Shown here: positions 1 to 64,000 of the stretch, piece after piece | Layout: every line of letters starts with the position of its first letter | How positions within the stretch are numbered: the first letter of the stretch is position 1 | NCBI GenBank assembly: GCA_029261055.1 | Contig: JAJDCA010000051.1 | Coordinates: 9,082 to 73,081, forward strand | Origin: Candidatus Omnitrophota bacterium | GTDB taxonomy: Bacteria; Omnitrophota; Gorgyraeia; Zapsychrales; Zapsychraceae | Length of the DNA stretch: 64,000 bases | Direction: 5' to 3' | Notes under the pieces: model-generated | What the model was told of the DNA's origin: nothing | What the model saw: the letters and a program-made list of their open reading frames with translations, nothing else | The model's database searches: none | Program-made: the position numbers and the translations under genes

Positions 1-371
1 TGAGCACATTCTGCTATCCGTTCCGGAGACGCCTGATCTGTTAGACGATCAAACTCACGCGACTTACTAATATTCCAATTCTGACAAAACTTGCATCCTA
101 AATTACATCCGGCCGTCCCAAATGACAACACACTCGTCCCTGGATAAAAATGATTTAAGGGTTTTTTCTCAATGGGATCAATACAAAATCCACTGCTACG
201 TCCATACGTCGTCAAGACCATACGCCCACCAACATTTTGCCGTACAAAACAAAATCCCCGCTGTCCTTCTTTCAAAGAACAATAGCGGGGACATAATAGG
301 CAGCGAATCTTGCTGCCATCCGACTTCTCCCAAAAACGTCCGGGAAACTCATGATCATTGTGAGCCAACAT
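1..371 (-). CDS. Radical SAM enzyme, 5' part only (AmmeMemoRadiSam-system / PFL-activase-like); the 3' end runs off the window's left edge
   Basis: Reverse-complement translation from the ATG at 371..369 gives MLAHNDHEFPGRFWEKSDGSKIRCLLCPRYCSLKEGQRGFCFVRQNVGGRMVLTTYGRSSGFCIDPIEKKPLNHFYPGTSVLSFGTAGCNLGCKFCQNWNIS. This contains the CxxxCxxC radical-SAM cluster motif and N-terminal features typical of AmrS-type enzymes. It is absent from the ORF track because its stop lies outside the window. Confidence 0.55.
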   Translation of the reverse strand, partial: MLAHNDHEFPGRFWEKSDGSKIRCLLCPRYCSLKEGQRGFCFVRQNVGGRMVLTTYGRSSGFCIDPIEKKPLNHFYPGTSVLSFGTAGCNLGCKFCQNWNISKSREFDRLTDQASPERIAECA

Positions 372-373
372 TT

Positions 374-1762
374 TTATTCCAAAACGGATAACATCTCGTC
401 TAAACTGACAAATTTTTCTCGCGACTTTCCGGATTCTTGACCACGTGCGATTTCAGCCGCATCGATTTTTTTCCATTCTTCGAAAGAGATAAAACGAACA
501 TTTAACTCTTTCAAAAGACCAATAATGGCTTCGTCGCTTGGATTTTTGCAAGGGTTAAGATCGCTCATATCTTCCAGGAGGTGCTTAACCGTTTCTTCAC
601 TATCCGGCTTGTTGGTACCGATCACACCCGACGGGCCACGCTTGATCCAACCAGCCGTGTACAAACCCGGAAAAATATGTTCACTGTCGGCGACACGCCC
701 TTCTTGATTAGGAATGATGCCCCATTGATCATGAAATGGCAGGCCTTTGATAGGAATACCGCGATAACCGATACTACGAAATAAAAGACCACATTTAAGC
801 TCTTCTTTCTCGCCGGTGCCGCGGGATTTCTGCTGGCCAGGCTCACCGATCAATTCATTACGCTCTAAATAAACTTTCCCTAATTTATTGGAAGACTTCT
901 CCAGCGGATACATCGCCGCAGGACTTCTACGGAATTGAACAAAAAGTTTCTTTTGTTTATTGCCTTGCGGCACGCTAACAAAACCTTTAAGAATATCAAA
1001 ATTTTTCTTTTTTGCGGCATTGCTTGTATCTTCCAATTCTGTCTGACTTGCATAATTTAATTCCAATTCTTTAGGATCCACAGCTGGCACACAATCCTCC
1101 AACTCACCAAACTCCTTAATTTCTGATGACGAAAAAGCGGCTTGCGCAGGACCTCGCCGTCCAATAATGTGCACTTCTTTAATTTTACTCTCCGCCAAGG
1201 CATCCAAGGCATGCTGAGCAATGTCTGTCTTCTTTAATTCATCAATCGTTTTACACAAAATACGCGCCACATCCATCGCCACATTTCCCTGACCGATCAC
1301 CGCAACGGATTCACATGACAAATCAAATTGACGATCCCGATAATCTGGATGCCCATTGTACCAGGCCACAAACTCCGTCGCTGTATGGCTACCGACTAAA
1401 TCTTCACCTTCAATACCTAATTTACGATCTGCTTCTGCACCGGAAGTAAAAATAACAGCATCATAAAATTTACGTAATTGATGAATGGTTAAATCTTTAC
1501 CGATTTCAACATTTCCAAAAAATGAAAACCCTTCTCTGGCTGCTATCTTTTCATACACCTTTGTAACATTTTTAATTTTATCATGATCCGGGGCAACACC
1601 GTAACGTACCAGGCCGTAAGGGGCTGGTAGACGTTCAAACATCCCGACAATAACATTATTTTCAGATTTAAATAAAGATTCGGCCGCATAAAATCCACTC
1701 GGGCCGCTGCCGACAATGGCAACTCTTAAAGGTCTTTGGTTGGTTCCTAATTCATTAGGCAT
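374..1762 (-). CDS. fprA: FprA-type NADPH:ferredoxin (adrenodoxin) reductase, FAD/NAD(P)-binding
   Basis: GSGPSGFY dinucleotide-binding motif; GVAPDH, WYNGHP and GWIKRGPSGVIGTNK blocks match the mycobacterial FprA / adrenodoxin-reductase family. The start was moved to the MPNELG ATG (1762), which is preceded by AAGGAG. The annotated longer ORF start at 1813 is unlikely. Confidence 0.75.
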   Translation of the reverse strand: MPNELGTNQRPLRVAIVGSGPSGFYAAESLFKSENNVIVGMFERLPAPYGLVRYGVAPDHDKIKNVTKVYEKIAAREGFSFFGNVEIGKDLTIHQLRKFYDAVIFTSGAEADRKLGIEGEDLVGSHTATEFVAWYNGHPDYRDRQFDLSCESVAVIGQGNVAMDVARILCKTIDELKKTDIAQHALDALAESKIKEVHIIGRRGPAQAAFSSSEIKEFGELEDCVPAVDPKELELNYASQTELEDTSNAAKKKNFDILKGFVSVPQGNKQKKLFVQFRRSPAAMYPLEKSSNKLGKVYLERNELIGEPGQQKSRGTGEKEELKCGLLFRSIGYRGIPIKGLPFHDQWGIIPNQEGRVADSEHIFPGLYTAGWIKRGPSGVIGTNKPDSEETVKHLLEDMSDLNPCKNPSDEAIIGLLKELNVRFISFEEWKKIDAAEIARGQESGKSREKFVSLDEMLSVLE

Positions 1763-1904
1763 GAAATAATTCTCCTTAATATTTGTACATAAAATTTCAA
1801 AATTTACTCTCAAGCGGCGTTTATGATTACATCAGTTAATATTATTGTCAAGATTTTTCCTCAATTATCCTTGACTTTAGACAATGTTTTGTTAACCTGT
1901 TTTT

Positions 1905-3041
1905 ATGATTATCGGCGTCCCCAAAGAAATCCATCCCGGTGAAACACGCACGGCTTTCATCCCCGCTTCTATTGAACGATTAGTAAAAAAAGGTGCAGAA
2001 ATTTCTGTTGAATCCGGCCTTGGATCAACAATCGGCATCTCCGATGAGGAATACACAAAGGTCGGAGCAAAAATTTGTGACCGCAGCACCATTTTATCTT
2101 CTTCTGATATTGTCTTACGTCTGCGAAAACCTCCCCAAGAAGAAATTGCTCAACTTAAAAAAGGTGCTATCCACGTCAGTTTTCTTGATCCGTTTAACGA
2201 ATCTTCCCTAATAGAGGAATTTGCAAAAAATCAAATCAGCGCTATCAGTATGGAAATGATTCCACGTTCGACGATTGCCCAAAAAATGGATGCCCTAAGC
2301 TCTCAAGCTAATTTAGCCGGATATGTCACGGTTATCCTGGCGGCAGAACGTATTAATAAAATTTTACCCATGATGATGACACCATCCGGAACTATTGCGC
2401 CAGCGCACGTATTTATTATCGGTGTCGGTGTGGCTGGTCTTCAGGCCATTGCCACGGCTAAACGTCTCGGTGCCCGTGTAGAAGCCTTTGATACACGCCC
2501 GGTCGTAGAAGAACAAGTCCAATCTCTCGGTGCTAAATTTATCAAGATTGATCTTGGCGAAACCGGTCAAACCAAAGACGGTTATGCCAAAGCCTTAACG
2601 CCAGAACAAATCAAAATACAGCAAGACGGTATGGCTAAGGTGTGTGCTAAGGCAGATATTGTCATTACAACCGCTCAATTATTCGGCCGCAAGGCTCCGG
2701 TTATTGTCACACACGATATGATCGCCCAAATGAAACCGGGCAGCGTAATTGTCGACATGGCTGTTGAATCCGGTGGTAATGTGGAAGGCTCTAAGGTTAA
2801 TGAAGAAGTTGATGTTAATGGTGTTAAAATTCTCGGCCTGGGCAACTTACCCGGTCATGTGGCTGCCCCGGCGAGCCAGATGTATTCCAGCAATCTAACG
2901 AACTTTATTGAATCATTCTGGGATGCCGAAGCCAAAACATTTAACCTCAAACTTGAAGATGACATCATCAAAGGCTGCCTCATCACTCATAATGGGGAAG
3001 TCGTGAATGAAACTATTAAGAATTTAGCACAAAAAGGATAA
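1905..3041 (+). CDS. pntAA: NAD(P) transhydrogenase subunit alpha part 1 (dI, NAD(H)-binding)
   Basis: Alanine-dehydrogenase/PNT N- and C-domains with a GVGVAGLQA Rossmann motif. First gene of a three-gene split pnt operon. Confidence 0.85.
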   Translation: MIIGVPKEIHPGETRTAFIPASIERLVKKGAEISVESGLGSTIGISDEEYTKVGAKICDRSTILSSSDIVLRLRKPPQEEIAQLKKGAIHVSFLDPFNESSLIEEFAKNQISAISMEMIPRSTIAQKMDALSSQANLAGYVTVILAAERINKILPMMMTPSGTIAPAHVFIIGVGVAGLQAIATAKRLGARVEAFDTRPVVEEQVQSLGAKFIKIDLGETGQTKDGYAKALTPEQIKIQQDGMAKVCAKADIVITTAQLFGRKAPVIVTHDMIAQMKPGSVIVDMAVESGGNVEGSKVNEEVDVNGVKILGLGNLPGHVAAPASQMYSSNLTNFIESFWDAEAKTFNLKLEDDIIKGCLITHNGEVVNETIKNLAQKG

Positions 3042-3045
3042 ACTG

Positions 3046-3348
3046 ATGGATCCTCAAATACTCGTCTTTCTCTTCTTTATTTTAGCCCTTTCTATTTTTC
3101 TCGGTTTTGAACTTATTTCTAAAGTACCGGCAACGCTTCACACGCCCCTTATGTCCGGGGCTAACGCCATATCCGGCATTACACTTGTAGGAGCCATACT
3201 TTCTGCTGGTGGCAAAGGAAATAATATCAGCATTTTACTCGGAACTCTTGCCGTGGGTTTTGCCACAATTAATGTTATTGGAGGTTATTTGGTAACGGAC
3301 CGGATGTTAGCTATGTTTAAGAAAAAAGAAAGTGGAGATAAAAAGTGA
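3046..3348 (+). CDS. pntAB: NAD(P) transhydrogenase subunit alpha part 2 (membrane dII segment)
   Basis: 100-aa hydrophobic protein with three TM helices between pntAA and pntB. AAGGA ribosome-binding site upstream; its stop overlaps the pntB GTG start (GTGA). Confidence 0.8.
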   Translation: MDPQILVFLFFILALSIFLGFELISKVPATLHTPLMSGANAISGITLVGAILSAGGKGNNISILLGTLAVGFATINVIGGYLVTDRMLAMFKKKESGDKK

Positions 3349-4715
3349 ATTTAGAATTAATCATTAACCTTTCCTACATTGTTTCAGCCGCTTTATTTAT
3401 TTTCGGTTTAAAAATGCTCAGCTCCCCAGCTTCTGCGCGTAAAGGTAACATGCTTTCCGCCTTAGGCATGCTTTTAGCTGTTGTTGCGACACTTCTCACA
3501 CAGGGATTGGCCTTTAAATGGATCATCATCGGTGTGGCTGTGGGTGGTATTTTAGGTATTCTTTCGGCACGATTAATCGCCATGACCGCGATGCCTGAAA
3601 TGGTGGCGCTCTTAAACGGCTCCGGTGGTATTGCGAGTTTACTTGTCGGCTGGGCGGTGTACCATTTTCAACCAGCATCTTCGGTTCTCACAACTTTCAC
3701 TATTTTTCTTTCTGTCCTCATCGGCGGCGTCACATTTACCGGAAGTCTTATTGCCTGGGCTAAATTAAGTGAAAAATTACCTGGTAAGCCGATTATGTAT
3801 CCCGGCCAAAAGATTGTTAATGTTCTCATTTTAGTGGCCATTATTGCCGGCGGCATCATCTATTGCATGAATCCAGCCGCTAATTATTCCATATTTCTTG
3901 GCATTGTCGGATTATCCTTAATTTTAGGCATCCTTGTCGTCATTCCTATTGGGGGCGCAGATATGCCGGTGGTCATCTCTCTGTTAAATAGTTATTCCGG
4001 TTTAGCTGCATGTGCTGCAGGGTTTGTTATTCAAAATAATATCCTCATTGTCGCCGGTTCTCTTGTAGGCGCCAGTGGCATTATCCTAACTCAAATCATG
4101 TGTAAAGCCATGAACCGTTCTTTAGGCAATGTACTTTTCAGTGGATTTGGTTCTACCGTGCAAAAACAATCTGCAGATGTTGAAGGCGAAGTCAAACCGA
4201 TTGTTGTGGCAGATGCCTACTTCATATTAGAAGCTGCACGCTCTGTTACATTTGTCCCAGGTTACGGTATGGCCGTGGCCCAAGCCCAACACGCCGTACG
4301 CGAGTTAGGTGAAATCTTAGAAGCTAACGGCGCTGAAGTTACTTACGCTATTCATCCTGTGGCTGGACGTATGCCCGGACATATGAATGTTCTTCTGGCT
4401 GAAGCAAACGTTCCTTATGACCAATTGATTGAAATGGATGACATTAATCCTATCATTGAAACTGTAGATGTGGCCGTTGTGATCGGCGCCAACGATGTCG
4501 TCAACCCTGCTGCCCGTCATGATGAAGCCAGCCCTATTTACGGCATGCCCATCATCAATGTCGACAAAGCCAAAACCGTCTTTGTCCTCAAACGCTCCAT
4601 GAACACCGGCTTTGCTGGCGTTCAGAATGAACTCTTCTACTACGACAACACCCGCATGCTCTTCGGCGATGCCAAACAATCCATCCAAGGATTGGTCGCT
4701 GAATTCAAAAACTAA
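3345..4715 (+). CDS. pntB: NAD(P) transhydrogenase subunit beta
   Basis: N-terminal multi-TM region followed by a C-terminal NADP(H)-binding dIII domain (GYGMAVAQAQH...PVAGRMPGHMNVLLAEA). GTG start with a GGAGA ribosome-binding site. Confidence 0.85.
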   Translation: MNLELIINLSYIVSAALFIFGLKMLSSPASARKGNMLSALGMLLAVVATLLTQGLAFKWIIIGVAVGGILGILSARLIAMTAMPEMVALLNGSGGIASLLVGWAVYHFQPASSVLTTFTIFLSVLIGGVTFTGSLIAWAKLSEKLPGKPIMYPGQKIVNVLILVAIIAGGIIYCMNPAANYSIFLGIVGLSLILGILVVIPIGGADMPVVISLLNSYSGLAACAAGFVIQNNILIVAGSLVGASGIILTQIMCKAMNRSLGNVLFSGFGSTVQKQSADVEGEVKPIVVADAYFILEAARSVTFVPGYGMAVAQAQHAVRELGEILEANGAEVTYAIHPVAGRMPGHMNVLLAEANVPYDQLIEMDDINPIIETVDVAVVIGANDVVNPAARHDEASPIYGMPIINVDKAKTVFVLKRSMNTGFAGVQNELFYYDNTRMLFGDAKQSIQGLVAEFKN

Positions 4716-4768
4716 CCCATAAATAATACTACTTTCACTAAATAATTTACTCAGCCAGATAATTCTGT

Positions 4769-4818
4769 AAAAAATCCAGGCTCACAGGCTCCGCGGAGCC
4801 TGTGAGCCTGGATTTTTT
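4769..4818. terminator. Bidirectional intrinsic terminator between convergent pntB and the PilZ gene
   Basis: Perfect 16-bp stem CCAGGCTCACAGGCTC / GAGCCTGTGAGCCTGG with a CGCG loop, flanked by an A7 run on one side and a T6 run on the other. Confidence 0.65.
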
Positions 4819-4865
4819 ACAGAAAAACCCCTTGATAAAATTTTCTTATCAAAAGCTCACAAACT

Positions 4866-5246
4866 TCAATACTTTTTACGCGAAGATATTTTTTTGATGG
4901 TACGTTTGATACTACGCTTGACGGTAATGGGGCGGGATTTCTTTTCGATGAATTTAACAGCAACGACACAAGGAGAACCTGTTCGTTTACGGTCAATGCG
5001 GACAACTTGAGTGTATCCCTTAAATATTTCTAATATGCCGGACATCACCACGCGGATTTCTAACTTATCCTTAATTTTGAACTCAAGATCAGTATGAAAA
5101 GTCAAACCACTAACACTCATGTCTTGCGTAGTGGATAAATACCAGGCGACATCGGCCTTTCGCGTATCGCATAACCGATACTGCACACTTAATACACGCT
5201 TGGCTCTTGGAAATTCTCGTTGATCTTTACTAACTTTTTTAATCAT
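4866..5246 (-). CDS. PilZ-domain protein (c-di-GMP receptor)
   Basis: RxxxR (REFPRAKR) and D/NxSxxG (DMSVSGL) signature spacing of PilZ domains; small stand-alone protein. Confidence 0.55.
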   Translation of the reverse strand: MIKKVSKDQREFPRAKRVLSVQYRLCDTRKADVAWYLSTTQDMSVSGLTFHTDLEFKIKDKLEIRVVMSGILEIFKGYTQVVRIDRKRTGSPCVVAVKFIEKKSRPITVKRSIKRTIKKISSRKKY

Positions 5247-5261
5247 GATATTTCTTAAATT

Positions 5262-5357
5262 AAACCGCCTTCGGCGGCGATTTTTGCTTCAGTCATCAGC
5301 CATCAGTCACCAGTAAAAAAATACTGAAGGCTGATAGCTGACGTCTGATGACTAACA
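5262..5357. repeat. Intergenic hairpin repeat element, copy A (GC hairpin plus long imperfect CAGTCATCAG / CTGATGACTG hairpin)
   Basis: CCGCCTTCGGCGG stem-loop followed by a T-run, then a roughly 70-nt imperfect inverted repeat around an A7 loop. About 85% identical to copy B at 29768..29876; related hairpins occur at 17095..17147 and 39356..39384. Confidence 0.6.
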
Positions 5358-6458
5358 TTAAATTTCTTTCCAAGGAAGATCAAAAGTTTCCGCCACTTCT
5401 TTGATCATTAAATCTCCCTCAAACATATTAAGCGCTCGCCTTAATGGCTCAATATCTTTGATCGATTTCTCATACCCGTTATTAGCTAACAAAAGAATAT
5501 ACGGAAGCGTGGCATTCGTCAAGGCATAAGTACTGGTTCTCGCTACTGCTCCAGGCATATTCGTCACACAATAATGAACCACATCATCAATCACATACGT
5601 CGGTTCTTCATGAGTCGTGGGACGGCTGGTTTCAAGGGATCCCCCCTGATCAATCGCCACATCTACAATAACCGCACCGTGTTTCATTTGAGAAATAAGA
5701 TTACGATCAATCAAACACGGTGCCTTAGCCCCCCGGATAAGCACGCTACTGATGACTAAATCCGCTTTTAAAACAGCCTCACGAATCGTATGCGTATTAC
5801 TCATTAACGTATGAACATTCGGCGGCATAATTTCGTCCAAATAACGCAAACGATTTAAATTCACATCCATTACCGTAATATTAGCTCCAAGCCCGGCGGC
5901 CATTTTACAGGCATTAGACCCCACCACACCAGCGCCCAATATGACGACGTCTGCAGGTGTTACGCCTGGCACACCACCCAAAATAATACCTCGGCCTTTC
6001 ATAGGCTCTTCTAAATATTTTGCCCCCTCCTGGACGGCCATACGCCCAGCCACTTCACTCATTGGGATGAGACACGGCAACTCGCCATTATCCAATTGAA
6101 GCGTTTCGTAAGCAAAGGCAATGACCTTTTTTTCCAACATCGCCTCAGTCAATTCCCGACTGGCGGCAAAATGAAAATACGTAAAAATAATTTGACCCGG
6201 TTTTAAGAAATCATACTCTTGAGGCTGCGGCTCTTTAATCTTAATGATCATCTCAGCTTGCGCATAAATATCCGTAGCCGCATCTAAAAGCTCTGCCCCA
6301 GCGGATTCAAATTCTGTATCTGTGATTCCACTTCCCTGACCTGCGCTTTTTTCAATTAAAACACGATGCCCTGCCTCTTTCAGCATCTCAACACCCACAG
6401 GAAGAAGCCCTACACGGAACTCATTATTTTTAATTTCTTTGGGAATACCAATAATCAT
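5358..6458 (-). CDS. ald: Alanine dehydrogenase
   Basis: MIIGIPKEIKNNEFRVGLLPVGV... is near-collinear with B. subtilis Ald; Rossmann motif GAGVVGSNA. The start was moved to the MIIGIP ATG at 6458; the annotated N-terminal extension has no homology. Confidence 0.85.
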   Translation of the reverse strand: MIIGIPKEIKNNEFRVGLLPVGVEMLKEAGHRVLIEKSAGQGSGITDTEFESAGAELLDAATDIYAQAEMIIKIKEPQPQEYDFLKPGQIIFTYFHFAASRELTEAMLEKKVIAFAYETLQLDNGELPCLIPMSEVAGRMAVQEGAKYLEEPMKGRGIILGGVPGVTPADVVILGAGVVGSNACKMAAGLGANITVMDVNLNRLRYLDEIMPPNVHTLMSNTHTIREAVLKADLVISSVLIRGAKAPCLIDRNLISQMKHGAVIVDVAIDQGGSLETSRPTTHEEPTYVIDDVVHYCVTNMPGAVARTSTYALTNATLPYILLLANNGYEKSIKDIEPLRRALNMFEGDLMIKEVAETFDLPWKEI

Positions 6459-6465
6459 ATTTTTA

Positions 6466-6520
6466 TCGCTCGTCGCACGTAACACGTGACTCGCGTTTTG
6501 CGAGCGACGCGCCACAAGCG
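6466..6520. terminator. Stem-loop between fumC and ald, a putative terminator or processing site
   Basis: TCGCTCGTCGC...GCGAGCGACG inverted repeat with an internal CACGTAACACGTG palindrome, in the 78-nt gap between two co-directional genes. Confidence 0.3.
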
Positions 6521-6536
6521 ACGAACCACTTTACAA

Positions 6537-7931
6537 TTAATTACTTCGTGGCCCCACCATATTTTCTGGCCGGACAATTTCATTAAACTCATCTTCACTT
6601 AAAAACCCAAGAGAGATGGCAGCTTCCTTTAATGTCGAATTCTCTACATGTGCTTTCTTGGCCACTTTCGCAGCATTGTCATATCCAATATGTGGATTAA
6701 GCGCAGTGACAAGCATTAAAGAATTCTGCAAATTACTTTCAATATTTTTTTGATTCGCTTCGATACCTTCCACACAGTGATCGGTAAAACTCACACATGC
6801 ATCAGAAATCAAACGTATCGACTGCAAAAGATTGTAAATCATCACCGGCTTAAAAACATTCAATTCAAAATTTCCGCTCGCCCCGGAGAAATTAATCGTC
6901 GTATCATTACCCATCACCTGCGCACACACCATAGTCATGGCTTCACACTGTGTGGGATTAACCTTACCCGGCATAATCGAACTACCCGGTTCATTCGCCG
7001 GTAAATTAATTTCACCGATACCACAGCGCGGACCAGAACCGAGCCAACGCACATCATTAGCAATTTTCATCAACGAAGCTGCAATGGTTTTTAATACACC
7101 ACTAAACTCCACAATCGCATCATGCGCAGCAAGCGATTCAAATTTATTTGGGTTAGTAACAAAACTTTGGCCGGATACTTCCGAAATCTTAGCCGCCACT
7201 CTTTCAGCAAATTCCGGATGAGTGTTTAACCCCGTCCCCACAGCTGTTCCCCCTAAAGCTAACTCACGCAACCGAGGCAAAGCGGCTTGAATACGATCCA
7301 AACCATTACTCAATTGCTGCATGTACCCGGAGAATTCATCACCGAGTGTGAGCGGCGTTGCATCCATCAAATGCGTACGACCAATTTTAATAATTTCTCT
7401 AAATTCAGCCGCCTTTCGAGCCAACGCATCTCTTAATTTTTCGATAGAAGGAATTAATGTTCGATGCACTTCTTCAACACTTGCAACATGCATGGCCGTC
7501 GGAAACACATCATTAGACGATTGCGCCTTATTCACATCATCATTCGGATGAATCGGTTCTTTACTCCCCATAGTACCGCCAGTAATCTCGATAGCCCGAT
7601 TAGAAATTACCTCATTCGCATTCATATTCGTCTGCGTGCCACTTCCGGTTTGCCAAACAACCAAAGGAAAATGATTATTGAGTTTTCCTTCAATCACTTC
7701 ATCCGCGGCTTGCACAATCAAATCTGCTTTTTCTTTTGGCAAAGTTTCTAATTCCATGTTTACCAAAGCTGCCGCTTTTTTAATAATCCCTAAAGCCCGC
7801 ACAATTTCCGGAGGAAAGTGTTCGCTCCCAATTTTAAAATTAATCAAAGACCGCGCCGTCTGCGCCCCATAATATTTATTCGTCGGCACTTCAATCTGCC
7901 CCATACTATCTGTTTCTACACGGTGATCCAT
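6537..7931 (-). CDS. fumC: Fumarate hydratase class II
   Basis: [17 protein letters not shown] signature of the class II fumarase/aspartase family; full-length 464 aa. Confidence 0.9.
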
Positions 7932-7953
7932 TGCTCTAACTCCTTGTTAATTT

Positions 7954-8229
7954 TTATTGTCCAAATTTCGGCACTAATTCACCCTCAATGTAACTATGAA
8001 TGATTCCTGAAATTAAAGTTTGATACGGCAGCCCCATTTCCATTGCCTTTTTCTGAATACCAGTGTAATCATGATCATAAAGACGAAGGGTCACCCTTTT
8101 GTCTTTCTTAAACGTATTTCCTGCCGTACTTTTAATATTACGTAGCTCTTTTGCAGAAGGAGCCTGAAACTTTATTTTTCCTTTTTCATAGGCTCCTAGA
8201 ATTTCTTTTTCTTCCTTATCAAATTTCAT
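7954..8229 (-). CDS. brnA: BrnA-family antitoxin (ribbon-helix-helix, COG3514)
   Basis: C-terminal KRVTLRL...GLPYQTLISGIIHSY matches the BrnA RHH pattern (KRVTIRLD...GYQTLIN). Sits 2 nt downstream of brnT in the canonical toxin-first order. Confidence 0.6.
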   Translation of the reverse strand: MKFDKEEKEILGAYEKGKIKFQAPSAKELRNIKSTAGNTFKKDKRVTLRLYDHDYTGIQKKAMEMGLPYQTLISGIIHSYIEGELVPKFGQ

Positions 8230-8230
8230 A

Positions 8231-8509
8231 TTATCCCTCCGTTTCTTTTTTATATTCTTTCGTTGCTTTCCTGCTAGGAATAATTGTTTTCAAAAAAACA
8301 TATTCTTTTTCTTTTTTACACGGCACCAAATAAACATAGTCCGATACTATGACAAAATATATTTTTTGTTTTGGATATCTCTTTTGGTCCGGATGATCTG
8401 CTACCTTCCACACATCGCCTTGCGATAAATGAAAAATTACTTCTTCAAATGAAACTCCTCTTTCATTTTTCAACCATTCATTTTTTTCTGAACTCCATTC
8501 ATACTTCAT
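8231..8509 (-). CDS. brnT: BrnT-family toxin (DUF497 ribonuclease)
   Basis: MKYEWSSEKNEWLKNERGVSFEEV...IIPSRKATKEYKKE matches the DUF497/BrnT consensus (FEWDEEKN..HGVSFEEA...ISARKATKKE). Confidence 0.7.
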   Translation of the reverse strand: MKYEWSSEKNEWLKNERGVSFEEVIFHLSQGDVWKVADHPDQKRYPKQKIYFVIVSDYVYLVPCKKEKEYVFLKTIIPSRKATKEYKKETEG

Positions 8510-8517
8510 ATTTAAGT

Positions 8518-8536
8518 GTACATCATTTGTACATAC
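8518..8536. promoter_or_regulatory. Putative brnTA operator: paired TGTACA palindromes
   Basis: GTGTACATCATTTGTACATAC lies immediately upstream of the brnT start, where antitoxin autoregulatory sites usually sit. Confidence 0.35.
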
Positions 8537-8581
8537 ATTTCAAGGGGTTTGATTTTACGAAAATTTTTTCAATGAATACAA

Positions 8582-9325
8582 CTATTTCCTCTCTGCCATA
8601 GCCTTAAAAATATCAATCGGAATGGGGAATAGCGTGGTGGTATTGTTTTCGCTGCCGATTTCAACCAGGGTTTGGAGATAACGTAATTGAAGAGACATCG
8701 GGCTTTTTTGCATCAAATCAGCCGCCTGGCAAATTTTCTCAGCTGCTTGAAATTCACCCTCGGCCGCAATAATTTTGGCACGACGTTCACGTTCAGCCTC
8801 AGCTTGACGGGCCATGGCCCGGCGGAGATCCTCAGTAATATCTACATGTTTAAGTTCCACATTAGACACCTTAATCCCCCATGGATCTGTTTGTTTATCT
8901 AAAATAGTCTGCAAACTTTCATTAATTTTTTCCCGTTGACTCAAAAGCTCATCTAATTCCATCTCGCCAAGTACACTTCGTAAAGTAGTCTGGGCCATTT
9001 GAGATGTCGCGTATTGATAATTTTGAACTTCAATCGTGGCCTTTACCGGATCCATCACTCTAAAATAAGCTACCGCATTAACCTTCGCTGAAACATTATC
9101 TTTAGTAATAACGTCTTGCGGCGGCACATCGAGTGTTACCACACGCAAACTCACAATAACCGCCCGATCAATGGGCCAGAGGGCTAAAATGATGCCCGGT
9201 CCTTTTGTTGCAGGCAACACACGCCCTAAACGAAAAATAACAGCACGCTCATATTCATTCAGAATTTTTACACTCTGAAATAACCATACTACAAAAAATC
9301 CGAAAACTATCATTCCAATATGCAT
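8582..9325 (-). CDS. SPFH/band-7 (stomatin-like) membrane protein
   Basis: N-terminal TM helix, SPFH core and a C-terminal coiled coil ([17 protein letters not shown]). AAAGGAGAAAT ribosome-binding site. Downstream partner of NfeD. Confidence 0.8.
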
Positions 9326-9357
9326 TTTATTTCTCCTTTATCTTTGCCAATTCGTAC

Positions 9358-9377
9358 GGGCGGTTCGCGAACCGCCC
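9358..9377. other. Perfect 20-nt palindrome (GGGCGGTTCG/CGAACCGCCC) in the nfeD-stomatin intergenic gap
   Basis: Seen directly in the sequence. It is not followed by a U-run on the transcribed strand, so it is more likely an intra-operon RNA structure than a terminator. Confidence 0.4.
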
Positions 9378-9382
9378 CTACA

Positions 9383-10966
9383 TTATTCCCTTTTTTTAAC
9401 CTTAATCATTAATCCTTGCACACTCACAACTTCAACTTCTTCACCTTTTTTAATATCCTGATCACTGCACGCCGTCCATAACTCACCATGCACATACACC
9501 TTCCCTTTTTGAGAAGGACTAATCATTTTTTGTACTTCTCCAATTTCACCAACTAAACCTTCTTTGCCACCTAATATGCGCGAACGATGCGAACGAATCA
9601 CTGACCGCACCAAAAACAAAGTAAGCCCCGCCGTTGTCAATGAAAAAGCAAAAATAGAAGATTTTGAAACTCGCATAATCGGATCTACCGTGTCAAAAAG
9701 AAGCATAGAACCTAAAATCAGACACACCAATCCCCCTAATGTTAACATACCAAACGTCGGGGTGTACGCCTCGGCAATGAGTAAAATAAGTCCTAATATG
9801 ATTAAAGCTAAACCGGCGTAATTCGTTGGCAAGGTCTGCATACTGTAAAAGGCTAAAATTAAAAATATGGCGCCCAAAATACCAGGCACACCGATACCAG
9901 GATGTGTGACTTCAAATAACAATCCATAAAATCCAAGAATCATCAAAAAGTACGCAATATTGGGGTTGGCCAAAATATTAAAAAATTTCTGGCTGAAATC
10001 CATGGCGATGTGTTCAACATAAGATTTTTTTGTTTCTAAAGTAATATCTTGCCCATTAATATTAATCACTCGCCCATCAAGCTTTTCCAATAAATCATTT
10101 TCATTCTTCGCAATAATTTCGATGACACCCTTCTCTAAAGCCTCATCATTAGTAATGGAATCGCTTTTGACCACACTTTGTACCGCCCACTCAACATTAC
10201 GCCCTCGCTCTTTCGCAATACTCTTAATAAAGGCTACAGTGTCATTTAAAATTTTGCTTTCCATCGGCGACGCATCAGGTTCAATCTCTTCGACCCCCTG
10301 AACATCCCCCTCTTCCTTCTCTGCCTCTTGATTCTCTACTTCTTGCCTCTCCACTTCTTGACTCTCTGCTTCTTGATTCTCAGTCTCTTCCCCCTCAACT
10401 CGCCCTTTTCTCAATTCATCAATCAACTCCTTCAACTCATCCCAGCGTTCAAGCTTTCGCCGCGGTGCTTGCCCAGGCCCCATCTGTACAGGATGTGCGG
10501 CTCCGATATTAGTCGACGGCGCCATGGCCGCGAGATGACTAGCATAAGTAATAAACACTCCAGCTGAACCGGCCCGCGATCCGCCTGGGGCAATGTACAC
10601 CACAATCGGCACTTTCGACGTGAGCATCTTTTTAACAATCAGTCGCGTTGAATTCAAAAGTCCGCCAGGTGTATCTAATTTAATAATTAAACATTGAGCA
10701 TTTTCTTCGACAGCCCGATCGATTGATCCCACAATGTAATCCGCTGTTACCGGATTAATCGTATCGTCGTTGAGTTGGATAATGTGGACTTTATTGGAAG
10801 GTGAAGCTTTTACTGGATTGAGATTAGCTGAGAACATCCATAAAAAAAAACCTAAAACAAAAATAAATATAAAAAACAAAGGGGTAACCCTTGCGGTTGC
10901 CCGGTTAAAACTTTGTTTGAGGACAGACCCAAGGCCAGCCCCCACAGTATTTCTTTTCTGATCCAT
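9383..10966 (-). CDS. NfeD-family membrane-bound ClpP-class serine protease (stomatin operon partner protein)
   Basis: ClpP-like N-domain (DTPGGLLNS...GSRAGSAGVFI), multi-TM middle region and a C-terminal OB-fold. Contains an inserted acidic E/Q-rich low-complexity segment encoded by a CTTCTTG microsatellite. Confidence 0.8.
   Translation of the reverse strand: MDQKRNTVGAGLGSVLKQSFNRATARVTPLFFIFIFVLGFFLWMFSANLNPVKASPSNKVHIIQLNDDTINPVTADYIVGSIDRAVEENAQCLIIKLDTPGGLLNSTRLIVKKMLTSKVPIVVYIAPGGSRAGSAGVFITYASHLAAMAPSTNIGAAHPVQMGPGQAPRRKLERWDELKELIDELRKGRVEGEETENQEAESQEVERQEVENQEAEKEEGDVQGVEEIEPDASPMESKILNDTVAFIKSIAKERGRNVEWAVQSVVKSDSITNDEALEKGVIEIIAKNENDLLEKLDGRVININGQDITLETKKSYVEHIAMDFSQKFFNILANPNIAYFLMILGFYGLLFEVTHPGIGVPGILGAIFLILAFYSMQTLPTNYAGLALIILGLILLIAEAYTPTFGMLTLGGLVCLILGSMLLFDTVDPIMRVSKSSIFAFSLTTAGLTLFLVRSVIRSHRSRILGGKEGLVGEIGEVQKMISPSQKGKVYVHGELWTACSDQDIKKGEEVEVVSVQGLMIKVKKRE
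10300..10400. repeat. CTTCTTGAYTCTC-type microsatellite (coding, within nfeD)
   Basis: Roughly 12-13-bp imperfect tandem units. They encode the E/Q-rich acidic insert ETENQEAESQEVERQEVENQEAEKEE on the coding strand. Confidence 0.6.
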
Positions 10967-10979
10967 GTTTGGATAATTC

Positions 10980-12431
10980 TTAATTATTCTGTAAATAATG
11001 CGTCAGCAATCTTACACTGGAACCTGTAGCACCGTGGGCGAAGTACATGCGACTAGTGCCTTCGACAAAGGCCGTACCGGCGATATCGAGATGCACCCAT
11101 TTGGTACCCTCTGTAAATTGGCGTAGAAATTCTGCGGCTGTAATTGTTCCTCCAGCTCCCTTGGGAGAACCCAAATTGCAAATGTCAGCTATTTTTGATT
11201 TAACAGAATCTTTGAGCTCCGGATAAATAGGAAGACGCCAAGCGCGATCATCGGTGGTTTCAGCACTTTTGAGGATTTGTGCGGCAAAGGCATCATCATT
11301 GCTGACTAAGCCCGTGTAATCTAATCCCAAAGCCACAATACAGGCTCCTGTCAGCGTCGCGATATCAACCAAATGTGACGGCTTATAATTTTTTACTACA
11401 TACGAAATGGCGTCGGCCAAAACTAAACGCCCTTCGGCGTCTGTATTAGCAATCTCAACCGTTTTCCCGGCATAACCACGAATCACATCACCCGGCTTGT
11501 AGGCTTTAGACCCAATGGCATTTTCAGCCAAACCACATACAAAAAGAATGTTCTTTTTTAATTTCAGATTAATCACGTTTTTTAAAATGCCAACCACGGA
11601 TGCGGCGCCACTCATATCCATGCGCATCGCCTCAATATGTCCGGACGGTTTCAAATTAATCCCGCCGGTATCAAACGTAACCCCTTTTCCAACAAGGGCC
11701 GTGTAATTGTCTTTTGTCGAAGCGCCGTTGTATTTAACAATAATCAACTTCGGTGGTTTATTGCTCCCTTGATTCACGGCCAAATGTAACCCTAAACCCT
11801 TGGCTTTCATTTCCTTTTCATTCAACACTTCCAAAGAAATATTTTTCTTTCCCTTAATTAAACCACGTACCACCTTCCCAACATGGACAGACGTCACCGT
11901 GTCGGCATTATCATTAATCAAATCCCGCGTTAAATTTGCACCTAAACAGACCTTAATTGCATCCTCATAAATTTTCTTTTTGGAAGCAATAATAACGACT
12001 TGTTTATCATCAACAGATTTATCATTTTTATCTTTTGTATGATATTTTTTCCAAGTGTAGGTCCCTATCAACACGGCTTCAATAACAGCCTGTATGACAT
12101 TGTCTTTTTGTTCGTGAACAATCAGTTCCAGACTTTTTATCTCCCGAAGGTAAGGAGACAACAGTGCCCTGCGAACAGATATGCGTAAAGCGGTTAATGA
12201 CAAAGATTTCTTTTGGCCAACACCCACGCAAAGAACAACCTGATTATTTACGACAACCGGAAACAGCTGTCCATCTTTGCCGGAAAACTGTTTGGAATTA
12301 ATAATAGAATTTAATTCTTTTTTTAGTGAAGCATTGGAGAATGAAAAACTTTTTTGTTTCACCTGTTCTTCATCACATAAAACGATGGTCGCCTGCTTAT
12401 CAAACTTTGTTAAAGGACGAAATGTAATCAC
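10980..12431 (-). CDS. pepA: Leucyl aminopeptidase (M17)
   Basis: NTDAEGRLVLADAISY signature and the catalytic-domain metal-ligand blocks of the M17 family. Confidence 0.85.
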   Translation of the reverse strand: MITFRPLTKFDKQATIVLCDEEQVKQKSFSFSNASLKKELNSIINSKQFSGKDGQLFPVVVNNQVVLCVGVGQKKSLSLTALRISVRRALLSPYLREIKSLELIVHEQKDNVIQAVIEAVLIGTYTWKKYHTKDKNDKSVDDKQVVIIASKKKIYEDAIKVCLGANLTRDLINDNADTVTSVHVGKVVRGLIKGKKNISLEVLNEKEMKAKGLGLHLAVNQGSNKPPKLIIVKYNGASTKDNYTALVGKGVTFDTGGINLKPSGHIEAMRMDMSGAASVVGILKNVINLKLKKNILFVCGLAENAIGSKAYKPGDVIRGYAGKTVEIANTDAEGRLVLADAISYVVKNYKPSHLVDIATLTGACIVALGLDYTGLVSNDDAFAAQILKSAETTDDRAWRLPIYPELKDSVKSKIADICNLGSPKGAGGTITAAEFLRQFTEGTKWVHLDIAGTAFVEGTSRMYFAHGATGSSVRLLTHYLQNN

Positions 12432-12443
12432 GTTATCTCCTTT

Positions 12444-13733
12444 TTATCGCCCTTCCATAGGGACATAATCTCTTTCGGTATGACCTGTATAAATTTGACG
12501 CGGGCGGCCAATTTTTGAGGCAGGGTTTTCACGCATTTCTTTCCAATGGGCTATCCATCCCGGCATACGGCCGATAGCAAACATGACAGGAAACATCACC
12601 GTCGGAATACCGATGGCTTTGTAAATCAAACCACTGTAAAAATCAACATTCGGATACAACTTACGTTCCGCAAAATAATCATCTTTAAGAACCGCTTCTT
12701 CTAACTTAACGGCAATATCTAAAAGCGGATCATGAATACCCATTTTATCAAATAGATCATGGGCCTTCTGTTTAATAATCGTAGCACGTGGGTCAAAATT
12801 CTTGTAAACCCGATGCCCAAATCCCATCAACCGGTAATGGTCATCCGGGTCTTTGGCCTTATCGATAAATTTTTGAATATTCCCACCGTCGACTTGAATT
12901 TGCTCGAGCATCTCCACAACTTTTTGATTAGCGCCGCCATGCAACGGCCCCCATAGGGCACACACACCAGCAGAAATTGATGCAAATAAATTGGCCCAGG
13001 AACTCCCGACCAAACGTACCGTTGAAGTACTACAATTTTGCTCATGATCCGCGTGCAAAATAAGAAGTGCCCGTAAAGCACTCACAACGGTCTCGTCGAT
13101 CTTGTATTCTTTTTCTTTCGTCGAAAACATCATATTTAAAAAATTAGAAATATATCTTAAATCATCTCGAGGTGGAATAAAAGATTCGCCGATAGATGTT
13201 TTGTAGGTGTAAGCAGAAATCGTGCGCACTTTGGATAAAAGCTGTGCAGATGTGAATTTGACTTCTTCTTCGCTGGGCTCCGGCTTAAGCAATTCCGGAT
13301 AATAACCGGCGAGTGAACAAACCATGGCCGATAATAATGCCATAGGATGTCCTGCGGTTGGATAGCCCTCAAAAAAACCAAGCATATCCGGATGAAGCGG
13401 CGCTTGTTTCGTAAACGAAAGGGCAAATTTATCTAATTCATCTTGATGGGGAAGCTCACCATAAATAAGCAAATAAGATGCTTCGACAAAAGAAGATTTC
13501 TCAGCAATTTGCTCAATCGGAATACCACGATAACGTAAAATACCTTTTTCACCATCTAAAAATGTAATGCCGCTCGTGCAGGATCCGGTATTTCCAAAAC
13601 CATTGTCTAATGTAATGTACGACGTCTGCCCGCGCAGTTTGGAAATATCAATACCTTTTTCATTCTCTGTTCCTGTGATCACAGGAAATTCATGCGTTTG
13701 CCCTTCAATAATCATTTTTACTTTTTCGTCCAC
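12444..13733 (-). CDS. gltA: Citrate synthase
   Basis: Full-length type II citrate synthase with conserved His/Asp catalytic blocks (GFGHRVYKNFDPRA). Confidence 0.9.
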   Translation of the reverse strand: MDEKVKMIIEGQTHEFPVITGTENEKGIDISKLRGQTSYITLDNGFGNTGSCTSGITFLDGEKGILRYRGIPIEQIAEKSSFVEASYLLIYGELPHQDELDKFALSFTKQAPLHPDMLGFFEGYPTAGHPMALLSAMVCSLAGYYPELLKPEPSEEEVKFTSAQLLSKVRTISAYTYKTSIGESFIPPRDDLRYISNFLNMMFSTKEKEYKIDETVVSALRALLILHADHEQNCSTSTVRLVGSSWANLFASISAGVCALWGPLHGGANQKVVEMLEQIQVDGGNIQKFIDKAKDPDDHYRLMGFGHRVYKNFDPRATIIKQKAHDLFDKMGIHDPLLDIAVKLEEAVLKDDYFAERKLYPNVDFYSGLIYKAIGIPTVMFPVMFAIGRMPGWIAHWKEMRENPASKIGRPRQIYTGHTERDYVPMEGR

Positions 13734-13839
13734 AAAGCCCTCCAGGGTTCAATTAGGGATTAATATTAATTAAAATTGAAAATGTGCGGTTATTATATTA
13801 TGAAGAAGCCGTATTGCAAAGGCTTTTCTGGCTCTAAAG

Positions 13840-15078
13840 TTATTTCCGAATCGCTTCAATTCGTTTGAGAACCGGAGGATGGCTGTAACTGAGGAAGACT
13901 TTGAGGGGGTGTGGCGTGAGGTTGGATAGATTATCTACGCTTAACTTTTTAAGCGCTGTGATCATTTCTTTGGGTTTTTTGTAAGTGGTTACAGCAAAGG
14001 CATCAGCCTCGTATTCATGTTTTCGGGAGAGTACATTGCCAAAAATGGATAGTAGCATACTTATCGGAGAATATAAAAAACCAAAAAAGAATAAACTGGC
14101 ATAAATGGATGTTTGTTCCATTTTAAAAGCTGCAAACAAAGCCTCATTATGGAGAAAAAATGACAGTAGAAAAAACATCAAGCCTGTTGTCAAAACAGAT
14201 AAAAACATACCTTTAACGATATGCTTCTTTTTGTAATGCCCAATTTCATGCGCAAGAACAGAAACCAATTCATCCGTTGTATGTTTTTCAATCAATGTAT
14301 CAAACAAAGCAATACGTCGGAAGCGGCCAAATCCTGTAAAAAAGGCATTCGACTTGGTCGAACGTCGTGAGCCATCCATCGTGAAGACACCCTGTAATTG
14401 AAAATTCTGTTCCTTCGCATAAGCTTCAATTTTATCCTTCAACTCTCCATCTTCTAACGGTGTAAATTTATTAAACAATGGCAAAATGACCACCGGGGCA
14501 ATAAATGTTAGAAACAACTGAATACCTGTCAGCCCCAGCCAACAGTACAACCAGGCCCACGGCCCTGCGACAGCAAAGAACCACAACACCGCCAAAAAAA
14601 TAGGTACTCCAATAACACCCCCCAATAATAATCCTTTCACCATATCCAAAATAAATGTTTTCGGGGTTGTTTTATTAAATCCATATTTTTCCTCGATAAC
14701 AAAGGTGCTGTAAATAGAAAAAGGTAATCCTAAAATCTGGCTTGCCAACAGAAAAATACCGGCAAAAATCAAACCCGTCACATACGGACCATAATGAAAT
14801 CCTCTGGCTAACTGGTCCGCCCAATTAAATCCACCTAATAAAATAACCAATAAAATAAAACCCAAACCAAGCGTTTCCTCGATGAGTTTAAATGATGTCG
14901 TTTCCCGAAGATAATTTTGTGACCGTTTGTATTTCGCCGTATCATAATATTCATGAAACTCTTTAGGCAAGTCACTCGAAAGATGTTTCAAATTCAGCTG
15001 CTCAACAATAAGGCCCAGCACATATTCGCCGATTAAAATACATAAAATAATAATCAAGTAAGTATTCATGTTAAACAT
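13840..15078 (-). CDS. M48-family zinc metalloprotease (Ste24/HtpX-like)
   Basis: HEIGHYKKKH HExxH motif embedded in a polytopic membrane protein. The start was moved to the internal MFNMNTY methionine; the annotated N-terminal 30 aa looks non-coding. Confidence 0.7.
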   Translation of the reverse strand: MFNMNTYLIIILCILIGEYVLGLIVEQLNLKHLSSDLPKEFHEYYDTAKYKRSQNYLRETTSFKLIEETLGLGFILLVILLGGFNWADQLARGFHYGPYVTGLIFAGIFLLASQILGLPFSIYSTFVIEEKYGFNKTTPKTFILDMVKGLLLGGVIGVPIFLAVLWFFAVAGPWAWLYCWLGLTGIQLFLTFIAPVVILPLFNKFTPLEDGELKDKIEAYAKEQNFQLQGVFTMDGSRRSTKSNAFFTGFGRFRRIALFDTLIEKHTTDELVSVLAHEIGHYKKKHIVKGMFLSVLTTGLMFFLLSFFLHNEALFAAFKMEQTSIYASLFFFGFLYSPISMLLSIFGNVLSRKHEYEADAFAVTTYKKPKEMITALKKLSVDNLSNLTPHPLKVFLSYSHPPVLKRIEAIRK

Positions 15079-15392
15079 TTCACAATACGGTTTATATCCC
15101 GATCTTTCAAAGAAAGATAAATAGGGATAGAAAGAGCCTCCTGGGTAAGCCTTGCTGAAACAGAACATCCCTTCTGTTTCAAATAATAATGCAGCGGTTT
15201 GTAAACTGGATCTGCCGCTGTAATACTCTGCTGTTTTAATTGACGCATCAATTGTGCTTTTCGTTGACTCTTAATAACATAACGAAAATAAATATGCTCC
15301 CGACCTGATTTTTATTTATCAATATAAAATTATATTATAGAAAAATTTATTCTGCGCGGAAAGTTCTTTATCAAAAATAATATACCCAAGTG

Positions 15393-17036
<1,644 letters not shown>

Positions 17037-17094
17037 TTAAAAAAGGCAAGGATCATTTAAGCCTAGCTAACGCTCGGCAATTAAAATGATCAGG

Positions 17095-17147
17095 TTTCAG
17101 TGATCAGCAATCTGTTTTTTTAACCACAGATCACTGACCACTGACCA
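17095..17147. repeat. Hairpin repeat (CAGTGATCAG ... CTGATCACTG type) in the thiC leader / groEL trailer
   Basis: TCAGTGATCAGCAATCTGT / ACAGATCACTGACCACTGA imperfect inverted repeat around a T7 loop. Same motif family as the 5262 and 29768 elements. Confidence 0.5.
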
Positions 17148-17160
17148 ATTACAACGATAC

Positions 17161-18858
<1,698 letters not shown>

Positions 18859-18878
18859 TTACCACTATCATTTAATGC

Positions 18879-19170
18879 TTATTTAACAATCGCGAGAATA
18901 TCATCTTCTCTCATAATAAGAAGATCTTCACCTTCTTTAGAAGCAATCTCTGTCCCGCTGTATTTACCATAAAGTACACGGTCACCAGATTTTACTTCCA
19001 TTTCCTGAATACTACCGCTGTCTAATTTCTTTCCTTCTCCAACAGCAACAATTTTACCTTCTTGTGGCTTTTCTTTCGCTGTATCTGGAAGAACGATACC
19101 ACCCTTCGTCTTTTCTTCAGCATCTAAAGGTTTGACGATAACCCTGTCTGCTAATGGTTTAATGTTCACG
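18879..19170 (-). CDS. groS: Co-chaperonin GroES
   Basis: [13 protein letters not shown]... GroES fold. The start was moved to a GTG preceded by AAGGAGGT; the annotated 12-aa N-terminal extension is unlikely. Confidence 0.9.
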
Positions 19171-19201
19171 GTACAACCTCCTTTTTTTGTTAAAATCAAT
19201 G

Positions 19202-19228
19202 TTAGCACTTGCCCTAATGGAGTGCTAA
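19202..19228. promoter_or_regulatory. CIRCE operator (HrcA binding site) upstream of groES-groEL
   Basis: TTAGCACTT-GCCCTAATG-GAGTGCTAA is a perfect 9-N9-9 inverted repeat matching the CIRCE consensus TTAGCACTC-N9-GAGTGCTAA. Confidence 0.85.
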
Positions 19229-19264
19229 TTTAACAAAAAAAATTTTTTTGTCAAGGGAATTTTT

Positions 19265-22200
19265 TTAAATACGACTTAATTCTTTGGCTACATCTTCTTC
19301 TGAAACGCCAAGTAGCAAAGGTAGATTATGTACCGGTGTCATCTGAATAATCACCGGTGTCAGGCCGTTAATATTGAAGTTGAGGTTCTCTAATTCACTC
19401 TCACTGCAGTCTGGATTTTCATCAGAAAAACAAGGGACGAGGATATTAGGAAAATCAAAATCAATCTTATCGCCATTTGTTTGAAGATCAAAATTGCCAG
19501 GATTAAAATCAATCCCACCAAGATTGTTATCCTGACCTAACAAACTTTTATCGTGTAACACTTCCTCGACCATCTGCTTTATCTCTTCCATTAACAGACC
19601 TTTTACTTCCTCATCATTAATACCTCCCTGCATTACTTTAAGCTCATATTTTTCTATTAAGTTTTCAGAGAACACCTTTAATAAAAATTTATTTACAATA
19701 TCCACCAGAATTTCTTTATTTGAAAACTTTTTTAGATTAAATACAACAATAGACTTTTTAATCAAAATTTGAAAAATTCCAAATATTCTTTTAAAATTCT
19801 CGACACTAGCTTCATTTTCACCCATATCATCTAAAACACGTTTCATAAAACGAGATCTTTCTTTTTCAAATAAAGACGTAGAAAAAAAATTTTTATCTCC
19901 AATTTTTTGATTTACAATATTTTCCAAGAAATCATAACGTTTACCCATTCTATCTTTCAATAAAGTAAGATCACCTGTCTCATACAAAGCCATCATGAAA
20001 TCTTCACCATATTTATTAATAATCTTTTTTACAACTCGCAACTCATTTCCGTAATGTAATAACGGAGAAATTATTTTGTTTTCTATCTCCTCCTCAGATA
20101 ATTCTCTATCGTACTTCGGACTCAAGAATTCAAATGCTTCCGGATTTTTTCTAAATACCTCCTTCAGTGTTTTTTCCTGTAAATACGTAGCGAATCCTTC
20201 TCCTAAATAATTCCCCAACAAACCTGTTAAACTCAAATAATCCTTACTATGCCATTGTTCATGTATTACTGCAGCAAGAAAATCTAACGGAGTCTCTATT
20301 GATGAAATCAAACTTATTCCTTGTCTTTCTTTCCCTCCTATTATCTCAATAAATTCCCCGATAGAATCGGAATCATGAAATTCAAAAATATCATCCAGCA
20401 ATGACCCCGGCTTAATCATGAATACTAAATTTTCATCAAAATCAGGCATATTTTCTTTTACTATTTTAAATATTTTCTTTTGCTGAGAAGATAATTTTAT
20501 CTTGTTGTATTTTCTAAGAACTTTTACTCGAGATTGAAAACTATTTGCAAAGCTAAATTCTTTCCTTAAAAGCATTGCCTTTTTCACTTTTTTAAAATTT
20601 CCATGTATAATCCTTACTTTCTCCTTTTGATTATTAATTTCATCTCTTGATGTATCTAGTTCTATTAAAATATTCAAAACATTCTTTTCCTTTTGTAATT
20701 TTTCCGGACTCCATTCTTTTATATATCGATCCATATTTCTTATTATTTCTTCTCCAGAAAAATCTTCAAAATCACTATCATTACCTACGCCGATCATCAT
20801 AGCTCTATCCAAACCACTCTCGACAGAATACCCCTTATGCCCTCGCTTTTTGGATTTAAAAGAAACACCCTGAACATCATTCCGAAACCTTTTCGCTAAT
20901 AAAATAGCGGCGAGAAGTTTCATAAAATTACCAAATTCCCCTCTGGACTGATGCCCGATGGTGGAATCATTTGAAAAATTTAGTATCAAGTTTTCCCTGT
21001 TTGAACTTCTTTTGAGTACTTGCATAAAATGAGCTAATTCATGCACCAAAGTATTCGTCAGCGGATGTAAATCACGGCTCTGCGGATTAACAGTCTCAAA
21101 GGATGAAACACTGTCTGTTCTAAAATATATCGTTACCTTTCCTCTCTTCAGCTCAAATCTTCCTGATACAGGAAAATCTTCATTCAATAACTTCACATTC
21201 GTAAATCCAATCAACCCAACGGTATTTTTGACCCATTCAAAGAAGCTAACTTGTTGTTCATTAAAATATTCAGGAGAAATAACATAATCCTCTGCATCAT
21301 ATTTCGCGGCTTCCACAGATTTTTCCGCCTTTTCTTTCCGTTCTTTAAAATAAGGATCGGAAATATAATCTAATTCATTCTCATCAATACCATGCTCTGC
21401 CGCCACCCGAAGTGCTTCCTTTGGATTAACGCTCATTTGTGTCTTAATACGTCTTTTCAACAAACTGTCTCTTTTTCCATTTTCTGTATCAACATCCAAC
21501 TGCACCATAAACAGAATAAAAGATTCCTGCCATTGCTCTTTCTGCTGTCTAACCCCAATTTTCCCATCAAAGGCCTTCCCAATTTTTTTCAAATCAGATA
21601 ACGCTATCACATCAATCTGCCCTTTATTAATGTTCTTAACCACATCAAACAAATGCGTATTTCTTTCTTGATTGATCTTTAAATGAGGACTCTCTTTCTG
21701 TGTTAATCCTTTCCAATACGATGGATTCCTTCCTGTTTCCCACTCCGAATCAAAACGCTTCAGCCGGAATATTTCATCCGTGAGCGCCTTATGCGCCAAT
21801 GCCTTATAAAATTCCACCGCCACATACTTTTGAATCTTCGAAAGATAATCCTTTTCATGCCGAAACGTATCCCGCGTTTCCATAAGCGGCAGAGGAATTT
21901 GAATGATCAACCCTAATTCATCAAAATAACCCCTTAAGAATTCCGGAATAAATTCCAGAAACTCCTCTTTAACCTTGATATCAGAAACCCTTATTCCATC
22001 GCGATCAATAATCTGACTTTTCACATCCGGATCATTAGTCATGTAAATACGAAATTTTCCAAAATTAGTTGTTGCGCCAGTATCCAAAGATTTTGTGATA
22101 AAATCTGTTTCCGCCAAAACCTTTTTCCCCCTCACCTCAAGCGGAACCAACGTTCTTTTTCCATCCTTGTACCGGACAAACGAAATGGTAAATCCCTCTC

Positions 22201-25200
22201 TCTGCGCCATCCCGGCAAACAGCTTCCACGATGATTCAGACAACATTTGATCCAAAGCAGCAATACCATTGCCTTTCTTTTTAATCCGCCGTATCATGAC
22301 CCCATTTTTTAAACCTTGCCGCGCTAACTTACGGACACGTACCAACCTGATCTGCTGCCCGGATGGGTCGACATCAATCGTAAACATATACGCTTCCCCG
22401 TCATTTTTGGCAATAATCTCCAACCGATCTATCCCGGCATACAAAGCAAATTTCCCTTTGCCAAAATAACCGGAGACATCTCCCATCTGCCCCCCTTTTT
22501 CCTTATTCGACTTGGGGATGAGCATGGCTAATATCTTACCGATGGGAGGCCCTTTGCCGTCATCGGTTATTTCTTCAACAAAATCTCCTGTCTCTTCATC
22601 TTCATAATGTTCAACAACAAGATTTACGGCCTTGGCATCGGAGGAATTTTGCGCGGCTTCCGCCGCATGCCGCCCTGCTTCCTGTGCCTTCATAAGATCA
22701 GCAATACTTTGACTAGATTTTTCATTGTCCGGCTGAGCCATAATTTGTTCAATCGCGGCCATCATTTCTTCAATCGTATAAAGATCACTCTCCTCTTCCG
22801 CACTCCTCTTTTTATCTTGGTTCCAGGCTGCAATCTTTTCTACAGGCACACCGCCTTTTGTCATCACAATATCTTCTTCAGCCACGGGGTCTATTTTTCT
22901 CCTAGTATGAACCAAAGGCACATCACTTGTAAAAAACACAATAAACTTTTTGGCCTCTCCTAAATTTAAATCCTGATCCGCGCCTGGATACTTAAATTCC
23001 CTTAAAATATCTATATACTCCACCGATTCAAACGAAGAGGCCCATTGGTCCAAATAATTTTGCCGTACATCTTTGTTTTCATGATTCAAAATTTGTTTCA
23101 GCTGCCGGGTCATGACATCCAGCCCATTTTTGTCTTGAGAAATTCTTGATAAAAATCGAACCATTTTCCGAATAGTGACCACGTCCGTGCTATCTTTCAT
23201 CTCTTTTACCAGTTTATAAATTAAAGGCATAGCCTCAAGATGTTCATCTATTTCAATATTCCACCCAAACAAAAGCGCCTCCATAAATTTAATATCAATA
23301 TTGTTCGCTTGAATATCAACATCCTGATTCGACGCTAAAGAAAACAATTTTTCATAAAATGCTACCCATATCTCATTTAGATCCAGAAGCGAAGACACAC
23401 CATTGACCAGCTTCATAATCTTTTCTTGATCCTTCTTAAGTGCCTTAATAATAAATTCCATCCTTTCAGCAAAAGTATCCAAAGGAAGCCGCTGAAAAAG
23501 ACGATTCCAGTCAGGCGAACCTTCTTGAAAGAGCAAATCAAAGGCCTTGTCATATTTTTCTGTTACAGCTTCGTCCTGCTTCCTGAATAAAGCTCTTATT
23601 TCGCCATTCAAATCATTTCTAAGATCTTCCGGCACAAGATCCAAAAATGGTTTATACGCCTCTTCGGCCTGCTGCACCCACTGCTCCTGTCGACTCAACA
23701 CTTCTTTTTCCCATAAATCCTTAGCTTGATTCATAATGTCCTGTTGTTCCGAAGTGCCCTTACTCAACGGACTTTCCATAAATGCTTTAGGATCAAATAT
23801 CTTTACTTGACCCTCCTCACTGTTGTAAAACACAAAAACAGAACCGGATACGCCGACCAATTCATAATTCAAATAACCCTCCATAACAATTTCAACATGA
23901 TTCCCTTGATCATTAACAATCCTGTAATTACCTTGTGCGTATTGCTCCAAAATAAACGTGCGGTCTTCTGTTATAAAAATAACCCCCTCTCTTCCAGCCA
24001 TTATTGCATCCCCTGTTTTATAAAAGTAATCAACAATTTCTCCTCCTGGTAAAACAGCATACACTACTTTATTATCCCTGGATGATTCCAGACGCATACC
24101 TGTTTTGTGGGTTAATGGAACGTCAAAATTTGAAGCAGATATTATTTCTAAATTTTTATCATAAACCAAAAGCTGATCTTCCAAACGGATAAGCTGAGTA
24201 TCCGACTGGTTTGGCAAATTTTCATAGGATTGAAATTGATCCGGATCAACCGCCTCCATCCCATTCTCCGTGATCCTGGAAATGCCGACAGAATCTTTGC
24301 CATACGTTGTCCAGTATTTGGGTAAATTATATTTCTTTATAATTTCATTTAATTCATGTAGGTTATCAAAGCTTTCAAGCCAACCATTTGAATTATCATG
24401 CTTCTCACCTTTTAGAACAACTCCGAAATAACCATGATTTTCTCCTTTAAATGTTAAAGAAAAAGTTTCCTTTTCATTTGAAGTCATATGAATTTGTTTT
24501 GAATTCGCTACGGAACCATACGGGCTTTGAAAAACAAGCCCTTCGGACTTACTAAGATAAATAAAAATTTCCCCATCCTGATCACTAAAAAAATAGTCTA
24601 TGTTATCAATGCGTCTTTTCTTTTCCAACCTGTACAAATGTTTCCCGGATACATCCTCATACACCACCACATCCGCCTTTGGGTCGATGTAAAAAGACCT
24701 TACATCAGCTGCAATCTGAATTTTAAGGATTTGAATATCTTGATACAAAGGGTCTAAAACAAAAAGATCATTCCTTGAATTCAAAATAATAACGTACCGT
24801 CCTGAGGGGGACAGATTAGCCATCTTTAAATCGTTCAGTATAAAATTATCAGAAGTGTTAAAATAATTTTCCTTCAAGGGTAAAATCATGTACGCACCAG
24901 TTGATTTAGACTTCAAAAGAACCTGCCGCTGATTATACTCAATCAAGAAAAAGCCTTCTGCTGAATTATCCCATGTTCGGGATAGTAACTTCCCTTTACT
25001 ATACGTAGATGCGGCCAATAAAAATTTCCGTGTTATATCCGAGCCGGCCTCCTGCACTTTAAAAATTAAAAACATATTTTCATCCACTTGAAGAATCTCC
25101 GCCCCTTTTTTGATATCTGCAATCCCCTTTCCATTTTCATTTATTAATTGTTGCGTATCCCCATTATTCTTAATAAATATATATCCCTTTTCTAGATTTT

Positions 25201-28200
25201 TCTCTGCAAGAAATTTTTCTGAAGAAATTTTTATCTCAGGGGTTTCGGCCTGACTGGGCATGATGGACAAAAATTCCCTAAATTTCACCTCTTCATTTGC
25301 CCCCTCCGCATTTGTCTTTTTAACAGATGTGTGGGATGGTTGAAATTTAACCGTCTTCTTTTGATTCACAATCTCATACGAGGTATCGATTGTTTCATCG
25401 GCTTTAAGTTTAATCAACTCTGCAAAGAACAAAAAATCAACCTGTTCTTCCTGAGTTAATTCTTCTGTCTGTTGTTTTTCCGCTAAGGCAAAAAACGGTT
25501 CGGCAAACTGCAAAGGAATCGCAATAAAACTATCGGCATCGATGATCGGTAAAGATATCGGATTGTAAAAATCATAAGTGGCTAATGAAAAACTCGTTAA
25601 CGTACCGATCGCTTCTTCGGTAAAGGGCACAGCCACTAAAGGAATATCTTTGTCCTCGCCATTACGCTTACGGGTAAACTTAAAGGTTTGTTTATCCATA
25701 ATACGCGCCCCCATTTTTTTAAGGCTAAACTCCCCGTTCCAGTCAAATAACATAGGGTCTAAATAAACAGCTTTTTGCGCAATTTGGGCATACATCTTTT
25801 GATGCGGCAGAAAAACATACGCCCCCTTTGACTTTATGCCAGCGACCGTTCCGGCGATTTGTTGACGGATGGCCAGTTTAATATCTCGAACAACGGCCTG
25901 ACTCTTCTTATTATCTCCGGCCAGATTATCCAGCCCGGCCGCAATGGTGTTCACATATTTTAACTTTTCTATATCGCTTAACCCCAACTGCTCATTGTTT
26001 AAAATCCCTTCCACCATATGCTCAACGGCCACCTGCATGGGCCACCGGCCGTCATTAGAATAACGTCGTTTTGGAAAATGAATATTGCTCCGGGACGGGG
26101 CAATATCCACAAATCCGTTAAACTCAAGCATCAAAGTCTCCTGGACAAGAGCCTCGGGATTAATATCATCATTATTCATATCTTTCTCAAGGGGGATCGT
26201 TCGCAATACCTCTTCATTTCGCACAAAGGCAACCTTCGCTTTGTTTTCACGGGCATCAGAAATAACCATAACATGTTTAAGAGCCGCTTTAATATCAGAT
26301 TCCTTGACAACTTTAGCTGTTTTATCTCCTTCTCCAGGCACAAACATACGTGATAACTTCACACCATTCATTCCTTTCCCATTATCAATAATTTTAATGG
26401 TGTTCTTTGAGACCAATAATTTAATATCCTTACCTTTTCTGTCCTCTTCCGTAGGGAGAGGTTCCCCTTCAGGAACAAGAATTGTGCGATATTCCCATCC
26501 ATTAACCCGTTTTTCTTCACCCCCTTTTTGTGTGACAATACGCTGCTTCTTGTTATAAGCAAATCTTTCGCGTGCATTATCAATTAATTCACTTTGTGTA
26601 ATTTTGCTTTCTTCATATTCATCCATCTCTTCCGGGATATTACGGCCGGTTTGAATTTCAACAATGGTGCCGTGTTCTAATTCTTGCCCCTCAGCCGCCT
26701 CCCAAAATTGCTCGTGGGTTATTACTTTAATTTGAATGTACACCTGGCCGACGGAGTCTTTGAGCATAGTCAACTGATAAGCCGTATCACCCCCCTCGGC
26801 CAAGGTATACACATCAATACGTCCTTTTATTCCCGTCTCAAGCCAATCCGCGATTTGTTTAATTCCGCGCCCGAATTTTCCAATATCCCCACCCCAAGCA
26901 TCTATACTATTGGCGATAGCTTCCATAATGCCCTGCCCTTTTGGATCCCCGCTCTGAGAATCAACCTCATCCGTAAGGTTTGGTTTGGTATAATGCCCAT
27001 TCAGAATCCAGCCGATACTCTCTTCGGTATATCCATCTTTTACTAATTGCTGCACAATGGCATCATAATAAAATTCTTTTAAGCTCAAGTTAAAATCTTT
27101 TTCTTCTTTTAAAATACCCAAATTACTCAGCAACGATTTTAATTCCAATTCATCCAGCTGATCATCAGCCAGACGCCTTTGAGCCGCGGCAAAATGCTCC
27201 CAATCTATCCCTTTAAAATTTTCTTCCGGTAAGGCATATTCTGTTGCCTGAATTCGATTTTTTATTTTATCCAGTTTTTCCTGATCACCCTGACGGGTAA
27301 TCATGGCGGCATCGGAAAACTTTTCCGGTGGTAAGACTGATACTTTGGCGGATTCATAATCCTTTTGCCCGGTATTTTTAACTTGAGCTTGTATGTTAAC
27401 AAACATAGCCCCATCATCATAAATTCCCTGGATAACATGGAATGGCATCTTCTGTGCCACCAGTAAAATATCTTCCACTTCCTCTCCCATATCCATCCCG
27501 CCAGAAAAATACTTCCGTGGAACAATTGTTTCTGTAACAAAATCATAATCTTCTTTGATGTAGTCATAAACACCTACTTTAAAGGCCTCGAGGTATTGAT
27601 CATAAATTTTCTGTTTGGCCTGTTTGTCTTCAATGTCCACGCCGTCAACTTTGTTCTGGCCGATGTATATTGAGGACAAGGCATGCCTTGTCCCTACAGA
27701 ATTTTTCAATTTTCGTTTGAACCATGTGGCGAGGATCAAGGAATGATAAATCTGGCGGAGCTGGGCGAAATTGGCGCCCTCGTTGACTTCGCGTTCAATT
27801 TCGGGAATGAGGATTTCGCGGATGATGGATGTCGTAGGGGCAACCCTTGTGGTTGCCCTTTCTTTTTTGGCGGGTACAAAGCCCGCCCCTACGTTATGCC
27901 CCATCGCAACATAATCCGCCTCCAACATCACCTTCAACCGCGACTCCACCACAAACGCTGTATTGGTTTCCACATTCTCATACACCACAGCCTCAGACGG
28001 CACAATCCACACCTTGTTAAAGGTATCCACCGGAACATCCATGACGCCATATTCTTCATACGCCCGCTCATGCACCCGATCCCAAAACTCTGCCCCCAAC
28101 TCATCCCCCGGATACATCAATGAGGCAGTAATTTGTTTGAGCAAATAATCTTGGGCCAAAAGATCTCGGCCCATTTCCGTTACTCCAAACTTCTCAGGAA

Positions 28201-28582
28201 TAATACGGTCACTTTCGTACGGACTAAGGTTCACCCACAAATCCTTTTCCGGCACCGTCAGTGAGGCTAAAAAATATTTAATAAGCTTCGAACTCTCCAC
28301 TCTTAAATCTTCACCCTCAGCCTGCCCCTCCCCAGTGTCCACAATAAAATCAAACCGAAACGGTTCCTCCGGAAAAACCTTCAATCCCTTAATCAACACC
28401 GGTGCATACGGCTTACTCAACGATACCATTGCCCCCACTGCAGGAAGATTAACTACTGTTTGCGACTGTGCATTAGCAACTTGTGTCGGATGAATCACAC
28501 TCATCGTAAAAACCGTGATTACCGTAACAGCCACAAAACGAAAAAATAAAGAAAATCGTGTGTTTGTAAAATTAATATTCAT
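19265..28582 (-). CDS. Giant secreted multidomain protein (3105 aa): conserved N-terminal module, two GHKL-like ATPase motif sets, two HExxH zincin-like motifs, putative beta-propeller region
   Basis: Uninterrupted 9.3-kb ORF with a signal peptide (cleavage site ..VANA|QS). N-terminal roughly 370 aa are about 60% identical to the N-terminus of the 51381..54800 protein. Bergerat-fold motifs: EAIANSIDA ... IIDNGKGM, and QNSSDAKA ... ITDDGKGP ... GYFGKGKF. HExxH motifs: LVHELAHFMQ and VIHEQWHS. Confidence 0.8.
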   Translation of the reverse strand: MNINFTNTRFSLFFRFVAVTVITVFTMSVIHPTQVANAQSQTVVNLPAVGAMVSLSKPYAPVLIKGLKVFPEEPFRFDFIVDTGEGQAEGEDLRVESSKLIKYFLASLTVPEKDLWVNLSPYESDRIIPEKFGVTEMGRDLLAQDYLLKQITASLMYPGDELGAEFWDRVHERAYEEYGVMDVPVDTFNKVWIVPSEAVVYENVETNTAFVVESRLKVMLEADYVAMGHNVGAGFVPAKKERATTRVAPTTSIIREILIPEIEREVNEGANFAQLRQIYHSLILATWFKRKLKNSVGTRHALSSIYIGQNKVDGVDIEDKQAKQKIYDQYLEAFKVGVYDYIKEDYDFVTETIVPRKYFSGGMDMGEEVEDILLVAQKMPFHVIQGIYDDGAMFVNIQAQVKNTGQKDYESAKVSVLPPEKFSDAAMITRQGDQEKLDKIKNRIQATEYALPEENFKGIDWEHFAAAQRRLADDQLDELELKSLLSNLGILKEEKDFNLSLKEFYYDAIVQQLVKDGYTEESIGWILNGHYTKPNLTDEVDSQSGDPKGQGIMEAIANSIDAWGGDIGKFGRGIKQIADWLETGIKGRIDVYTLAEGGDTAYQLTMLKDSVGQVYIQIKVITHEQFWEAAEGQELEHGTIVEIQTGRNIPEEMDEYEESKITQSELIDNARERFAYNKKQRIVTQKGGEEKRVNGWEYRTILVPEGEPLPTEEDRKGKDIKLLVSKNTIKIIDNGKGMNGVKLSRMFVPGEGDKTAKVVKESDIKAALKHVMVISDARENKAKVAFVRNEEVLRTIPLEKDMNNDDINPEALVQETLMLEFNGFVDIAPSRSNIHFPKRRYSNDGRWPMQVAVEHMVEGILNNEQLGLSDIEKLKYVNTIAAGLDNLAGDNKKSQAVVRDIKLAIRQQIAGTVAGIKSKGAYVFLPHQKMYAQIAQKAVYLDPMLFDWNGEFSLKKMGARIMDKQTFKFTRKRNGEDKDIPLVAVPFTEEAIGTLTSFSLATYDFYNPISLPIIDADSFIAIPLQFAEPFFALAEKQQTEELTQEEQVDFLFFAELIKLKADETIDTSYEIVNQKKTVKFQPSHTSVKKTNAEGANEEVKFREFLSIMPSQAETPEIKISSEKFLAEKNLEKGYIFIKNNGDTQQLINENGKGIADIKKGAEILQVDENMFLIFKVQEAGSDITRKFLLAASTYSKGKLLSRTWDNSAEGFFLIEYNQRQVLLKSKSTGAYMILPLKENYFNTSDNFILNDLKMANLSPSGRYVIILNSRNDLFVLDPLYQDIQILKIQIAADVRSFYIDPKADVVVYEDVSGKHLYRLEKKRRIDNIDYFFSDQDGEIFIYLSKSEGLVFQSPYGSVANSKQIHMTSNEKETFSLTFKGENHGYFGVVLKGEKHDNSNGWLESFDNLHELNEIIKKYNLPKYWTTYGKDSVGISRITENGMEAVDPDQFQSYENLPNQSDTQLIRLEDQLLVYDKNLEIISASNFDVPLTHKTGMRLESSRDNKVVYAVLPGGEIVDYFYKTGDAIMAGREGVIFITEDRTFILEQYAQGNYRIVNDQGNHVEIVMEGYLNYELVGVSGSVFVFYNSEEGQVKIFDPKAFMESPLSKGTSEQQDIMNQAKDLWEKEVLSRQEQWVQQAEEAYKPFLDLVPEDLRNDLNGEIRALFRKQDEAVTEKYDKAFDLLFQEGSPDWNRLFQRLPLDTFAERMEFIIKALKKDQEKIMKLVNGVSSLLDLNEIWVAFYEKLFSLASNQDVDIQANNIDIKFMEALLFGWNIEIDEHLEAMPLIYKLVKEMKDSTDVVTIRKMVRFLSRISQDKNGLDVMTRQLKQILNHENKDVRQNYLDQWASSFESVEYIDILREFKYPGADQDLNLGEAKKFIVFFTSDVPLVHTRRKIDPVAEEDIVMTKGGVPVEKIAAWNQDKKRSAEEESDLYTIEEMMAAIEQIMAQPDNEKSSQSIADLMKAQEAGRHAAEAAQNSSDAKAVNLVVEHYEDEETGDFVEEITDDGKGPPIGKILAMLIPKSNKEKGGQMGDVSGYFGKGKFALYAGIDRLEIIAKNDGEAYMFTIDVDPSGQQIRLVRVRKLARQGLKNGVMIRRIKKKGNGIAALDQMLSESSWKLFAGMAQREGFTISFVRYKDGKRTLVPLEVRGKKVLAETDFITKSLDTGATTNFGKFRIYMTNDPDVKSQIIDRDGIRVSDIKVKEEFLEFIPEFLRGYFDELGLIIQIPLPLMETRDTFRHEKDYLSKIQKYVAVEFYKALAHKALTDEIFRLKRFDSEWETGRNPSYWKGLTQKESPHLKINQERNTHLFDVVKNINKGQIDVIALSDLKKIGKAFDGKIGVRQQKEQWQESFILFMVQLDVDTENGKRDSLLKRRIKTQMSVNPKEALRVAAEHGIDENELDYISDPYFKERKEKAEKSVEAAKYDAEDYVISPEYFNEQQVSFFEWVKNTVGLIGFTNVKLLNEDFPVSGRFELKRGKVTIYFRTDSVSSFETVNPQSRDLHPLTNTLVHELAHFMQVLKRSSNRENLILNFSNDSTIGHQSRGEFGNFMKLLAAILLAKRFRNDVQGVSFKSKKRGHKGYSVESGLDRAMMIGVGNDSDFEDFSGEEIIRNMDRYIKEWSPEKLQKEKNVLNILIELDTSRDEINNQKEKVRIIHGNFKKVKKAMLLRKEFSFANSFQSRVKVLRKYNKIKLSSQQKKIFKIVKENMPDFDENLVFMIKPGSLLDDIFEFHDSDSIGEFIEIIGGKERQGISLISSIETPLDFLAAVIHEQWHSKDYLSLTGLLGNYLGEGFATYLQEKTLKEVFRKNPEAFEFLSPKYDRELSEEEIENKIISPLLHYGNELRVVKKIINKYGEDFMMALYETGDLTLLKDRMGKRYDFLENIVNQKIGDKNFFSTSLFEKERSRFMKRVLDDMGENEASVENFKRIFGIFQILIKKSIVVFNLKKFSNKEILVDIVNKFLLKVFSENLIEKYELKVMQGGINDEEVKGLLMEEIKQMVEEVLHDKSLLGQDNNLGGIDFNPGNFDLQTNGDKIDFDFPNILVPCFSDENPDCSESELENLNFNINGLTPVIIQMTPVHNLPLLLGVSEEDVAKELSRI

Positions 28583-28807
28583 ACATAATAAGTATAAAAC
28601 ATATTAATACTACAAACTACCTGATCAGCTAACTATTTCACCTATTTTTACCTTTTAAAAAGAATGTAAGTCAAGTAATATCAATAATTTAGTAGGATTT
28701 TAAGAAAACGATTGCTTTCGATGGGAATTTCTTCACAGGAGCAGCTTCTTACATAAAAATACGACAGACTCTTTTTTTGAAATCCAAAAAAATTCCTGTC
28801 GTATTTC

Positions 28808-29743
28808 TTAATATTCTGTTAAATAACGCTCAGCTTGGAGGGCGGCCATGCAGCCGGAGCCGGCGGCGGTCACGGCTTGACGGTAATGTTTATCTTGCAC
28901 ATCACCACAGGCAAAAACACCTGCAACGCTTGTACAAGGGGTGCCGGGGGTAGTTTGAATGTAACCAGTTTCGTCTAATACTAACTGGCCTTTAAGAAAG
29001 GATGTATTCGGTTGATGGCCGATAGCATAAAATAGCCCGCTGGCCTCAACAATGGATTCTTCTCCGGTCTTCGCATGGCGAACTTTAATACTGGAAAGAG
29101 CCTTTTCGCCTAAAACTTCAACGGCACCGGTATGCCATTTAATTTCAATTTTCTCATTACTAAGCGCCCGCTCTTGCATCACTTTGGAAGCACGTAAAAC
29201 ATCGCGGCGCACCAGCATAATGACTTTACTGGCAAATTTGGTTAAATATGTAGCCTCTTCTACGGCTGAATCACCACCACCTATGACCACTAAAATTTTA
29301 TTACGAAATATCGGCAACCCCCCATCACATACTGCACAGGCAGAAATTCCTTTTTGCCATAGACGGTCTTCGCCTTCAATGTGCATCCGTTTAGCCGTCG
29401 CACCGGTAGCAACAATAATAGTTTTTGCTTCAACAACCTTGCTCCCGACCGTGACTTTAAACACGCGTGAACTAAGATCAACCTTATCCACCGTGACCGT
29501 TTCAATACGTGTTCCGCATTTTAATGATTGCTCTCGCATCTTGGCCATTAAATCCGGCCCTGAAATACCTTCAGGAAACCCGGGAAAATTCTCGACGTCC
29601 GTAGTCGTGGTCAGCTGACCACCCGCCGCAATACCGGCAGCCATCATACCTTCAAACATCAAAGGTTTAAGTTTTGCTCGTCCTGCATAAATCGCTGCCG
29701 TATGGGCTGCAGGCCCTGATCCAATAATAATAACATTTTCCAT
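28808..29743 (-). CDS. trxB: Thioredoxin reductase
   Basis: CAVCDG redox-active disulfide plus GSGPAA and GGGDSA dinucleotide-binding motifs. Confidence 0.9.
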
Positions 29744-29767
29744 TTATATAAATCCTTTAATATTAAA

Positions 29768-29876
29768 TTAGGCCACCTTCGGTGGCGATTTTGGCTTTTA
29801 GTCATCAGTCGTCAGACATCAGTAAAAATACTGAAATCTGATAGCTGACGTCTGATAGCTAACATTGAATTTCCTT
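29768..29876. repeat. Intergenic hairpin repeat element, copy B
   Basis: CCACCTTCGGTGG stem-loop followed by TAGTCATCAGTCGTCAGACATCAGTAAAAATACTGAAATCTGATAGCTGACGTCTGATAGCTAACATT. About 85% identical to copy A at 5262..5357 and in the same relative position (downstream of one minus-strand gene, upstream of the next). Confidence 0.6.
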
Positions 29877-29880
29877 AACA

Positions 29881-30777
29881 TTAAATTTCAAACTTGTCTA
29901 GAATAGTTGATCGATCTTGCGGTTTGGCATTCTTAAGTTGCGCCTGGAGAATTTCATCATAACGTGGTTTATCAGGATTACGATAAAACAGACCGAAATA
30001 AAATCGATCGCTGTGTGCATACTTAAAGGCCTGGTCTCTATCACTAGGATCGTGAACAATAACTTCAGATTTGTCCTTCAAGCGTTTATCGGCAGGAACA
30101 CCTTTTTCATGTGTTAAAAATGAAAACCACTCAGCAGATTTTGTATCAAAATTACCCGGATAAAAATGCGGGCAACGTTGCGTCACATGAACAAATGAAA
30201 ATCCTTTATGCGCATAGGCCGCTTTTAATGTTTGAGTCAAATGGTCGGGCATCCAATCTGCGGTGCTGGCTGCAAACGAAGCCCCTATTCCTAAAGCAAA
30301 TGCCATGGGAATAATGGGATCAAGATACGTCCCTGTAGGCTGTGTATTCGTTTTATGCCCTTTTTTTGTTGTCGGGGATGTTTGGTTCTTCGTCAAGGCA
30401 TAAAGTTCATTGTCATACATCACAAATACACAATTAAAATTTTTATTAATGCCGTGTAATAAATGATTACCGCCAATACTCAAAGCATCGCCGTCACCGG
30501 AATGAATAAAAAGATTGAGTTCCGGCCTGGCTAAAGCCACTCCTAAAGCAACAGGAATCGCCCGCCCATGAATAGCATGCACTCCATACGTATTAAAATA
30601 AAATGACGCGCGCCCAGAACATCCTATGCCTGAAATATTAACCGTCTCATGTGGCGGCAACTGCTCGTCTACCAAAAAACGTTTTACTCCAGCAATAATA
30701 CCAAAATCACCACACCCTGGACACCAACGCGGATTTTCGGTTTGTAAATCTTTCATTGTTATGGGTTGATCTGACAT
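29881..30777 (-). CDS. korB: 2-oxoacid:ferredoxin oxidoreductase beta subunit (TPP-binding)
   Basis: N-terminal CPGCGDFG motif and TPP-binding GDG...N block typical of OFOR beta subunits. Confidence 0.8.
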   Translation of the reverse strand: MSDQPITMKDLQTENPRWCPGCGDFGIIAGVKRFLVDEQLPPHETVNISGIGCSGRASFYFNTYGVHAIHGRAIPVALGVALARPELNLFIHSGDGDALSIGGNHLLHGINKNFNCVFVMYDNELYALTKNQTSPTTKKGHKTNTQPTGTYLDPIIPMAFALGIGASFAASTADWMPDHLTQTLKAAYAHKGFSFVHVTQRCPHFYPGNFDTKSAEWFSFLTHEKGVPADKRLKDKSEVIVHDPSDRDQAFKYAHSDRFYFGLFYRNPDKPRYDEILQAQLKNAKPQDRSTILDKFEI

Positions 30778-30780
30778 AAA

Positions 30781-32607
30781 TTAACTCTTCATTTCTTTCA
30801 AAGTTTTCTTAATATTTGTTTCAATCGTCATCGGTGAAATCGGCCGACCCGTAGCACGAGATACCATAGGATTAATATCTACCAACGTCTTTGAACGGAG
30901 AAACATCGCTAGTGGCGTGCGCTTTAGTTCATCCCCATAAGCCATTTCAACCGTAACGACTTTTTTAAATTTAGAGAAAATTTCTTTTAACATCAAGGGT
31001 AACGGATAAACAATACGAAAACACATTCCTCCGACGGACAGTCCTTGATCTTGACAAGAATGCACTGCTTCAGTAATCGGCCCACGTGTGGGTCCCCAAC
31101 CAACGACTAAAAGATCGCCTTCTTTAACTGTACCGAATAACTCCGGCTGCTTTAATGCCCGCTGAACATGATGTACTTTTTCATTACGTACCGCATGTGA
31201 ACGTTGATTAGTCCCGGCAAAATAATTCACCTTCCCTTCGTTATCCGTGTTTAACCCTGTCACGCGTCGCATCTTCCCCGGAGTTCCAGGATCAGATTGC
31301 TCCGTCCGCACCATTTCGATATCATCAGGCAACCGATCAATCCAAAAATGTTCTAAAATAAAATCTTTAATATCCTCACCTTTTTCCATAACATTCACTT
31401 TGGGTTTATCCAAAATTTTATAACTATTAGCCATTTGAAAATCACTCATGATAAATACCGGAAGGCGTAATTTTTCTGTTAAATAACGCGCTAACTGCGG
31501 GGCATAAAAACAATCAACTACATTACCGACGCTGATAACAATTTTTGTATGATCTCCATGGCTGCCAAAAATTACAGCCGGCATGTCTGACTGCTCTGTT
31601 TTTGTAGGCATGCCTGTTGAAGGTCCTGAACGCTGAACATCAATAACAATTAAAGGAATTTCTGCCACCGTGGCATAGCCAATAAACTCTTGTTTCAACG
31701 AGAGCCCAGGACCTGAAGTTGCCGTTATGGCCGGAACACCTCCATAATAAGCGCCAATGGCTGTCCCAATGGCTGAAATTTCATCTTCAGCTTGGTGAAC
31801 CAAACCACCATAAGAAGGCAAAATTTTAGCTAAATTATGCATAATGCTCGTCGCCGGTGTAATAGGATACCCACTAAAAATCTTGATGCCAGCATCAATA
31901 ATTCCCATAGCTAAAGCAGTATTACCATCAATAAGAATTTTCTTTGCTGTTCCGTTTGATGAGCTGGGAACCTCATAAGAAAATTGAAAACCCTCACTAA
32001 CATGCTGGTGACCATACCGAAATATTTCGATATTTTTTTCTAAAACATCTGCGCTAAGTTTCTTACCAAAAGCATCCTTAATTTCCTCAATCATGGTTTC
32101 CTCAGGCACATTGTAAATAGCACTGAGCATCCCCAGATAATACATATTCTTCCCTCTACCTTGCAAATCCTTAATAATTATTTTTGCTTCTTGAGCCACC
32201 TCAAAAGGATAAATACTCAAACCTAATTTGGTAACACGCTTGCAGACATTTTCATATGATTCTTCATTGGCTTTTTTATCACCCATATCGAGGAGGACGC
32301 GGCAATTCGGATTATGCTCATTATCATCAAGACGACGATCTAAAACAATTTCTTGGGAAGCTAAAATAATATCGGTATCATTACCGATATTTTTAAGATC
32401 AAAATCTGCTACACGAATAATCACTCCGGAAAGGGCTGGACGTGTTCTCGGGGGAGGGCTGATCTCGGCGGGAATCATAGGTTCTATGTAAACATAGCGA
32501 CCTGTATGGGCAAAGGCCTTAATTAAAATATCTCCAGCCTTTTGTGCACCAAAGCCGGCGTCCATTAAAAGCTCAAAACGCGCGACACTTATTTTTTCTA
32601 CAGACAT
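30781..32607 (-). CDS. korA: 2-oxoacid:ferredoxin oxidoreductase alpha subunit (fused alpha/gamma type)
   Basis: 608-aa protein with an N-terminal gamma-like domain and a pyruvate-flavodoxin/ferredoxin oxidoreductase alpha core. 3 nt upstream of korB. Confidence 0.8.
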   Translation of the reverse strand: MSVEKISVARFELLMDAGFGAQKAGDILIKAFAHTGRYVYIEPMIPAEISPPPRTRPALSGVIIRVADFDLKNIGNDTDIILASQEIVLDRRLDDNEHNPNCRVLLDMGDKKANEESYENVCKRVTKLGLSIYPFEVAQEAKIIIKDLQGRGKNMYYLGMLSAIYNVPEETMIEEIKDAFGKKLSADVLEKNIEIFRYGHQHVSEGFQFSYEVPSSSNGTAKKILIDGNTALAMGIIDAGIKIFSGYPITPATSIMHNLAKILPSYGGLVHQAEDEISAIGTAIGAYYGGVPAITATSGPGLSLKQEFIGYATVAEIPLIVIDVQRSGPSTGMPTKTEQSDMPAVIFGSHGDHTKIVISVGNVVDCFYAPQLARYLTEKLRLPVFIMSDFQMANSYKILDKPKVNVMEKGEDIKDFILEHFWIDRLPDDIEMVRTEQSDPGTPGKMRRVTGLNTDNEGKVNYFAGTNQRSHAVRNEKVHHVQRALKQPELFGTVKEGDLLVVGWGPTRGPITEAVHSCQDQGLSVGGMCFRIVYPLPLMLKEIFSKFKKVVTVEMAYGDELKRTPLAMFLRSKTLVDINPMVSRATGRPISPMTIETNIKKTLKEMKS

Positions 32608-32819
32608 GATAACCTCAAACAGAAAACTTTATTTTTAACTTTATAAATATCATGATATCAGGTTAAGAATGCTTGGCAATAAATAATCTAAAAATTATTT
32701 TTTTGCTAAATGAGAAAGTTTATGGTATTATTTCGTTCAAATAATTTTAGTAATGAAAGTTTTGGAGAGTCCGCCAGCATAGCTGGCGAGACTTCTCCGA
32801 AATTTTCTTTGCAAATTTC

Positions 32820-32909
32820 GGAGAGGTGGCAGAGTGGTTGAATGCAACTGACTGCTAATCAGTTGACCTGGCAACGGGTCCTCGGGTTCGAATCCCGGCC
32901 TCTCCGCCA
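32820..32909 (+). tRNA. tRNA-Ser (anticodon GCU), class II with long variable arm, CCA encoded
   Basis: Cloverleaf folded by hand: acceptor stem GGAGAGG/CCTCTCC, anticodon stem ACTGA/TCAGT with loop CTGCTAA, T-loop TTCGAAT, 3' GCCA. Confidence 0.85.
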
Positions 32910-32948
32910 CTTTTTGCTCCGCAAAAAGTGGCGAGATCTCGCCATTTT
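32908..32948. terminator. Tandem hairpins after tRNA-Ser(GCU), facing the crcB 3' end (bidirectional terminator region)
   Basis: First hairpin CCACTTTTT-GCTCCGC-AAAAAGTGG, then GGCGAGATCTCGCC followed by ATTTT. Confidence 0.5.
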
Positions 32949-32997
32949 AAAAAATAAAATGGCGGATCCACCAGGCTTCGCAGGAGCATTCCCCACT

Positions 32998-33372
32998 TCA
33001 AATCATCTTACCAAATAAAATACCGGCCCATACAACGATAAGCCCGATGACAATACTGCTGGTCACATTAATAATAGCCTTTAATATTTCTCCATCGTCA
33101 AGTAAATAAGCTGTCTCTAAAATGAATGTCGAAAAAGTTGTAAACGCGCCTAAAAAACCAATCATAAGAAAGACGCGCATATTAATATCTAACAACGCTT
33201 TCTCATCGGATAAAGTTGCAAGAAATCCTATCAAAAAGCAGCCCAGCATATTAATAACTAATGTTCCGTAAGGAAAATTTATACCCATCAGACGATGAAC
33301 AAAACCAGATAAAGCATATCGAGCTACAGCCCCTGCACCACCGCCAATAAGGAGAAGTAATAATTTATTCAA
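32998..33372 (-). CDS. crcB: Fluoride ion channel CrcB/Fluc
   Basis: 124-aa four-TM protein with the conserved CrcB N-terminal GGxxGAxxRY block. Confidence 0.85.
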   Translation of the reverse strand: MNKLLLLLIGGGAGAVARYALSGFVHRLMGINFPYGTLVINMLGCFLIGFLATLSDEKALLDINMRVFLMIGFLGAFTTFSTFILETAYLLDDGEILKAIINVTSSIVIGLIVVWAGILFGKMI

Positions 33373-33386
33373 AAGAATTTTCCTCT

Positions 33387-33869
33387 TTAATTTTCATGCC
33401 CAAAAGAATCACGTCCTTGCTTTCGTTTTTTTTGAAAAAATTCACTTATCATAAAACCACATTCATCGGCCAATAAACCTTTATGCACTTCAATTTTATG
33501 ATTTAAATGATTATGCTGAGCAATGTTTAACACAGTACCACAAGCCCCCGTTTTTGGATCTTCTGCACCAAAATAAATATTTTGAATACGAGAAAGGACA
33601 AGAGCCCCGGCACACATACTGCAGGGTTCAATAGTCACATAAAGTGAACATTCGTGAAGCCATTTACAAGACAATGTATTAGTCGCCTGCGTAATCGCAA
33701 TCATCTCGGCGTGGGCGGTAGGATCTTTGAGCATTTCAACCTGATTATGCGCTTTAGCAATCATTTGATTTTGATGTACAATGACCGCTCCAACAGGAAC
33801 CTCATCCTTATCCGTAGCTATCTTGGCCTGACGGATGGCTTCGCGCATAAAAATTTCATGTGTGTCCAT
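33387..33869 (-). CDS. tadA: tRNA-specific adenosine deaminase
   Basis: HAEMIAI ... PCSMCAGAL zinc-binding CDA motifs; typical TadA size. Confidence 0.85.
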   Translation of the reverse strand: MDTHEIFMREAIRQAKIATDKDEVPVGAVIVHQNQMIAKAHNQVEMLKDPTAHAEMIAITQATNTLSCKWLHECSLYVTIEPCSMCAGALVLSRIQNIYFGAEDPKTGACGTVLNIAQHNHLNHKIEVHKGLLADECGFMISEFFQKKRKQGRDSFGHEN

Positions 33870-33871
33870 AA

Positions 33872-35038
33872 TTATACTTTATGATTTTTTTTATAAACAG
33901 GCAGGATAATTTCTACGGTTGTCCCCTTTTTGAGGTGACTTTTAACATGTACTTTCCCGCGAAAAGCTTTAACGATGGAATAAACAATTGTGAGCCCTAA
34001 TCCCGAACTCTTTTCTAAACCTCGATGTTTTGTTGTGAAAAATGGCTCAAAAATACGTGAAAGCGTTTCTTGAGGAATACCAACTCCATCGTCTTTGATA
34101 AGAATACGGACCATTTTATCATGCGCGTGATATGTTGATTTAACCTGCAATACCCCACCACCATGAATGGCCTGAATCGCGTTCGTAAGCACACTACTCA
34201 TAATTTGATTAAACTCGAGTTCACCAATAGCGGCCGAAGGCAATTGAGCGTTAAGCGTAAGCTTTACCTTAATATCTGCCACTTCAAAATGATGCCCACT
34301 AGTTTTGACTGCCTGACGTATGATACTGTTGACATCACAACATTTATTTTTTAACCCTACCTTGCGTTTATTCAAGTTAAGTAATCGGTCGGTCGTATCA
34401 AAACAATACCGCGCCTGATCCCTCATCGCTTCCAAGGTTTGCATAATATCTTTAAATTCTTTGTATCCAATGTACTCAAAATGTCTATCTTTGTAGTTCT
34501 CAATCAAATCCTCAGCATGATCTAAAAGCCCCTTTAACGGATGTTGAATCTCTTGCGTTGTCCCTGCAATAAGATGCTGAACAGCACGCATTTTTTCAGT
34601 TTCCTTCAACTGATCTTGATGAGATAAGCGCTCAGTAACATCCCTCGACACACAAATGACATACTCTTCAGATTTATGCCGCATGTAAACAGCCGTAATA
34701 TCTATCGTTTGGGAAGCCCCTTCCTTAGATTTTCTACCAATAGTATACGAAATGGCTATTTTCTTTTTTTTCACCTCAGAAAAAAATTCTTTCTGCCACT
34801 GTTTGAGACTCATTTTCTCTTCAAAAAAATCCATCACATGCTTTCGCAATAATACTGTTTTGGAAAAACCTAATCCACGCACAGTAGCTTCATTAACAAA
34901 AACAATCCGTCCGTCATGCTGAACCAGCATCACCTCATCACCAATATGATCCACCATACGATGAAATAAATCTAAATCTTTTTCTGGAGTAAATTTTAAT
35001 GAAGATTTTTGTTTATGCGAGGAAGATTTTGTAGGCAT
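33872..35038 (-). CDS. Soluble PAS-domain sensor histidine kinase (orphan, no adjacent response regulator)
   Basis: N-terminal PAS domain, HisKA block around the conserved His, and HATPase_c motifs (GLGLTIVYSIV). No TM segment. Confidence 0.7.
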   Translation of the reverse strand: MPTKSSSHKQKSSLKFTPEKDLDLFHRMVDHIGDEVMLVQHDGRIVFVNEATVRGLGFSKTVLLRKHVMDFFEEKMSLKQWQKEFFSEVKKKKIAISYTIGRKSKEGASQTIDITAVYMRHKSEEYVICVSRDVTERLSHQDQLKETEKMRAVQHLIAGTTQEIQHPLKGLLDHAEDLIENYKDRHFEYIGYKEFKDIMQTLEAMRDQARYCFDTTDRLLNLNKRKVGLKNKCCDVNSIIRQAVKTSGHHFEVADIKVKLTLNAQLPSAAIGELEFNQIMSSVLTNAIQAIHGGGVLQVKSTYHAHDKMVRILIKDDGVGIPQETLSRIFEPFFTTKHRGLEKSSGLGLTIVYSIVKAFRGKVHVKSHLKKGTTVEIILPVYKKNHKV

Positions 35039-35099
35039 AATTATGAAATTCTTTGACTGTCTGGCGAAGTAGGCAAAAAGAGTTTACTCTTTTTGCTCA

Positions 35100-35173
35100 C
35101 GCGCCCGGCACGATTCGAACGTGCGACTTCCACTTCCGTAGAGTGGCGCTCTATCCAGCTGAGCTACGGGCGC
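35100..35173 (-). tRNA. tRNA-Arg (anticodon ACG), no encoded CCA
   Basis: Reverse complement is GCGCCCGTAGCTCAGCTGGATAGAGCGCCACTCTACGGAAGTGGAAGTCGCACGTTCGAATCGTGCCGGGCGCG. Clean cloverleaf with anticodon loop CTACGGA. Confidence 0.85.
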
Positions 35174-35281
35174 AATTTCTGAAATCTTTTTAAAAATAAG
35201 CATCACACGACGCTATTCAAAAAAAGAAATCATACCACTTAAAAATCCATATGGAAAGTAAAATTTTTTACCGTAGGCGAA

Positions 35282-36634
35282 TCAAAATGCTTTAAGAAGT
35301 GCCTGGCGGTCTAAACCTAGGCTGGCGACGGCTTTATTTGGAGTTTTGGAGTAAGCGCGACAAAAAACCCCCAATTCTTTCATGGTGGTCATATCCTTTT
35401 TGTCTAATTCTTGAAGAAGAAGAGCCCTCAATAAATGCTCTTGCATAATTTCTTTGGAAGTAAGTCCGGATTGTTGGGATAAACGGTCACGATATACTGT
35501 ACTGGGGCTTACTTGAACATGCTTATGCATATCGTAATTATATTTGTATACTTCGGAAAGTAGAATTTTGACTTGTTCCATACCGCTGGTTTCACTCACA
35601 CCATCGACAACACGAATTATCTTATCTTGTACATGATAACGTTTGAGAACAATAAATACGTCGATCAAACTCACTAAGGCTTCAGGAATGTTCATCGGTT
35701 CATTCTGAAGACGAATAATAGCTTCACGCGAAGTTAAGGCGTGAATTGTTCCAATACAATGTTTTCCTACATTACAGGCCGTCACCATATCTGTTGCCTC
35801 ATGACCCCGAACCTCTCCGACAATGATTCTCTCCGGCCGCATACGTAAACTATTTTTCACTAAATCGGCCAGTGTAATGTCTTCCGTACTTTCTAGTCGT
35901 GAACAACTATCCTCTAAAAAGGTATTTAATTCTAAGGTATCCTCAATCACCACCATACGATCCGATTCAGGAATAAAACTAAACAAGGCATTTAAAAGTG
36001 TTGTTTTTCCCACACCAGGACCACCGGCAATCATAATATTAGCCGGCCGTATGGACATCCCGTCGACATACATCCATAACTGGGCGGCCACCTCATACGT
36101 TAAACTACCAGCCCGAATAAGGTCGATAATACTTAGGGGTGTCACTTTAGATTTGGTAATCGTAAGCTGCGGACCAAAAGGCGACATGGCAATATTGACT
36201 CTTCCTCCTAAATTAGGTAATTCCAAATTTACAATCTTTTCCAAACGTGTTCTACCGGAAAAAAGTAAAAGCTTTTTTATAAAAATATCCAATTCCTTTT
36301 GACTCGTAAATCTTTTATCTGTTCGGATAAACCCTTTTTGGCAATGATGAATATAAATGGGCTTTAAATTATTAATAATAAGGTCTTCAACTTTTAAATC
36401 GCATAAAAGTTCTGTTACAATGCCGTAAGAAAGAAAACTTCGCAAAAATTCTGCCCTATTTTCCGGCGAGTCAAATTCTTGTTTTAGACTTGGAAATTCA
36501 TTATTATTTAAGACTTCTGAAAGTGTTTTTCCCACCAATTCTTCGCGCTCTTCCTGCGGCTGCAACAAATTCATCTTGCCAGACATCAACTCGACCAATC
36601 GAAATTCTAATTCCATTATTTGTTGCATATCCAT
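35282..36634 (-). CDS. Type II/IV secretion-family ATPase (CpaF/VirB11/FlaI-like)
   Basis: Walker A GGPGVGKTT and the family-specific Walker B/Asp box RPERIIVGEVRG. No pilus or secretion partner genes within 10 kb. Confidence 0.7.
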   Translation of the reverse strand: MDMQQIMELEFRLVELMSGKMNLLQPQEEREELVGKTLSEVLNNNEFPSLKQEFDSPENRAEFLRSFLSYGIVTELLCDLKVEDLIINNLKPIYIHHCQKGFIRTDKRFTSQKELDIFIKKLLLFSGRTRLEKIVNLELPNLGGRVNIAMSPFGPQLTITKSKVTPLSIIDLIRAGSLTYEVAAQLWMYVDGMSIRPANIMIAGGPGVGKTTLLNALFSFIPESDRMVVIEDTLELNTFLEDSCSRLESTEDITLADLVKNSLRMRPERIIVGEVRGHEATDMVTACNVGKHCIGTIHALTSREAIIRLQNEPMNIPEALVSLIDVFIVLKRYHVQDKIIRVVDGVSETSGMEQVKILLSEVYKYNYDMHKHVQVSPSTVYRDRLSQQSGLTSKEIMQEHLLRALLLQELDKKDMTTMKELGVFCRAYSKTPNKAVASLGLDRQALLKAF

Positions 36635-36720
36635 CAGTATCCTTTTTTAAGAAAAGTAGAGATGCAAGGTATAAGATGCAGAGAAAAAGCATCCCTCGCT
36701 GCTTCTTACCTCTTTGCCTC

Positions 36721-39355
36721 TTACTTCTGTACCTCTTGCTTCCTTACCTCTTGCTTCTCTACAACAGGCCTTGTGACAACTATGGCAGATTTATTGAGAT
36801 CTAAGTATTCATTTGCCAAACGCTTAATATCTTCTTTAGTTACCCTGTCGATTAAGGTATCATATTCTTGATGATGATTAAACCCTAAACCATACAATTC
36901 ATTCAAACTGCTTGTAAAATTTAAAGCAGAATTTGTCTGGTGGGATGTCTTAAATATTCCCTTAAGATACGCCTTAATATCCTTCAGTTCTTCGTCTGAA
37001 ACATATTCGCGTTGAATTCTCTCAATCTCATTTTTTAAAGCCTTCTTTGCATCAGGAACTTTTTCCGCTGTGGTCAAAACATAAAAATAAATCAAACCAG
37101 CATCAATACCAGGAGCAGAATATCCTCCCAAGGTGTAAGCTTGCCCCAACTCTTCCCGAATACGCGTAAATAACCGACCACTGAATGATGATCCTAAAAT
37201 AGATGTTAAAACCTCAAGGCCATAACGATCTTTATGTTGCATGGTTATGCCATGAAAACCCATAGCCAACATAGCCTGCTGTTTTTTCATGGTTAATGAT
37301 TTTTCTCGCGATTTTTCAATAGGCGTTTCCTTATGTATCGCCAGTTGGACTTCATTCTTCTTAAGATCGCCTAAGGCCTTCTTCACCTTAGACAAAATAT
37401 CTTCAGATGTAATATTTCCAAAAATCGATAAAACCATATTATTCGGAACAACCAATTTTTCATAAAAGGCCATAATATTTTCCCGTGTAATACGATCGAT
37501 AGATTCTTCTGTCCCCTCTTCTTCGAGACGAAAAGGATGCTTTTCAAAAGTTAATTCTTTTAACGCATGGCCGGTAAACTGTGCAATGTTATCGTCTCTT
37601 TGCTTAATATCCGCCTTCAAGTCCCGCTTTCGCTTAACAATTTCAGCCTCGGGAAAATTGGGATTAATAATAATATCTTTTACCAATCGCAAGGCTTCAT
37701 CCATATCTTCCGATAAAAAATCCAAACTTAGACCAAAACTATTTTTCCCTGAATAACTACCAAGCTGCATACCTAATGACTCAGCCTTATTGGCAATCTG
37801 ATCGGCAGATAATGCCTTAGTCCCTTTTAACCACACCATAGATGTCAATTTAGAAATGCCATTCAGCATGACATTTTCCTGACGTGTTCCACCATTAACG
37901 ACAATACGCAAAGCCGTGGAAGGAAATGTTGCATCCTTACGTAAAAGTAATGTTAATCCATTTTTAAGAACATGTTTCTGAATTTTGTCCTCTTGAAAAT
38001 GCTGCGCCTCTTCATCTTTATGAAGAACGTCCTTTTGTCCTTTGGGTTTTAAAACAACAACCGTCGATGATTGCTTACGGAGATATTTATGGGCTACCCG
38101 CTTGATAGCATCCATTTCGACATCGGCAATGGCATCGACATATTTTTGCGAAAATTGATAATCTCCGGTAAAAGCCTCATCAACGGCCTGGGCATAAGCT
38201 ACTTGCGATGTTGTTTGATGCCCTAAAATGTGTTCACTCAAAACCTGCTTTTTAGCTTTTTCCAACTCAACTTTTTTGACACCTGCCGTCTTTATATTTT
38301 CGATTTGCTTCCATGTGATATCCATGATGGCATCCAAATATTCCGGTTCCAAAAGCCCTACAATTTCAAATAAACCTTTATCAATAGGCGTATAATTTCC
38401 TGCTGAAATAGAACGAAACGCTACCCCTTCCCTATCTAAAGCCCGATAAAGTCGCGACGTTTTCCCTTGCCCCAAAATTTTGGCTAAAACATCTAAAGCA
38501 AATAAGTCCTCATTAAGAAGACTCATGCTATTGAAAGACAATGTAAAGCGCGTCAAATTTGTGGCAAATTCCTCCTCATAATAACGCGGACTGATTTGTT
38601 GCGGTTCTTCCGGAAGATTGCGCGGAATATCTGTCTGCCGTCGGAATGATTCAAAAGCATCTTTGATCTTGGGCAGCACCTCTTGTGTATTCACATTTCC
38701 AGCTATCGATACGATCGTATTATTCGGGATATAAAAATCGCGATAATATTGCATGATATCATCACGTGTTAAATCGATGAATAGCGGTTTGTATCCAATG
38801 ATAGGATGACGATAAGGATGGCGAATGTAAACATTTTGAAATGTAAGCTGACTTAAATGCCGTGAGGGTCGGTCTTCATGCAATCGCATCTCCCCAAAAA
38901 CAACATCCCGCTCTTTTTCGATTTCTTCGGCATCCATCGTAGCAAACTGCATCATATCCGCTTGAATAGCTAAGGCCATGTCAAAGGCATCGGAAGGAAC
39001 CGTGATCGTATAAATCGTGTAGTCCATACTTGTCGCCGCATTTATGCTACCACCGACGGCTTGAACTTGGGCGGCAATTTCTCCTAACTTTCTATTTTCT
39101 GTCCCCTTAAAAAGCAGATGTTCCAGAAAATGAGAAACACCACTTCCCAAAAGATCCCCCTCGGTAGCTGAACCCGTTTTAACAAGGGCATAGACCGATA
39201 CCGACGGATTAGACGGCATTTCGCTGATTAAAACCGTTAATCCATTATCTAAAATATATTTTGATGATTTTCCCTGGAAAGCTTGGGATGAAGAAATTTG
39301 CAAAAAAATTAGAACCGCAGCAATAAACGAAATTATGATTTTTTTAGACATAGCT
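36721..39355 (-). CDS. Secreted tandem M16-family zinc peptidase (pitrilysin/insulinase-like, two M16+M16_C units)
   Basis: HFLEHLLFKGT inverted-zincin HxxEH motif and duplicated halves. The start was moved to the MSKKIIISFIAAVLIFLQISSSQA signal-peptide ATG; the annotated start is an upstream GTG. The C-terminus ends in an EKQEV repeat encoded by a microsatellite. Confidence 0.8.
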
Positions 39356-39384
39356 GAACACTGACGACTGATCACTGATCCCTA

Positions 39385-39927
39385 TTAATTATTATTTCCT
39401 TCTTGCTTCTTAAACTCTTCCAACAACCTTTTAATATCCTGGTCTGCATTGCGCGCGACCTGAGTGCAAATAAAAATCAAAAGAGAAAACTGCCAACAAT
39501 CTTCAGGCCCCTTGATAAGACCTGTCTGCACATTTTCTTCTTTTTGTAAAATATTTTCGTAATGCTTAATAGCGCCTGAGAGCTTACCTTCATGAATATC
39601 CAAAGACATTGTTTTATTATCATAGCGCAATGATGGCATACGTACACCACGAACAAGGAGAAAATTAATCAAAGAATTTTCATCAATTCTTTCCTCTTCA
39701 CCAAATTCAAAACCTTGAAACTGTGGATGATTGGGCGGAACAATAATGGAAGGTTTCTCGACAACAACCTCTCCTTTACGTACAATCGTATCTCCCACAT
39801 TAATAGTCGATTCTGATAATAAAATATACGGTACGTGCGTATCGCCCAACGTCAAAAGAGCCTGAATACGCGACCGGATAATTTCCGTACTTTTTAAAGC
39901 TTTATACCAAGATTTCTCAAAACTCAT
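39385..39927 (-). CDS. Hypothetical protein (180 aa)
   Basis: ORF with gene-like codon periodicity and spacing; no recognizable motifs. Confidence 0.4.
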   Translation of the reverse strand: MSFEKSWYKALKSTEIIRSRIQALLTLGDTHVPYILLSESTINVGDTIVRKGEVVVEKPSIIVPPNHPQFQGFEFGEEERIDENSLINFLLVRGVRMPSLRYDNKTMSLDIHEGKLSGAIKHYENILQKEENVQTGLIKGPEDCWQFSLLIFICTQVARNADQDIKRLLEEFKKQEGNNN

Positions 39928-40016
39928 CTAATAATCCTTTTTCTAAATTCCACAAAACCCAACAAACCATCGGGCGAAGCCAGGCGAAGCTAAACACGAA
40001 AGTAATTTAGCGAAGA

Positions 40017-40109
40017 CTGGCGGAGGAGGAGAGATTCGAACTCTCGAGCCATCTTACGACAGCCACACGCTTTCCAAGCGTGCGCCTTCAACCACTCGGC
40101 CACCCCTCC
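40017..40109 (-). tRNA. tRNA-Ser (anticodon GGA), class II, CCA encoded
   Basis: Reverse complement is GGAGGGGTGGCCGAGTGGTTGAAGGCGCACGCTTGGAAAGCGTGTGG...GAGAGTTCGAATCTCTCCTCCTCCGCCA. Anticodon stem CACGC/GCGTG, loop TTGGAAA. Confidence 0.85.
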
Positions 40110-40228
40110 AAAATTTGTCCATCAATGAAAAGGCAGTATACTAGGGACTTTACGAAATATCAAGAATTTTGAATGTATTAAGAAATAATATTAAAGGACA
40201 TCCTTAACTCGTGTGCTTGGGTATAATT

Positions 40229-41242
40229 CTACTCCCCATTTTTCTTCCCCGTAATCCGCCTTATTTCTTTATCAAAGTCGGAAATGTAATCTTTATCCTG
40301 TTGAATACGATACGCTTCATATTCCTTATGCGCCAAAGCTAAAGCCACTTCATGACTGATTGAACCCGCATTAGTCAAAATTTCATATTCGCTGAATTTT
40401 AAAAAAGCATTCAACTTTTTAATCCAATCTTTCATATACATTGGAATATTACGAATAGCCTGTAATTCCGCAAAATCTAAATACATCGTAACAATACGGT
40501 TTAGATGATCGAGTTCCGGTTTGTTTAAATAATTCTTGGCCGTGGCAACGTCACTTGGCAGAACTTTACCCTTGGGCTCTTTTCGCCATGCCGTTAACCC
40601 CATATTAGGTTTGGCACTATTGGCCCGTTTGGCAACAATTTCAGCGGCAGTTTTTCCGGTAATGGCAAAATGCAGTTTATTTTGAACGGTCGCAAAAAAC
40701 TTTTTTGTATCTTCAGCCTTAGCAGAATAATCCATCGAAGTGGCATAAATATCTGTAATTTTTTGATACATCATCCTTTCGCTTGAACGAATATCTCTTA
40801 TTTCTTCAAGCAAATCATCGAAAAATCGGGTGCTGAAGCGAGAACCATATTTAAAACGGTTACTATCAATAGCGAAGCCTTTATGTATATATTTCTGGAG
40901 AATTGTAATAGCCCATTGCCTAAATTGTGTACCCCGCTGAGAATTAACTCTATACCCTACAGCAATAATGGCCTCTAAAGAATAGAATTTTGTTTGATAT
41001 TTTTTACCATCTTCGGCAGTATGTGCAAATTTTGCACATACTGTATTTTCTTCTAATTCTTGCTCTAGAAAAATATTTTTAAGATGTTTAGTAATAACCG
41101 TTCTATCCACATCAAATAATTCCGCTATTCGTTTTTGAGGCAACCAAATATTCTCCTTAGCATACAACACCTCAATATTAACACCCCCCTCACCGGTTTG
41201 ATATACAGCAATCTGATCATCTGGTATTTTCTTTCTTTTCAT
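40229..41242 (-). CDS. RhuM-family (virulence/defense-island associated) protein
   Basis: IAVYQTGEGGVNIEVLYAKENIWLPQKRIAELFDVDRTVITKHLKNIF...YRVNSQRGTQFRQWA is collinear with the RhuM family N-terminal consensus. Confidence 0.7.
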   Translation of the reverse strand: MKRKKIPDDQIAVYQTGEGGVNIEVLYAKENIWLPQKRIAELFDVDRTVITKHLKNIFLEQELEENTVCAKFAHTAEDGKKYQTKFYSLEAIIAVGYRVNSQRGTQFRQWAITILQKYIHKGFAIDSNRFKYGSRFSTRFFDDLLEEIRDIRSSERMMYQKITDIYATSMDYSAKAEDTKKFFATVQNKLHFAITGKTAAEIVAKRANSAKPNMGLTAWRKEPKGKVLPSDVATAKNYLNKPELDHLNRIVTMYLDFAELQAIRNIPMYMKDWIKKLNAFLKFSEYEILTNAGSISHEVALALAHKEYEAYRIQQDKDYISDFDKEIRRITGKKNGE

Positions 41243-41326
41243 CTAAATATTTTCTTTTTGAACTGTTAGGAACCTATCAAAAAACCTTCCTGATCCGTGT
41301 AAGTTGCTTTGGCAATAGCCGACTTT

Positions 41327-41977
41327 TCAGCGAATTTCTGTTGATTTCAATTTCTTCACCCTATCATCAATCATACTTTTAAATTTACTATTTTTAAGAT
41401 TTTCTGAAACTTCTTCATACTTCATGTCTGCTAATTTAGCCAACTCTTTCCGACAAGAAAAACTAAATTTTTCTAAATTATCTCTTCTAATACTTAGTGA
41501 CTTATCAAAATCTGAAATCTCAGCAACAACCTTATAAAAAGCAAAAAGAATTTTCCTTGGAGCATAAATTATTAACTTACTACTCAATAAAACATCTAAT
41601 TCAAATAAAATATTTATTAACTTACTCACATAATTTATTTCTTCTTGATGAAAATCCGTATTTAATCCAGGTTTCTTTCCAGTTAACTCTAACCTAAGAA
41701 ATTCATGTGCTTTATTAAGAACCTCTTCAATTAGCTCATAATTCTTTTCTAAATTATAATGATGTTTTTTGACTTCCTTTTCTAAATTATGTTTAAGGGT
41801 CAACATAGACCATGCAGCAAAAAATGAAAAAATAACCTGTAAGTTCTCATCAGGAAGTAGCCATTTTATTAAATATAAAAGAATGCCAATAAAAAAAAGA
41901 AAAATAATTACTGATAACAATTTATTCTTTTTTTTAAAATCTTGCCATTTTTTATAAGTTTTATTTAGAATATCCAT
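41327..41977 (-). CDS. Hypothetical membrane protein (N-terminal TM helices, coiled-coil tail)
   Basis: Two predicted TM segments (LLSVIIFLFFIGILLYLIKWLL; FSFFAAWSMLTL). No known motifs. Very AT-rich compared with its neighbours. Confidence 0.4.
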   Translation of the reverse strand: MDILNKTYKKWQDFKKKNKLLSVIIFLFFIGILLYLIKWLLPDENLQVIFSFFAAWSMLTLKHNLEKEVKKHHYNLEKNYELIEEVLNKAHEFLRLELTGKKPGLNTDFHQEEINYVSKLINILFELDVLLSSKLIIYAPRKILFAFYKVVAEISDFDKSLSIRRDNLEKFSFSCRKELAKLADMKYEEVSENLKNSKFKSMIDDRVKKLKSTEIR

Positions 41978-42130
41978 ATTTTAAAGGACTACAAAAGTAC
42001 TACACTCGATTAATTTTTCTTATTTTTGAGCAGATACTTATTGACTATTTTTACGTTGTAAATATATGACATTGAAAAGGTTATGTCATAAGTTGGTGGG
42101 ATTTAAAATGTTGTAAAAGCTGCCAAGCAT

Positions 42131-42171
42131 TCTTTCCAAGCGTGCGTCTTCAACCACTCGGGCACCCCTCC
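42131..42171 (-). pseudogene. Truncated tRNA-Ser(GGA) copy: 5' half through the anticodon loop only
   Basis: GGAGGGGTGCCCGAGTGGTTGAAGACGCACGCTTGGAAAG is identical to the 40017..40109 tRNA over about 40 nt with 2 mismatches, then diverges. The upstream-flank motif ATATCAAGAATTTT is shared too. Confidence 0.7.
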
Positions 42172-42276
42172 CAAACTTTTTTCAAATTCATTAATCAGAA
42201 ATTGAACGAGCGATAAGCATACTAAAGCCTACCCAAAATATCAAGAATTTTAGACATGTTATCAGTTAATATTTTT

Positions 42277-44560
42277 TTATTTCACTTCTATATTATCAAG
42301 ATAGACATCTTGCTGACGCGCCTCAATTTCAAACGTACTGACATTAATTGCACTGCTATTACGACTCAACGTCACCTGGTCACCAAAGGCAGTTACTATA
42401 AATGTTGTTGGACTGAAATCGACGACTATAGAATATATATTTCCCTGAACAAACTCACTAGCAAAGAAAACACTTTCAACAACCCGACCTCCAACAATCT
42501 TTTCTACAGCCTTGGTTCCATAACCATCAGTATTTCTGATCCTGTAATAATTATTGGCATCTTGCTTTAAGTTTATCGTAATAATTCCTCCAAGAGGATG
42601 TTTTTTCACAGGTTCAAAATCCACCTTAAACGCTCCTGTATCCGTCGCGGATATATTCTGCCCAATTTTTAAACCAATATTATCTCCTGTTACCACCTTG
42701 GCCCTTTGCCCTACGCTATCATACACAAACCGACCGGTGCCTCCGGCTGTCCACGTATCCGTCACTGTATATGCACCGATCGTATCCGTGCTAAAATCAT
42801 CGAAAAATAACGATGCTGGTGGTGGCTGAACGTCAGACCGTACCTCGATGTTGTCATAATAGGCATCTTGTTGACTTGTCGTAATTTCAAACGCACTAAC
42901 GTTAATGGCACTACCATTACCACTCAAGGTCACCTGATCACCAAAGGCCCTCACCGTCATCGTTGTAGGACTAAAATTAACAACTATAGAATATTTAGTC
43001 CCCTGTATATACTCACTGGCAAAAAAGACTCTTTCAACAACCCGTCTTCCAACTACTTTTTCAACACTCCTTGGACCATAACCGTCAGTATTACTAATTC
43101 TGTAATAATTACCAGCATCTTGATTTAAACTTATCATAAGACCGCCACCAGCCGGATATTTCTTCACAGGTTCAAAATCCATTTTAAACGTTCCTGTATC
43201 CGTCGCGGGTATACTCTGCCCGATTTTTAAACCAATATTATCTCCTGTTACCACTTTGGCCCTTTGCCCGGTGCTATCATACACAAACCGACCGGTGCCT
43301 CCGGCTGTCCACGTATCTGTCACTGTATATGCTCCGGTCGTGTCCGTACTGAAATCATCAAAGAACAATTGTGGATTACCGACCACATCATTAACCGTAA
43401 TGGTAATTTCTTCAAAAACCATATCCACACCATCACTCACCTCAAAACGCACTCCATCATACACCCCTGACTGATCAAAATTTGGCGTCCAACTAAATAT
43501 CTGCGTAGCGGAATTAAAACTTGCTCCATCGGGAAGAGACAATGCTGCATACGTCAATGGTTCGCCATCATCATCCGTGGCGGTTACCGTAAAACTTAAT
43601 GTTTCCCCTTCATCCACCACCTTATTGCCAATAGTATTTAATACAGGAGGATTATTAGGCTGAATGTCAGATCGCACCTCGATATTATCATAATAAGCAT
43701 CTTGCTGACTTGTCGTAATTTCAAACGCACTAACATTAATGGCGCTGCCATTACCACTCAAGGTCACCTGATCACCAAAGGCCCTCACCGTCATCGTTGT
43801 AGGATTAAAATTGACAACTATAGAATATTTAGCCCCCTGTATATACTCACTAGCAAAAAAGACTCTTTCAACAACCCGTCTTCCAACTACTTTTTCAACA
43901 CTCCTTGGACCATACCCGTCGGTATTACTAATCCTGTAATAATGATCGGCATCTTGCCTTAAATTTATCATAAGGCCTCCACCAGCCGGATATTTCTTCA
44001 CAGGTTCAAAATCCACCTTAAACGTTCCTGTATCCGTCGCGGGTATACTCTGCCCGATTCTTAAACCAATATTATCCCCTGTTAACACTTGACTTCTTTG
44101 CCCTGCACCATCATACACAAATCGACCGGTTCCTCCTGATGTCCACGTATCCGTCACCGTGTACGATCCTGTCGTATCCGTACTAAAGTCATCAAAGAAC
44201 AATTGTGGATTACCGACCACATCATTAACCGTAATGGTGATTTCTTTAAAATCTATATCCTTTCCATCACTCACCTCAAAACGTACTCCATCATACACCC
44301 CTGACTGATCAAAACCTGGCGTCCAACTAAATATCTGCGTAGCGGAATTAAAACTTGCTCCATCGGGAAGAGACAAAGCTGTATACGTTAATGGCTCTCC
44401 ATCAACATCGGTGGCTGTTACTATAAAACTTAGTGTTTGTCCTTCATCCACCGATTTATTTTCAATAGGATTTACTACCGGGGAATTATTTGGGAGCTCA
44501 TAAACAAAAATATCAGCATTCCCGTTTCTAAAATCTTCCCACACAATACGTCTTGTGTCG
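42277..44560 (-). repeat. Tandem 834-bp coding repeats (three copies, two nearly identical) at the 3' end of the S8 protease gene
   Basis: The antisense ORFs at 42868..43128 and 43702..43962 are near-identical, which marks the period. The protein shows (Ig-like + X domain) x2 followed by a third X domain. Confidence 0.8.
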
Positions 44561-47169
44561 ATGGCCGGATTCTGTTGTAATGAAGGTTCCGTCGTCACAA
44601 ATTGAGTTGTGTCATTGGCTATATTGTAAACATAAATATCTCCATTTCCATTTCGGAAATCTTTCCAAACAACATAATTCTTGGCGACAACAGGTCTAAG
44701 CCCTTTTTGACCATTGGATAAAATGGTCTTTTCAACACCCGTTGTAATGTCGTAAAGAATAATACTAGATGTCTCATTAAGCGTCCTTTCCCACACAATC
44801 CAATCACCGGAAATATCCGCATTCCAATCCACCAGGCTGTTCTGTGTAATTCGCTTTTCTCCACCCGTTGAAATAGCATACATATAAATATCCGAATTTC
44901 CGTTTCGAGAATCTTCCCAAACGATTTTATCGCCCGATATAGCCGGTCTTAATTGATTTACCAAAGAATTCGTAATTTTCTTCTCTATACCAATTGTGAC
45001 ATCATAAAGGTAAATATCCCAATTGCTATCACGCAGATCTTGCCAAACAATTTTATTACCTGAAATATCTGGTTTAGTTTGAACGGCTGAATTGCTTGTA
45101 ATTTGCTGTTCCACACCCGTGGTTATATCATACAGAAAAATATCTGCATCCACGTTGCGCCAATCTTCCCAAACAATCAAATCACCTGAAATAGAAACAT
45201 TAACTTGTTCTTTAAGATCTGTTGTAATTTGCTTTTCCTGGCCTGTAGAAAAATCATAAAGAAAAACATTCGCATTAAAATTTCTAAAATCAATCCACGC
45301 AACTCTTTGCCCCGAAATCACGGGAAACTCTTGAGTAAAAATATTTGTTGTAATTTGCTGAACACCCGGGTTGCGTATCCAGGTCTTTACTTCAACAATA
45401 TCTTCAAACTCTCTCGCAGTTGAATCTGTGGCAACCAGCCGCAGTAAAAATTGCCCCACACCTACTTCATTTAAACCCCACGCACCTAAAGAACCATCAT
45501 CTATGGGAGTGGTCACCACCGGCCCAATTGGAAACCAATTCCCCAACTTATTTAAATTTCTATAAGATAATTGATAGTGTTGAAATGCATCTCCTGTGGC
45601 TGCCCCATCGATAAGTATTGAACTATTTTCATTTGATATTTCTATTTGAACCCCAGAATTAGGATAATTAATTTTAGCTTTAAGCACAGAGTTAATATTA
45701 AGAGCTTGTTCCGCATTAATGCGGCCATAACCGGAATTAAAATCAAAACCCGGACTATCAATGTCATCCGCTGAAACACGAAGAACCTGGCTAATATCAT
45801 CATTTGTAAAAGTTGGTTGATGTGCTGCAATCAAGGCTGCAAGTCCGGTAACATGAGGTGCTGCCATTGATGTTCCGGATTTAAATCCATACTTATCTGC
45901 CAGGGTTGTTGACAAAACGCTTCTTCCAGGAGCTGCTACGATGACCGATCCTCCAAAATTTGAAAAACTGGCTTTATTATCATTTGAATCTGAAGCCGCT
46001 ACCGTTATGGTTTCACTCATATTTTGAGGACTCTTTAAAGATACGTCTACCGCCTCATTTCCAGCTGAAAAAACGACCACCACACCTGAATTATATGCAG
46101 CCTTTACAGCAGCTTCCGCCACAGGGTTGCTGGGGCATATTTCTTTGCATCCCCAGCTATTATTAATTACCTCTGCTCCATTCTTTACGGCATAAAAAAT
46201 ACCCTCAGCTAAATCGGAAGTGAACCCTGTTCCTGCATCAGAAAACCCCTTAACCGGCATAATCGTAGCCTGTGGCGCGACACCAATCACACCTATACCA
46301 TTATTACCAACAGCGGCAATTGTTCCTGCGACATGACTCCCATGAGAATGCTTATCCATAGGATCGTTATCATCATTTCCAAAATCCCATCCGTGAACAT
46401 CATCGATATGCCCATTCTCATCATCATCAATACCATTCGTTTCTTTGTCATTATCATCGCTGTCTATTCCCGTCTCACCTGTATTCGTCCAAATATTTGC
46501 AGCTAAATCTTCGTGCAAATAATTTACCCCTGTATCCACTACAGCGACAAAGACACCCTGCCCCTGATTAACATCCCAAGCCATTTCGGTCTGAATCTTT
46601 TCCAATCCCCATAAATTCCTGTCAAGAAACCTTGGATCATTAGGAAGAAAGGCTGGCGTCATCAGATAATCCGGCTGAGCATATTCGACATGCGGATCGC
46701 TTTGATAATGCTGACAAATTTTTTCAATATCACTCTCTTCAGGTACTTCAAAAACATACACGTTAGATAAATCCGGCAGGGCAGGGCCATCGACAGCGCC
46801 TAACAAATGGGGTTGAATCTTAAAATTTGCTTTTTGTAACTGACTTTCTATTTTGTTTTTAGCCTGGCTGGTTGACAGCTTGTCCCGTTTGACAAATAAA
46901 CTTCGTGCATTCTTTACTTTATAATGTTGATTAAGATTATCGATAGAAGTACTGTGATCGTTGAAAGCATTTTGAAATTTTTGGCGGTTACTTAAAAGAC
47001 AATGGGCACAGGTTCGCAAAGCCTCCCTTCCATCACTTTTAAATTTTACAATAAAGCGACCTTTAGCAAAATTTGTGTCAGGCTTTTTTGATATTGCTTG
47101 CTGTGCGTTTAATGTCGTAATAAACAATAATCCCAAAGCAATCCCCAACACGGTAAATACTTTTTTCAT
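42277..47169 (-). CDS. Secreted giant subtilisin-like serine protease (S8) with I9 propeptide, Ca-binding Asp-rich insert, 7 TolB/PD40-like beta-propeller repeats and a triplicated C-terminal module
   Basis: Signal peptide; catalytic triad motifs VAVVDTGV / HGSHVAGT / GTSMAAPHV; seven DIYLYD..TG..KIT repeats; C-terminal Ig-like plus roughly 200-aa unknown domain in tandem copies. Confidence 0.85.
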   Translation of the reverse strand: MKKVFTVLGIALGLLFITTLNAQQAISKKPDTNFAKGRFIVKFKSDGREALRTCAHCLLSNRQKFQNAFNDHSTSIDNLNQHYKVKNARSLFVKRDKLSTSQAKNKIESQLQKANFKIQPHLLGAVDGPALPDLSNVYVFEVPEESDIEKICQHYQSDPHVEYAQPDYLMTPAFLPNDPRFLDRNLWGLEKIQTEMAWDVNQGQGVFVAVVDTGVNYLHEDLAANIWTNTGETGIDSDDNDKETNGIDDDENGHIDDVHGWDFGNDDNDPMDKHSHGSHVAGTIAAVGNNGIGVIGVAPQATIMPVKGFSDAGTGFTSDLAEGIFYAVKNGAEVINNSWGCKEICPSNPVAEAAVKAAYNSGVVVVFSAGNEAVDVSLKSPQNMSETITVAASDSNDNKASFSNFGGSVIVAAPGRSVLSTTLADKYGFKSGTSMAAPHVTGLAALIAAHQPTFTNDDISQVLRVSADDIDSPGFDFNSGYGRINAEQALNINSVLKAKINYPNSGVQIEISNENSSILIDGAATGDAFQHYQLSYRNLNKLGNWFPIGPVVTTPIDDGSLGAWGLNEVGVGQFLLRLVATDSTAREFEDIVEVKTWIRNPGVQQITTNIFTQEFPVISGQRVAWIDFRNFNANVFLYDFSTGQEKQITTDLKEQVNVSISGDLIVWEDWRNVDADIFLYDITTGVEQQITSNSAVQTKPDISGNKIVWQDLRDSNWDIYLYDVTIGIEKKITNSLVNQLRPAISGDKIVWEDSRNGNSDIYMYAISTGGEKRITQNSLVDWNADISGDWIVWERTLNETSSIILYDITTGVEKTILSNGQKGLRPVVAKNYVVWKDFRNGNGDIYVYNIANDTTQFVTTEPSLQQNPAIDTRRIVWEDFRNGNADIFVYELPNNSPVVNPIENKSVDEGQTLSFIVTATDVDGEPLTYTALSLPDGASFNSATQIFSWTPGFDQSGVYDGVRFEVSDGKDIDFKEITITVNDVVGNPQLFFDDFSTDTTGSYTVTDTWTSGGTGRFVYDGAGQRSQVLTGDNIGLRIGQSIPATDTGTFKVDFEPVKKYPAGGGLMINLRQDADHYYRISNTDGYGPRSVEKVVGRRVVERVFFASEYIQGAKYSIVVNFNPTTMTVRAFGDQVTLSGNGSAINVSAFEITTSQQDAYYDNIEVRSDIQPNNPPVLNTIGNKVVDEGETLSFTVTATDDDGEPLTYAALSLPDGASFNSATQIFSWTPNFDQSGVYDGVRFEVSDGVDMVFEEITITVNDVVGNPQLFFDDFSTDTTGAYTVTDTWTAGGTGRFVYDSTGQRAKVVTGDNIGLKIGQSIPATDTGTFKMDFEPVKKYPAGGGLMISLNQDAGNYYRISNTDGYGPRSVEKVVGRRVVERVFFASEYIQGTKYSIVVNFSPTTMTVRAFGDQVTLSGNGSAINVSAFEITTSQQDAYYDNIEVRSDVQPPPASLFFDDFSTDTIGAYTVTDTWTAGGTGRFVYDSVGQRAKVVTGDNIGLKIGQNISATDTGAFKVDFEPVKKHPLGGIITINLKQDANNYYRIRNTDGYGTKAVEKIVGGRVVESVFFASEFVQGNIYSIVVDFSPTTFIVTAFGDQVTLSRNSSAINVSTFEIEARQQDVYLDNIEVK

Positions 47170-47315
47170 GACTATTCTCCTTCTTTATATTTGAGTATAT
47201 TCTGGAAATGATTTTAACTGCTTAGTACACAGGAATATACACGCCTAAAAGAAAATGTCAACAAGACATACCCTCTCTTACACCCCCAAACATAGACATC
47301 AACTAATTTAATAAA

Positions 47316-48533
47316 TTAAGGTAGATCCAATTGTTTCAAAACCAACTTCATGGACTGCAGAAATTCTGCGGGAGGGACATAACCGGTGACGCGGGCTTCA
47401 TCGACTTCTTGGCCGTTGGCATCTAGAAATACAATAATCGGCAGACCGAAGATACCATATTGTTCGAGCACTTTCTGGACTTCCGGGGCCATCATATCTG
47501 TAGCATCAACGCGTAAACGTACAAAATTTTCCAATTCCTTAGCCACTGTGGGGTGTGTAAGGACAAAGTTTTCTAATTCATGACAGGTAATGCACCAATC
47601 GGCATAAAAATCAATGACAACAGGTTCATTATTCTTTTGAGCCTTAGCTAATTCTTGAACCCGATAAGGCGCCCAAACAAGATGTTCTTTTTTAGTAAAA
47701 AATGAAGAAATAATCGAAATCCCAATAATCACCATGGCTAAACCAAACAACCATTTTAAACGAACGAATATAACTCTTTCTTTACCAGAAGCTTCCACAA
47801 ATCCAAGATATAAACCTCCAAGAATGAGAGAAACAGGAAGAACCCAGTCAATCCAGTCAGGCCGAAAGGCAATGGCCAGATAAAAACAACCAAAACCGAC
47901 TAAAAGTACTCCAAAAAGATGCTCTACCCATATCAACCATCCGCCGGCCTTAGGTAATTTTTGCAAAAGCCCGGAAAATGTGCCTAAAATAAGGTATGGA
48001 AGACCTAAGCCTATCGAAAATACAAAAAATGATAAAAATCCAAAAAGAATCTGTCCCCTACTCGCTACCGAAGCTAAAAGCGCAATGACGGGTGGGCCAA
48101 TGCAAGGGGCTGCAAATACACCAACAAACATGCCTGAAAAAAATAACCCCCAATAATTCGTTTTTCTCGCCTTCCCCAAACGCTGCAACAATGCCGATGG
48201 CACCTGCAATTGATAAACGCCAAACATCGAAAGAGCCAGTCCAAACATCAAAAATGATACCGCCACGACAACCCATTTATTCTGTAAAATCCCTCCGAAT
48301 AAAGCGCCCGTCATGGCAGCAATGACACCAAGAGAACTATACATCACGGCCATGCCTAAAACATAGACCAATGCTTTTTGAAAAGAGGCCGCCACCTTAT
48401 CTTCTTCGCCATCTTTCTTTTTAAAAAGTGAAGCTGTCACCGATAACATAGGATATACACAAGGCGTGAGATTTACAGCTAACCCGGCGAGAAAAAACGT
48501 GAGAAAATGAATAAAATAATTAAATAAATCCAA
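47316..48533 (-). CDS. Thiol:disulfide interchange protein (DsbD/CcdA TM core with C-terminal thioredoxin domain)
   Basis: CcdA-type LTPCVYPML motif in a multi-TM N-region; C-terminal thioredoxin-like domain with WCITC CxxC. Confidence 0.75.
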   Translation of the reverse strand: MDLFNYFIHFLTFFLAGLAVNLTPCVYPMLSVTASLFKKKDGEEDKVAASFQKALVYVLGMAVMYSSLGVIAAMTGALFGGILQNKWVVVAVSFLMFGLALSMFGVYQLQVPSALLQRLGKARKTNYWGLFFSGMFVGVFAAPCIGPPVIALLASVASRGQILFGFLSFFVFSIGLGLPYLILGTFSGLLQKLPKAGGWLIWVEHLFGVLLVGFGCFYLAIAFRPDWIDWVLPVSLILGGLYLGFVEASGKERVIFVRLKWLFGLAMVIIGISIISSFFTKKEHLVWAPYRVQELAKAQKNNEPVVIDFYADWCITCHELENFVLTHPTVAKELENFVRLRVDATDMMAPEVQKVLEQYGIFGLPIIVFLDANGQEVDEARVTGYVPPAEFLQSMKLVLKQLDLP

Positions 48534-48551
48534 CTACTGCTCCATAACTAA

Positions 48552-48854
48552 TTAATACGGACAATGTCGTCCGTGGTGACCATAGTGTCTTCGAGGATGA
48601 TAACTGTAATGCTGGCTGTGATAATAATGCCGCTGCTCTTCCTTAATATATTCTTGCCTGACCCGGTCAGCTTCAACCTTTAATTCCAACATCTTTTCTT
48701 TAGTAATATCTCTACTATCATGGGCCAATTCTATTTCTTGAATCCGCTCTTGATACCAATACTTAGAACCGACGCCTTTGTACTGAAGAGCCGCGCATCC
48801 GACTGTGAATAGACAGATTATCAAAAAGAAGAGTTTTTTCAACATAATTTCCAC
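48552..48854 (-). CDS. Small lipoprotein with His/Tyr-rich C-terminus
   Basis: Lipobox LFTVGC; C-terminal YYHSQHYSYHPRRHYGHHGRH. Confidence 0.4.
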   Translation of the reverse strand: MEIMLKKLFFLIICLFTVGCAALQYKGVGSKYWYQERIQEIELAHDSRDITKEKMLELKVEADRVRQEYIKEEQRHYYHSQHYSYHPRRHYGHHGRHCPY

Positions 48855-48928
48855 CTTAATTTCTATGAAACTCTACTTTATATAACACAAATAAAGCCTT
48901 ACATATTCACAAAGTCCTTAATGATTCG

Positions 48929-49789
48929 TTAATTTATCGTAATTGCCCCATCCCTCAACTGCTCTTCACTGAAAATACCATCCTTCAAACCCGAATTATA
49001 TCGCACATTCGTAAAACTCATCATGGTTTCACCACCGACCTTGAGATCCTTGATCAAAGAGCGTGTCACCGTGGCATATCCCTGTATGCGCCGAATTTCC
49101 TGAACTTCAATAAGACGCATTAATAAATTTTCGTCATCATAAAATTCAACCTTAACAGGGATAAGATCGCGTTCACGAATCCATGAAAGATAATATTTAA
49201 AATCAACACGGCCTGCGTCTTTCGGAATGCTCTTAATTAAATAATGTCCTGTTCCATTAAATTCCACCAACTCATGTTCATCCTCATCAACATCACGCCC
49301 CGAGATATCTTCATACGAAAAATGTGCCCCAAGAAAATTTAGACGTTTATCCCGAGGATCAATGCGGTGCACAAGGTCTAAAATCGGTACATACAACCAT
49401 CGTTCATCCTCGGCGTTTATATGTTTCCATACCATATAAGAAACACCGCTGAAAAATCTTGGCTCAGAAAATTGAATAAAAAATTTCTGATCCCCTCGAT
49501 CATTGACATTTTTTCTAAAGATTTTAAATTCAAAATCCTGGTCTATGGAATAAGGACCTAATGTCGTCATCTTGACATCACAAACTGCATCCTGTCCTCC
49601 ATAAAATACAACCACGTTAGACCTACGCATAATATCTTCAGCCTTTATTTCTAAACCATTAAGTTCTGTTATGAAAAAACATAAAAGCATCAATAATATG
49701 ACAAGAATTGCCCCAGGCAATTTTCGTAGTACCAATAAAAAATGATGCCCTTCAACAGAATGCCAATGCATGCTCATAATATTTTTCAT
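48929..49789 (-). CDS. LolA-like / outer-membrane lipoprotein-sorting family protein (putative)
   Basis: N-terminal TM or signal anchor; general beta-rich profile resembling the LolA_like superfamily. Weak call. Confidence 0.4.
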   Translation of the reverse strand: MKNIMSMHWHSVEGHHFLLVLRKLPGAILVILLMLLCFFITELNGLEIKAEDIMRRSNVVVFYGGQDAVCDVKMTTLGPYSIDQDFEFKIFRKNVNDRGDQKFFIQFSEPRFFSGVSYMVWKHINAEDERWLYVPILDLVHRIDPRDKRLNFLGAHFSYEDISGRDVDEDEHELVEFNGTGHYLIKSIPKDAGRVDFKYYLSWIRERDLIPVKVEFYDDENLLMRLIEVQEIRRIQGYATVTRSLIKDLKVGGETMMSFTNVRYNSGLKDGIFSEEQLRDGAITIN

Positions 49790-49859
49790 GTCACACCTCC
49801 TTTCTTATTTAGAGAAGTAAAGTTGTAGAGAATCAAGAGGCAAAAAAAAAGAAAAATCG

Positions 49860-49985
49860 ATTTACTTAAACTTCTTATTTCTCTACCTCTCTGCCTCTTG
49901 CCTCTTACTTCTTTGCATCTTGCTTCTTGCCTCTCTACTTCTTGATTCTCTGCTTCTTACCTCTCACTTCTCTCCTTCTCGCATC
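49860..49985. repeat. Intergenic CTCTTGCYTCT / purine-rich (GAGGCAAGAAG)n microsatellite
   Basis: Tandem imperfect units CTCTACCTCTCTGCCTCTTGCCTCTTACTTCTTTGCATCTTGCTTCTTGCCTCTCTACTTCTTGATTCTCTGCTTCTTACCTCTC. The same unit family occurs at 10300..10400 and 36690..36780. Confidence 0.6.
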
Positions 49986-50460
49986 AATACGACGGCACAA
50001 CAAACGTCAATTCCAAAAACCTTGGTCTAACCACATCGACAAAATCACTAAATCGCATCTTGATAATTTCTCTATGCGTACCGGCATTAAAGGCGATCTC
50101 GTCATGATCCTGAAGACTTTTGGCCACCACGACCTCCATGCTATACAAAGAACCAAACGGCGGCATAGCCCCAATTTCACAATCCGGAAACATCCGCGCA
50201 AAATCATCTTCCGTCGCCAACTCAATCCTATCAATGCCTGTACTCCTTCTTAGTAAACCAAAATCTACTCTGCATGCGGCCGGTAATACAACCATGGTAA
50301 GTTTATCGTCCATCTTCACCATGACCGTCTTTACAAATTCCTTACCAGATATATGAGTCGACTGCGCAATTTCCTGTGCCGTATAAGCCGTCGAGTGGCT
50401 CAACACGACATACTTGACGTAACGCTCATCCAAATAATGTTTTAATCGTTTAATAGGCAT
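49984..50460 (-). CDS. YbaK/ProX-type aminoacyl-tRNA deacylase domain protein
   Basis: 158 aa, the right size for this family, with a conserved central block (...HISGKEFVKTVMVK...MVVLPAACRVDF...). Confidence 0.65.
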   Translation of the reverse strand: MPIKRLKHYLDERYVKYVVLSHSTAYTAQEIAQSTHISGKEFVKTVMVKMDDKLTMVVLPAACRVDFGLLRRSTGIDRIELATEDDFARMFPDCEIGAMPPFGSLYSMEVVVAKSLQDHDEIAFNAGTHREIIKMRFSDFVDVVRPRFLELTFVVPSY

Positions 50461-50590
50461 GATGTCCTCCTTTCTTTTCTTTATCCATAACCCTAAACTA
50501 CATATATCAAGTGTGCGTAGTTAAGTAAATTGGATGGTGTACGCAGGTATGTAGGGGGAAGTACTTATGTGTGGTGTACCAGAATGATCT

Positions 50591-50917
50591 CTAAGCGTGA
50601 ACTTTAATTTTTCGAGGAATAAGTTGATAGCCCATAGCATGCATAATGGCATTAATACTTTCGAATCTTGGGTTTCCTTTTACTGAAAGTGCTTTTTGTA
50701 AACCATTACGAGTTAAATCTGTCTTTTTTGCAATAAGGCTTATGCCTTTTGCACGAATAACTCTACGTAGTGAAGAAAGCAATGCCCCTATATCACCATC
50801 TTTGGCGTACTCATCAAAAATGATAGTAATATATTCATCAATTTCTTCAGGGTGCTTGACGAAATATTCTTCTTCAATTTCTCCGAAAGTTCTGTATTGT
50901 CTTTTTTTCTTAATCAT
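50591..50917 (-). CDS. Addiction-module antidote protein (HigA-like, COG3636/TIGR02684 family)
   Basis: Sits downstream of the COG3657 killer gene with the classic ATGATTAA 8-nt overlap; HTH-containing C-terminal half. The start was moved to the MIKKK ATG at 50917. Confidence 0.65.
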   Translation of the reverse strand: MIKKKRQYRTFGEIEEEYFVKHPEEIDEYITIIFDEYAKDGDIGALLSSLRRVIRAKGISLIAKKTDLTRNGLQKALSVKGNPRFESINAIMHAMGYQLIPRKIKVHA

Positions 50918-51248
50918 TTTCTTTACAATCCTTCCAATATAATTTTGCTTTTTTAATATCACTCTTTTGGCTACCCTTATCTCCTCCGCATAATAAAATT
51001 ACGACATTTTCCGAATCTTCACCATAATAAACTCTATAACCAGGACCAAAAAATATCCTCAACTCACTTACGCCATTCCCAACAGTGGAATGGTCACCAA
51101 AATTCCCCTGCTCTACCCGTGCGATGCGAGCCAATATTCTCTTTCGCCCTACAGCATTCCGTAATCTGTTTACCCAAGTTGTAAAAGGCTCATATCCTTT
51201 TTCATCAGCATAAATAACTACATTTTTACATCTCAAATTCTTTACCAC
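50910..51248 (-). CDS. Addiction-module killer protein (RelE/ParE-superfamily, COG3657/TIGR02683 family)
   Basis: FTTWVNRLRN...RILARIARVEQGNFGDHSTVGNGVSELRIFFGPGYRVYY matches the COG3657 consensus. GTG start. Confidence 0.65.
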   Translation of the reverse strand: MVKNLRCKNVVIYADEKGYEPFTTWVNRLRNAVGRKRILARIARVEQGNFGDHSTVGNGVSELRIFFGPGYRVYYGEDSENVVILLCGGDKGSQKSDIKKAKLYWKDCKEND

Positions 51249-51280
51249 ACTACGACCCTTCTATTTAAATAATACCATAC

Positions 51281-51296
51281 GCATACTCTAGTATGC
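51281..51296. promoter_or_regulatory. Putative operator of the COG3657/COG3636 toxin-antitoxin operon
   Basis: GCATAC-TCTA-GTATGC 6-4-6 inverted repeat 33 nt upstream of the toxin start, adjacent to a TATTAT -10-like hexamer. Confidence 0.35.
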
Positions 51297-51380
51297 AATA
51301 TTTTATTTACACGATAAACTCTTTACTAATGAGGATAATATTTGGGGAATTTAGGGAATGGGGAAAATTTTGTAATGCAC

Positions 51381-54300
51381 CTAATTCAAACGCGACACAT
51401 TATACTCTTCATTTTCTTCATTACGAGGTACAAGGCCTAAGAGGGGTAAAATACTATTAATCGGCGTAAAATCCATAAACACCGGTGAAAACACAACACC
51501 ATCCTCGAGCAAGGGCTCCAACTGCGCAGGGTCAAATTGAATGTCCACCCCGCTACCCCCTCGATTGAGGTCGATTTCGTTCATGTCGATACCACCGACC
51601 ATTGAATCATCGACATCATCTTTATCTTCTTTGAAAATATGATTACTTAGCCAACTTTCCCTACCCTTCAAAACAGCATCAGCAAATTCCCGAGAAAATT
51701 CTGCAGGTTTTTTTGACTGGGTAATCGCGGCATTTACCAAAACAGCATTAAACCCCATTTCCATAGCTTCTTGCGCATGTTCAGGGGAACTTATGCCTGC
51801 CTCAGCAATTAATTGAATATCAGGTCGAATCCCTCTAGACCAAATCATAATATTTTTTATTAATTTTTTACCCTCTTCTGTTCCCAATCCACCACCTGAG
51901 CCTGGTTGTGTGCCTTCGATACGCAACCCAACGACTTGTTTTAATTCTAGTATTTCGTTTAACATTTTTTTAGACATTGTTTTTCCAATTAAGGGGAAAA
52001 TCTTAATATCCTTATTAAGATTAACCAACACTTTAACAGCATCAATGATGTCATTATTTTTTGTCATTAGATTGTCATCTCTAATTTCAAGTTTAAGGTA
52101 AGGCGTTTGTACTAATTGGACTCCTAGCGCTGCCATTATTATAGCTTCCTCTTGGTTTTGAACTCTACTAGTGTTAACCATCGTGATAAATTCTTTTGTT
52201 TCACCTAACCGCAACAATTCTTTATGCGTTGATTCTATATAAGGAACCCGCACATCTTCTGGCAATGTATTTAAACTCCCTGATTTACCTAACTTAGAAA
52301 ACCCTGCATTACTTTTAAATTTAGTATCTTGTAATATTTTTTTTGCCTCTTTAAAAGATGTTGTTTTTTTTAATTCTCTGACATCTCCTGGAAGAAAAAT
52401 AAATACTTGGGACCCAGATTCTAAAACAATATCGCGCGAAACGTTTGGAGAAAGTGTAGCAATACAAGTAGCATCAGAACAATTGTCATTACGCATATGC
52501 GTTATTGCCGTTGGAGAAATTAAAGGAAATAACTCCACCCCATTAATAACAAACCGAGTATAATTTTGAACTTCGACTACCTCTACATCAATAGTTTCCG
52601 CTGATTCAAGCTCAATTTCTCTCATGAGCCACTCTCTAATTTGGCCTTTATAATACTTAACTCCGTTATAATCACTAAAATTCCTCAAACCTCCCCAAAA
52701 ACCTCCAAACTTTAACCCGATAAATGTTTCACTTACAGATGCTTCTAACTTTACTACTTTAGAGAAAGCCTTAGCTATTTCTGTTGCAACATTTAGATAA
52801 TGCTTAAGAAGCTCTTTTTTCTTTTCCTTACTTACTCCCCCAAAAGGCAACATTTTCAAGGATATTGCCACGCCACCGTATAAATGAGATGTCCTATCTA
52901 ATTCATATACCATGTCTCGCATTATCGTTTCACGCAAAGACATCTCAGGCGCATTTTCCTCTTCCTTCTTTCTGACCATCGCCTTATCAAAATACTTTCC
53001 TAAATCATCCCAATCTATTTCTTCAGTATTGTTTATAATTAAATCTTTTCCTAATTGCGGAATCTCAGAATTTAATTTTTCATATGTTTTTGAAGAAAAT
53101 GTTGATCCTTCAACCATGAGGACCACTTTTCTATTTTGCTCAGCACGTTTACGCAGTCTTTCTTGCCTTGTCTCCTCATTGACATGAAATAATACTTCCA
53201 CGTCTGGTTCAATATTATTATTTAAATAAGCCGATGTCTCTACGCCTACGAAAAAAGCAATCTTTCTATCCCACATTTCTGTCTTCACAATTTTATTAAA
53301 AGGAGCATCCCGATCATTCAAAAATATTTCGTAACCCTCTCCAGCAACCGAGTTATCAGTAAGAGAATAGATAATATCTTTTTTAAAAAATCTTTTTAAC
53401 AATATATCTTCTACAAATGTCTTAATAAAAGTTTTCTTACCTGTACCGCTTAAACCTGCAATTCTAATAAATAACGCTCTTTTTTCATTATGCGAAGCTA
53501 ATTTTTTATCAATTATGTCCAAAAGCTCTTTGCTTCCCTCAAATACATTTTTGGATTTAACATACCCTTTTTTAATCTTTTCTTCAAAAGTCATCGTCGA
53601 AGCATCCACCTCATCTTTCTTCGGTGTTACACTCATCGCAAAGTCAAAGGTAGCGCCTACAATTGAATTTTCAATTTGTGTTGGATTAAAAGCTGGGGTG
53701 AATCGCATGGCAGCATCTTTGAATCCCCCTGAGAAATACTTCCTCGGGATGACTTCCTGGCTTAATGTATCGTACTCTTCCTTAATATAATCAAACACCC
53801 CTGTCTTAAACGCTTGCATGTATCGATCATAAATTTGATTGTTAACCGTCTTGTCTTCAATCGCAACACCAGCGACTTTGTTTTGGTCAACGTAGACTTG
53901 GAAAAGGATACTTCCTTTGATGGTTTCTTTGTACCATTTGGCGAGGATCAGGGAATGGTACATCTGTCGTAGTGATGCGAAATTTTGGCCTTCGTTGACT
54001 TCGCGTTCGATTTCGGGAAGGATGATTTCGCGAATGATTTCGGTGGAATCCCCTCGCAACTGATCTTCACCGAAGGTTGCTCGGGGCTCGGCGTTGGAAT
54101 TATTATTGTTCAACGCCTCGTAATCTTCCTCCAACATCACTTTCAGCCGACTGTTAACGATGTACACCGTATTCTCATGCTCATACACCGTTGCACTCTC
54201 CGGCATGATCCAAACTTTGTTAAAGGTGTTCACTGGGATTTCTGTCACCCCATATTCTTTCTCGGCTCGTTCATAGACCCTCGCCCAAAATTTTTCCCCC

Positions 54301-54800
54301 AACTCTTCCTCCGGATACATCAAACTCGCTGTGAGTTGTTTCAACAAATAATCTTGCGCTAATAAATCACGCCCCAAGGCGGTCTTGCCTAATTCTTCGG
54401 GAATAATTCGGTCTGGCTCATATGGCGATAAATTCACCCACAAATCATCCTTCGGCGTGGTCATGGCGGCTAGAAAATATCGGACAAGCTTTTCTGATTC
54501 TTTTTCAATTTCTTCCTGAGATTTATCCGAATGCCCACTATCAACAATAAAATTAAATCGAAACGGTTCATTTGGATGGATGGTCATGCCTTTAAGAAGT
54601 ACCGGAACAAACGCAGGACTGGGCGGCACCATAGCTCCTGGAACAGGCAGATTCAACAAACTTATACCTGCCTGTCCGGCAGGCAGGCTCTGAGAAAAGC
54701 TTGGTGGCAGAATCGTACAAAACGCAAAATATACAGACAAAATGCAAGAAAATACCGAATAACCAAAGCTTTTACGCTTTTTTTGATAATACGTCCACAT
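51381..54800 (-). CDS. Large signal-anchored multidomain protein (1139 aa): conserved N-terminal module (paralog of the 3105-aa protein N-terminus) + P-loop kinase-like domain + ThiG (thiazole synthase)-like TIM barrel
   Basis: N-terminal KKRK followed by a hydrophobic anchor. About 370 aa collinear with 27480..28500. Walker A AGLSGTGKKT, APS-kinase/uridine-kinase-like. The C-terminal roughly 300 aa align with ThiG through blocks SGSQ, NTS..EEAI, YLKLEI (catalytic Lys), GSGGGLG and GFNAVLVNAAI. Confidence 0.8.
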   Translation of the reverse strand: MWTYYQKKRKSFGYSVFSCILSVYFAFCTILPPSFSQSLPAGQAGISLLNLPVPGAMVPPSPAFVPVLLKGMTIHPNEPFRFNFIVDSGHSDKSQEEIEKESEKLVRYFLAAMTTPKDDLWVNLSPYEPDRIIPEELGKTALGRDLLAQDYLLKQLTASLMYPEEELGEKFWARVYERAEKEYGVTEIPVNTFNKVWIMPESATVYEHENTVYIVNSRLKVMLEEDYEALNNNNSNAEPRATFGEDQLRGDSTEIIREIILPEIEREVNEGQNFASLRQMYHSLILAKWYKETIKGSILFQVYVDQNKVAGVAIEDKTVNNQIYDRYMQAFKTGVFDYIKEEYDTLSQEVIPRKYFSGGFKDAAMRFTPAFNPTQIENSIVGATFDFAMSVTPKKDEVDASTMTFEEKIKKGYVKSKNVFEGSKELLDIIDKKLASHNEKRALFIRIAGLSGTGKKTFIKTFVEDILLKRFFKKDIIYSLTDNSVAGEGYEIFLNDRDAPFNKIVKTEMWDRKIAFFVGVETSAYLNNNIEPDVEVLFHVNEETRQERLRKRAEQNRKVVLMVEGSTFSSKTYEKLNSEIPQLGKDLIINNTEEIDWDDLGKYFDKAMVRKKEEENAPEMSLRETIMRDMVYELDRTSHLYGGVAISLKMLPFGGVSKEKKKELLKHYLNVATEIAKAFSKVVKLEASVSETFIGLKFGGFWGGLRNFSDYNGVKYYKGQIREWLMREIELESAETIDVEVVEVQNYTRFVINGVELFPLISPTAITHMRNDNCSDATCIATLSPNVSRDIVLESGSQVFIFLPGDVRELKKTTSFKEAKKILQDTKFKSNAGFSKLGKSGSLNTLPEDVRVPYIESTHKELLRLGETKEFITMVNTSRVQNQEEAIIMAALGVQLVQTPYLKLEIRDDNLMTKNNDIIDAVKVLVNLNKDIKIFPLIGKTMSKKMLNEILELKQVVGLRIEGTQPGSGGGLGTEEGKKLIKNIMIWSRGIRPDIQLIAEAGISSPEHAQEAMEMGFNAVLVNAAITQSKKPAEFSREFADAVLKGRESWLSNHIFKEDKDDVDDSMVGGIDMNEIDLNRGGSGVDIQFDPAQLEPLLEDGVVFSPVFMDFTPINSILPLLGLVPRNEENEEYNVSRLN

Positions 54801-55001
54801 AATAATAATCTTTTTCTATTAATTAATAAGGAAAAGCGGTTTCTTTAATAACTATAATGGAAGTATAACATGCAGGAAATAATCGGCAAGAATGTGTAAA
54901 ATTTAAATATTCTATAACTTAATTCATTTCAAATATTTACAGCTTAACCAAAAAAAAATCTAAAATTTTTCTTAATACTGCGCAATGACACATCAAAATT
55001 A

Positions 55002-56138
55002 CTAACAAATATCCACAAGGCTTTTATCAACAATATCCGTTCCCGGCTTACCTAATAGATAGCCCTGACCAGCATCGATGCCGAGTTCTATCAATTTTTT
55101 CAACTCTTCCTCTTTTTCAATCCCTTCAGCAATAGTGATGATACCATTCATTTCACTAAAATATTTTATAGCCTTAACAATACTTTGCCGCAATTCACTC
55201 GTATGAATATCACGCACCAAATGCATATCAATTTTGACAAATTCAGGATGAGATTCTGCAATGGTATCTAAACTCGCATAACCGGAACCCACATCATCAA
55301 TAGCAATCTGAAGACCTAATTTTTTATATTCATTAAGATTTTCAAAGAATACAGAATAATTTCTAATGGCTGTTCGTTCTGTAATTTCCAAGACCATACT
55401 TTTAAATGGAATAAGCCCTTTAGCTACATAGGTCTCGTTAAATTGTCCATTTTCGATAATATATGGCGTACAGTTAAGAAATAATTTTCCACCTTTCTGA
55501 GATTCCCTCCATCGTGTAATCGCCTTTTGCCAGCACACCATTTCCAAATCATAATACATCCCAAAATTTAGGGCCACCTTAAATAAAAATTCAGGATTGT
55601 TTAATCGGCCATCTTTTGGCGGCCGACTAAGCCCTTCCACACCTATCATCTCAGATGACTTTAATGAAAAAATAGGTTGAAAAAAAGGAGTAATCTTTTC
55701 TTCCTGAATAATTGCCCTTAACTCAGATAATAGAGCTTCCTTATCTTGGGGTTCATACCTTTCAAACTGCCCTCGCCTCAATACCGTATCAATACGCGCC
55801 AGCAATTCTTCATGCTCAAAAGGTTTGGTAATATAATCATCCGCCCCCACATATAAACCTTCAATCTTATCGGCAGGCTGTATCATGGCTGTCAAAAAAA
55901 TAATGGGTATATTGTATAGCTGCCTGTCCTCTCTGATTTTTCGACAAATTTCAATACCTTCCATATCCGGTAAATTCCGATCAAGCAAAATCAAATCCGG
56001 ATTTTCTCTCACCTTCACAAGGGCATCTGCCCCGGTATGAACCATATCCACTTCATATTGCCCCGCCTCTAACAGCATCGCGGTTAACCGCGCTGATTCC
56101 ACTTCATCTTCGACAATCAAAATACGTTTTTGATGCAT
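55002..56138 (-). CDS. Response regulator with EAL-domain c-di-GMP phosphodiesterase output
   Basis: REC domain (phospho-Asp in ILLDRNLPDMEG), then an EAL domain with EGLSR (an EAL variant), DDVGSGYASL, EGIEKEEE and QGY blocks. Confidence 0.75.
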   Translation of the reverse strand: MHQKRILIVEDEVESARLTAMLLEAGQYEVDMVHTGADALVKVRENPDLILLDRNLPDMEGIEICRKIREDRQLYNIPIIFLTAMIQPADKIEGLYVGADDYITKPFEHEELLARIDTVLRRGQFERYEPQDKEALLSELRAIIQEEKITPFFQPIFSLKSSEMIGVEGLSRPPKDGRLNNPEFLFKVALNFGMYYDLEMVCWQKAITRWRESQKGGKLFLNCTPYIIENGQFNETYVAKGLIPFKSMVLEITERTAIRNYSVFFENLNEYKKLGLQIAIDDVGSGYASLDTIAESHPEFVKIDMHLVRDIHTSELRQSIVKAIKYFSEMNGIITIAEGIEKEEELKKLIELGIDAGQGYLLGKPGTDIVDKSLVDIC

Positions 56139-56153
56139 AACAAACTCCTTGTA

Positions 56154-59030
56154 TTATGTTCTTTCTGAAATTTTTGACCTATCTAATTCAGCTTTGGGAA
56201 GCTCAAAAGAAAAGGTTGTCCCTTTCCCCAATTCACTTTCAACCTGCACGCTGCCCCCATGCAGTTCAATCAGGAATTTCGTAATGTTCAATCCCAACCC
56301 TGTGCCCCTCACACCAGGACCGTGCGTCCGATTTAATTGTTGAAATTTCTGAAAAAGTTTTGATATATCTTCCTTGGCAATACCCGGACCTGTGTCTCGG
56401 ACAGAAAAAACAACACTTTCTTGATTCTCTTGTCCCAATATAAAAATATCTTTATGCTCTGGCGTAAACTTGACAGCATTACTTATAAAATTAGATAAAA
56501 TTTGTGAAAACCGAAGACGATCGACGTGCATCATAATTATTGGACTTGAATACTGCATGTGTAATTGAATATTTTTCGTATGTGCCTTCAAAGCCCATCC
56601 CTTACATAATTCTTCAATAACCTGAACAATATTCACTTTTTCGGTATTCAGCGTAAACTTTCCAGCCTCATGTTTAGCGACATCAAGAATATCATTGATC
56701 AACAATGTAAGCCTATTAATATTATTATTGGCCGTCGTCATAATTTCTTTTTGTTTATCATTCATAGGGCCTGCCACTTCCGTTGAAAGCACTGTCAACG
56801 CTTGCTTAGTAATGGATAGAGGCGTTCGTAATTCATGGGATACCGTTGATGTAATTTCATCCTTCACAGCCAAAGCCCTCTTTAAATCATCCTCCGCTTT
56901 TTTGCGTTGTGTAATATCCCTCAAATAAGTCGTAAACATAATTTCGTCTTCTAATGGAATACGTACCACGACTAATTCTGCAGGAAATTCATACCCTCCT
57001 GCCCGCATCGCCTTAATTTCAATACGCTTCCCAAGGATATCTCCTTTACCGGTAGCCATATACTTTGTTAACTCTTTCTGAAAAAGTTCCCGTGACGTCT
57101 CTGGAAGTATGGTATGCGCCATATCTTGGTCAATAATTTCATCACGGTTGTACCCAAACGTTTTTTCAGCGGCAGGATTAAATTCTACAATCTTTCCCCT
57201 GTGATCCATTGTAATAATACAATCTAAAGAAGCTTCAAACATCGCATGCTTACGGGCTTCGCTTTCGGAAATCGCATGTTCAAATTGCTTTTTTTCGGTA
57301 ATATCATCTTTAACAGCAAGAAAATGAGTGATATTATTCTTGGCATCCCGAATAGGTGAAATCGTAGCAGACTCCCAAAAAAGCTCACCATTTTTCTTTT
57401 TATTATGAAATTCCCCTCGCCAATTATTACCTGCCAGAATGGTATCCCACAAATTCTGATATTGCTCCTGAGACATTTCACCAGATTTCAAAACCCGGGG
57501 ATTTTTACCCACCACTTCTTCCTCACGATATCCTGTTACTTGTGTAAAACGAGGATTGATATATTCAATCTTTCCATCCCGATCTGTAATCTGGACAATA
57601 CTCGAACTCTGTTCAATGGCACGTGAAAATTTACGCAGCTGCTCTTCCATCTTTTTCCGTTCTGTAATATCCTTAGCGCTAAATAGTATTCCTTCCAATT
57701 TCCCTTTTTTATCTTTTAAAATAGTGATAGAAGAAAGAACCGGTATCAAGACCCCATCCTTTGTTTTCAAATCTGTTTCTAATTCACGCATAGACTCCAA
57801 CTGCATTAATTTTTGCAACCGTGGGCCTTTAAAAATCAACATCTCATCTGAAAGAATTTTATAAATCGGTTGTCCCAACAACTCGTTTTCGGTATATCCT
57901 AATAATTCCCATGTTGAAGGATTAACCGTAAGCATTTTTCCATCGGCATCTAAAACAATCAATGCATCAATCATATTCTTTATAATGTTATCAATGTAAT
58001 CTCTGGATTTAATCAATTCATCGCGAAAAATTTTTAAATCTTTTGTCATCTTATTAAAAGAACTTGATAGCTCTCCAATCTCATCTTTAGATTTCACCTC
58101 AACCAATCGCGTAAGATCTCCTTCCGCAATTTTCTGAGTCGCCTCAACTAAAGAATTAATCGGACGCGTAATCCCCCGGCCAAGTAAAACACCAATCATA
58201 ATCGCAAACAAAATCGTAATGATCGCGACAACCAAAATGGCCTTGCGCACTAAATCCTGAGCAGCTCTCGTAGGTAGCGTTGAAATACTGACCATAAGCA
58301 TGGCAACCTTTTCTTTATCGAGGTTTAACAAAGGGATAGATTTCGTCACGACACTCCCCTTTGAGACATCAAGATTTTCCCTAAATGAAATTTTCTGGGG
58401 AAGCGTTGTTACACTTGAAGTATTATGCAAAAAGAGACTAACATCTACCCCGCTTATTTCTTTCATATTCAAAAGAAAGGAGCGGTCGATTGATCTGCAG
58501 AGCACAAGATATCCTAACCGTGTGCCATCTCCCATATCAATAGGCTGCATGACTTCAATCATCAGACGATTTTCCAACACTTCTAATTCAGTTACAGCTT
58601 GATTTGATTGTAGTATTGTTTGAAAAAAAGACGTCCGGGAAAAATCATCGCCTACTTTATATGCGGTATGTTGTTCTGCTTTCACAATCCCTGTACTATC
58701 AAAAATCAAAAGTCCATCTACCTTATAAAGCTCTTCTTTTCTAACTAACAGCGCGTTAATATTTTCAAAATCACCTAAACTCAAATCCACCTGCAAATCC
58801 GAATCGGACGCAAGAATTTTCCCAAAAGAAAAAAGACTCTCTTGAGAATCTTTAATTAACCGTTGAACCAAAGCAATAGAATGATCTGCTTTGGCCACAA
58901 GCTCAGATTCTAATCGTTTACTCATAATTTGAATCGCCAAGGCCGTTACAATCATAATAGGCACAAGGACCATCAAAACAAGAGTAGCAATAAACCTTCC
59001 TTGTAAACTTAATTTAAAGTGTCTAAACAT
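56154..59030 (-). CDS. Membrane sensor histidine kinase with HAMP, at least 3 PAS domains, HisKA and HATPase_c
   Basis: Two TM segments flanking a periplasmic region, then HAMP, repeated PAS blocks, H-box HELRTPL and G-boxes GTGLGL. 15 nt upstream of the REC-EAL gene. Confidence 0.8.
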   Translation of the reverse strand: MFRHFKLSLQGRFIATLVLMVLVPIMIVTALAIQIMSKRLESELVAKADHSIALVQRLIKDSQESLFSFGKILASDSDLQVDLSLGDFENINALLVRKEELYKVDGLLIFDSTGIVKAEQHTAYKVGDDFSRTSFFQTILQSNQAVTELEVLENRLMIEVMQPIDMGDGTRLGYLVLCRSIDRSFLLNMKEISGVDVSLFLHNTSSVTTLPQKISFRENLDVSKGSVVTKSIPLLNLDKEKVAMLMVSISTLPTRAAQDLVRKAILVVAIITILFAIMIGVLLGRGITRPINSLVEATQKIAEGDLTRLVEVKSKDEIGELSSSFNKMTKDLKIFRDELIKSRDYIDNIIKNMIDALIVLDADGKMLTVNPSTWELLGYTENELLGQPIYKILSDEMLIFKGPRLQKLMQLESMRELETDLKTKDGVLIPVLSSITILKDKKGKLEGILFSAKDITERKKMEEQLRKFSRAIEQSSSIVQITDRDGKIEYINPRFTQVTGYREEEVVGKNPRVLKSGEMSQEQYQNLWDTILAGNNWRGEFHNKKKNGELFWESATISPIRDAKNNITHFLAVKDDITEKKQFEHAISESEARKHAMFEASLDCIITMDHRGKIVEFNPAAEKTFGYNRDEIIDQDMAHTILPETSRELFQKELTKYMATGKGDILGKRIEIKAMRAGGYEFPAELVVVRIPLEDEIMFTTYLRDITQRKKAEDDLKRALAVKDEITSTVSHELRTPLSITKQALTVLSTEVAGPMNDKQKEIMTTANNNINRLTLLINDILDVAKHEAGKFTLNTEKVNIVQVIEELCKGWALKAHTKNIQLHMQYSSPIIMMHVDRLRFSQILSNFISNAVKFTPEHKDIFILGQENQESVVFSVRDTGPGIAKEDISKLFQKFQQLNRTHGPGVRGTGLGLNITKFLIELHGGSVQVESELGKGTTFSFELPKAELDRSKISERT

Positions 59031-59040
59031 TTTTTATTTT

Positions 59041-59184
59041 AGAAGTTATCCCAAAATCTCTATTTCTGATAGCGGGTGACGCGGCCAATTCAGCGAGCGG
59101 GAGGATCCACACTGGGCGGAGGGGCCCGCGAGCGATTGGACGCGACAGGACCCGCGACACCATAGAGGTTTTGGGATAACTTCT
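59041..59184. repeat. 144-bp element: GC-rich (about 67% GC) structured core bounded by 21-bp terminal inverted repeats. It fills the whole intergenic space upstream of the HK gene.
   Basis: Left arm AGAAGTTATCCCAAAATCTCT (59041..59061). Right arm AGAGGTTTTGGGATAACTTCT (59164..59184) is its reverse complement with 1 mismatch. The core GCGGGTGACGCGGCC...GACCCGCGACACC has internal complementarity and is sharply more GC-rich than the surrounding sequence. Confidence 0.6.
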
Positions 59185-59761
59185 AGTACTCTTCAAAAAA
59201 TATTGCCCTTAACACTACTTTTATGGCATCACGCGAGGTTTGAAATTCCTCAGAATTGACCCCTACCATATTATTAACTGCCCGAAAAAACATCTTTAAT
59301 TTTTTGGATACCTCAAAATCGATGGCCCGGACATACGGATCTAAGACGAGGTACTCGACATAGGCCTTTTTGATTTTCGGCACCATTTGTTGTCTATTCG
59401 ACACAGCGTCAAGACAAACACTTAAATGACTTTCAATGGAATAAACTATAAATTGCTGAATGATTCTTACAACATAAGTTTTATTGCCTTCAATAATCCC
59501 CTTATTTAAATCTGCATTAATATCTACACCATATATCTGATTAATCTCTGATGTTAGTGGAGACAATAATTGCATAGCATTGGTAATTTTTTCATATTTA
59601 TTTTTTTCAACGGCCATTAACATCCGTTCAAAAACCTTGGACACATCCACCTTCACAGCATCATGAATATCTGCACTACACGTCTTTAGCGGACATACAA
59701 ATCCCATAAACACAAAACATAAAACCGCGGCTTTAATGATAATCTGTCTGTATTTTTTCAA
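59183..59761 (-). CDS. Secreted hypothetical protein (192 aa)
   Basis: Signal peptide MKKYRQIIIKAAVLCFVFMGFVCPLKTCSA; no other motifs. Confidence 0.45.
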   Translation of the reverse strand: MKKYRQIIIKAAVLCFVFMGFVCPLKTCSADIHDAVKVDVSKVFERMLMAVEKNKYEKITNAMQLLSPLTSEINQIYGVDINADLNKGIIEGNKTYVVRIIQQFIVYSIESHLSVCLDAVSNRQQMVPKIKKAYVEYLVLDPYVRAIDFEVSKKLKMFFRAVNNMVGVNSEEFQTSRDAIKVVLRAIFFEEY

Positions 59762-59798
59762 ATGACCAACCTAATGAACTTTTTGGACAATCTCTTAA

Positions 59799-61304
59799 TC
59801 AAAACTCTACCGTTCCACTAAGGGTAAACCCATCATTATCCAGCTCTGTAATATCCTCTTCTTTTTGAATAAAATACTCTGCCTTCAAAAGAAAATGTTC
59901 ATGCGGCCTGGCATTGACGCCAAAACCGTATTGTGAACGACGGAAAGTCCCATCAGAAAGCGTAACGTCTGTAGCTGATGACGCCCTCAACTTAAGGATA
60001 ACCTCTTTAAACAATGGGGCATCTTTTGTTAAAGTGTACAAAACATCGATGGTTCCCCCATTGCGATCCAAAGATTCCAAAGAGGCCCCCCCATCTAAAT
60101 CTTCTTTGCTAAAATACCAATACGCCCTAAGATCAAGTTTTTTATACACATAACTCGTATCTACGCCATAAGCAGTAAGATCTGCATCATACCGACGAGC
60201 ATCCGTCGTGGCAAAACTTGTATCGGTATTCCGACGCAAAGCTCCTTTGGCAAAGCTAAAACCAAAATTCAAATTTTCTATCCAAGGGAAAACACCTAAA
60301 CGTGTTGTAAACATTCTATTGGAATCATGATCAAGGCTATTTGACCGCGATGCACCAACATTGTCACTCATTTCAAAACTCGTTGGGCCATTCCCAACGG
60401 AAAACAAATAATTAATACCAAAGTTCTCTGCGATGTCCCATTCTCCTTCAGCCATCACCCCAACCTCATTGACATGAGCCGGAACCACTTCCGCTGCTAC
60501 TGGGGATAAAAGATTAAAATTATTTAAAGCAGAAAACCATTCTTCATTATGAATACCAAATGGCCACCAATACCGGCCTCCTACAAAGCGTAAACTGGGG
60601 GCCTCATCTTTAACCTCTACGGGTGCCCACATAATTTTACTCTCTGTAATCACAGGGTCACGGGCATTACCAACAAAATGAACCTCAAACGACCCTGATA
60701 AATTTTGTGTCAATTCACTCCCGATAAAAAGAGCTGTGTCATTTTTAAACCCAGATTCATGTTTACCCGAACGGGTACTTGTACCAGAAATAAGAATTTG
60801 GGAAGTTTCTCCCGGAGCACTCCCCTGTTCCTTATCTAAATCGGCATATGTCACAGTTGAATACCCATGCAGAAAAAAGAAACTGGATTGATCGGCATAA
60901 TTACCGCTTGGGGTTTCTCGTTTAAGTTTATCTTTCGTCGTTGCCAGTTGAGCCCCCTTTTCAGGAAGATTAATCTTGGCCTTATGCAAAAAATCCTTAA
61001 GGAAACTTTTTTTTGCCTCAGAGGGCTCCTTTGCCATGACGTCTGTTTTTGATGCGTCTACGAATTCTTTTTTTACCGTCAAGACTTCAAATTTTTGTTG
61101 AAGATCCACAACCGTACTATTAAATTCGGTTTCTCGTGTTTTTGCCTCTTCACGAAGCCCTTGAATCTCCTGCTGTTGTTGCTGCACTAACTGTCGCAAG
61201 GATTGCATCTCAACCTTGAGATCACTTAAATCATCCGCTTTAAGTCCCATTGGGAACAAACACATCCCAATAGCGACAATAAAAAATACTTTCATTTTTC
61301 GCAT
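59799..61304 (-). CDS. Putative outer-membrane beta-barrel protein with N-terminal coiled coil
   Basis: Signal peptide, Q-rich coiled coil, amphipathic beta-strand pattern, and a C-terminal ...GTVEF with terminal Phe (OMP signature). Confidence 0.5.
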   Translation of the reverse strand: MRKMKVFFIVAIGMCLFPMGLKADDLSDLKVEMQSLRQLVQQQQQEIQGLREEAKTRETEFNSTVVDLQQKFEVLTVKKEFVDASKTDVMAKEPSEAKKSFLKDFLHKAKINLPEKGAQLATTKDKLKRETPSGNYADQSSFFFLHGYSTVTYADLDKEQGSAPGETSQILISGTSTRSGKHESGFKNDTALFIGSELTQNLSGSFEVHFVGNARDPVITESKIMWAPVEVKDEAPSLRFVGGRYWWPFGIHNEEWFSALNNFNLLSPVAAEVVPAHVNEVGVMAEGEWDIAENFGINYLFSVGNGPTSFEMSDNVGASRSNSLDHDSNRMFTTRLGVFPWIENLNFGFSFAKGALRRNTDTSFATTDARRYDADLTAYGVDTSYVYKKLDLRAYWYFSKEDLDGGASLESLDRNGGTIDVLYTLTKDAPLFKEVILKLRASSATDVTLSDGTFRRSQYGFGVNARPHEHFLLKAEYFIQKEEDITELDNDGFTLSGTVEF

Positions 61305-61374
61305 TTTTTCTCCTTGAGTTAGAAAAATGTTATTAGAAATAAATATAATTAGTATTCTATTTTAAATAAAAATA

Positions 61375-62034
61375 TTAAAGCATTTCCATAATCGCTTTAA
61401 CCAAATTTTCCGCACCTGTCGCGACATCGCTGATGGAGGCTGGGAGCATATAACATGGGGTGGTTACGAGTTTGTACTTTTGATCAACAACTATGCCGCC
61501 ATGGGACGTATTTTCTGTGCTTGCGCCCATCTTTTGAAAAACAGCATTTACCTTTTCATCCTGGCCAAAGGTAATTTTCACATCTCCTAATAATTTTCCA
61601 AGAATGACTGGAGCAATGCACAAAGCACCGATAGGTTTATTGTGTTCGACCATAGCCCGCACGGCACGCTCGACATCAGCATTAACGGACATATTTTCAC
61701 CATCCACGCCAAAGGTTGATAAATTTAACGCGGCTCCGAACCCTCCAGGAAGAATCAAGGCATCAAATTGCGTAGCATCATATTCACTTAATGGTTTGAT
61801 ATCCCCACGCGCAATACGCGCAGACTCGCGCAAAACATTGCGTGTTTCATCCATTTTTTCCCCGGTCAAAAAATCAATCACCTGATACTGATCAATATCC
61901 GGTGCAAAACACTGATACTTGCTGCCAGCTCGATCGATGGCCAAAAGTGTTAACACTGATTCATGAATCTCCGCCCCATCCTTATTGCCGCATCCTGATA
62001 AAACAATACCAAAGTTTAATATTTGTTTGCGCAT
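61375..62034 (-). CDS. DJ-1/PfpI-superfamily protein (ElbB-like glyoxalase / class I glutamine amidotransferase-like)
   Basis: GIVLSGCGNKDGAEIHE ... ALILPGGFGA ... nucleophile-elbow CIAP blocks typical of ElbB. Confidence 0.75.
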   Translation of the reverse strand: MRKQILNFGIVLSGCGNKDGAEIHESVLTLLAIDRAGSKYQCFAPDIDQYQVIDFLTGEKMDETRNVLRESARIARGDIKPLSEYDATQFDALILPGGFGAALNLSTFGVDGENMSVNADVERAVRAMVEHNKPIGALCIAPVILGKLLGDVKITFGQDEKVNAVFQKMGASTENTSHGGIVVDQKYKLVTTPCYMLPASISDVATGAENLVKAIMEML

Positions 62035-62046
62035 ATCTTTTTTTCC

Positions 62047-63969
62047 TTAATTTTTCTTATATGCCATAGGTACAAATTTAACGGGTAACTTATCTTCTTT
62101 ATCTTCTTTAACTTCTTTAATCAACTTCAAATACTTTGATGTTTTCAGGTATCCCATCTGAACTTTATTAACTCTTTCAAGCTTCACTTTAGCTTTTTGA
62201 TATTTTTTTTTCTGATACAATTCCACGGCTTGCTTGTACATAAAATGTAATTGTGTTTTGTTTTCTTTCGCTTGATCACGTCTTTTACGTTTCATCTCTT
62301 TTGTCTGCAACTTTTTAATACGCTTACGATATTCTTTGTAATCCTTCCTGAAGAGCTTAACGTCTTCCTTAATCTCACCCTCGATAATCTTCAAATATTT
62401 TTGTGCAATTTGTAAATCATTTTTTACGGATATAATTTCTTCATACTTTTCCTTAGCCAAAACATACAATTCTTTTTCATAAAATTCTTTTGCATCCTGA
62501 TCCGTTAGTTTTGTTTTTTCCCACAGTTTCTTTAATCGATTCAAGACTTCCCGATGTAGCTTTCGTTTGGACTGATGGGCCAATAATTTGGCTTTTAATT
62601 CTTTGATTTCGTCGGGATTTAGATCATACGCCTGAGCGGTTACCCGTAAATACGGGCCGTGGGCCGTGTAATCTAAATTTGCGAGATCATCTGTGAAATC
62701 TGTAAAATCGTACCCCGCCTCTACCTGGGCAAAGTCACCTACATCATGGGCTGCGCCCAACCGTAATCCTTGTTTATAATCTTTGGCTTCCTCTTGTCGC
62801 AACAGCCGGTACTCGCCTTTAATAATCCAATCATTGGCTACTTGATAACCTAATCCAGTGATCATCAGCCAGGTATTTGTTGTTGTGGCGTCCAGACCAC
62901 TAACGTCTTCCTTTTTGATGCGATATGCAAATTTTTCCATTATCTGCCATTTATCATTGAGGTCATAAATTCCTTCAAAACTAATCACATGCGCGCTTTC
63001 TTTTTCGACACTGGCAGTGTCAATCTGACTTGCCGGGCCATCATCTTCCAAATAAGTGTAGCGGCCAAGCATGTTGAATCGATCTAAAGAAATAGGACGA
63101 TACGCACCACCAAGTGCAATTTCTTTGTAACCAGCCTTTTTTGCGCTACTGTCTTCGTCGGTGGCCTTTGATATCTCTCCCTTAAAAAAGAGGGTGGTAT
63201 TTTCATTCGGATGACTTTCTATTTGATGGTACAGCAAATACTGATTTTCATCCGTATCGCCTTCGTCCACGCGATATTCGATCTTGCTGGTGGATTTGAG
63301 TTTGACTAATTTTGTTTTTTTATCTTGGTCAACATAATTTAGCCCCATATTGAATGATTGACGATTCAAATCGCTGCCGTCATGTTTTTGAACTTTTCCA
63401 CGCTCGTATCCGCCGCTGACTTCCAACTTTTCACCTAACCGGCCAATGAGATTGTAAATGTTGGATTGACTTGTTTCGTCAGCATCTTGCTTGGCTTGTT
63501 GTGTGAGGTTGGCTTCGATATTTTTTTGATCCTGGCCCATTGTGATTCCGTAAATTTGATCAATAATATTTTCCGTCTTATTATTCGTGAACATGCGCTG
63601 GCTGGTTAATGCTAATCGTTCATTAATTATTTCTTTGGCTCCGATTCTGAGAATACTGCTGAGCTCTCCACCGTGATCTTCCATGCCGATGCTGGTTTGA
63701 ATTTGCCTATTCTTATCAATTTCAAGTTCGGCACCGACATTCATGGATTGGCCGAAACCGCCTTCGTGTTTGTTCAGCAAACTATAATCACTTGTGAGGG
63801 TCACTTTTTCTTTGGCCTTCACGCTGGCCCCTACACTTGTCCCCCAACCTTCACTACCTACCGATTCCTTGACGTTGACTTTTACGTGATCATTCACTTG
63901 GGCCTCGATTTCAACGCTGGTCTGATGACTGATATCCCCATGCAATGTTATCTGTTGTTCGACAGCCAC
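62047..63969 (-). CDS. Hypothetical protein with beta-rich N-region and K-rich coiled-coil C-terminus; the true start may lie beyond the window edge
   Basis: 640-aa ORF. The N-terminal two-thirds show an alternating-residue beta pattern; the C-terminal 180 aa are lysine-rich coiled coil. Confidence 0.45.
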   Translation of the reverse strand: MAVEQQITLHGDISHQTSVEIEAQVNDHVKVNVKESVGSEGWGTSVGASVKAKEKVTLTSDYSLLNKHEGGFGQSMNVGAELEIDKNRQIQTSIGMEDHGGELSSILRIGAKEIINERLALTSQRMFTNNKTENIIDQIYGITMGQDQKNIEANLTQQAKQDADETSQSNIYNLIGRLGEKLEVSGGYERGKVQKHDGSDLNRQSFNMGLNYVDQDKKTKLVKLKSTSKIEYRVDEGDTDENQYLLYHQIESHPNENTTLFFKGEISKATDEDSSAKKAGYKEIALGGAYRPISLDRFNMLGRYTYLEDDGPASQIDTASVEKESAHVISFEGIYDLNDKWQIMEKFAYRIKKEDVSGLDATTTNTWLMITGLGYQVANDWIIKGEYRLLRQEEAKDYKQGLRLGAAHDVGDFAQVEAGYDFTDFTDDLANLDYTAHGPYLRVTAQAYDLNPDEIKELKAKLLAHQSKRKLHREVLNRLKKLWEKTKLTDQDAKEFYEKELYVLAKEKYEEIISVKNDLQIAQKYLKIIEGEIKEDVKLFRKDYKEYRKRIKKLQTKEMKRKRRDQAKENKTQLHFMYKQAVELYQKKKYQKAKVKLERVNKVQMGYLKTSKYLKLIKEVKEDKEDKLPVKFVPMAYKKN

Positions 63970-64000
63970 ATCGACTTTTTTATTTAAAGGATACTCGGCA

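Follow-up and report, generated by a model that had tools for sequence, protein, structure and literature searches.

We report that a 1139-aa protein encoded in a 64,000-nt stretch of DNA from a Candidatus Omnitrophota bacterium (hereafter, the window) is a member of a very large modular family limited to Omnitrophota-type genomes. Members of the family follow a common layout, in which a Sec-type signal is followed by an N-terminal module of ~365 aa, a middle of one to many cargo domains and a C-terminal module of ~70 aa, the cargos being largely enzymes or repeats of kinds usually found in the cytosol. The cargo of the 1139-aa protein begins with a P-loop domain, an orphan resembling NMP kinases, continues with a helical domain and ends with a complete ThiG/BexX-type barrel (Table 1). 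The best overall explanation, to which we assign a probability of roughly 0.7, is that of an exported, capped modular protein with a barrel performing Lys-imine chemistry outside canonical thiazole synthesis.

Table 1. Features of the 1139-aa protein and of its paralog; nucleotide positions are those of the window.
Feature	Residues	Position (nt)	Strand	Description
Whole ORF	1139 aa + stop	51381..54800	-	Signal peptide, N-module, P-loop domain, helical domain, ThiG/BexX-like barrel and C-module, in that order
Signal sequence	aa 1-36	54693..54800	-	Basic n-region (KKRK), hydrophobic core, SFS/QS
N-module (N-cap)	aa 37-404	53589..54692	-	Mixed alpha/beta; ends ...IPRKYFSGG plus a ~45-aa tail to DASTM
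P-loop region	aa 405-604	52989..53588	-	Walker A GLSGTGKKT, aa 449-457 (nt 53430-53456); NMP/thymidylate-kinase-like orphan
Delimiter 1, DKAMV	aa 605-609	52974..52988	-	Separates the P-loop and helical domains
Helical domain (mid2)	aa 610-749	52554..52973	-	Independent cargo unit
ThiG/BexX-like (beta/alpha)8 barrel	aa ~750-1063	51612..52553	-	~45-aa insertion after beta-2
Delimiter 2, DDSMV	aa 1064-1068	51597..51611	-	Directly N-terminal of the C-module
C-module (C-cap)	aa 1069-1139	51384..51596	-	71 aa; E 1e-19 to 2e-24 against family C-termini
Second family member	3105 aa	19265..28582	-	Signal sequence, N-module (52% identity), long cargo, C-module GGIDFN...LLLG

All motif strings quoted in an earlier note on this DNA are present in the translation, namely KKRK with a hydrophobic stretch (aa 7-33), AGLSGTGKKT (aa 447-457), SGSQ (aa 795) and the barrel strings NTS..EEAI (aa 876-886), YLKLEI (aa 901-906), GSGGGLG (aa 967-973) and GFNAVLVNAAI (aa 1016-1026). 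The note had described a singular fusion of a P-loop kinase to ThiG, an enzyme held to be always stand-alone, with the barrel at the extreme C-terminus. That description has to be revised: the large N-terminal module is one cap, and the final ~70 aa the other, of a very large Omnitrophota-specific family, the barrel is followed by the conserved C-module, and ThiG-like domains also occur in other fusions (e.g., P0129, 792 aa).

The caps recur in at least 3,800 protein clusters: of 8000 candidates scored, 3852 matched the 1139-aa protein. For all of the 120 matches listed, except the query itself, the alignment is confined to the N-terminal 28-42% of the query, and the Pfam domains they contain are unrelated. 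Over aa ~1-400, the listed homologs share 50-64% identity with the query, with 45 invariant columns. The C-module is present in at least 86 of 120 family members, and the two caps co-occur in every member for which the ORF start is visible. The family consensus of the C-module, GGIDxN ... P[VI]IIN.TP...LPLLGL ... [VL]S.LN, is recovered in the last 71 residues of the 1139-aa protein as GGIDMNEIDLNR..DIQFDP..F.PV...FTPINSILPLLGL..acidic tail..VSRLN; the structure model of this module is of low confidence, and the fold of the N-module had no match among solved or viral folds. Family members seen range from 640 to at least 3105 aa, and the cargos include NDK, adenylate kinase, PGK, PGI, radical SAM, REC, HEAT, ankyrin and TPR domains. 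The radical SAM, REC, ATP-dependent kinase and ThiG-like cargos need cytosolic cofactors, an observation that speaks against export, and they fit a periplasmic or extracellular site poorly unless they are active inside another cell or compartment. Since almost any cytosolic-type domain can fill the middle, ThiG is one cargo among thousands rather than part of a dedicated pathway fusion. GTDB species representatives contain at least 541 family loci, the best 80 of which all belong to Omnitrophota or to MAGs labeled "uncultured Planctomycetales", with up to five of these 80 coming from one genome. The paralog in the window has one HATPase_c_3 match in its cargo and the delimiters DAAMI and DRAMM. 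The two caps, which appear so far undescribed, as do the delimiters, would provide a common trafficking, anchoring or delivery function.

The delimiters that flank the cargos are of two types, D-x-[AS]-[MVQ]-[LVMIT] and S-S-P-[VIL], each enriched ~25-fold (DxAM-type, 141 observed versus 6.5 +/- 2.3 expected; SSP[VIL], 117 versus 4.0). They lie at the edges of Pfam domains and never within a domain, and the type is specific to the genome, with 9 DxAM genomes, 8 SSP genomes and none mixed; two genomes contain a Val variant, DRAVL. The 1139-aa protein thus combines the three traits of the capped family, i.e., an N-module after the signal, a C-module and delimiters of its genome's type. The delimiters would be recognised, as sites of processing or as linkers, by a factor that the genome itself encodes. 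They could be the cleavage sites missing so far for these proteins, and they could also be plain linkers.

The 1139-aa protein contains one hydrophobic segment (aa 12-35), followed by Ser36-Gln37. This small-x-small/Q site is kept across the family, with Ala and Gln at alignment positions 36/37 in at least 90% of members. An N-terminal hydrophobic segment is found in 98 of 120 family members, with a mean n-region charge of +2.6, and the small-x-[AGS]/Q site in 81 members. A further strongly hydrophobic segment is absent from 52 of the 70 complete members, and the remaining 18 have one or two, so the topology is not uniform across the family. The motif, hydrophobicity and charge, simple indicators all three, suggest that the signal sequence of the 1139-aa protein is cleaved. 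The protein is probably exported via Sec, given that its lone N-terminal signal is also the one hydrophobic segment of the chain. The extracytoplasmic context of the barrel, as proposed in the earlier note, is thereby upheld by prediction.

The alternative that the N-terminal helix is an uncleaved anchor, or that the topology is otherwise inverted, appears unlikely to us. The kinase-like and ThiG-like domains would then act on the cytoplasmic side, with their substrates and cofactors at hand, and the caps would serve assembly or scaffolding. Such an arrangement would suit the cargos of the family, which are overwhelmingly of cytosolic types needing ATP, SAM, reducing conditions or phosphodonors; the hydrophobic core, at ~20 residues, is more anchor-like than that of a usual signal peptide, and the literature on giant Omnitrophota proteins faces an equal unsolved puzzle and calls TM predictions unreliable. 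However, the basic n-region places the C-terminal bulk outside by the positive-inside rule, the conserved small-x-small/Q site is typical of signal peptidase I, and the closest stand-alone relatives of the barrel have signal sequences independently. An artefact, be it a chimeric assembly or a run-together ORF merging unrelated genes, has a negligible chance of being the explanation. The domain combination is indeed unusual and the only full-length homolog is an identical NCBI entry, but the 3.4-kb ORF is unbroken, carries the family-defining caps at both ends and is continuous in base composition, and an equal layout is seen in thousands of independent assemblies. In addition, a second, independent N-module...ThiG-like...C-module gene is present in an unrelated metagenome.

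The P-loop region retains a Walker A motif and has an Arg-rich lid-like stretch (aa 539-558). All of its Pfam/NCBIfam matches are sub-threshold (AAA_18, E=0.085; Thymidylate_kin, E=0.1; dTMP kinase, E=0.025), as is that to the PHROG thymidylate kinase (E~0.007); no PDB sequence matched at E<=10, and no homolog was present among the 270 proteins compared. Thus, of the kinase-like domain reported in the earlier note, the Walker A motif stands, and the assignment to a kinase family is weak. The adjacent mid2 domain, predicted with low confidence to be helical, is 67% identical to a region of P0128, where it is directly followed by DTAML and the C-module.

The ThiG-type barrel is genuine and complete. 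Over profile positions 49-239 of 247, it matches Pfam PF05690 (ThiG; E=2.6e-23), scoring 83.1 bits where the cutoff is 23, and it matches the ThiG of PDB entry 2htm at the sequence level (E=6.9e-12). Over aa ~785-1055, the AF2 model shows strands and helices in alternation at a pLDDT above 90. The best Foldseek match of the model is BexX (4n6e_A, E=3.2e-15); superposition on the ThiGs 2htm, 5z9y, 1tyg and 1wv2 gave target-normalised TM values of 0.80-0.85, and the next family, PdxS, reached ~0.5. The residues K903 (nt 52092-52094), E905 (nt 52086-52088) and E1000 (nt 51801-51803) correspond to K96, E98 and D182 of Bacillus subtilis ThiG. The Schiff-base Lys of YLKLEI is therefore retained, and in the alignment with 1tyg, 2htm and 5z9y, K903 and E905 coincide with the K-[LV]-E motif of these ThiGs. 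This Lys and Glu are invariant in two barrel alignments; in a third, the Glu is invariant and the Lys is present in at least 90% of sequences. The active site is not conserved in full, however, as the beta-7 Asp (DAGIG in B. subtilis) is replaced by Glu1000 (IAEAGIS), a Glu shared by all members of the subfamily. Gly-rich phosphate-binding loops are kept on beta-6, beta-7 and beta-8, as in ThiG, and beta-1 reads APTA-ITH in place of GTGKY. Identity to canonical ThiGs amounts to 20-30% in the alignment and at most 38% in local matches.

The barrel belongs to a very rare subfamily of five to six members in all, with 4 others among 5.8 billion sequences, and 3 of the 5 closest relatives (P0122, P0123 and P0124) have signal sequences of their own. 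As stated in the earlier note, the window encodes thiC (15393..17015; PF01964, E=4e-192), which lies 36 kb from the gene of the 1139-aa protein. No other thi gene (thiS, thiF, thiE, thiO or thiH) was found among its ORFs of at least 120 aa, a length above that of thiS (~66 aa). Neither thi nor sulfur-carrier genes were found near P0121-P0124. Unlike ThiG, the barrel is thus embedded in a protein predicted to be exported and is detached from a thiS/thiF/thiO context. It shares with BexX (4n6e/4n6f) the beta-7 E-x-G-I-[GS] and beta-6 LR[IV] motifs (vvEGGIGS and aLRV in BexX, iaEAGISS and gLRI here), which set BexX apart from canonical ThiG. BexX is the 2-thioglucose-6-phosphate synthase of the BE-7585A pathway (Sasaki et al. 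2014, as summarised in PMC4784017) and offers a precedent for Lys-imine chemistry of the ThiG fold on a sugar phosphate outside thiamin synthesis. Unlike our protein, with which it shares ~20% identity, BexX is cytosolic and stand-alone, is encoded in an actinomycete natural-product cluster and needs sulfur-carrier proteins; no natural-product cluster or sulfur-carrier genes were found beside the 1139-aa gene (window ORFs of at least 120 aa) or its relatives. By analogy with ThiG acting on DXP and BexX on glucose-6-phosphate, Lys903 would form an imine with a ketose phosphate, and the barrel would use a substrate outside thiamin synthesis, its site of action being the periplasm, the cell surface or the interior of a host cell.

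Accounts in which the barrel is the cell's own thiazole synthase, or no enzyme at all, are both improbable in our estimation. Were it a bona fide ThiG, with ThiS and ThiF encoded elsewhere, it would feed thiamin synthesis together with ThiC; this would agree with the above-threshold Pfam match, the conserved equivalents of K96 and E98, the phosphate loops and the presence of thiC. However, no NCBIfam ThiG model was matched at E<=1, the catalytic Asp is exchanged for Glu, as in the non-thiamin enzyme BexX, and the 45-aa insertion and the APTA..H of beta-1 depart from ThiG; moreover, the barrel belongs to an exceedingly rare subfamily with signal peptides among its members, thi partners were not found near the gene or its relatives within the scope given above, and the family context makes the domain an interchangeable cargo. 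We therefore regard it as very unlikely that the barrel is the thiazole synthase of the cell, which it would not be under our preferred explanation. That it is instead a ligand-binding or structural module devoid of enzymatic function seems no more credible: it diverges from canonical ThiG, has undergone the D182E change and contains a large insertion, and these traits, as well as the purely structural repeats (HEAT, ankyrin, TPR) of many family members, would be in keeping with such a role, but the Lys, the Glu, the beta-7 acidic residue and the Gly-rich loops are invariant in the subfamily at 38-53% overall identity, a pattern expected under selection for catalysis. The earlier note had offered two readings, a repurposed ThiG fold and a fused thiazole-pathway enzyme. 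The former is, on sequence grounds, the better option; the latter is poorly supported, given the low identity, the missing NCBIfam match, the beta-7 Glu and a subfamily without thi neighbors.

The architecture of the capped family invites comparison with known delivery systems. In MARTX toxins, an effector array that varies between strains sits between conserved N- and C-terminal regions and is freed by cleavage at short inter-domain sites. The capped family is alike in logic, having conserved ends and a variable middle, and the likeness is one of analogy only; unlike MARTX, the 1139-aa protein has a Sec signal and no T1SS-type organisation was detected in it, nor any Pfam/NCBIfam match to RTX or cysteine protease (CPD) models. 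Polymorphic toxin/CDI systems possess a conserved trafficking part and numerous paralogs in each genome, and a demarcating motif (e.g., VENN) marks where the variable domain starts. A short motif, a variable part and many paralogs are also found in the capped family, whereas its variable part is internal and consists of housekeeping-type enzymes and repeats instead of nucleases or other toxins; no immunity genes are adjacent. It is conceivable, although doubtful, that the capped proteins serve as multi-effector polyproteins in a system with MARTX-like logic, in which the delimiters would be the missing cleavage points of the giants. Following Sec export, the caps would bring the variable middle to a host or prey cell, docking it there or passing it inside, or would carry it into an internal compartment. 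The cargos would then be cut out by a protease that is encoded in the same genome and evolves in step with the delimiter type (D-x-A-[MV]-L or S-S-P-[VIL], depending on the genome), and the released cytosolic-type enzymes, such as the ThiG/BexX-like barrel, would act on host metabolites.

Omnitrophota are widespread, almost entirely uncultured and suspected to be episymbionts or predators, and their multi-enzyme giants, including the Archaeovorins, are a recognised puzzle (West-Roberts et al. 2023, bioRxiv 10.1101/2023.11.21.568195; Nielsen & Lui 2026, bioRxiv 10.64898/2026.06.07.730766). In these published analyses, post-translational cleavage is suspected, and the unknown cleavage points are said to block structural and functional dissection; we found no mention of the caps and delimiters of the capped family in either. 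Like the giants, the capped family comes from this phylum and combines cytosolic-type enzyme, REC, HEAT, TPR, NUDIX and radical-SAM domains on chains bearing signal peptides or TM helices. Unlike the giants, which span 10,000-147,000 aa, are rich in TM helices and contain C39/S8 peptidase or SecA-like domains, members of the capped family mostly have a signal peptide alone and are recognised by their two caps and delimiters; the 1139-aa protein, with its one hydrophobic segment, has no C39/S8 peptidase or SecA-like Pfam domain. The capped family thus represents a smaller, more tractable version of the giant-protein phenomenon. Its delimiters, statistically robust, genome-specific and placed at domain boundaries, give an in silico rule for cutting the proteins into units and, together with the defined caps, turn the processing question into a direct proteomics test. 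Finally, ThiG biology gains a rare, signal-peptide-bearing clade that resembles BexX, in which the imine Lys is kept and the thiamin context is gone, so that the ThiG fold has apparently been repurposed.

The gene singled out here is an uninterrupted ORF whose 1139-aa product we rate as belonging to a previously undelineated subclass of Omnitrophota modular exported proteins, capped at both ends and punctuated by short delimiters, with a cargo that represents a new ThiG-fold subfamily. An earlier note had described this protein as a unique fusion of a P-loop kinase-like domain with a ThiG-like barrel. Apart from small corrections, the observation is confirmed: all of the sequence blocks that it quoted are found in the ORF, and what it had spotted is real and unusual. 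Uniqueness, by contrast, is not borne out, because conserved caps enclosing a variable middle are a family-wide design with thousands of matches. The coordinates of the features are collected in the table.

When the whole protein was used as query, 3852 of the 8000 candidates scored were significant matches. Of the 120 matches listed, the identical NCBI entry alone is full-length; in the others, the match runs through only the N-terminal 28-42% of the query, with 48-64% identity. These homologs carry unrelated downstream Pfam domains (aldose epimerase, dCMP deaminase, NDK, adenylate kinase, PGK, PGI, Maf, LpxC, NUDIX, radical SAM, methyltransferases, REC, HEAT, ankyrin, and TPR), and their database names follow the cargo domain; their named sources are Omnitrophota/Omnitrophica, except for two MAG entries labelled Candidatus Bathyarchaeia. 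The part held in common, the N-module, is matched at the other end by a C-module of ~70 aa with the consensus 'VGGIDxNEI.V.R.G.GV.IQFDP.......GIDGF.PVIIN.TP..S.LPLLGLEP..EE..[VL]S.LN', which is present in at least 86 of the 120 homologs and which the last 71 aa of the query match at E values of 1e-19 to 2e-24. Both modules occur together in every ORF with both ends visible. Scanning of the GTDB species representatives confirmed at least 541 family loci (best N-module match, 68% identity), the best 80 of which are without exception from MAGs that are either Omnitrophota or labelled 'uncultured Planctomycetales', with up to five in a single genome. At 3 loci (L045, L048, and L064), a same-strand upstream ORF ends in a C-module shortly ahead of the N-module gene that follows; thus, family members are sometimes arranged head-to-tail in tandem. 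The window itself contains a second, much longer member, whose ~2,600-aa cargo has a single Pfam match (HATPase_c_3) and no more than two clear delimiters (DAAMI at aa 424 and DRAMM at aa 2592), indicating very long unannotated cargo blocks.

The model of the N-module (aa 1-402, 62-sequence alignment; pTM 0.74) contains a well-predicted mixed alpha/beta core, for which no significant match was found among viral predicted structures, PDB sequences (by profile), Pfam, NCBIfam, PHROGs, or PADLOC. Forty-five of its positions are invariant, and the polar residues among them, including N123, S125, E128, D150, K154, Q155, K195, E267, N269, R278, Q279, and K291, are compatible with a binding or catalytic site. 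No conserved neighbouring protease or transporter gene was detected among 80 family loci, where the largest neighbour clusters are antisense shadows of the N-module.

The cargo is punctuated by two kinds of delimiter, both far more frequent in the cargo regions of the 120 homologs than expected from shuffling: D-x-[AS]-M-[LVMIT] (DxAM) was observed 141 times versus 6.5 +/- 2.3 expected, and S-S-P-[VIL] (SSP) 117 times versus 4.0 +/- 2.2. The two types are nearly mutually exclusive per protein (DxAM only in 54, SSP only in 38, both in 6) and lie at the edges of the mapped Pfam domains, inside none of them. For example, one NDK domain (528-652) is followed by DKAMV at 655 and another (429-552) by SSPL at 564, an aldose epimerase (444-733) has motifs on both sides, at 396 and 742, and in homolog P0020 one mapped REC domain begins 9 aa past D-x-[AS]-ML, with the other delimiters ~132 aa apart. 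In the query, the P-loop domain is set off from the unit after it by DKAMV (aa 605), and the barrel from the C-module by DDSMV (aa 1064).

Delimiter type does not follow N-module clades at coarse resolution and tracks genomes instead. Among the genome-scan paralogs, genomes with at least three visible delimiters are either DxAM-dominant (9) or SSP-dominant (8) and never mixed, with ratios such as 17:1, 8:0, 0:6, and 0:4, and in two genomes D-x-A-V-L replaces the Met type. Across loci L004-L083, the delimiter is uniform per genome and varies between genomes (e.g., DATDQB01 versus JAFGFL01). The possibility that the delimiter Met is a relic start codon or a site of internal initiation is rejected: no Shine-Dalgarno-like sequence lies upstream of the four query Met codons, Val stands in for Met in the D-x-A-V-L genomes, and the SSP[VIL] delimiter has no Met at all. 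These observations, together with uniformity within genomes independent of the coarse N-module clades, favour either a protein-level signal that is read by, and co-evolves with, a genome-encoded factor or the concerted evolution of linkers.

The ThiG-type barrel proposed in the earlier note withstood scrutiny. Pfam ThiG (PF05690) matches aa 857-1058 with a score of 83 bits (E=2.6e-23), where the cutoff is 23, and among solved structures the best sequence matches are to Thermus ThiG (2htm, E=6.9e-12) and to BexX, a thiosugar synthase (4n6e, E=6.5e-7). In an alignment with 35 ThiG-family proteins, homology spans beta-1 ('FPLISPTAITH' in the query versus 'SRLllGTGKY' in the family) to beta-8, and the Pfam match begins only at profile position 49 because the query carries an insertion of ~45 aa after beta-2. 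In the AlphaFold2 model of aa 621-1139, pLDDT exceeds 90 at aa ~785-1055, where strands alternate with helices; when compared using Foldseek, the model superposes on BexX (E=3e-15, target-normalised TM 0.81) and on canonical ThiGs (TM 0.80-0.85), well apart from the next family, PdxS (~0.5). The barrel is intact and retains the imine lysine: in the alignment, the Schiff-base Lys K96 and the Glu E98 of Bacillus subtilis ThiG correspond to K903 and E905. Thus, of the catalytic residues whose conservation was in question, the Lys and Glu are kept, but the position of D182 is occupied by Glu1000. Furthermore, thiC is the only thi gene found among the window ORFs of at least 120 aa; the note had likewise seen thiC but no thiS, thiF, thiE, or thiO. 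Given that the barrel shares the fold and the Lys/Glu pair with ThiG and departs from it at Asp182, in genomic context, and in matching no NCBIfam ThiG model, we refer to it as ThiG/BexX-like rather than as a thiazole synthase. BexX, which is homologous to ThiG, makes a 2-thiosugar from glucose-6-phosphate using hijacked sulfur carriers (PMC4784017), and it has in common with the query subfamily the beta-7 Glu and the beta-6 'LR[IV]', where canonical ThiG has 'MPL'.

Close relatives of the barrel are few. An exhaustive scan of 1.84 billion representatives yielded only five, at 40-57% identity, and a sixth (P0126) at 38%, whereas ordinary ThiGs match locally at 38% identity or less and identity to the full-length ThiGs of alignment A2 is 20-30%. 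Besides the query, a profile search recovered only four subfamily members among 5.8 billion sequences. The 5-6 relatives surfaced only in the exhaustive HMMER scan; a word-indexed search with the middle part outside the caps (aa 405-1065) found no close homolog except the query protein. One further candidate, P0127 (1977 aa, 10 matched stretches), was excluded, its match being probably spurious and driven by repeats. In the alignment of the five closest relatives (A3), the K-x-E motif, the Gly-rich phosphate loops, and the beta-7 Glu are all kept, as is the beta-6 signature of the subfamily. Three relatives are stand-alone proteins with signal-like sequences of their own; P0122 has a possible lipobox-like 'VYSC', and P0124 has a 190-aa C-terminal extension and adjoins a TetR regulator and an RND efflux operon. 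P0125 and P0126 have no N-terminal signal-like sequence. An exported ThiG-fold enzyme, as these signal-like sequences suggest, is unexpected in itself. P0121 lies directly downstream of a frameshifted N-module and has a C-module at its end, which makes this locus a second, independent N-module–ThiG-like–C-module gene without the P-loop and mid2 units, and the only other capped gene found with ThiG-like cargo. Each of its three parts is in a different frame and the N-module lacks its last third, so that either the locus is a pseudogene or its assembly contains indels. No thiS, thiF, or sulfur-carrier genes were found beside the genes of barrel relatives at the loci examined.

The two other cargo units of the query differ in how far they can be traced. 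The Walker A on which the kinase claim was built exists and resembles the NMP-kinase type GxxGxGK[GK]T, but the kinase assignment itself derives from thymidylate-kinase/AAA_18-type matches that are all sub-threshold. The P-loop region has no PDB sequence match, no homolog in a set of 270 proteins, and no counterpart among the 150 listed matches of the exhaustive scan. The mid2 unit recurs at 67% identity in fragment P0128, directly followed there by DTAML and a C-module, and is therefore an independent cargo unit.

Features of the capped protein, its relatives and the surrounding window
Feature	Location	Strand	Description
Capped gene (query)	window 51381..54800	-	1139 aa
Orphan P-loop domain	query aa 405-604		Walker A at aa 449-457, Arg-rich lid-like stretch
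mid2	query aa 610-749		predicted helical
ThiG/BexX-like barrel	query aa 750-1063		third cargo unit
Second family member	window 19265..28582	-	3105 aa, signal sequence, N-module 52% identity, C-module 'GGIDFN...LPLLLG'
thiC	window 15393..17015		
P0122	L001 10001-11128		Candidatus Omnitrophota; stand-alone ThiG-like, own N-terminal signal-like sequence
P0123	L085 4184-5290		stand-alone ThiG-like, own N-terminal signal-like sequence
P0124	L002 2340-4052		stand-alone ThiG-like, own N-terminal signal-like sequence
P0121 locus	L084 1-1934 (ENA ERZ27248668 k141_902368)		N-module, ThiG-like domain, C-module
TPP-binding subunit, 2-oxoacid:ferredoxin oxidoreductase	L001 2716-4755 (P0122 genome, GCA_042571405.1)		679 aa, Hint/intein-splicing domains
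Homolog of the TPP-binding subunit	window 29881-30777		~300 aa
S8 subtilase	window 42277-47169	-	1630 aa, fervidolysin-like prodomain, He_PIG Ig domains
Double M16 peptidase	window 36721-39375	-	884 aa, insulinase-type
Toxin-antidote pair	window 50591-51248	-	HigB/Gp49-like toxin (112 aa), HI1420-type antidote (123 aa), overlapping ORFs; directly downstream of capped gene
RhuM-family 'virulence' protein	window 40229-41242	-	PF13310 E=1.6e-105
AlaDh/PNT-family paralog	window 1905-3041	+	
PntB	window 3345-4715		between the AlaDh/PNT-family paralogs
PilZ-domain ORF	window 4866-5246		
AlaDh/PNT-family paralog	window 5358-6515	-	

Elsewhere in the window, two large secreted-type peptidases, the S8 subtilase and the double M16 protein, share the neighbourhood and are candidates, nothing more, for processors of capped-family proteins. 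Two ORFs without Pfam matches flank the RhuM-family gene, GC content falls locally to 0.33 (40-42 kb), and the segment may be a small insert of mobile or foreign origin. One of the two AlaDh/PNT-family paralogs is probably PntA and the other alanine dehydrogenase. The whole window shows a strong, unbroken strand bias: the minus strand carries nearly all of the real genes, and each 2-kb bin has a negative GC skew, with a cumulative value of -6.1.

The sole hydrophobic segment of the query spans aa 12-35. The family as a whole has a basic n-region, with a mean charge of +2.6. Of the 98 members with a hydrophobic core, 81 have a small-x-[A/G/S]|Q site after it, and alignment positions 36/37 are Ala and Gln in at least 90% of members (Ser36-Gln37 in the query). 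With no further strongly hydrophobic segment in 52 of 70 complete members, the dominant design appears, from these sequence features, to be a Sec-exported soluble protein. About a quarter of the complete members (including P0003, P0033, P0043, P0071, and P0074) have one or two such segments within the cargo, sometimes directly after the N-module, and hence the N- and C-caps may not always share a membrane side. Presumably, the query is exported by Sec and probably cleaved before Gln37; the caps would serve a common role in trafficking, anchoring, or delivery, the delimiters would be processing sites or defined linkers, and Lys903 may support imine chemistry on a ketose phosphate outside canonical thiazole synthesis.

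The main rival explanation, in which the cargo is cytoplasmic and membrane-tethered, draws its strongest argument from the cargos themselves, many of which (radical SAM, REC, and ATP-dependent kinases) make little sense outside the cytoplasm. Publications on giant Omnitrophota proteins describe metabolic and regulatory domains strung behind signal peptides or TM helices and meet the same contradiction of location (10.1101/2023.11.21.568195; 10.64898/2026.06.07.730766). Export could nevertheless be reconciled with such cargos if they acted inside a host or prey cell or compartment. We consider tethering in the cytoplasm quite improbable, and this MARTX-like solution, which is drawn by analogy and would remove the contradiction, doubtful.

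The capped protein falls outside the giant/Archaeovorin class as defined, being 1139 aa long with one hydrophobic segment and no C39, S8, or SecA domains. The accessible parts of three Omnitrophota papers, including Seymour et al. 2023, contain no description of the N- and C-modules or the delimiters, and the signature strings GGIDLN, GGIDMN, KYFSGG, WVNLSP, and LLAQDY are absent from the searchable literature. By itself, the ThiG aspect is a curiosity. The caps, together with the genome-specific delimiters, provide a testable handle on how the multi-domain and giant proteins of Omnitrophota are built and, possibly, processed.

Follow-up and report, generated by a model that had tools for sequence, protein, structure and literature searches.

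The locus raises the question of what fills the gap between a gene for a 192-aa protein and the sensor histidine kinase gene that follows it in a Candidatus Omnitrophota bacterium. The window, i.e., the whole 64,000-nt stretch of contig JAJDCA010000051.1 that was analysed, carries at this point a GC-rich and structured island. Three identities had been offered for it: a MITE-like mobile insertion, a structured leader RNA or riboswitch controlling a c-di-GMP signalling operon, or an element of RNA stability or processing. The island is very probably a 142-bp non-autonomous MITE with IS5-family (IS427-type) ends, inserted at a stop-codon TA between the genes of an operon. The parts of the element and its neighbouring genes are:

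55002..56138, minus strand: REC-EAL response regulator (c-di-GMP phosphodiesterase type), following the kinase gene
56154..59030, minus strand: sensor histidine kinase, 958 aa, with dCache/CHASE4, HAMP, three PAS, HisKA and HATPase_c domains
59040..59041, no strand: kinase-proximal flanking TA, one copy of the presumed 2-bp target-site duplication
59042..59063, no strand: inverted-repeat arm 1 (GAAGTTATCCCAAAATCTCTAT); its first 16 nt are the transposase-recognition end, as in the autonomous IS
59064..59161, no strand: core, 98 nt, 68% GC, imperfectly palindromic, non-coding
59162..59183, no strand: inverted-repeat arm 2 (reverse complement GAAGTTATCCCAAAACCTCTAT); its terminal base is the G of the upstream TAG stop
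59184..59185, no strand: second flanking TA, presumed duplication copy; gives the TA of the TAG stop on the minus strand
59183..59761, minus strand: upstream gene, 192 aa, no Pfam family, C-terminus intact

From end to end, region 59040-59185 consists of TA, GAAGTTATCCCAAAATCTCTAT, the 98-nt core, ATAGAGGTTTTGGGATAACTTC and TA. The element proper is 142 bp long, or 146 bp with both TA dinucleotides. The 21-mer AGAAGTTATCCCAAAATCTCT at 59041-59061 pairs with its reverse complement at 59164-59184 in 20 of 21 positions, just as the original prediction had it. These are the only two sites of the 21-mer in the window (zero matches are expected in shuffled sequence), and the terminal inverted repeat extends to 24 nt, 59040-59063 and 59162-59185, with 23 of 24 positions paired.

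The GC-rich core of about 100 nt was likewise confirmed. Its 98 nt (59064-59161) have a GC content of 68.4%, against a window mean of 39.6% and a range of 14-49% (mostly 28-41%) in the other intergenic stretches, and it is the strongest GC island of the 64-kb window. The sole other 100-nt stretch with at least 62% GC, at 10432-10544, lies inside a coding region and was rejected as a related feature, being unrelated coding sequence. Just one ORF runs across the element, a 57-codon TTG frame overlapping the neighbouring genes.

The internal complementarity that had been noticed also held up: compared as inverted repeats along its full length, the halves of the element show 71% identity, and the core is an imperfect palindrome. 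The minus (sense) strand was predicted to fold into a single long imperfect hairpin of -73.9 kcal/mol (z = -8.5), and the plus strand into a single long hairpin of -78.5 kcal/mol (z = -8.65); none of the shuffled sequences folds as well as the element. A fold that is equally strong on both strands (z about -8.5) is what a DNA-level palindrome is expected to give, rather than selection on RNA.

The arms were identified by scanning 185,579 species-representative genomes with TAGAAGTTATCCCAAAAYC, which returned 37 loci; by our own estimate an 18.5-nt pattern would match about nine loci by chance in 596 Gb. About 10 of the 37 arm loci (e.g., L004, L007, L008, L012, L014, L016, and L023) look like such chance matches, in keeping with that expectation. 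The 16-19 nt termini of the window element (TA followed by GAAGTTATCCCAAAAYC) are identical in 19 of 19 positions to IS ends found elsewhere.

The most informative of these ends belong to a complete 836-bp IS on a Phycisphaerales contig (L033), which begins with TA and GAAGTTATCCCAAAACC and closes with GTTTTGGGATGACTTC and TA. With the TA counted in, 19 nt at its left end are identical to the end of the window element, and at its right end 15 of 16 positions agree. This IS has inverted repeats of about 16-19 nt, TA at both flanks, and two overlapping ORFs with an A8 slippery run at about position 906, where a frameshift is predicted. DUF4096 (E = 1.3e-29) and DDE_Tnp_1 (E = 1.1e-18) domains were found in it, and the fused protein scored 247 bits against the NCBIfam model NF033580 ‘IS5 family transposase,’ for which the cut-off is 110. 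ISs of the IS427 group in Paracoccus are 832-865 bp long, with inverted repeats of 13-21 bp and two overlapping ORFs carrying a frameshift motif (PMC3281130), and nearly all captured ISs of the group give 2-bp direct repeats (PMC3281130, Table 2). The Phycisphaerales IS matches this description in size, repeats, 2-bp duplication, and ORFs, and is thus an IS of the IS5 family, IS427 type.

A second IS, from a Sedimentisphaerales genome (L050), encodes a transposase 81% identical to the first. Its ends, CAACCTATCCCAAAACC and CAAGTCATCCCAAAACC, have TA flanks and contain the ATCCCAAAACC core, as does the arm in the window. Within the two ends, the sequences of the full ISs are unrelated beyond about 17-20 nt. 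At a further locus (L036), an internally deleted IS had its end joined directly to a fragment of a DDE domain.

The same 19-nt end was also found on short elements (67-294 bp) that are non-coding and whose cores are unrelated; the assemblies concerned carry the labels Brocadiaceae, Pirellulales, Opitutaceae, and Acidobacteria. One Brocadiaceae genome contained at least 10 dispersed copies, 69-99% identical and with differing flanks, which have only the termini in common with the window element. Single ends with no identified partner occurred in assemblies labelled Abditibacteriaceae, Hydrogenedentales, Nitrospinota, and Myxococcota. A repeat with the same end was found at seven contig ends, six in the Nitrospinota-labelled K_1_bin.23 (genome 67% GC) and one in its sister K_2_bin.39; it looks assembly-breaking and may be a full IS. 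At the one flank where the search pattern did not impose a TA, it was present in 11 of 11 complete elements, which thus have TA at both flanks: nine short elements, the Phycisphaerales IS, and the window element. Altogether, one IS427-type end (GAAGTYATCCCAAAAC) is common to autonomous and miniature elements across phyla. The assemblies with such elements are labelled Planctomycetota (Brocadiaceae, Pirellulales, Phycisphaerae), Verrucomicrobiota (Opitutaceae), Acidobacteriota, and, with the window, Omnitrophota.

Some of the scanned loci had features of their own. In Candidatus Brocadiaceae Bin_5 (L011 2386-2676, L017, and L029) a MITE of about 90 nt with the same end is often adjoined by a second, hairpin-forming repeat (AGACCGGGTGGCACGGACAAACTGGTTTGTCCGTGC); together with an outer arm, the two form TA-flanked composites of about 290 bp, which look like nested or chimeric MITEs. 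In an Abditibacteriaceae genome (L025 4819-4848) a single end is identical in 29 of 30 positions to the window arm and its sub-terminal bases (TAGAAGTTATCCCAAAACCTCTAAGGTG). It directly follows an FtsX-like gene, with neither a partner arm nor a transposase within 1.8 kb, and could represent a solo end or else an element that has decayed.

Within the phylum of the host, one IS427-type IS was recovered, at about 1443-2293 of the Omnitrophica contig JAGQKN010000340.1 (L049), opening with TA and GAAGCCATCTCATAAATACCTC and closing with TA. The transposase it encodes has 65% identity to that of the Phycisphaerales IS, and its ends (GAAGCCATCTCATAAA) agree with those of the window element in 12 of 16 positions. 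The IS427 group is therefore present in the host phylum with diverged ends. The GroEL encoded in the window (17161-18822) is 85-88% identical to the GroEL of Omnitrophica genome assemblies.

The MITE-like insertion of the original prediction is thereby given a family, since the termini are those of IS427-type ISs and of many short elements. The marks of a MITE found here are inverted repeats, a length below about 400 bp, the lack of a transposase gene, ends in common with autonomous ISs, a stable stem-loop of the whole element, and filled versus empty sites in homologous regions. With no transposase of its own, the element depends on a transposase supplied in trans. The TA on both sides agrees with the 2-bp duplication of the IS427 group (PMC3281130), yet the TA also extends the palindrome; as TA is itself palindromic, a duplication and a repeat end are indistinguishable except by an exact empty site. 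The original prediction had seen no obvious target-site duplication beyond a TA dinucleotide; a 2-bp duplication is what the IS427 group is expected to leave (PMC3281130).

Five observations were counted against the MITE reading. Bacterial MITEs are usually A+T-rich (PMC2229807), unlike the G+C-rich core in the window; the core is known from one copy; no transposase gene lies in the window (tblastn of the 64 kb with the Phycisphaerales transposase); the ends of the Omnitrophica IS have diverged; and the TA may belong to the repeat instead of being a duplication. The element is single-copy within the 64-kb window, and no similar core was present among the 37 arm-matched loci. A search of JGI metagenomes for a second core copy with the pattern CCCAAAAYCTCTATN{6,8}GCGGGT gave four chance matches in which the rest of the arm was missing, while blastn of the core against plasmids and phages gave noise only. 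The arm, scanned alone, had zero matches in viral contigs, and a literature search found no mention of its sequence.

The genes at this point all run on the minus strand, beginning with a 501-aa gene and continuing with the 192-aa gene, the element, the kinase gene, and the REC-EAL regulator gene. The stop codon of the 192-aa gene, TAG at 59185-59183, is made up of the flanking TA and the terminal G of the element. At the other side, 9 nt (AAATAAAAA) lie between the flanking TA and the kinase ATG at 59030-59028. The statement that the element exactly fills the gap thus proved nearly right: it reaches into the upstream gene, supplying the G of the stop, and with its flanking TA stops 9 nt short of the kinase start. 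The kinase ATG is not preceded by a Shine-Dalgarno motif; about half of the genes in the window have a clear one.

The 192-aa protein has a 174-aa form at NCBI. No relatives of it were found by word-based search, and exhaustive HMMER searching recovered 83 remote homologues of similar length that aligned to the last residues. Together they form a family of about 170-210 aa; the 192-aa protein has an N-terminal hydrophobic segment. The gene stands directly upstream of a dCache/HAMP/PAS kinase gene in three related contigs (two by homology and one by coordinates only), and the protein may be an accessory partner of the adjacent kinase.

Two of these contigs, L047 and L048, retain the order of 501-aa gene, 192-aa gene, and kinase gene. 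Amino acid identity to the window is 73-81% for the 501-aa gene, 39-41% for the 192-aa gene, and 44-56% for the kinase (N-terminal sensor part). Between the 192-aa gene and the kinase gene, L047 has a junction of 65 nt and L048 one of -4 nt, where stop and start overlap as ATGA; in the third related contig it is 11 nt, from gene coordinates only. Neither the element nor the ATCYCAAAA motif is present in the L047 and L048 junctions. The C-termini of the upstream protein align, ending in AIFFEEY* in the window, QQLFF* in L047, and RMFFPEL* in L048. These empty sites belong to distant orthologues (39-56% amino acid identity) and are architectural, not base-exact; the orthologous junctions have diverged too far for use as an exact empty site.

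An in-silico deletion of 59042-59185, i.e., the element and one TA, left the 192-aa protein unchanged and turned its stop from TAG to TAA. After the deletion, the TAA is followed by AATAAAAA, with the kinase ATG 8 nt downstream. Since the deletion leaves the 192-aa protein intact with a TAA stop, the target was presumably the stop-codon TA at a tight operon junction. The island had been placed in the leader of the kinase operon, a description that has to be given up, as the site is an intercistronic junction in a conserved gene string and not a 5′ leader.

Three readings compete with a MITE. A structured leader or riboswitch, or more widely any cis-regulatory RNA, be it a riboswitch, an attenuator, or a processing signal, evolved for control of the kinase and REC-EAL genes, would account for the very stable predicted sense hairpin and for its place directly upstream of the kinase start codon. 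No Rfam family matched, however: the whole window gave no match at the gathering threshold, and with E-values of up to 10 the element region gave only noise, scoring 7-20 bits where the thresholds are 58-65. Folding of the antisense strand is at least as strong, and the arms are transposon ends, which other phyla have in unrelated surroundings. After the stem comes AAAAUAAAAA on the sense strand and GUACUCUUC on the other, with no U-tract on either. A scan of 58800-59900 found no intrinsic terminator, and the element has no sigma-70-like promoter consensus. The lack of an Rfam match, a promoter, and a terminator leaves the riboswitch or leader reading without support, and absence of the element from the two readable orthologous junctions (the third being only 11 nt) is directly against it. 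As an origin, a cis-regulatory RNA is largely refuted and is very improbable. A role in RNA stability or processing is possible as a side effect of the insertion, were the element to be transcribed with its neighbours.

An in-situ remnant, left where a full IS427-type IS had inserted and later lost its interior, so that the short form was never mobile, would explain why the core is known from one copy only, and the internally deleted IS at L036 shows that such a loss occurs with the same end. Against this, the core is palindromic throughout, with the two halves related as inverted repeats, whereas the inner sequences of full ISs are unrelated beyond the ends; the core, moreover, has no similarity to the transposase gene or the sub-terminal parts of the Phycisphaerales IS. 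A core that is palindromic over its full length argues for a MITE-type origin, and a remnant is accordingly judged unlikely. The remaining reading, a chance palindrome or an assembly artefact, draws on a Logan assembly of SRR15505515 (L001 3577-3650), which breaks off exactly in the middle of the palindrome after 74 nt of the element; another Logan contig of that run ends before reaching it. Yet this independent assembly contains, at this very junction, the arm together with half of the core, arm matches are not expected by chance, no shuffle folds as well, and the arm is identical to IS ends elsewhere over all 19 positions; this reading is refuted and retains next to no probability. The break in that assembly may have come from the assembler stopping at the hairpin or from heterogeneity in the population.

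For the MITE, the mode of movement can be sketched from what is known of its family. The DDE transposase of a full-length relative would bind the 16-19-bp termini (GAAGTTATCCCAAAAC), excise or copy the element, and insert it at a TA, which would be duplicated. The element would accordingly be moved, or have been moved, in trans by a transposase recognising GAAGTYATCCCAAAAC, the presumed source being an IS427-type partner IS with GAAGTTATCCCAAAA ends. The putative target is the TA in the TAA stop of the 192-aa gene, from which the kinase ATG lies 8 nt downstream in a conserved operon. The junction before insertion would have been GAAGAGTACTAAAATAAAAAATGTTT, reading TAC TAA AAT AAA AAA TG. The insertion would have changed the stop from TAA to TAG, left both proteins unchanged, and moved the cistrons 144 nt further apart. 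The locus is in this respect a clean case of a MITE in a stop-codon TA with both proteins unaltered. Landing between co-transcribed genes is an ordinary kind of event for such an element, and not the making of a riboswitch. As to the core, its 68% GC in a genome of 40% GC suggests that the element arose in, or recently came from, a GC-richer genome.

If the genes are carried on one RNA, a hairpin of about -74 kcal/mol would be predicted to begin at the stop of the first gene and to end 9 nt short of the kinase start. It is probable that such a hairpin upsets the close coupling that the 192-aa gene and the kinase gene originally had. It could weaken or re-wire translational coupling or make a site for a double-strand RNase, and it could hinder 30S loading at the kinase. 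Alternatively, a ribosome terminating on the 192-aa gene could melt the base of the stem, by which kinase translation would stay tied to translation of the upstream gene. Co-transcribed MITEs with comparable effects are known: RNase III acts on Correia/NEMIS transcripts, and ERIC elements change mRNA stability (PMC2229807, PMC3184786, PMC2649163). If the hairpin alters kinase expression, the locus would be another example of a MITE tuning an operon, which is useful but not surprising.

A bolder proposal holds that the insertion was co-opted as a coupling or RNase III module and, separately, that the GC-rich core records a recent transfer across lineages; there is some small chance of this. Under co-option, melting of the stem base would expose the kinase start, which lacks a Shine-Dalgarno motif, and the MITE would set the ratio of accessory protein to kinase in the c-di-GMP signalling operon. 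Under transfer, the donor would come from a MITE/IS lineage with 16-nt ends conserved in at least five phyla.

Comparison with known systems places the element in a known class, the non-autonomous elements of IS5/IS427 type, to which it adds a member in an Omnitrophota genome. Its likeness to the IS427-group ISs (IS1248, ISPpa2, and ISPaes1) lies in the terminal 16-19 nt, identical or nearly identical to those of the representatives L033 and L050, and in the TA flanks. It differs from them in its length of 142 bp, in having no transposase gene, and in an unrelated interior that is a GC-rich palindrome. An IS5-family IS of Leptospira weilii and the Omnitrophica IS have the same end architecture as the window element, GAAG..ATC.CA.AA.

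The Correia/NEMIS elements of Neisseria are alike in size (about 107-155 bp), in inverted repeats of about 24 bp, in TA termini, and in long stem-loop transcripts (PMC2229807, PMC2649163). They are often co-transcribed with their neighbours, and RNase III can cut them (PMC2229807, PMC2649163). Their terminal sequences are unrelated to those in the window, however, and Correia elements are multi-copy and may contain promoter and IHF motifs, whereas the window element has one known copy, no promoter consensus, and a cognate autonomous IS that can be identified. The ERIC/IRU elements of enterobacteria are likewise imperfectly palindromic, about 127 bp long, and located in intergenic regions that are transcribed (PMC2229807, PMC3184786). 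ERIC elements are co-transcribed with flanking genes and can alter the stability of the upstream or downstream mRNA segment (PMC2229807, PMC3184786). Their terminal repeats are short (7 bp) with unrelated sequences, and for ERIC the effects on mRNA are measured ones. Nezha, a cyanobacterial MITE paired with ISNpu3, offers a parallel in its IS-common repeats, flanking duplication, highly stable predicted structure, and filled and empty sites (PMC3184786). It differs in IS family and host phylum, and it has exact empty sites and many copies, whereas for the window element there are diverged junctions only. For annotation, the 192-aa gene and the kinase gene should be treated as one conserved operon, and the GC-rich island should be labelled as a mobile-element insertion, not as a regulatory RNA.

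Two other intergenic features were noted in the window. At 4763-4824, between the convergent genes 3345-4715 (plus strand) and 5358-6515 (minus strand), a 62-bp sequence is perfectly palindromic, with two arms of 31 nt and no loop between them; its GC-rich stem is accompanied by an A6 and a T6 run. This resembles an intrinsic terminator acting in both directions, for which a zero-length loop with perfect symmetry is unusual. At 49840-49990, upstream of the gene at 48929-49789 (minus strand), the intergenic sequence is made up of CT-rich low-complexity short repeats (cttgcctct, ttcttgc...).
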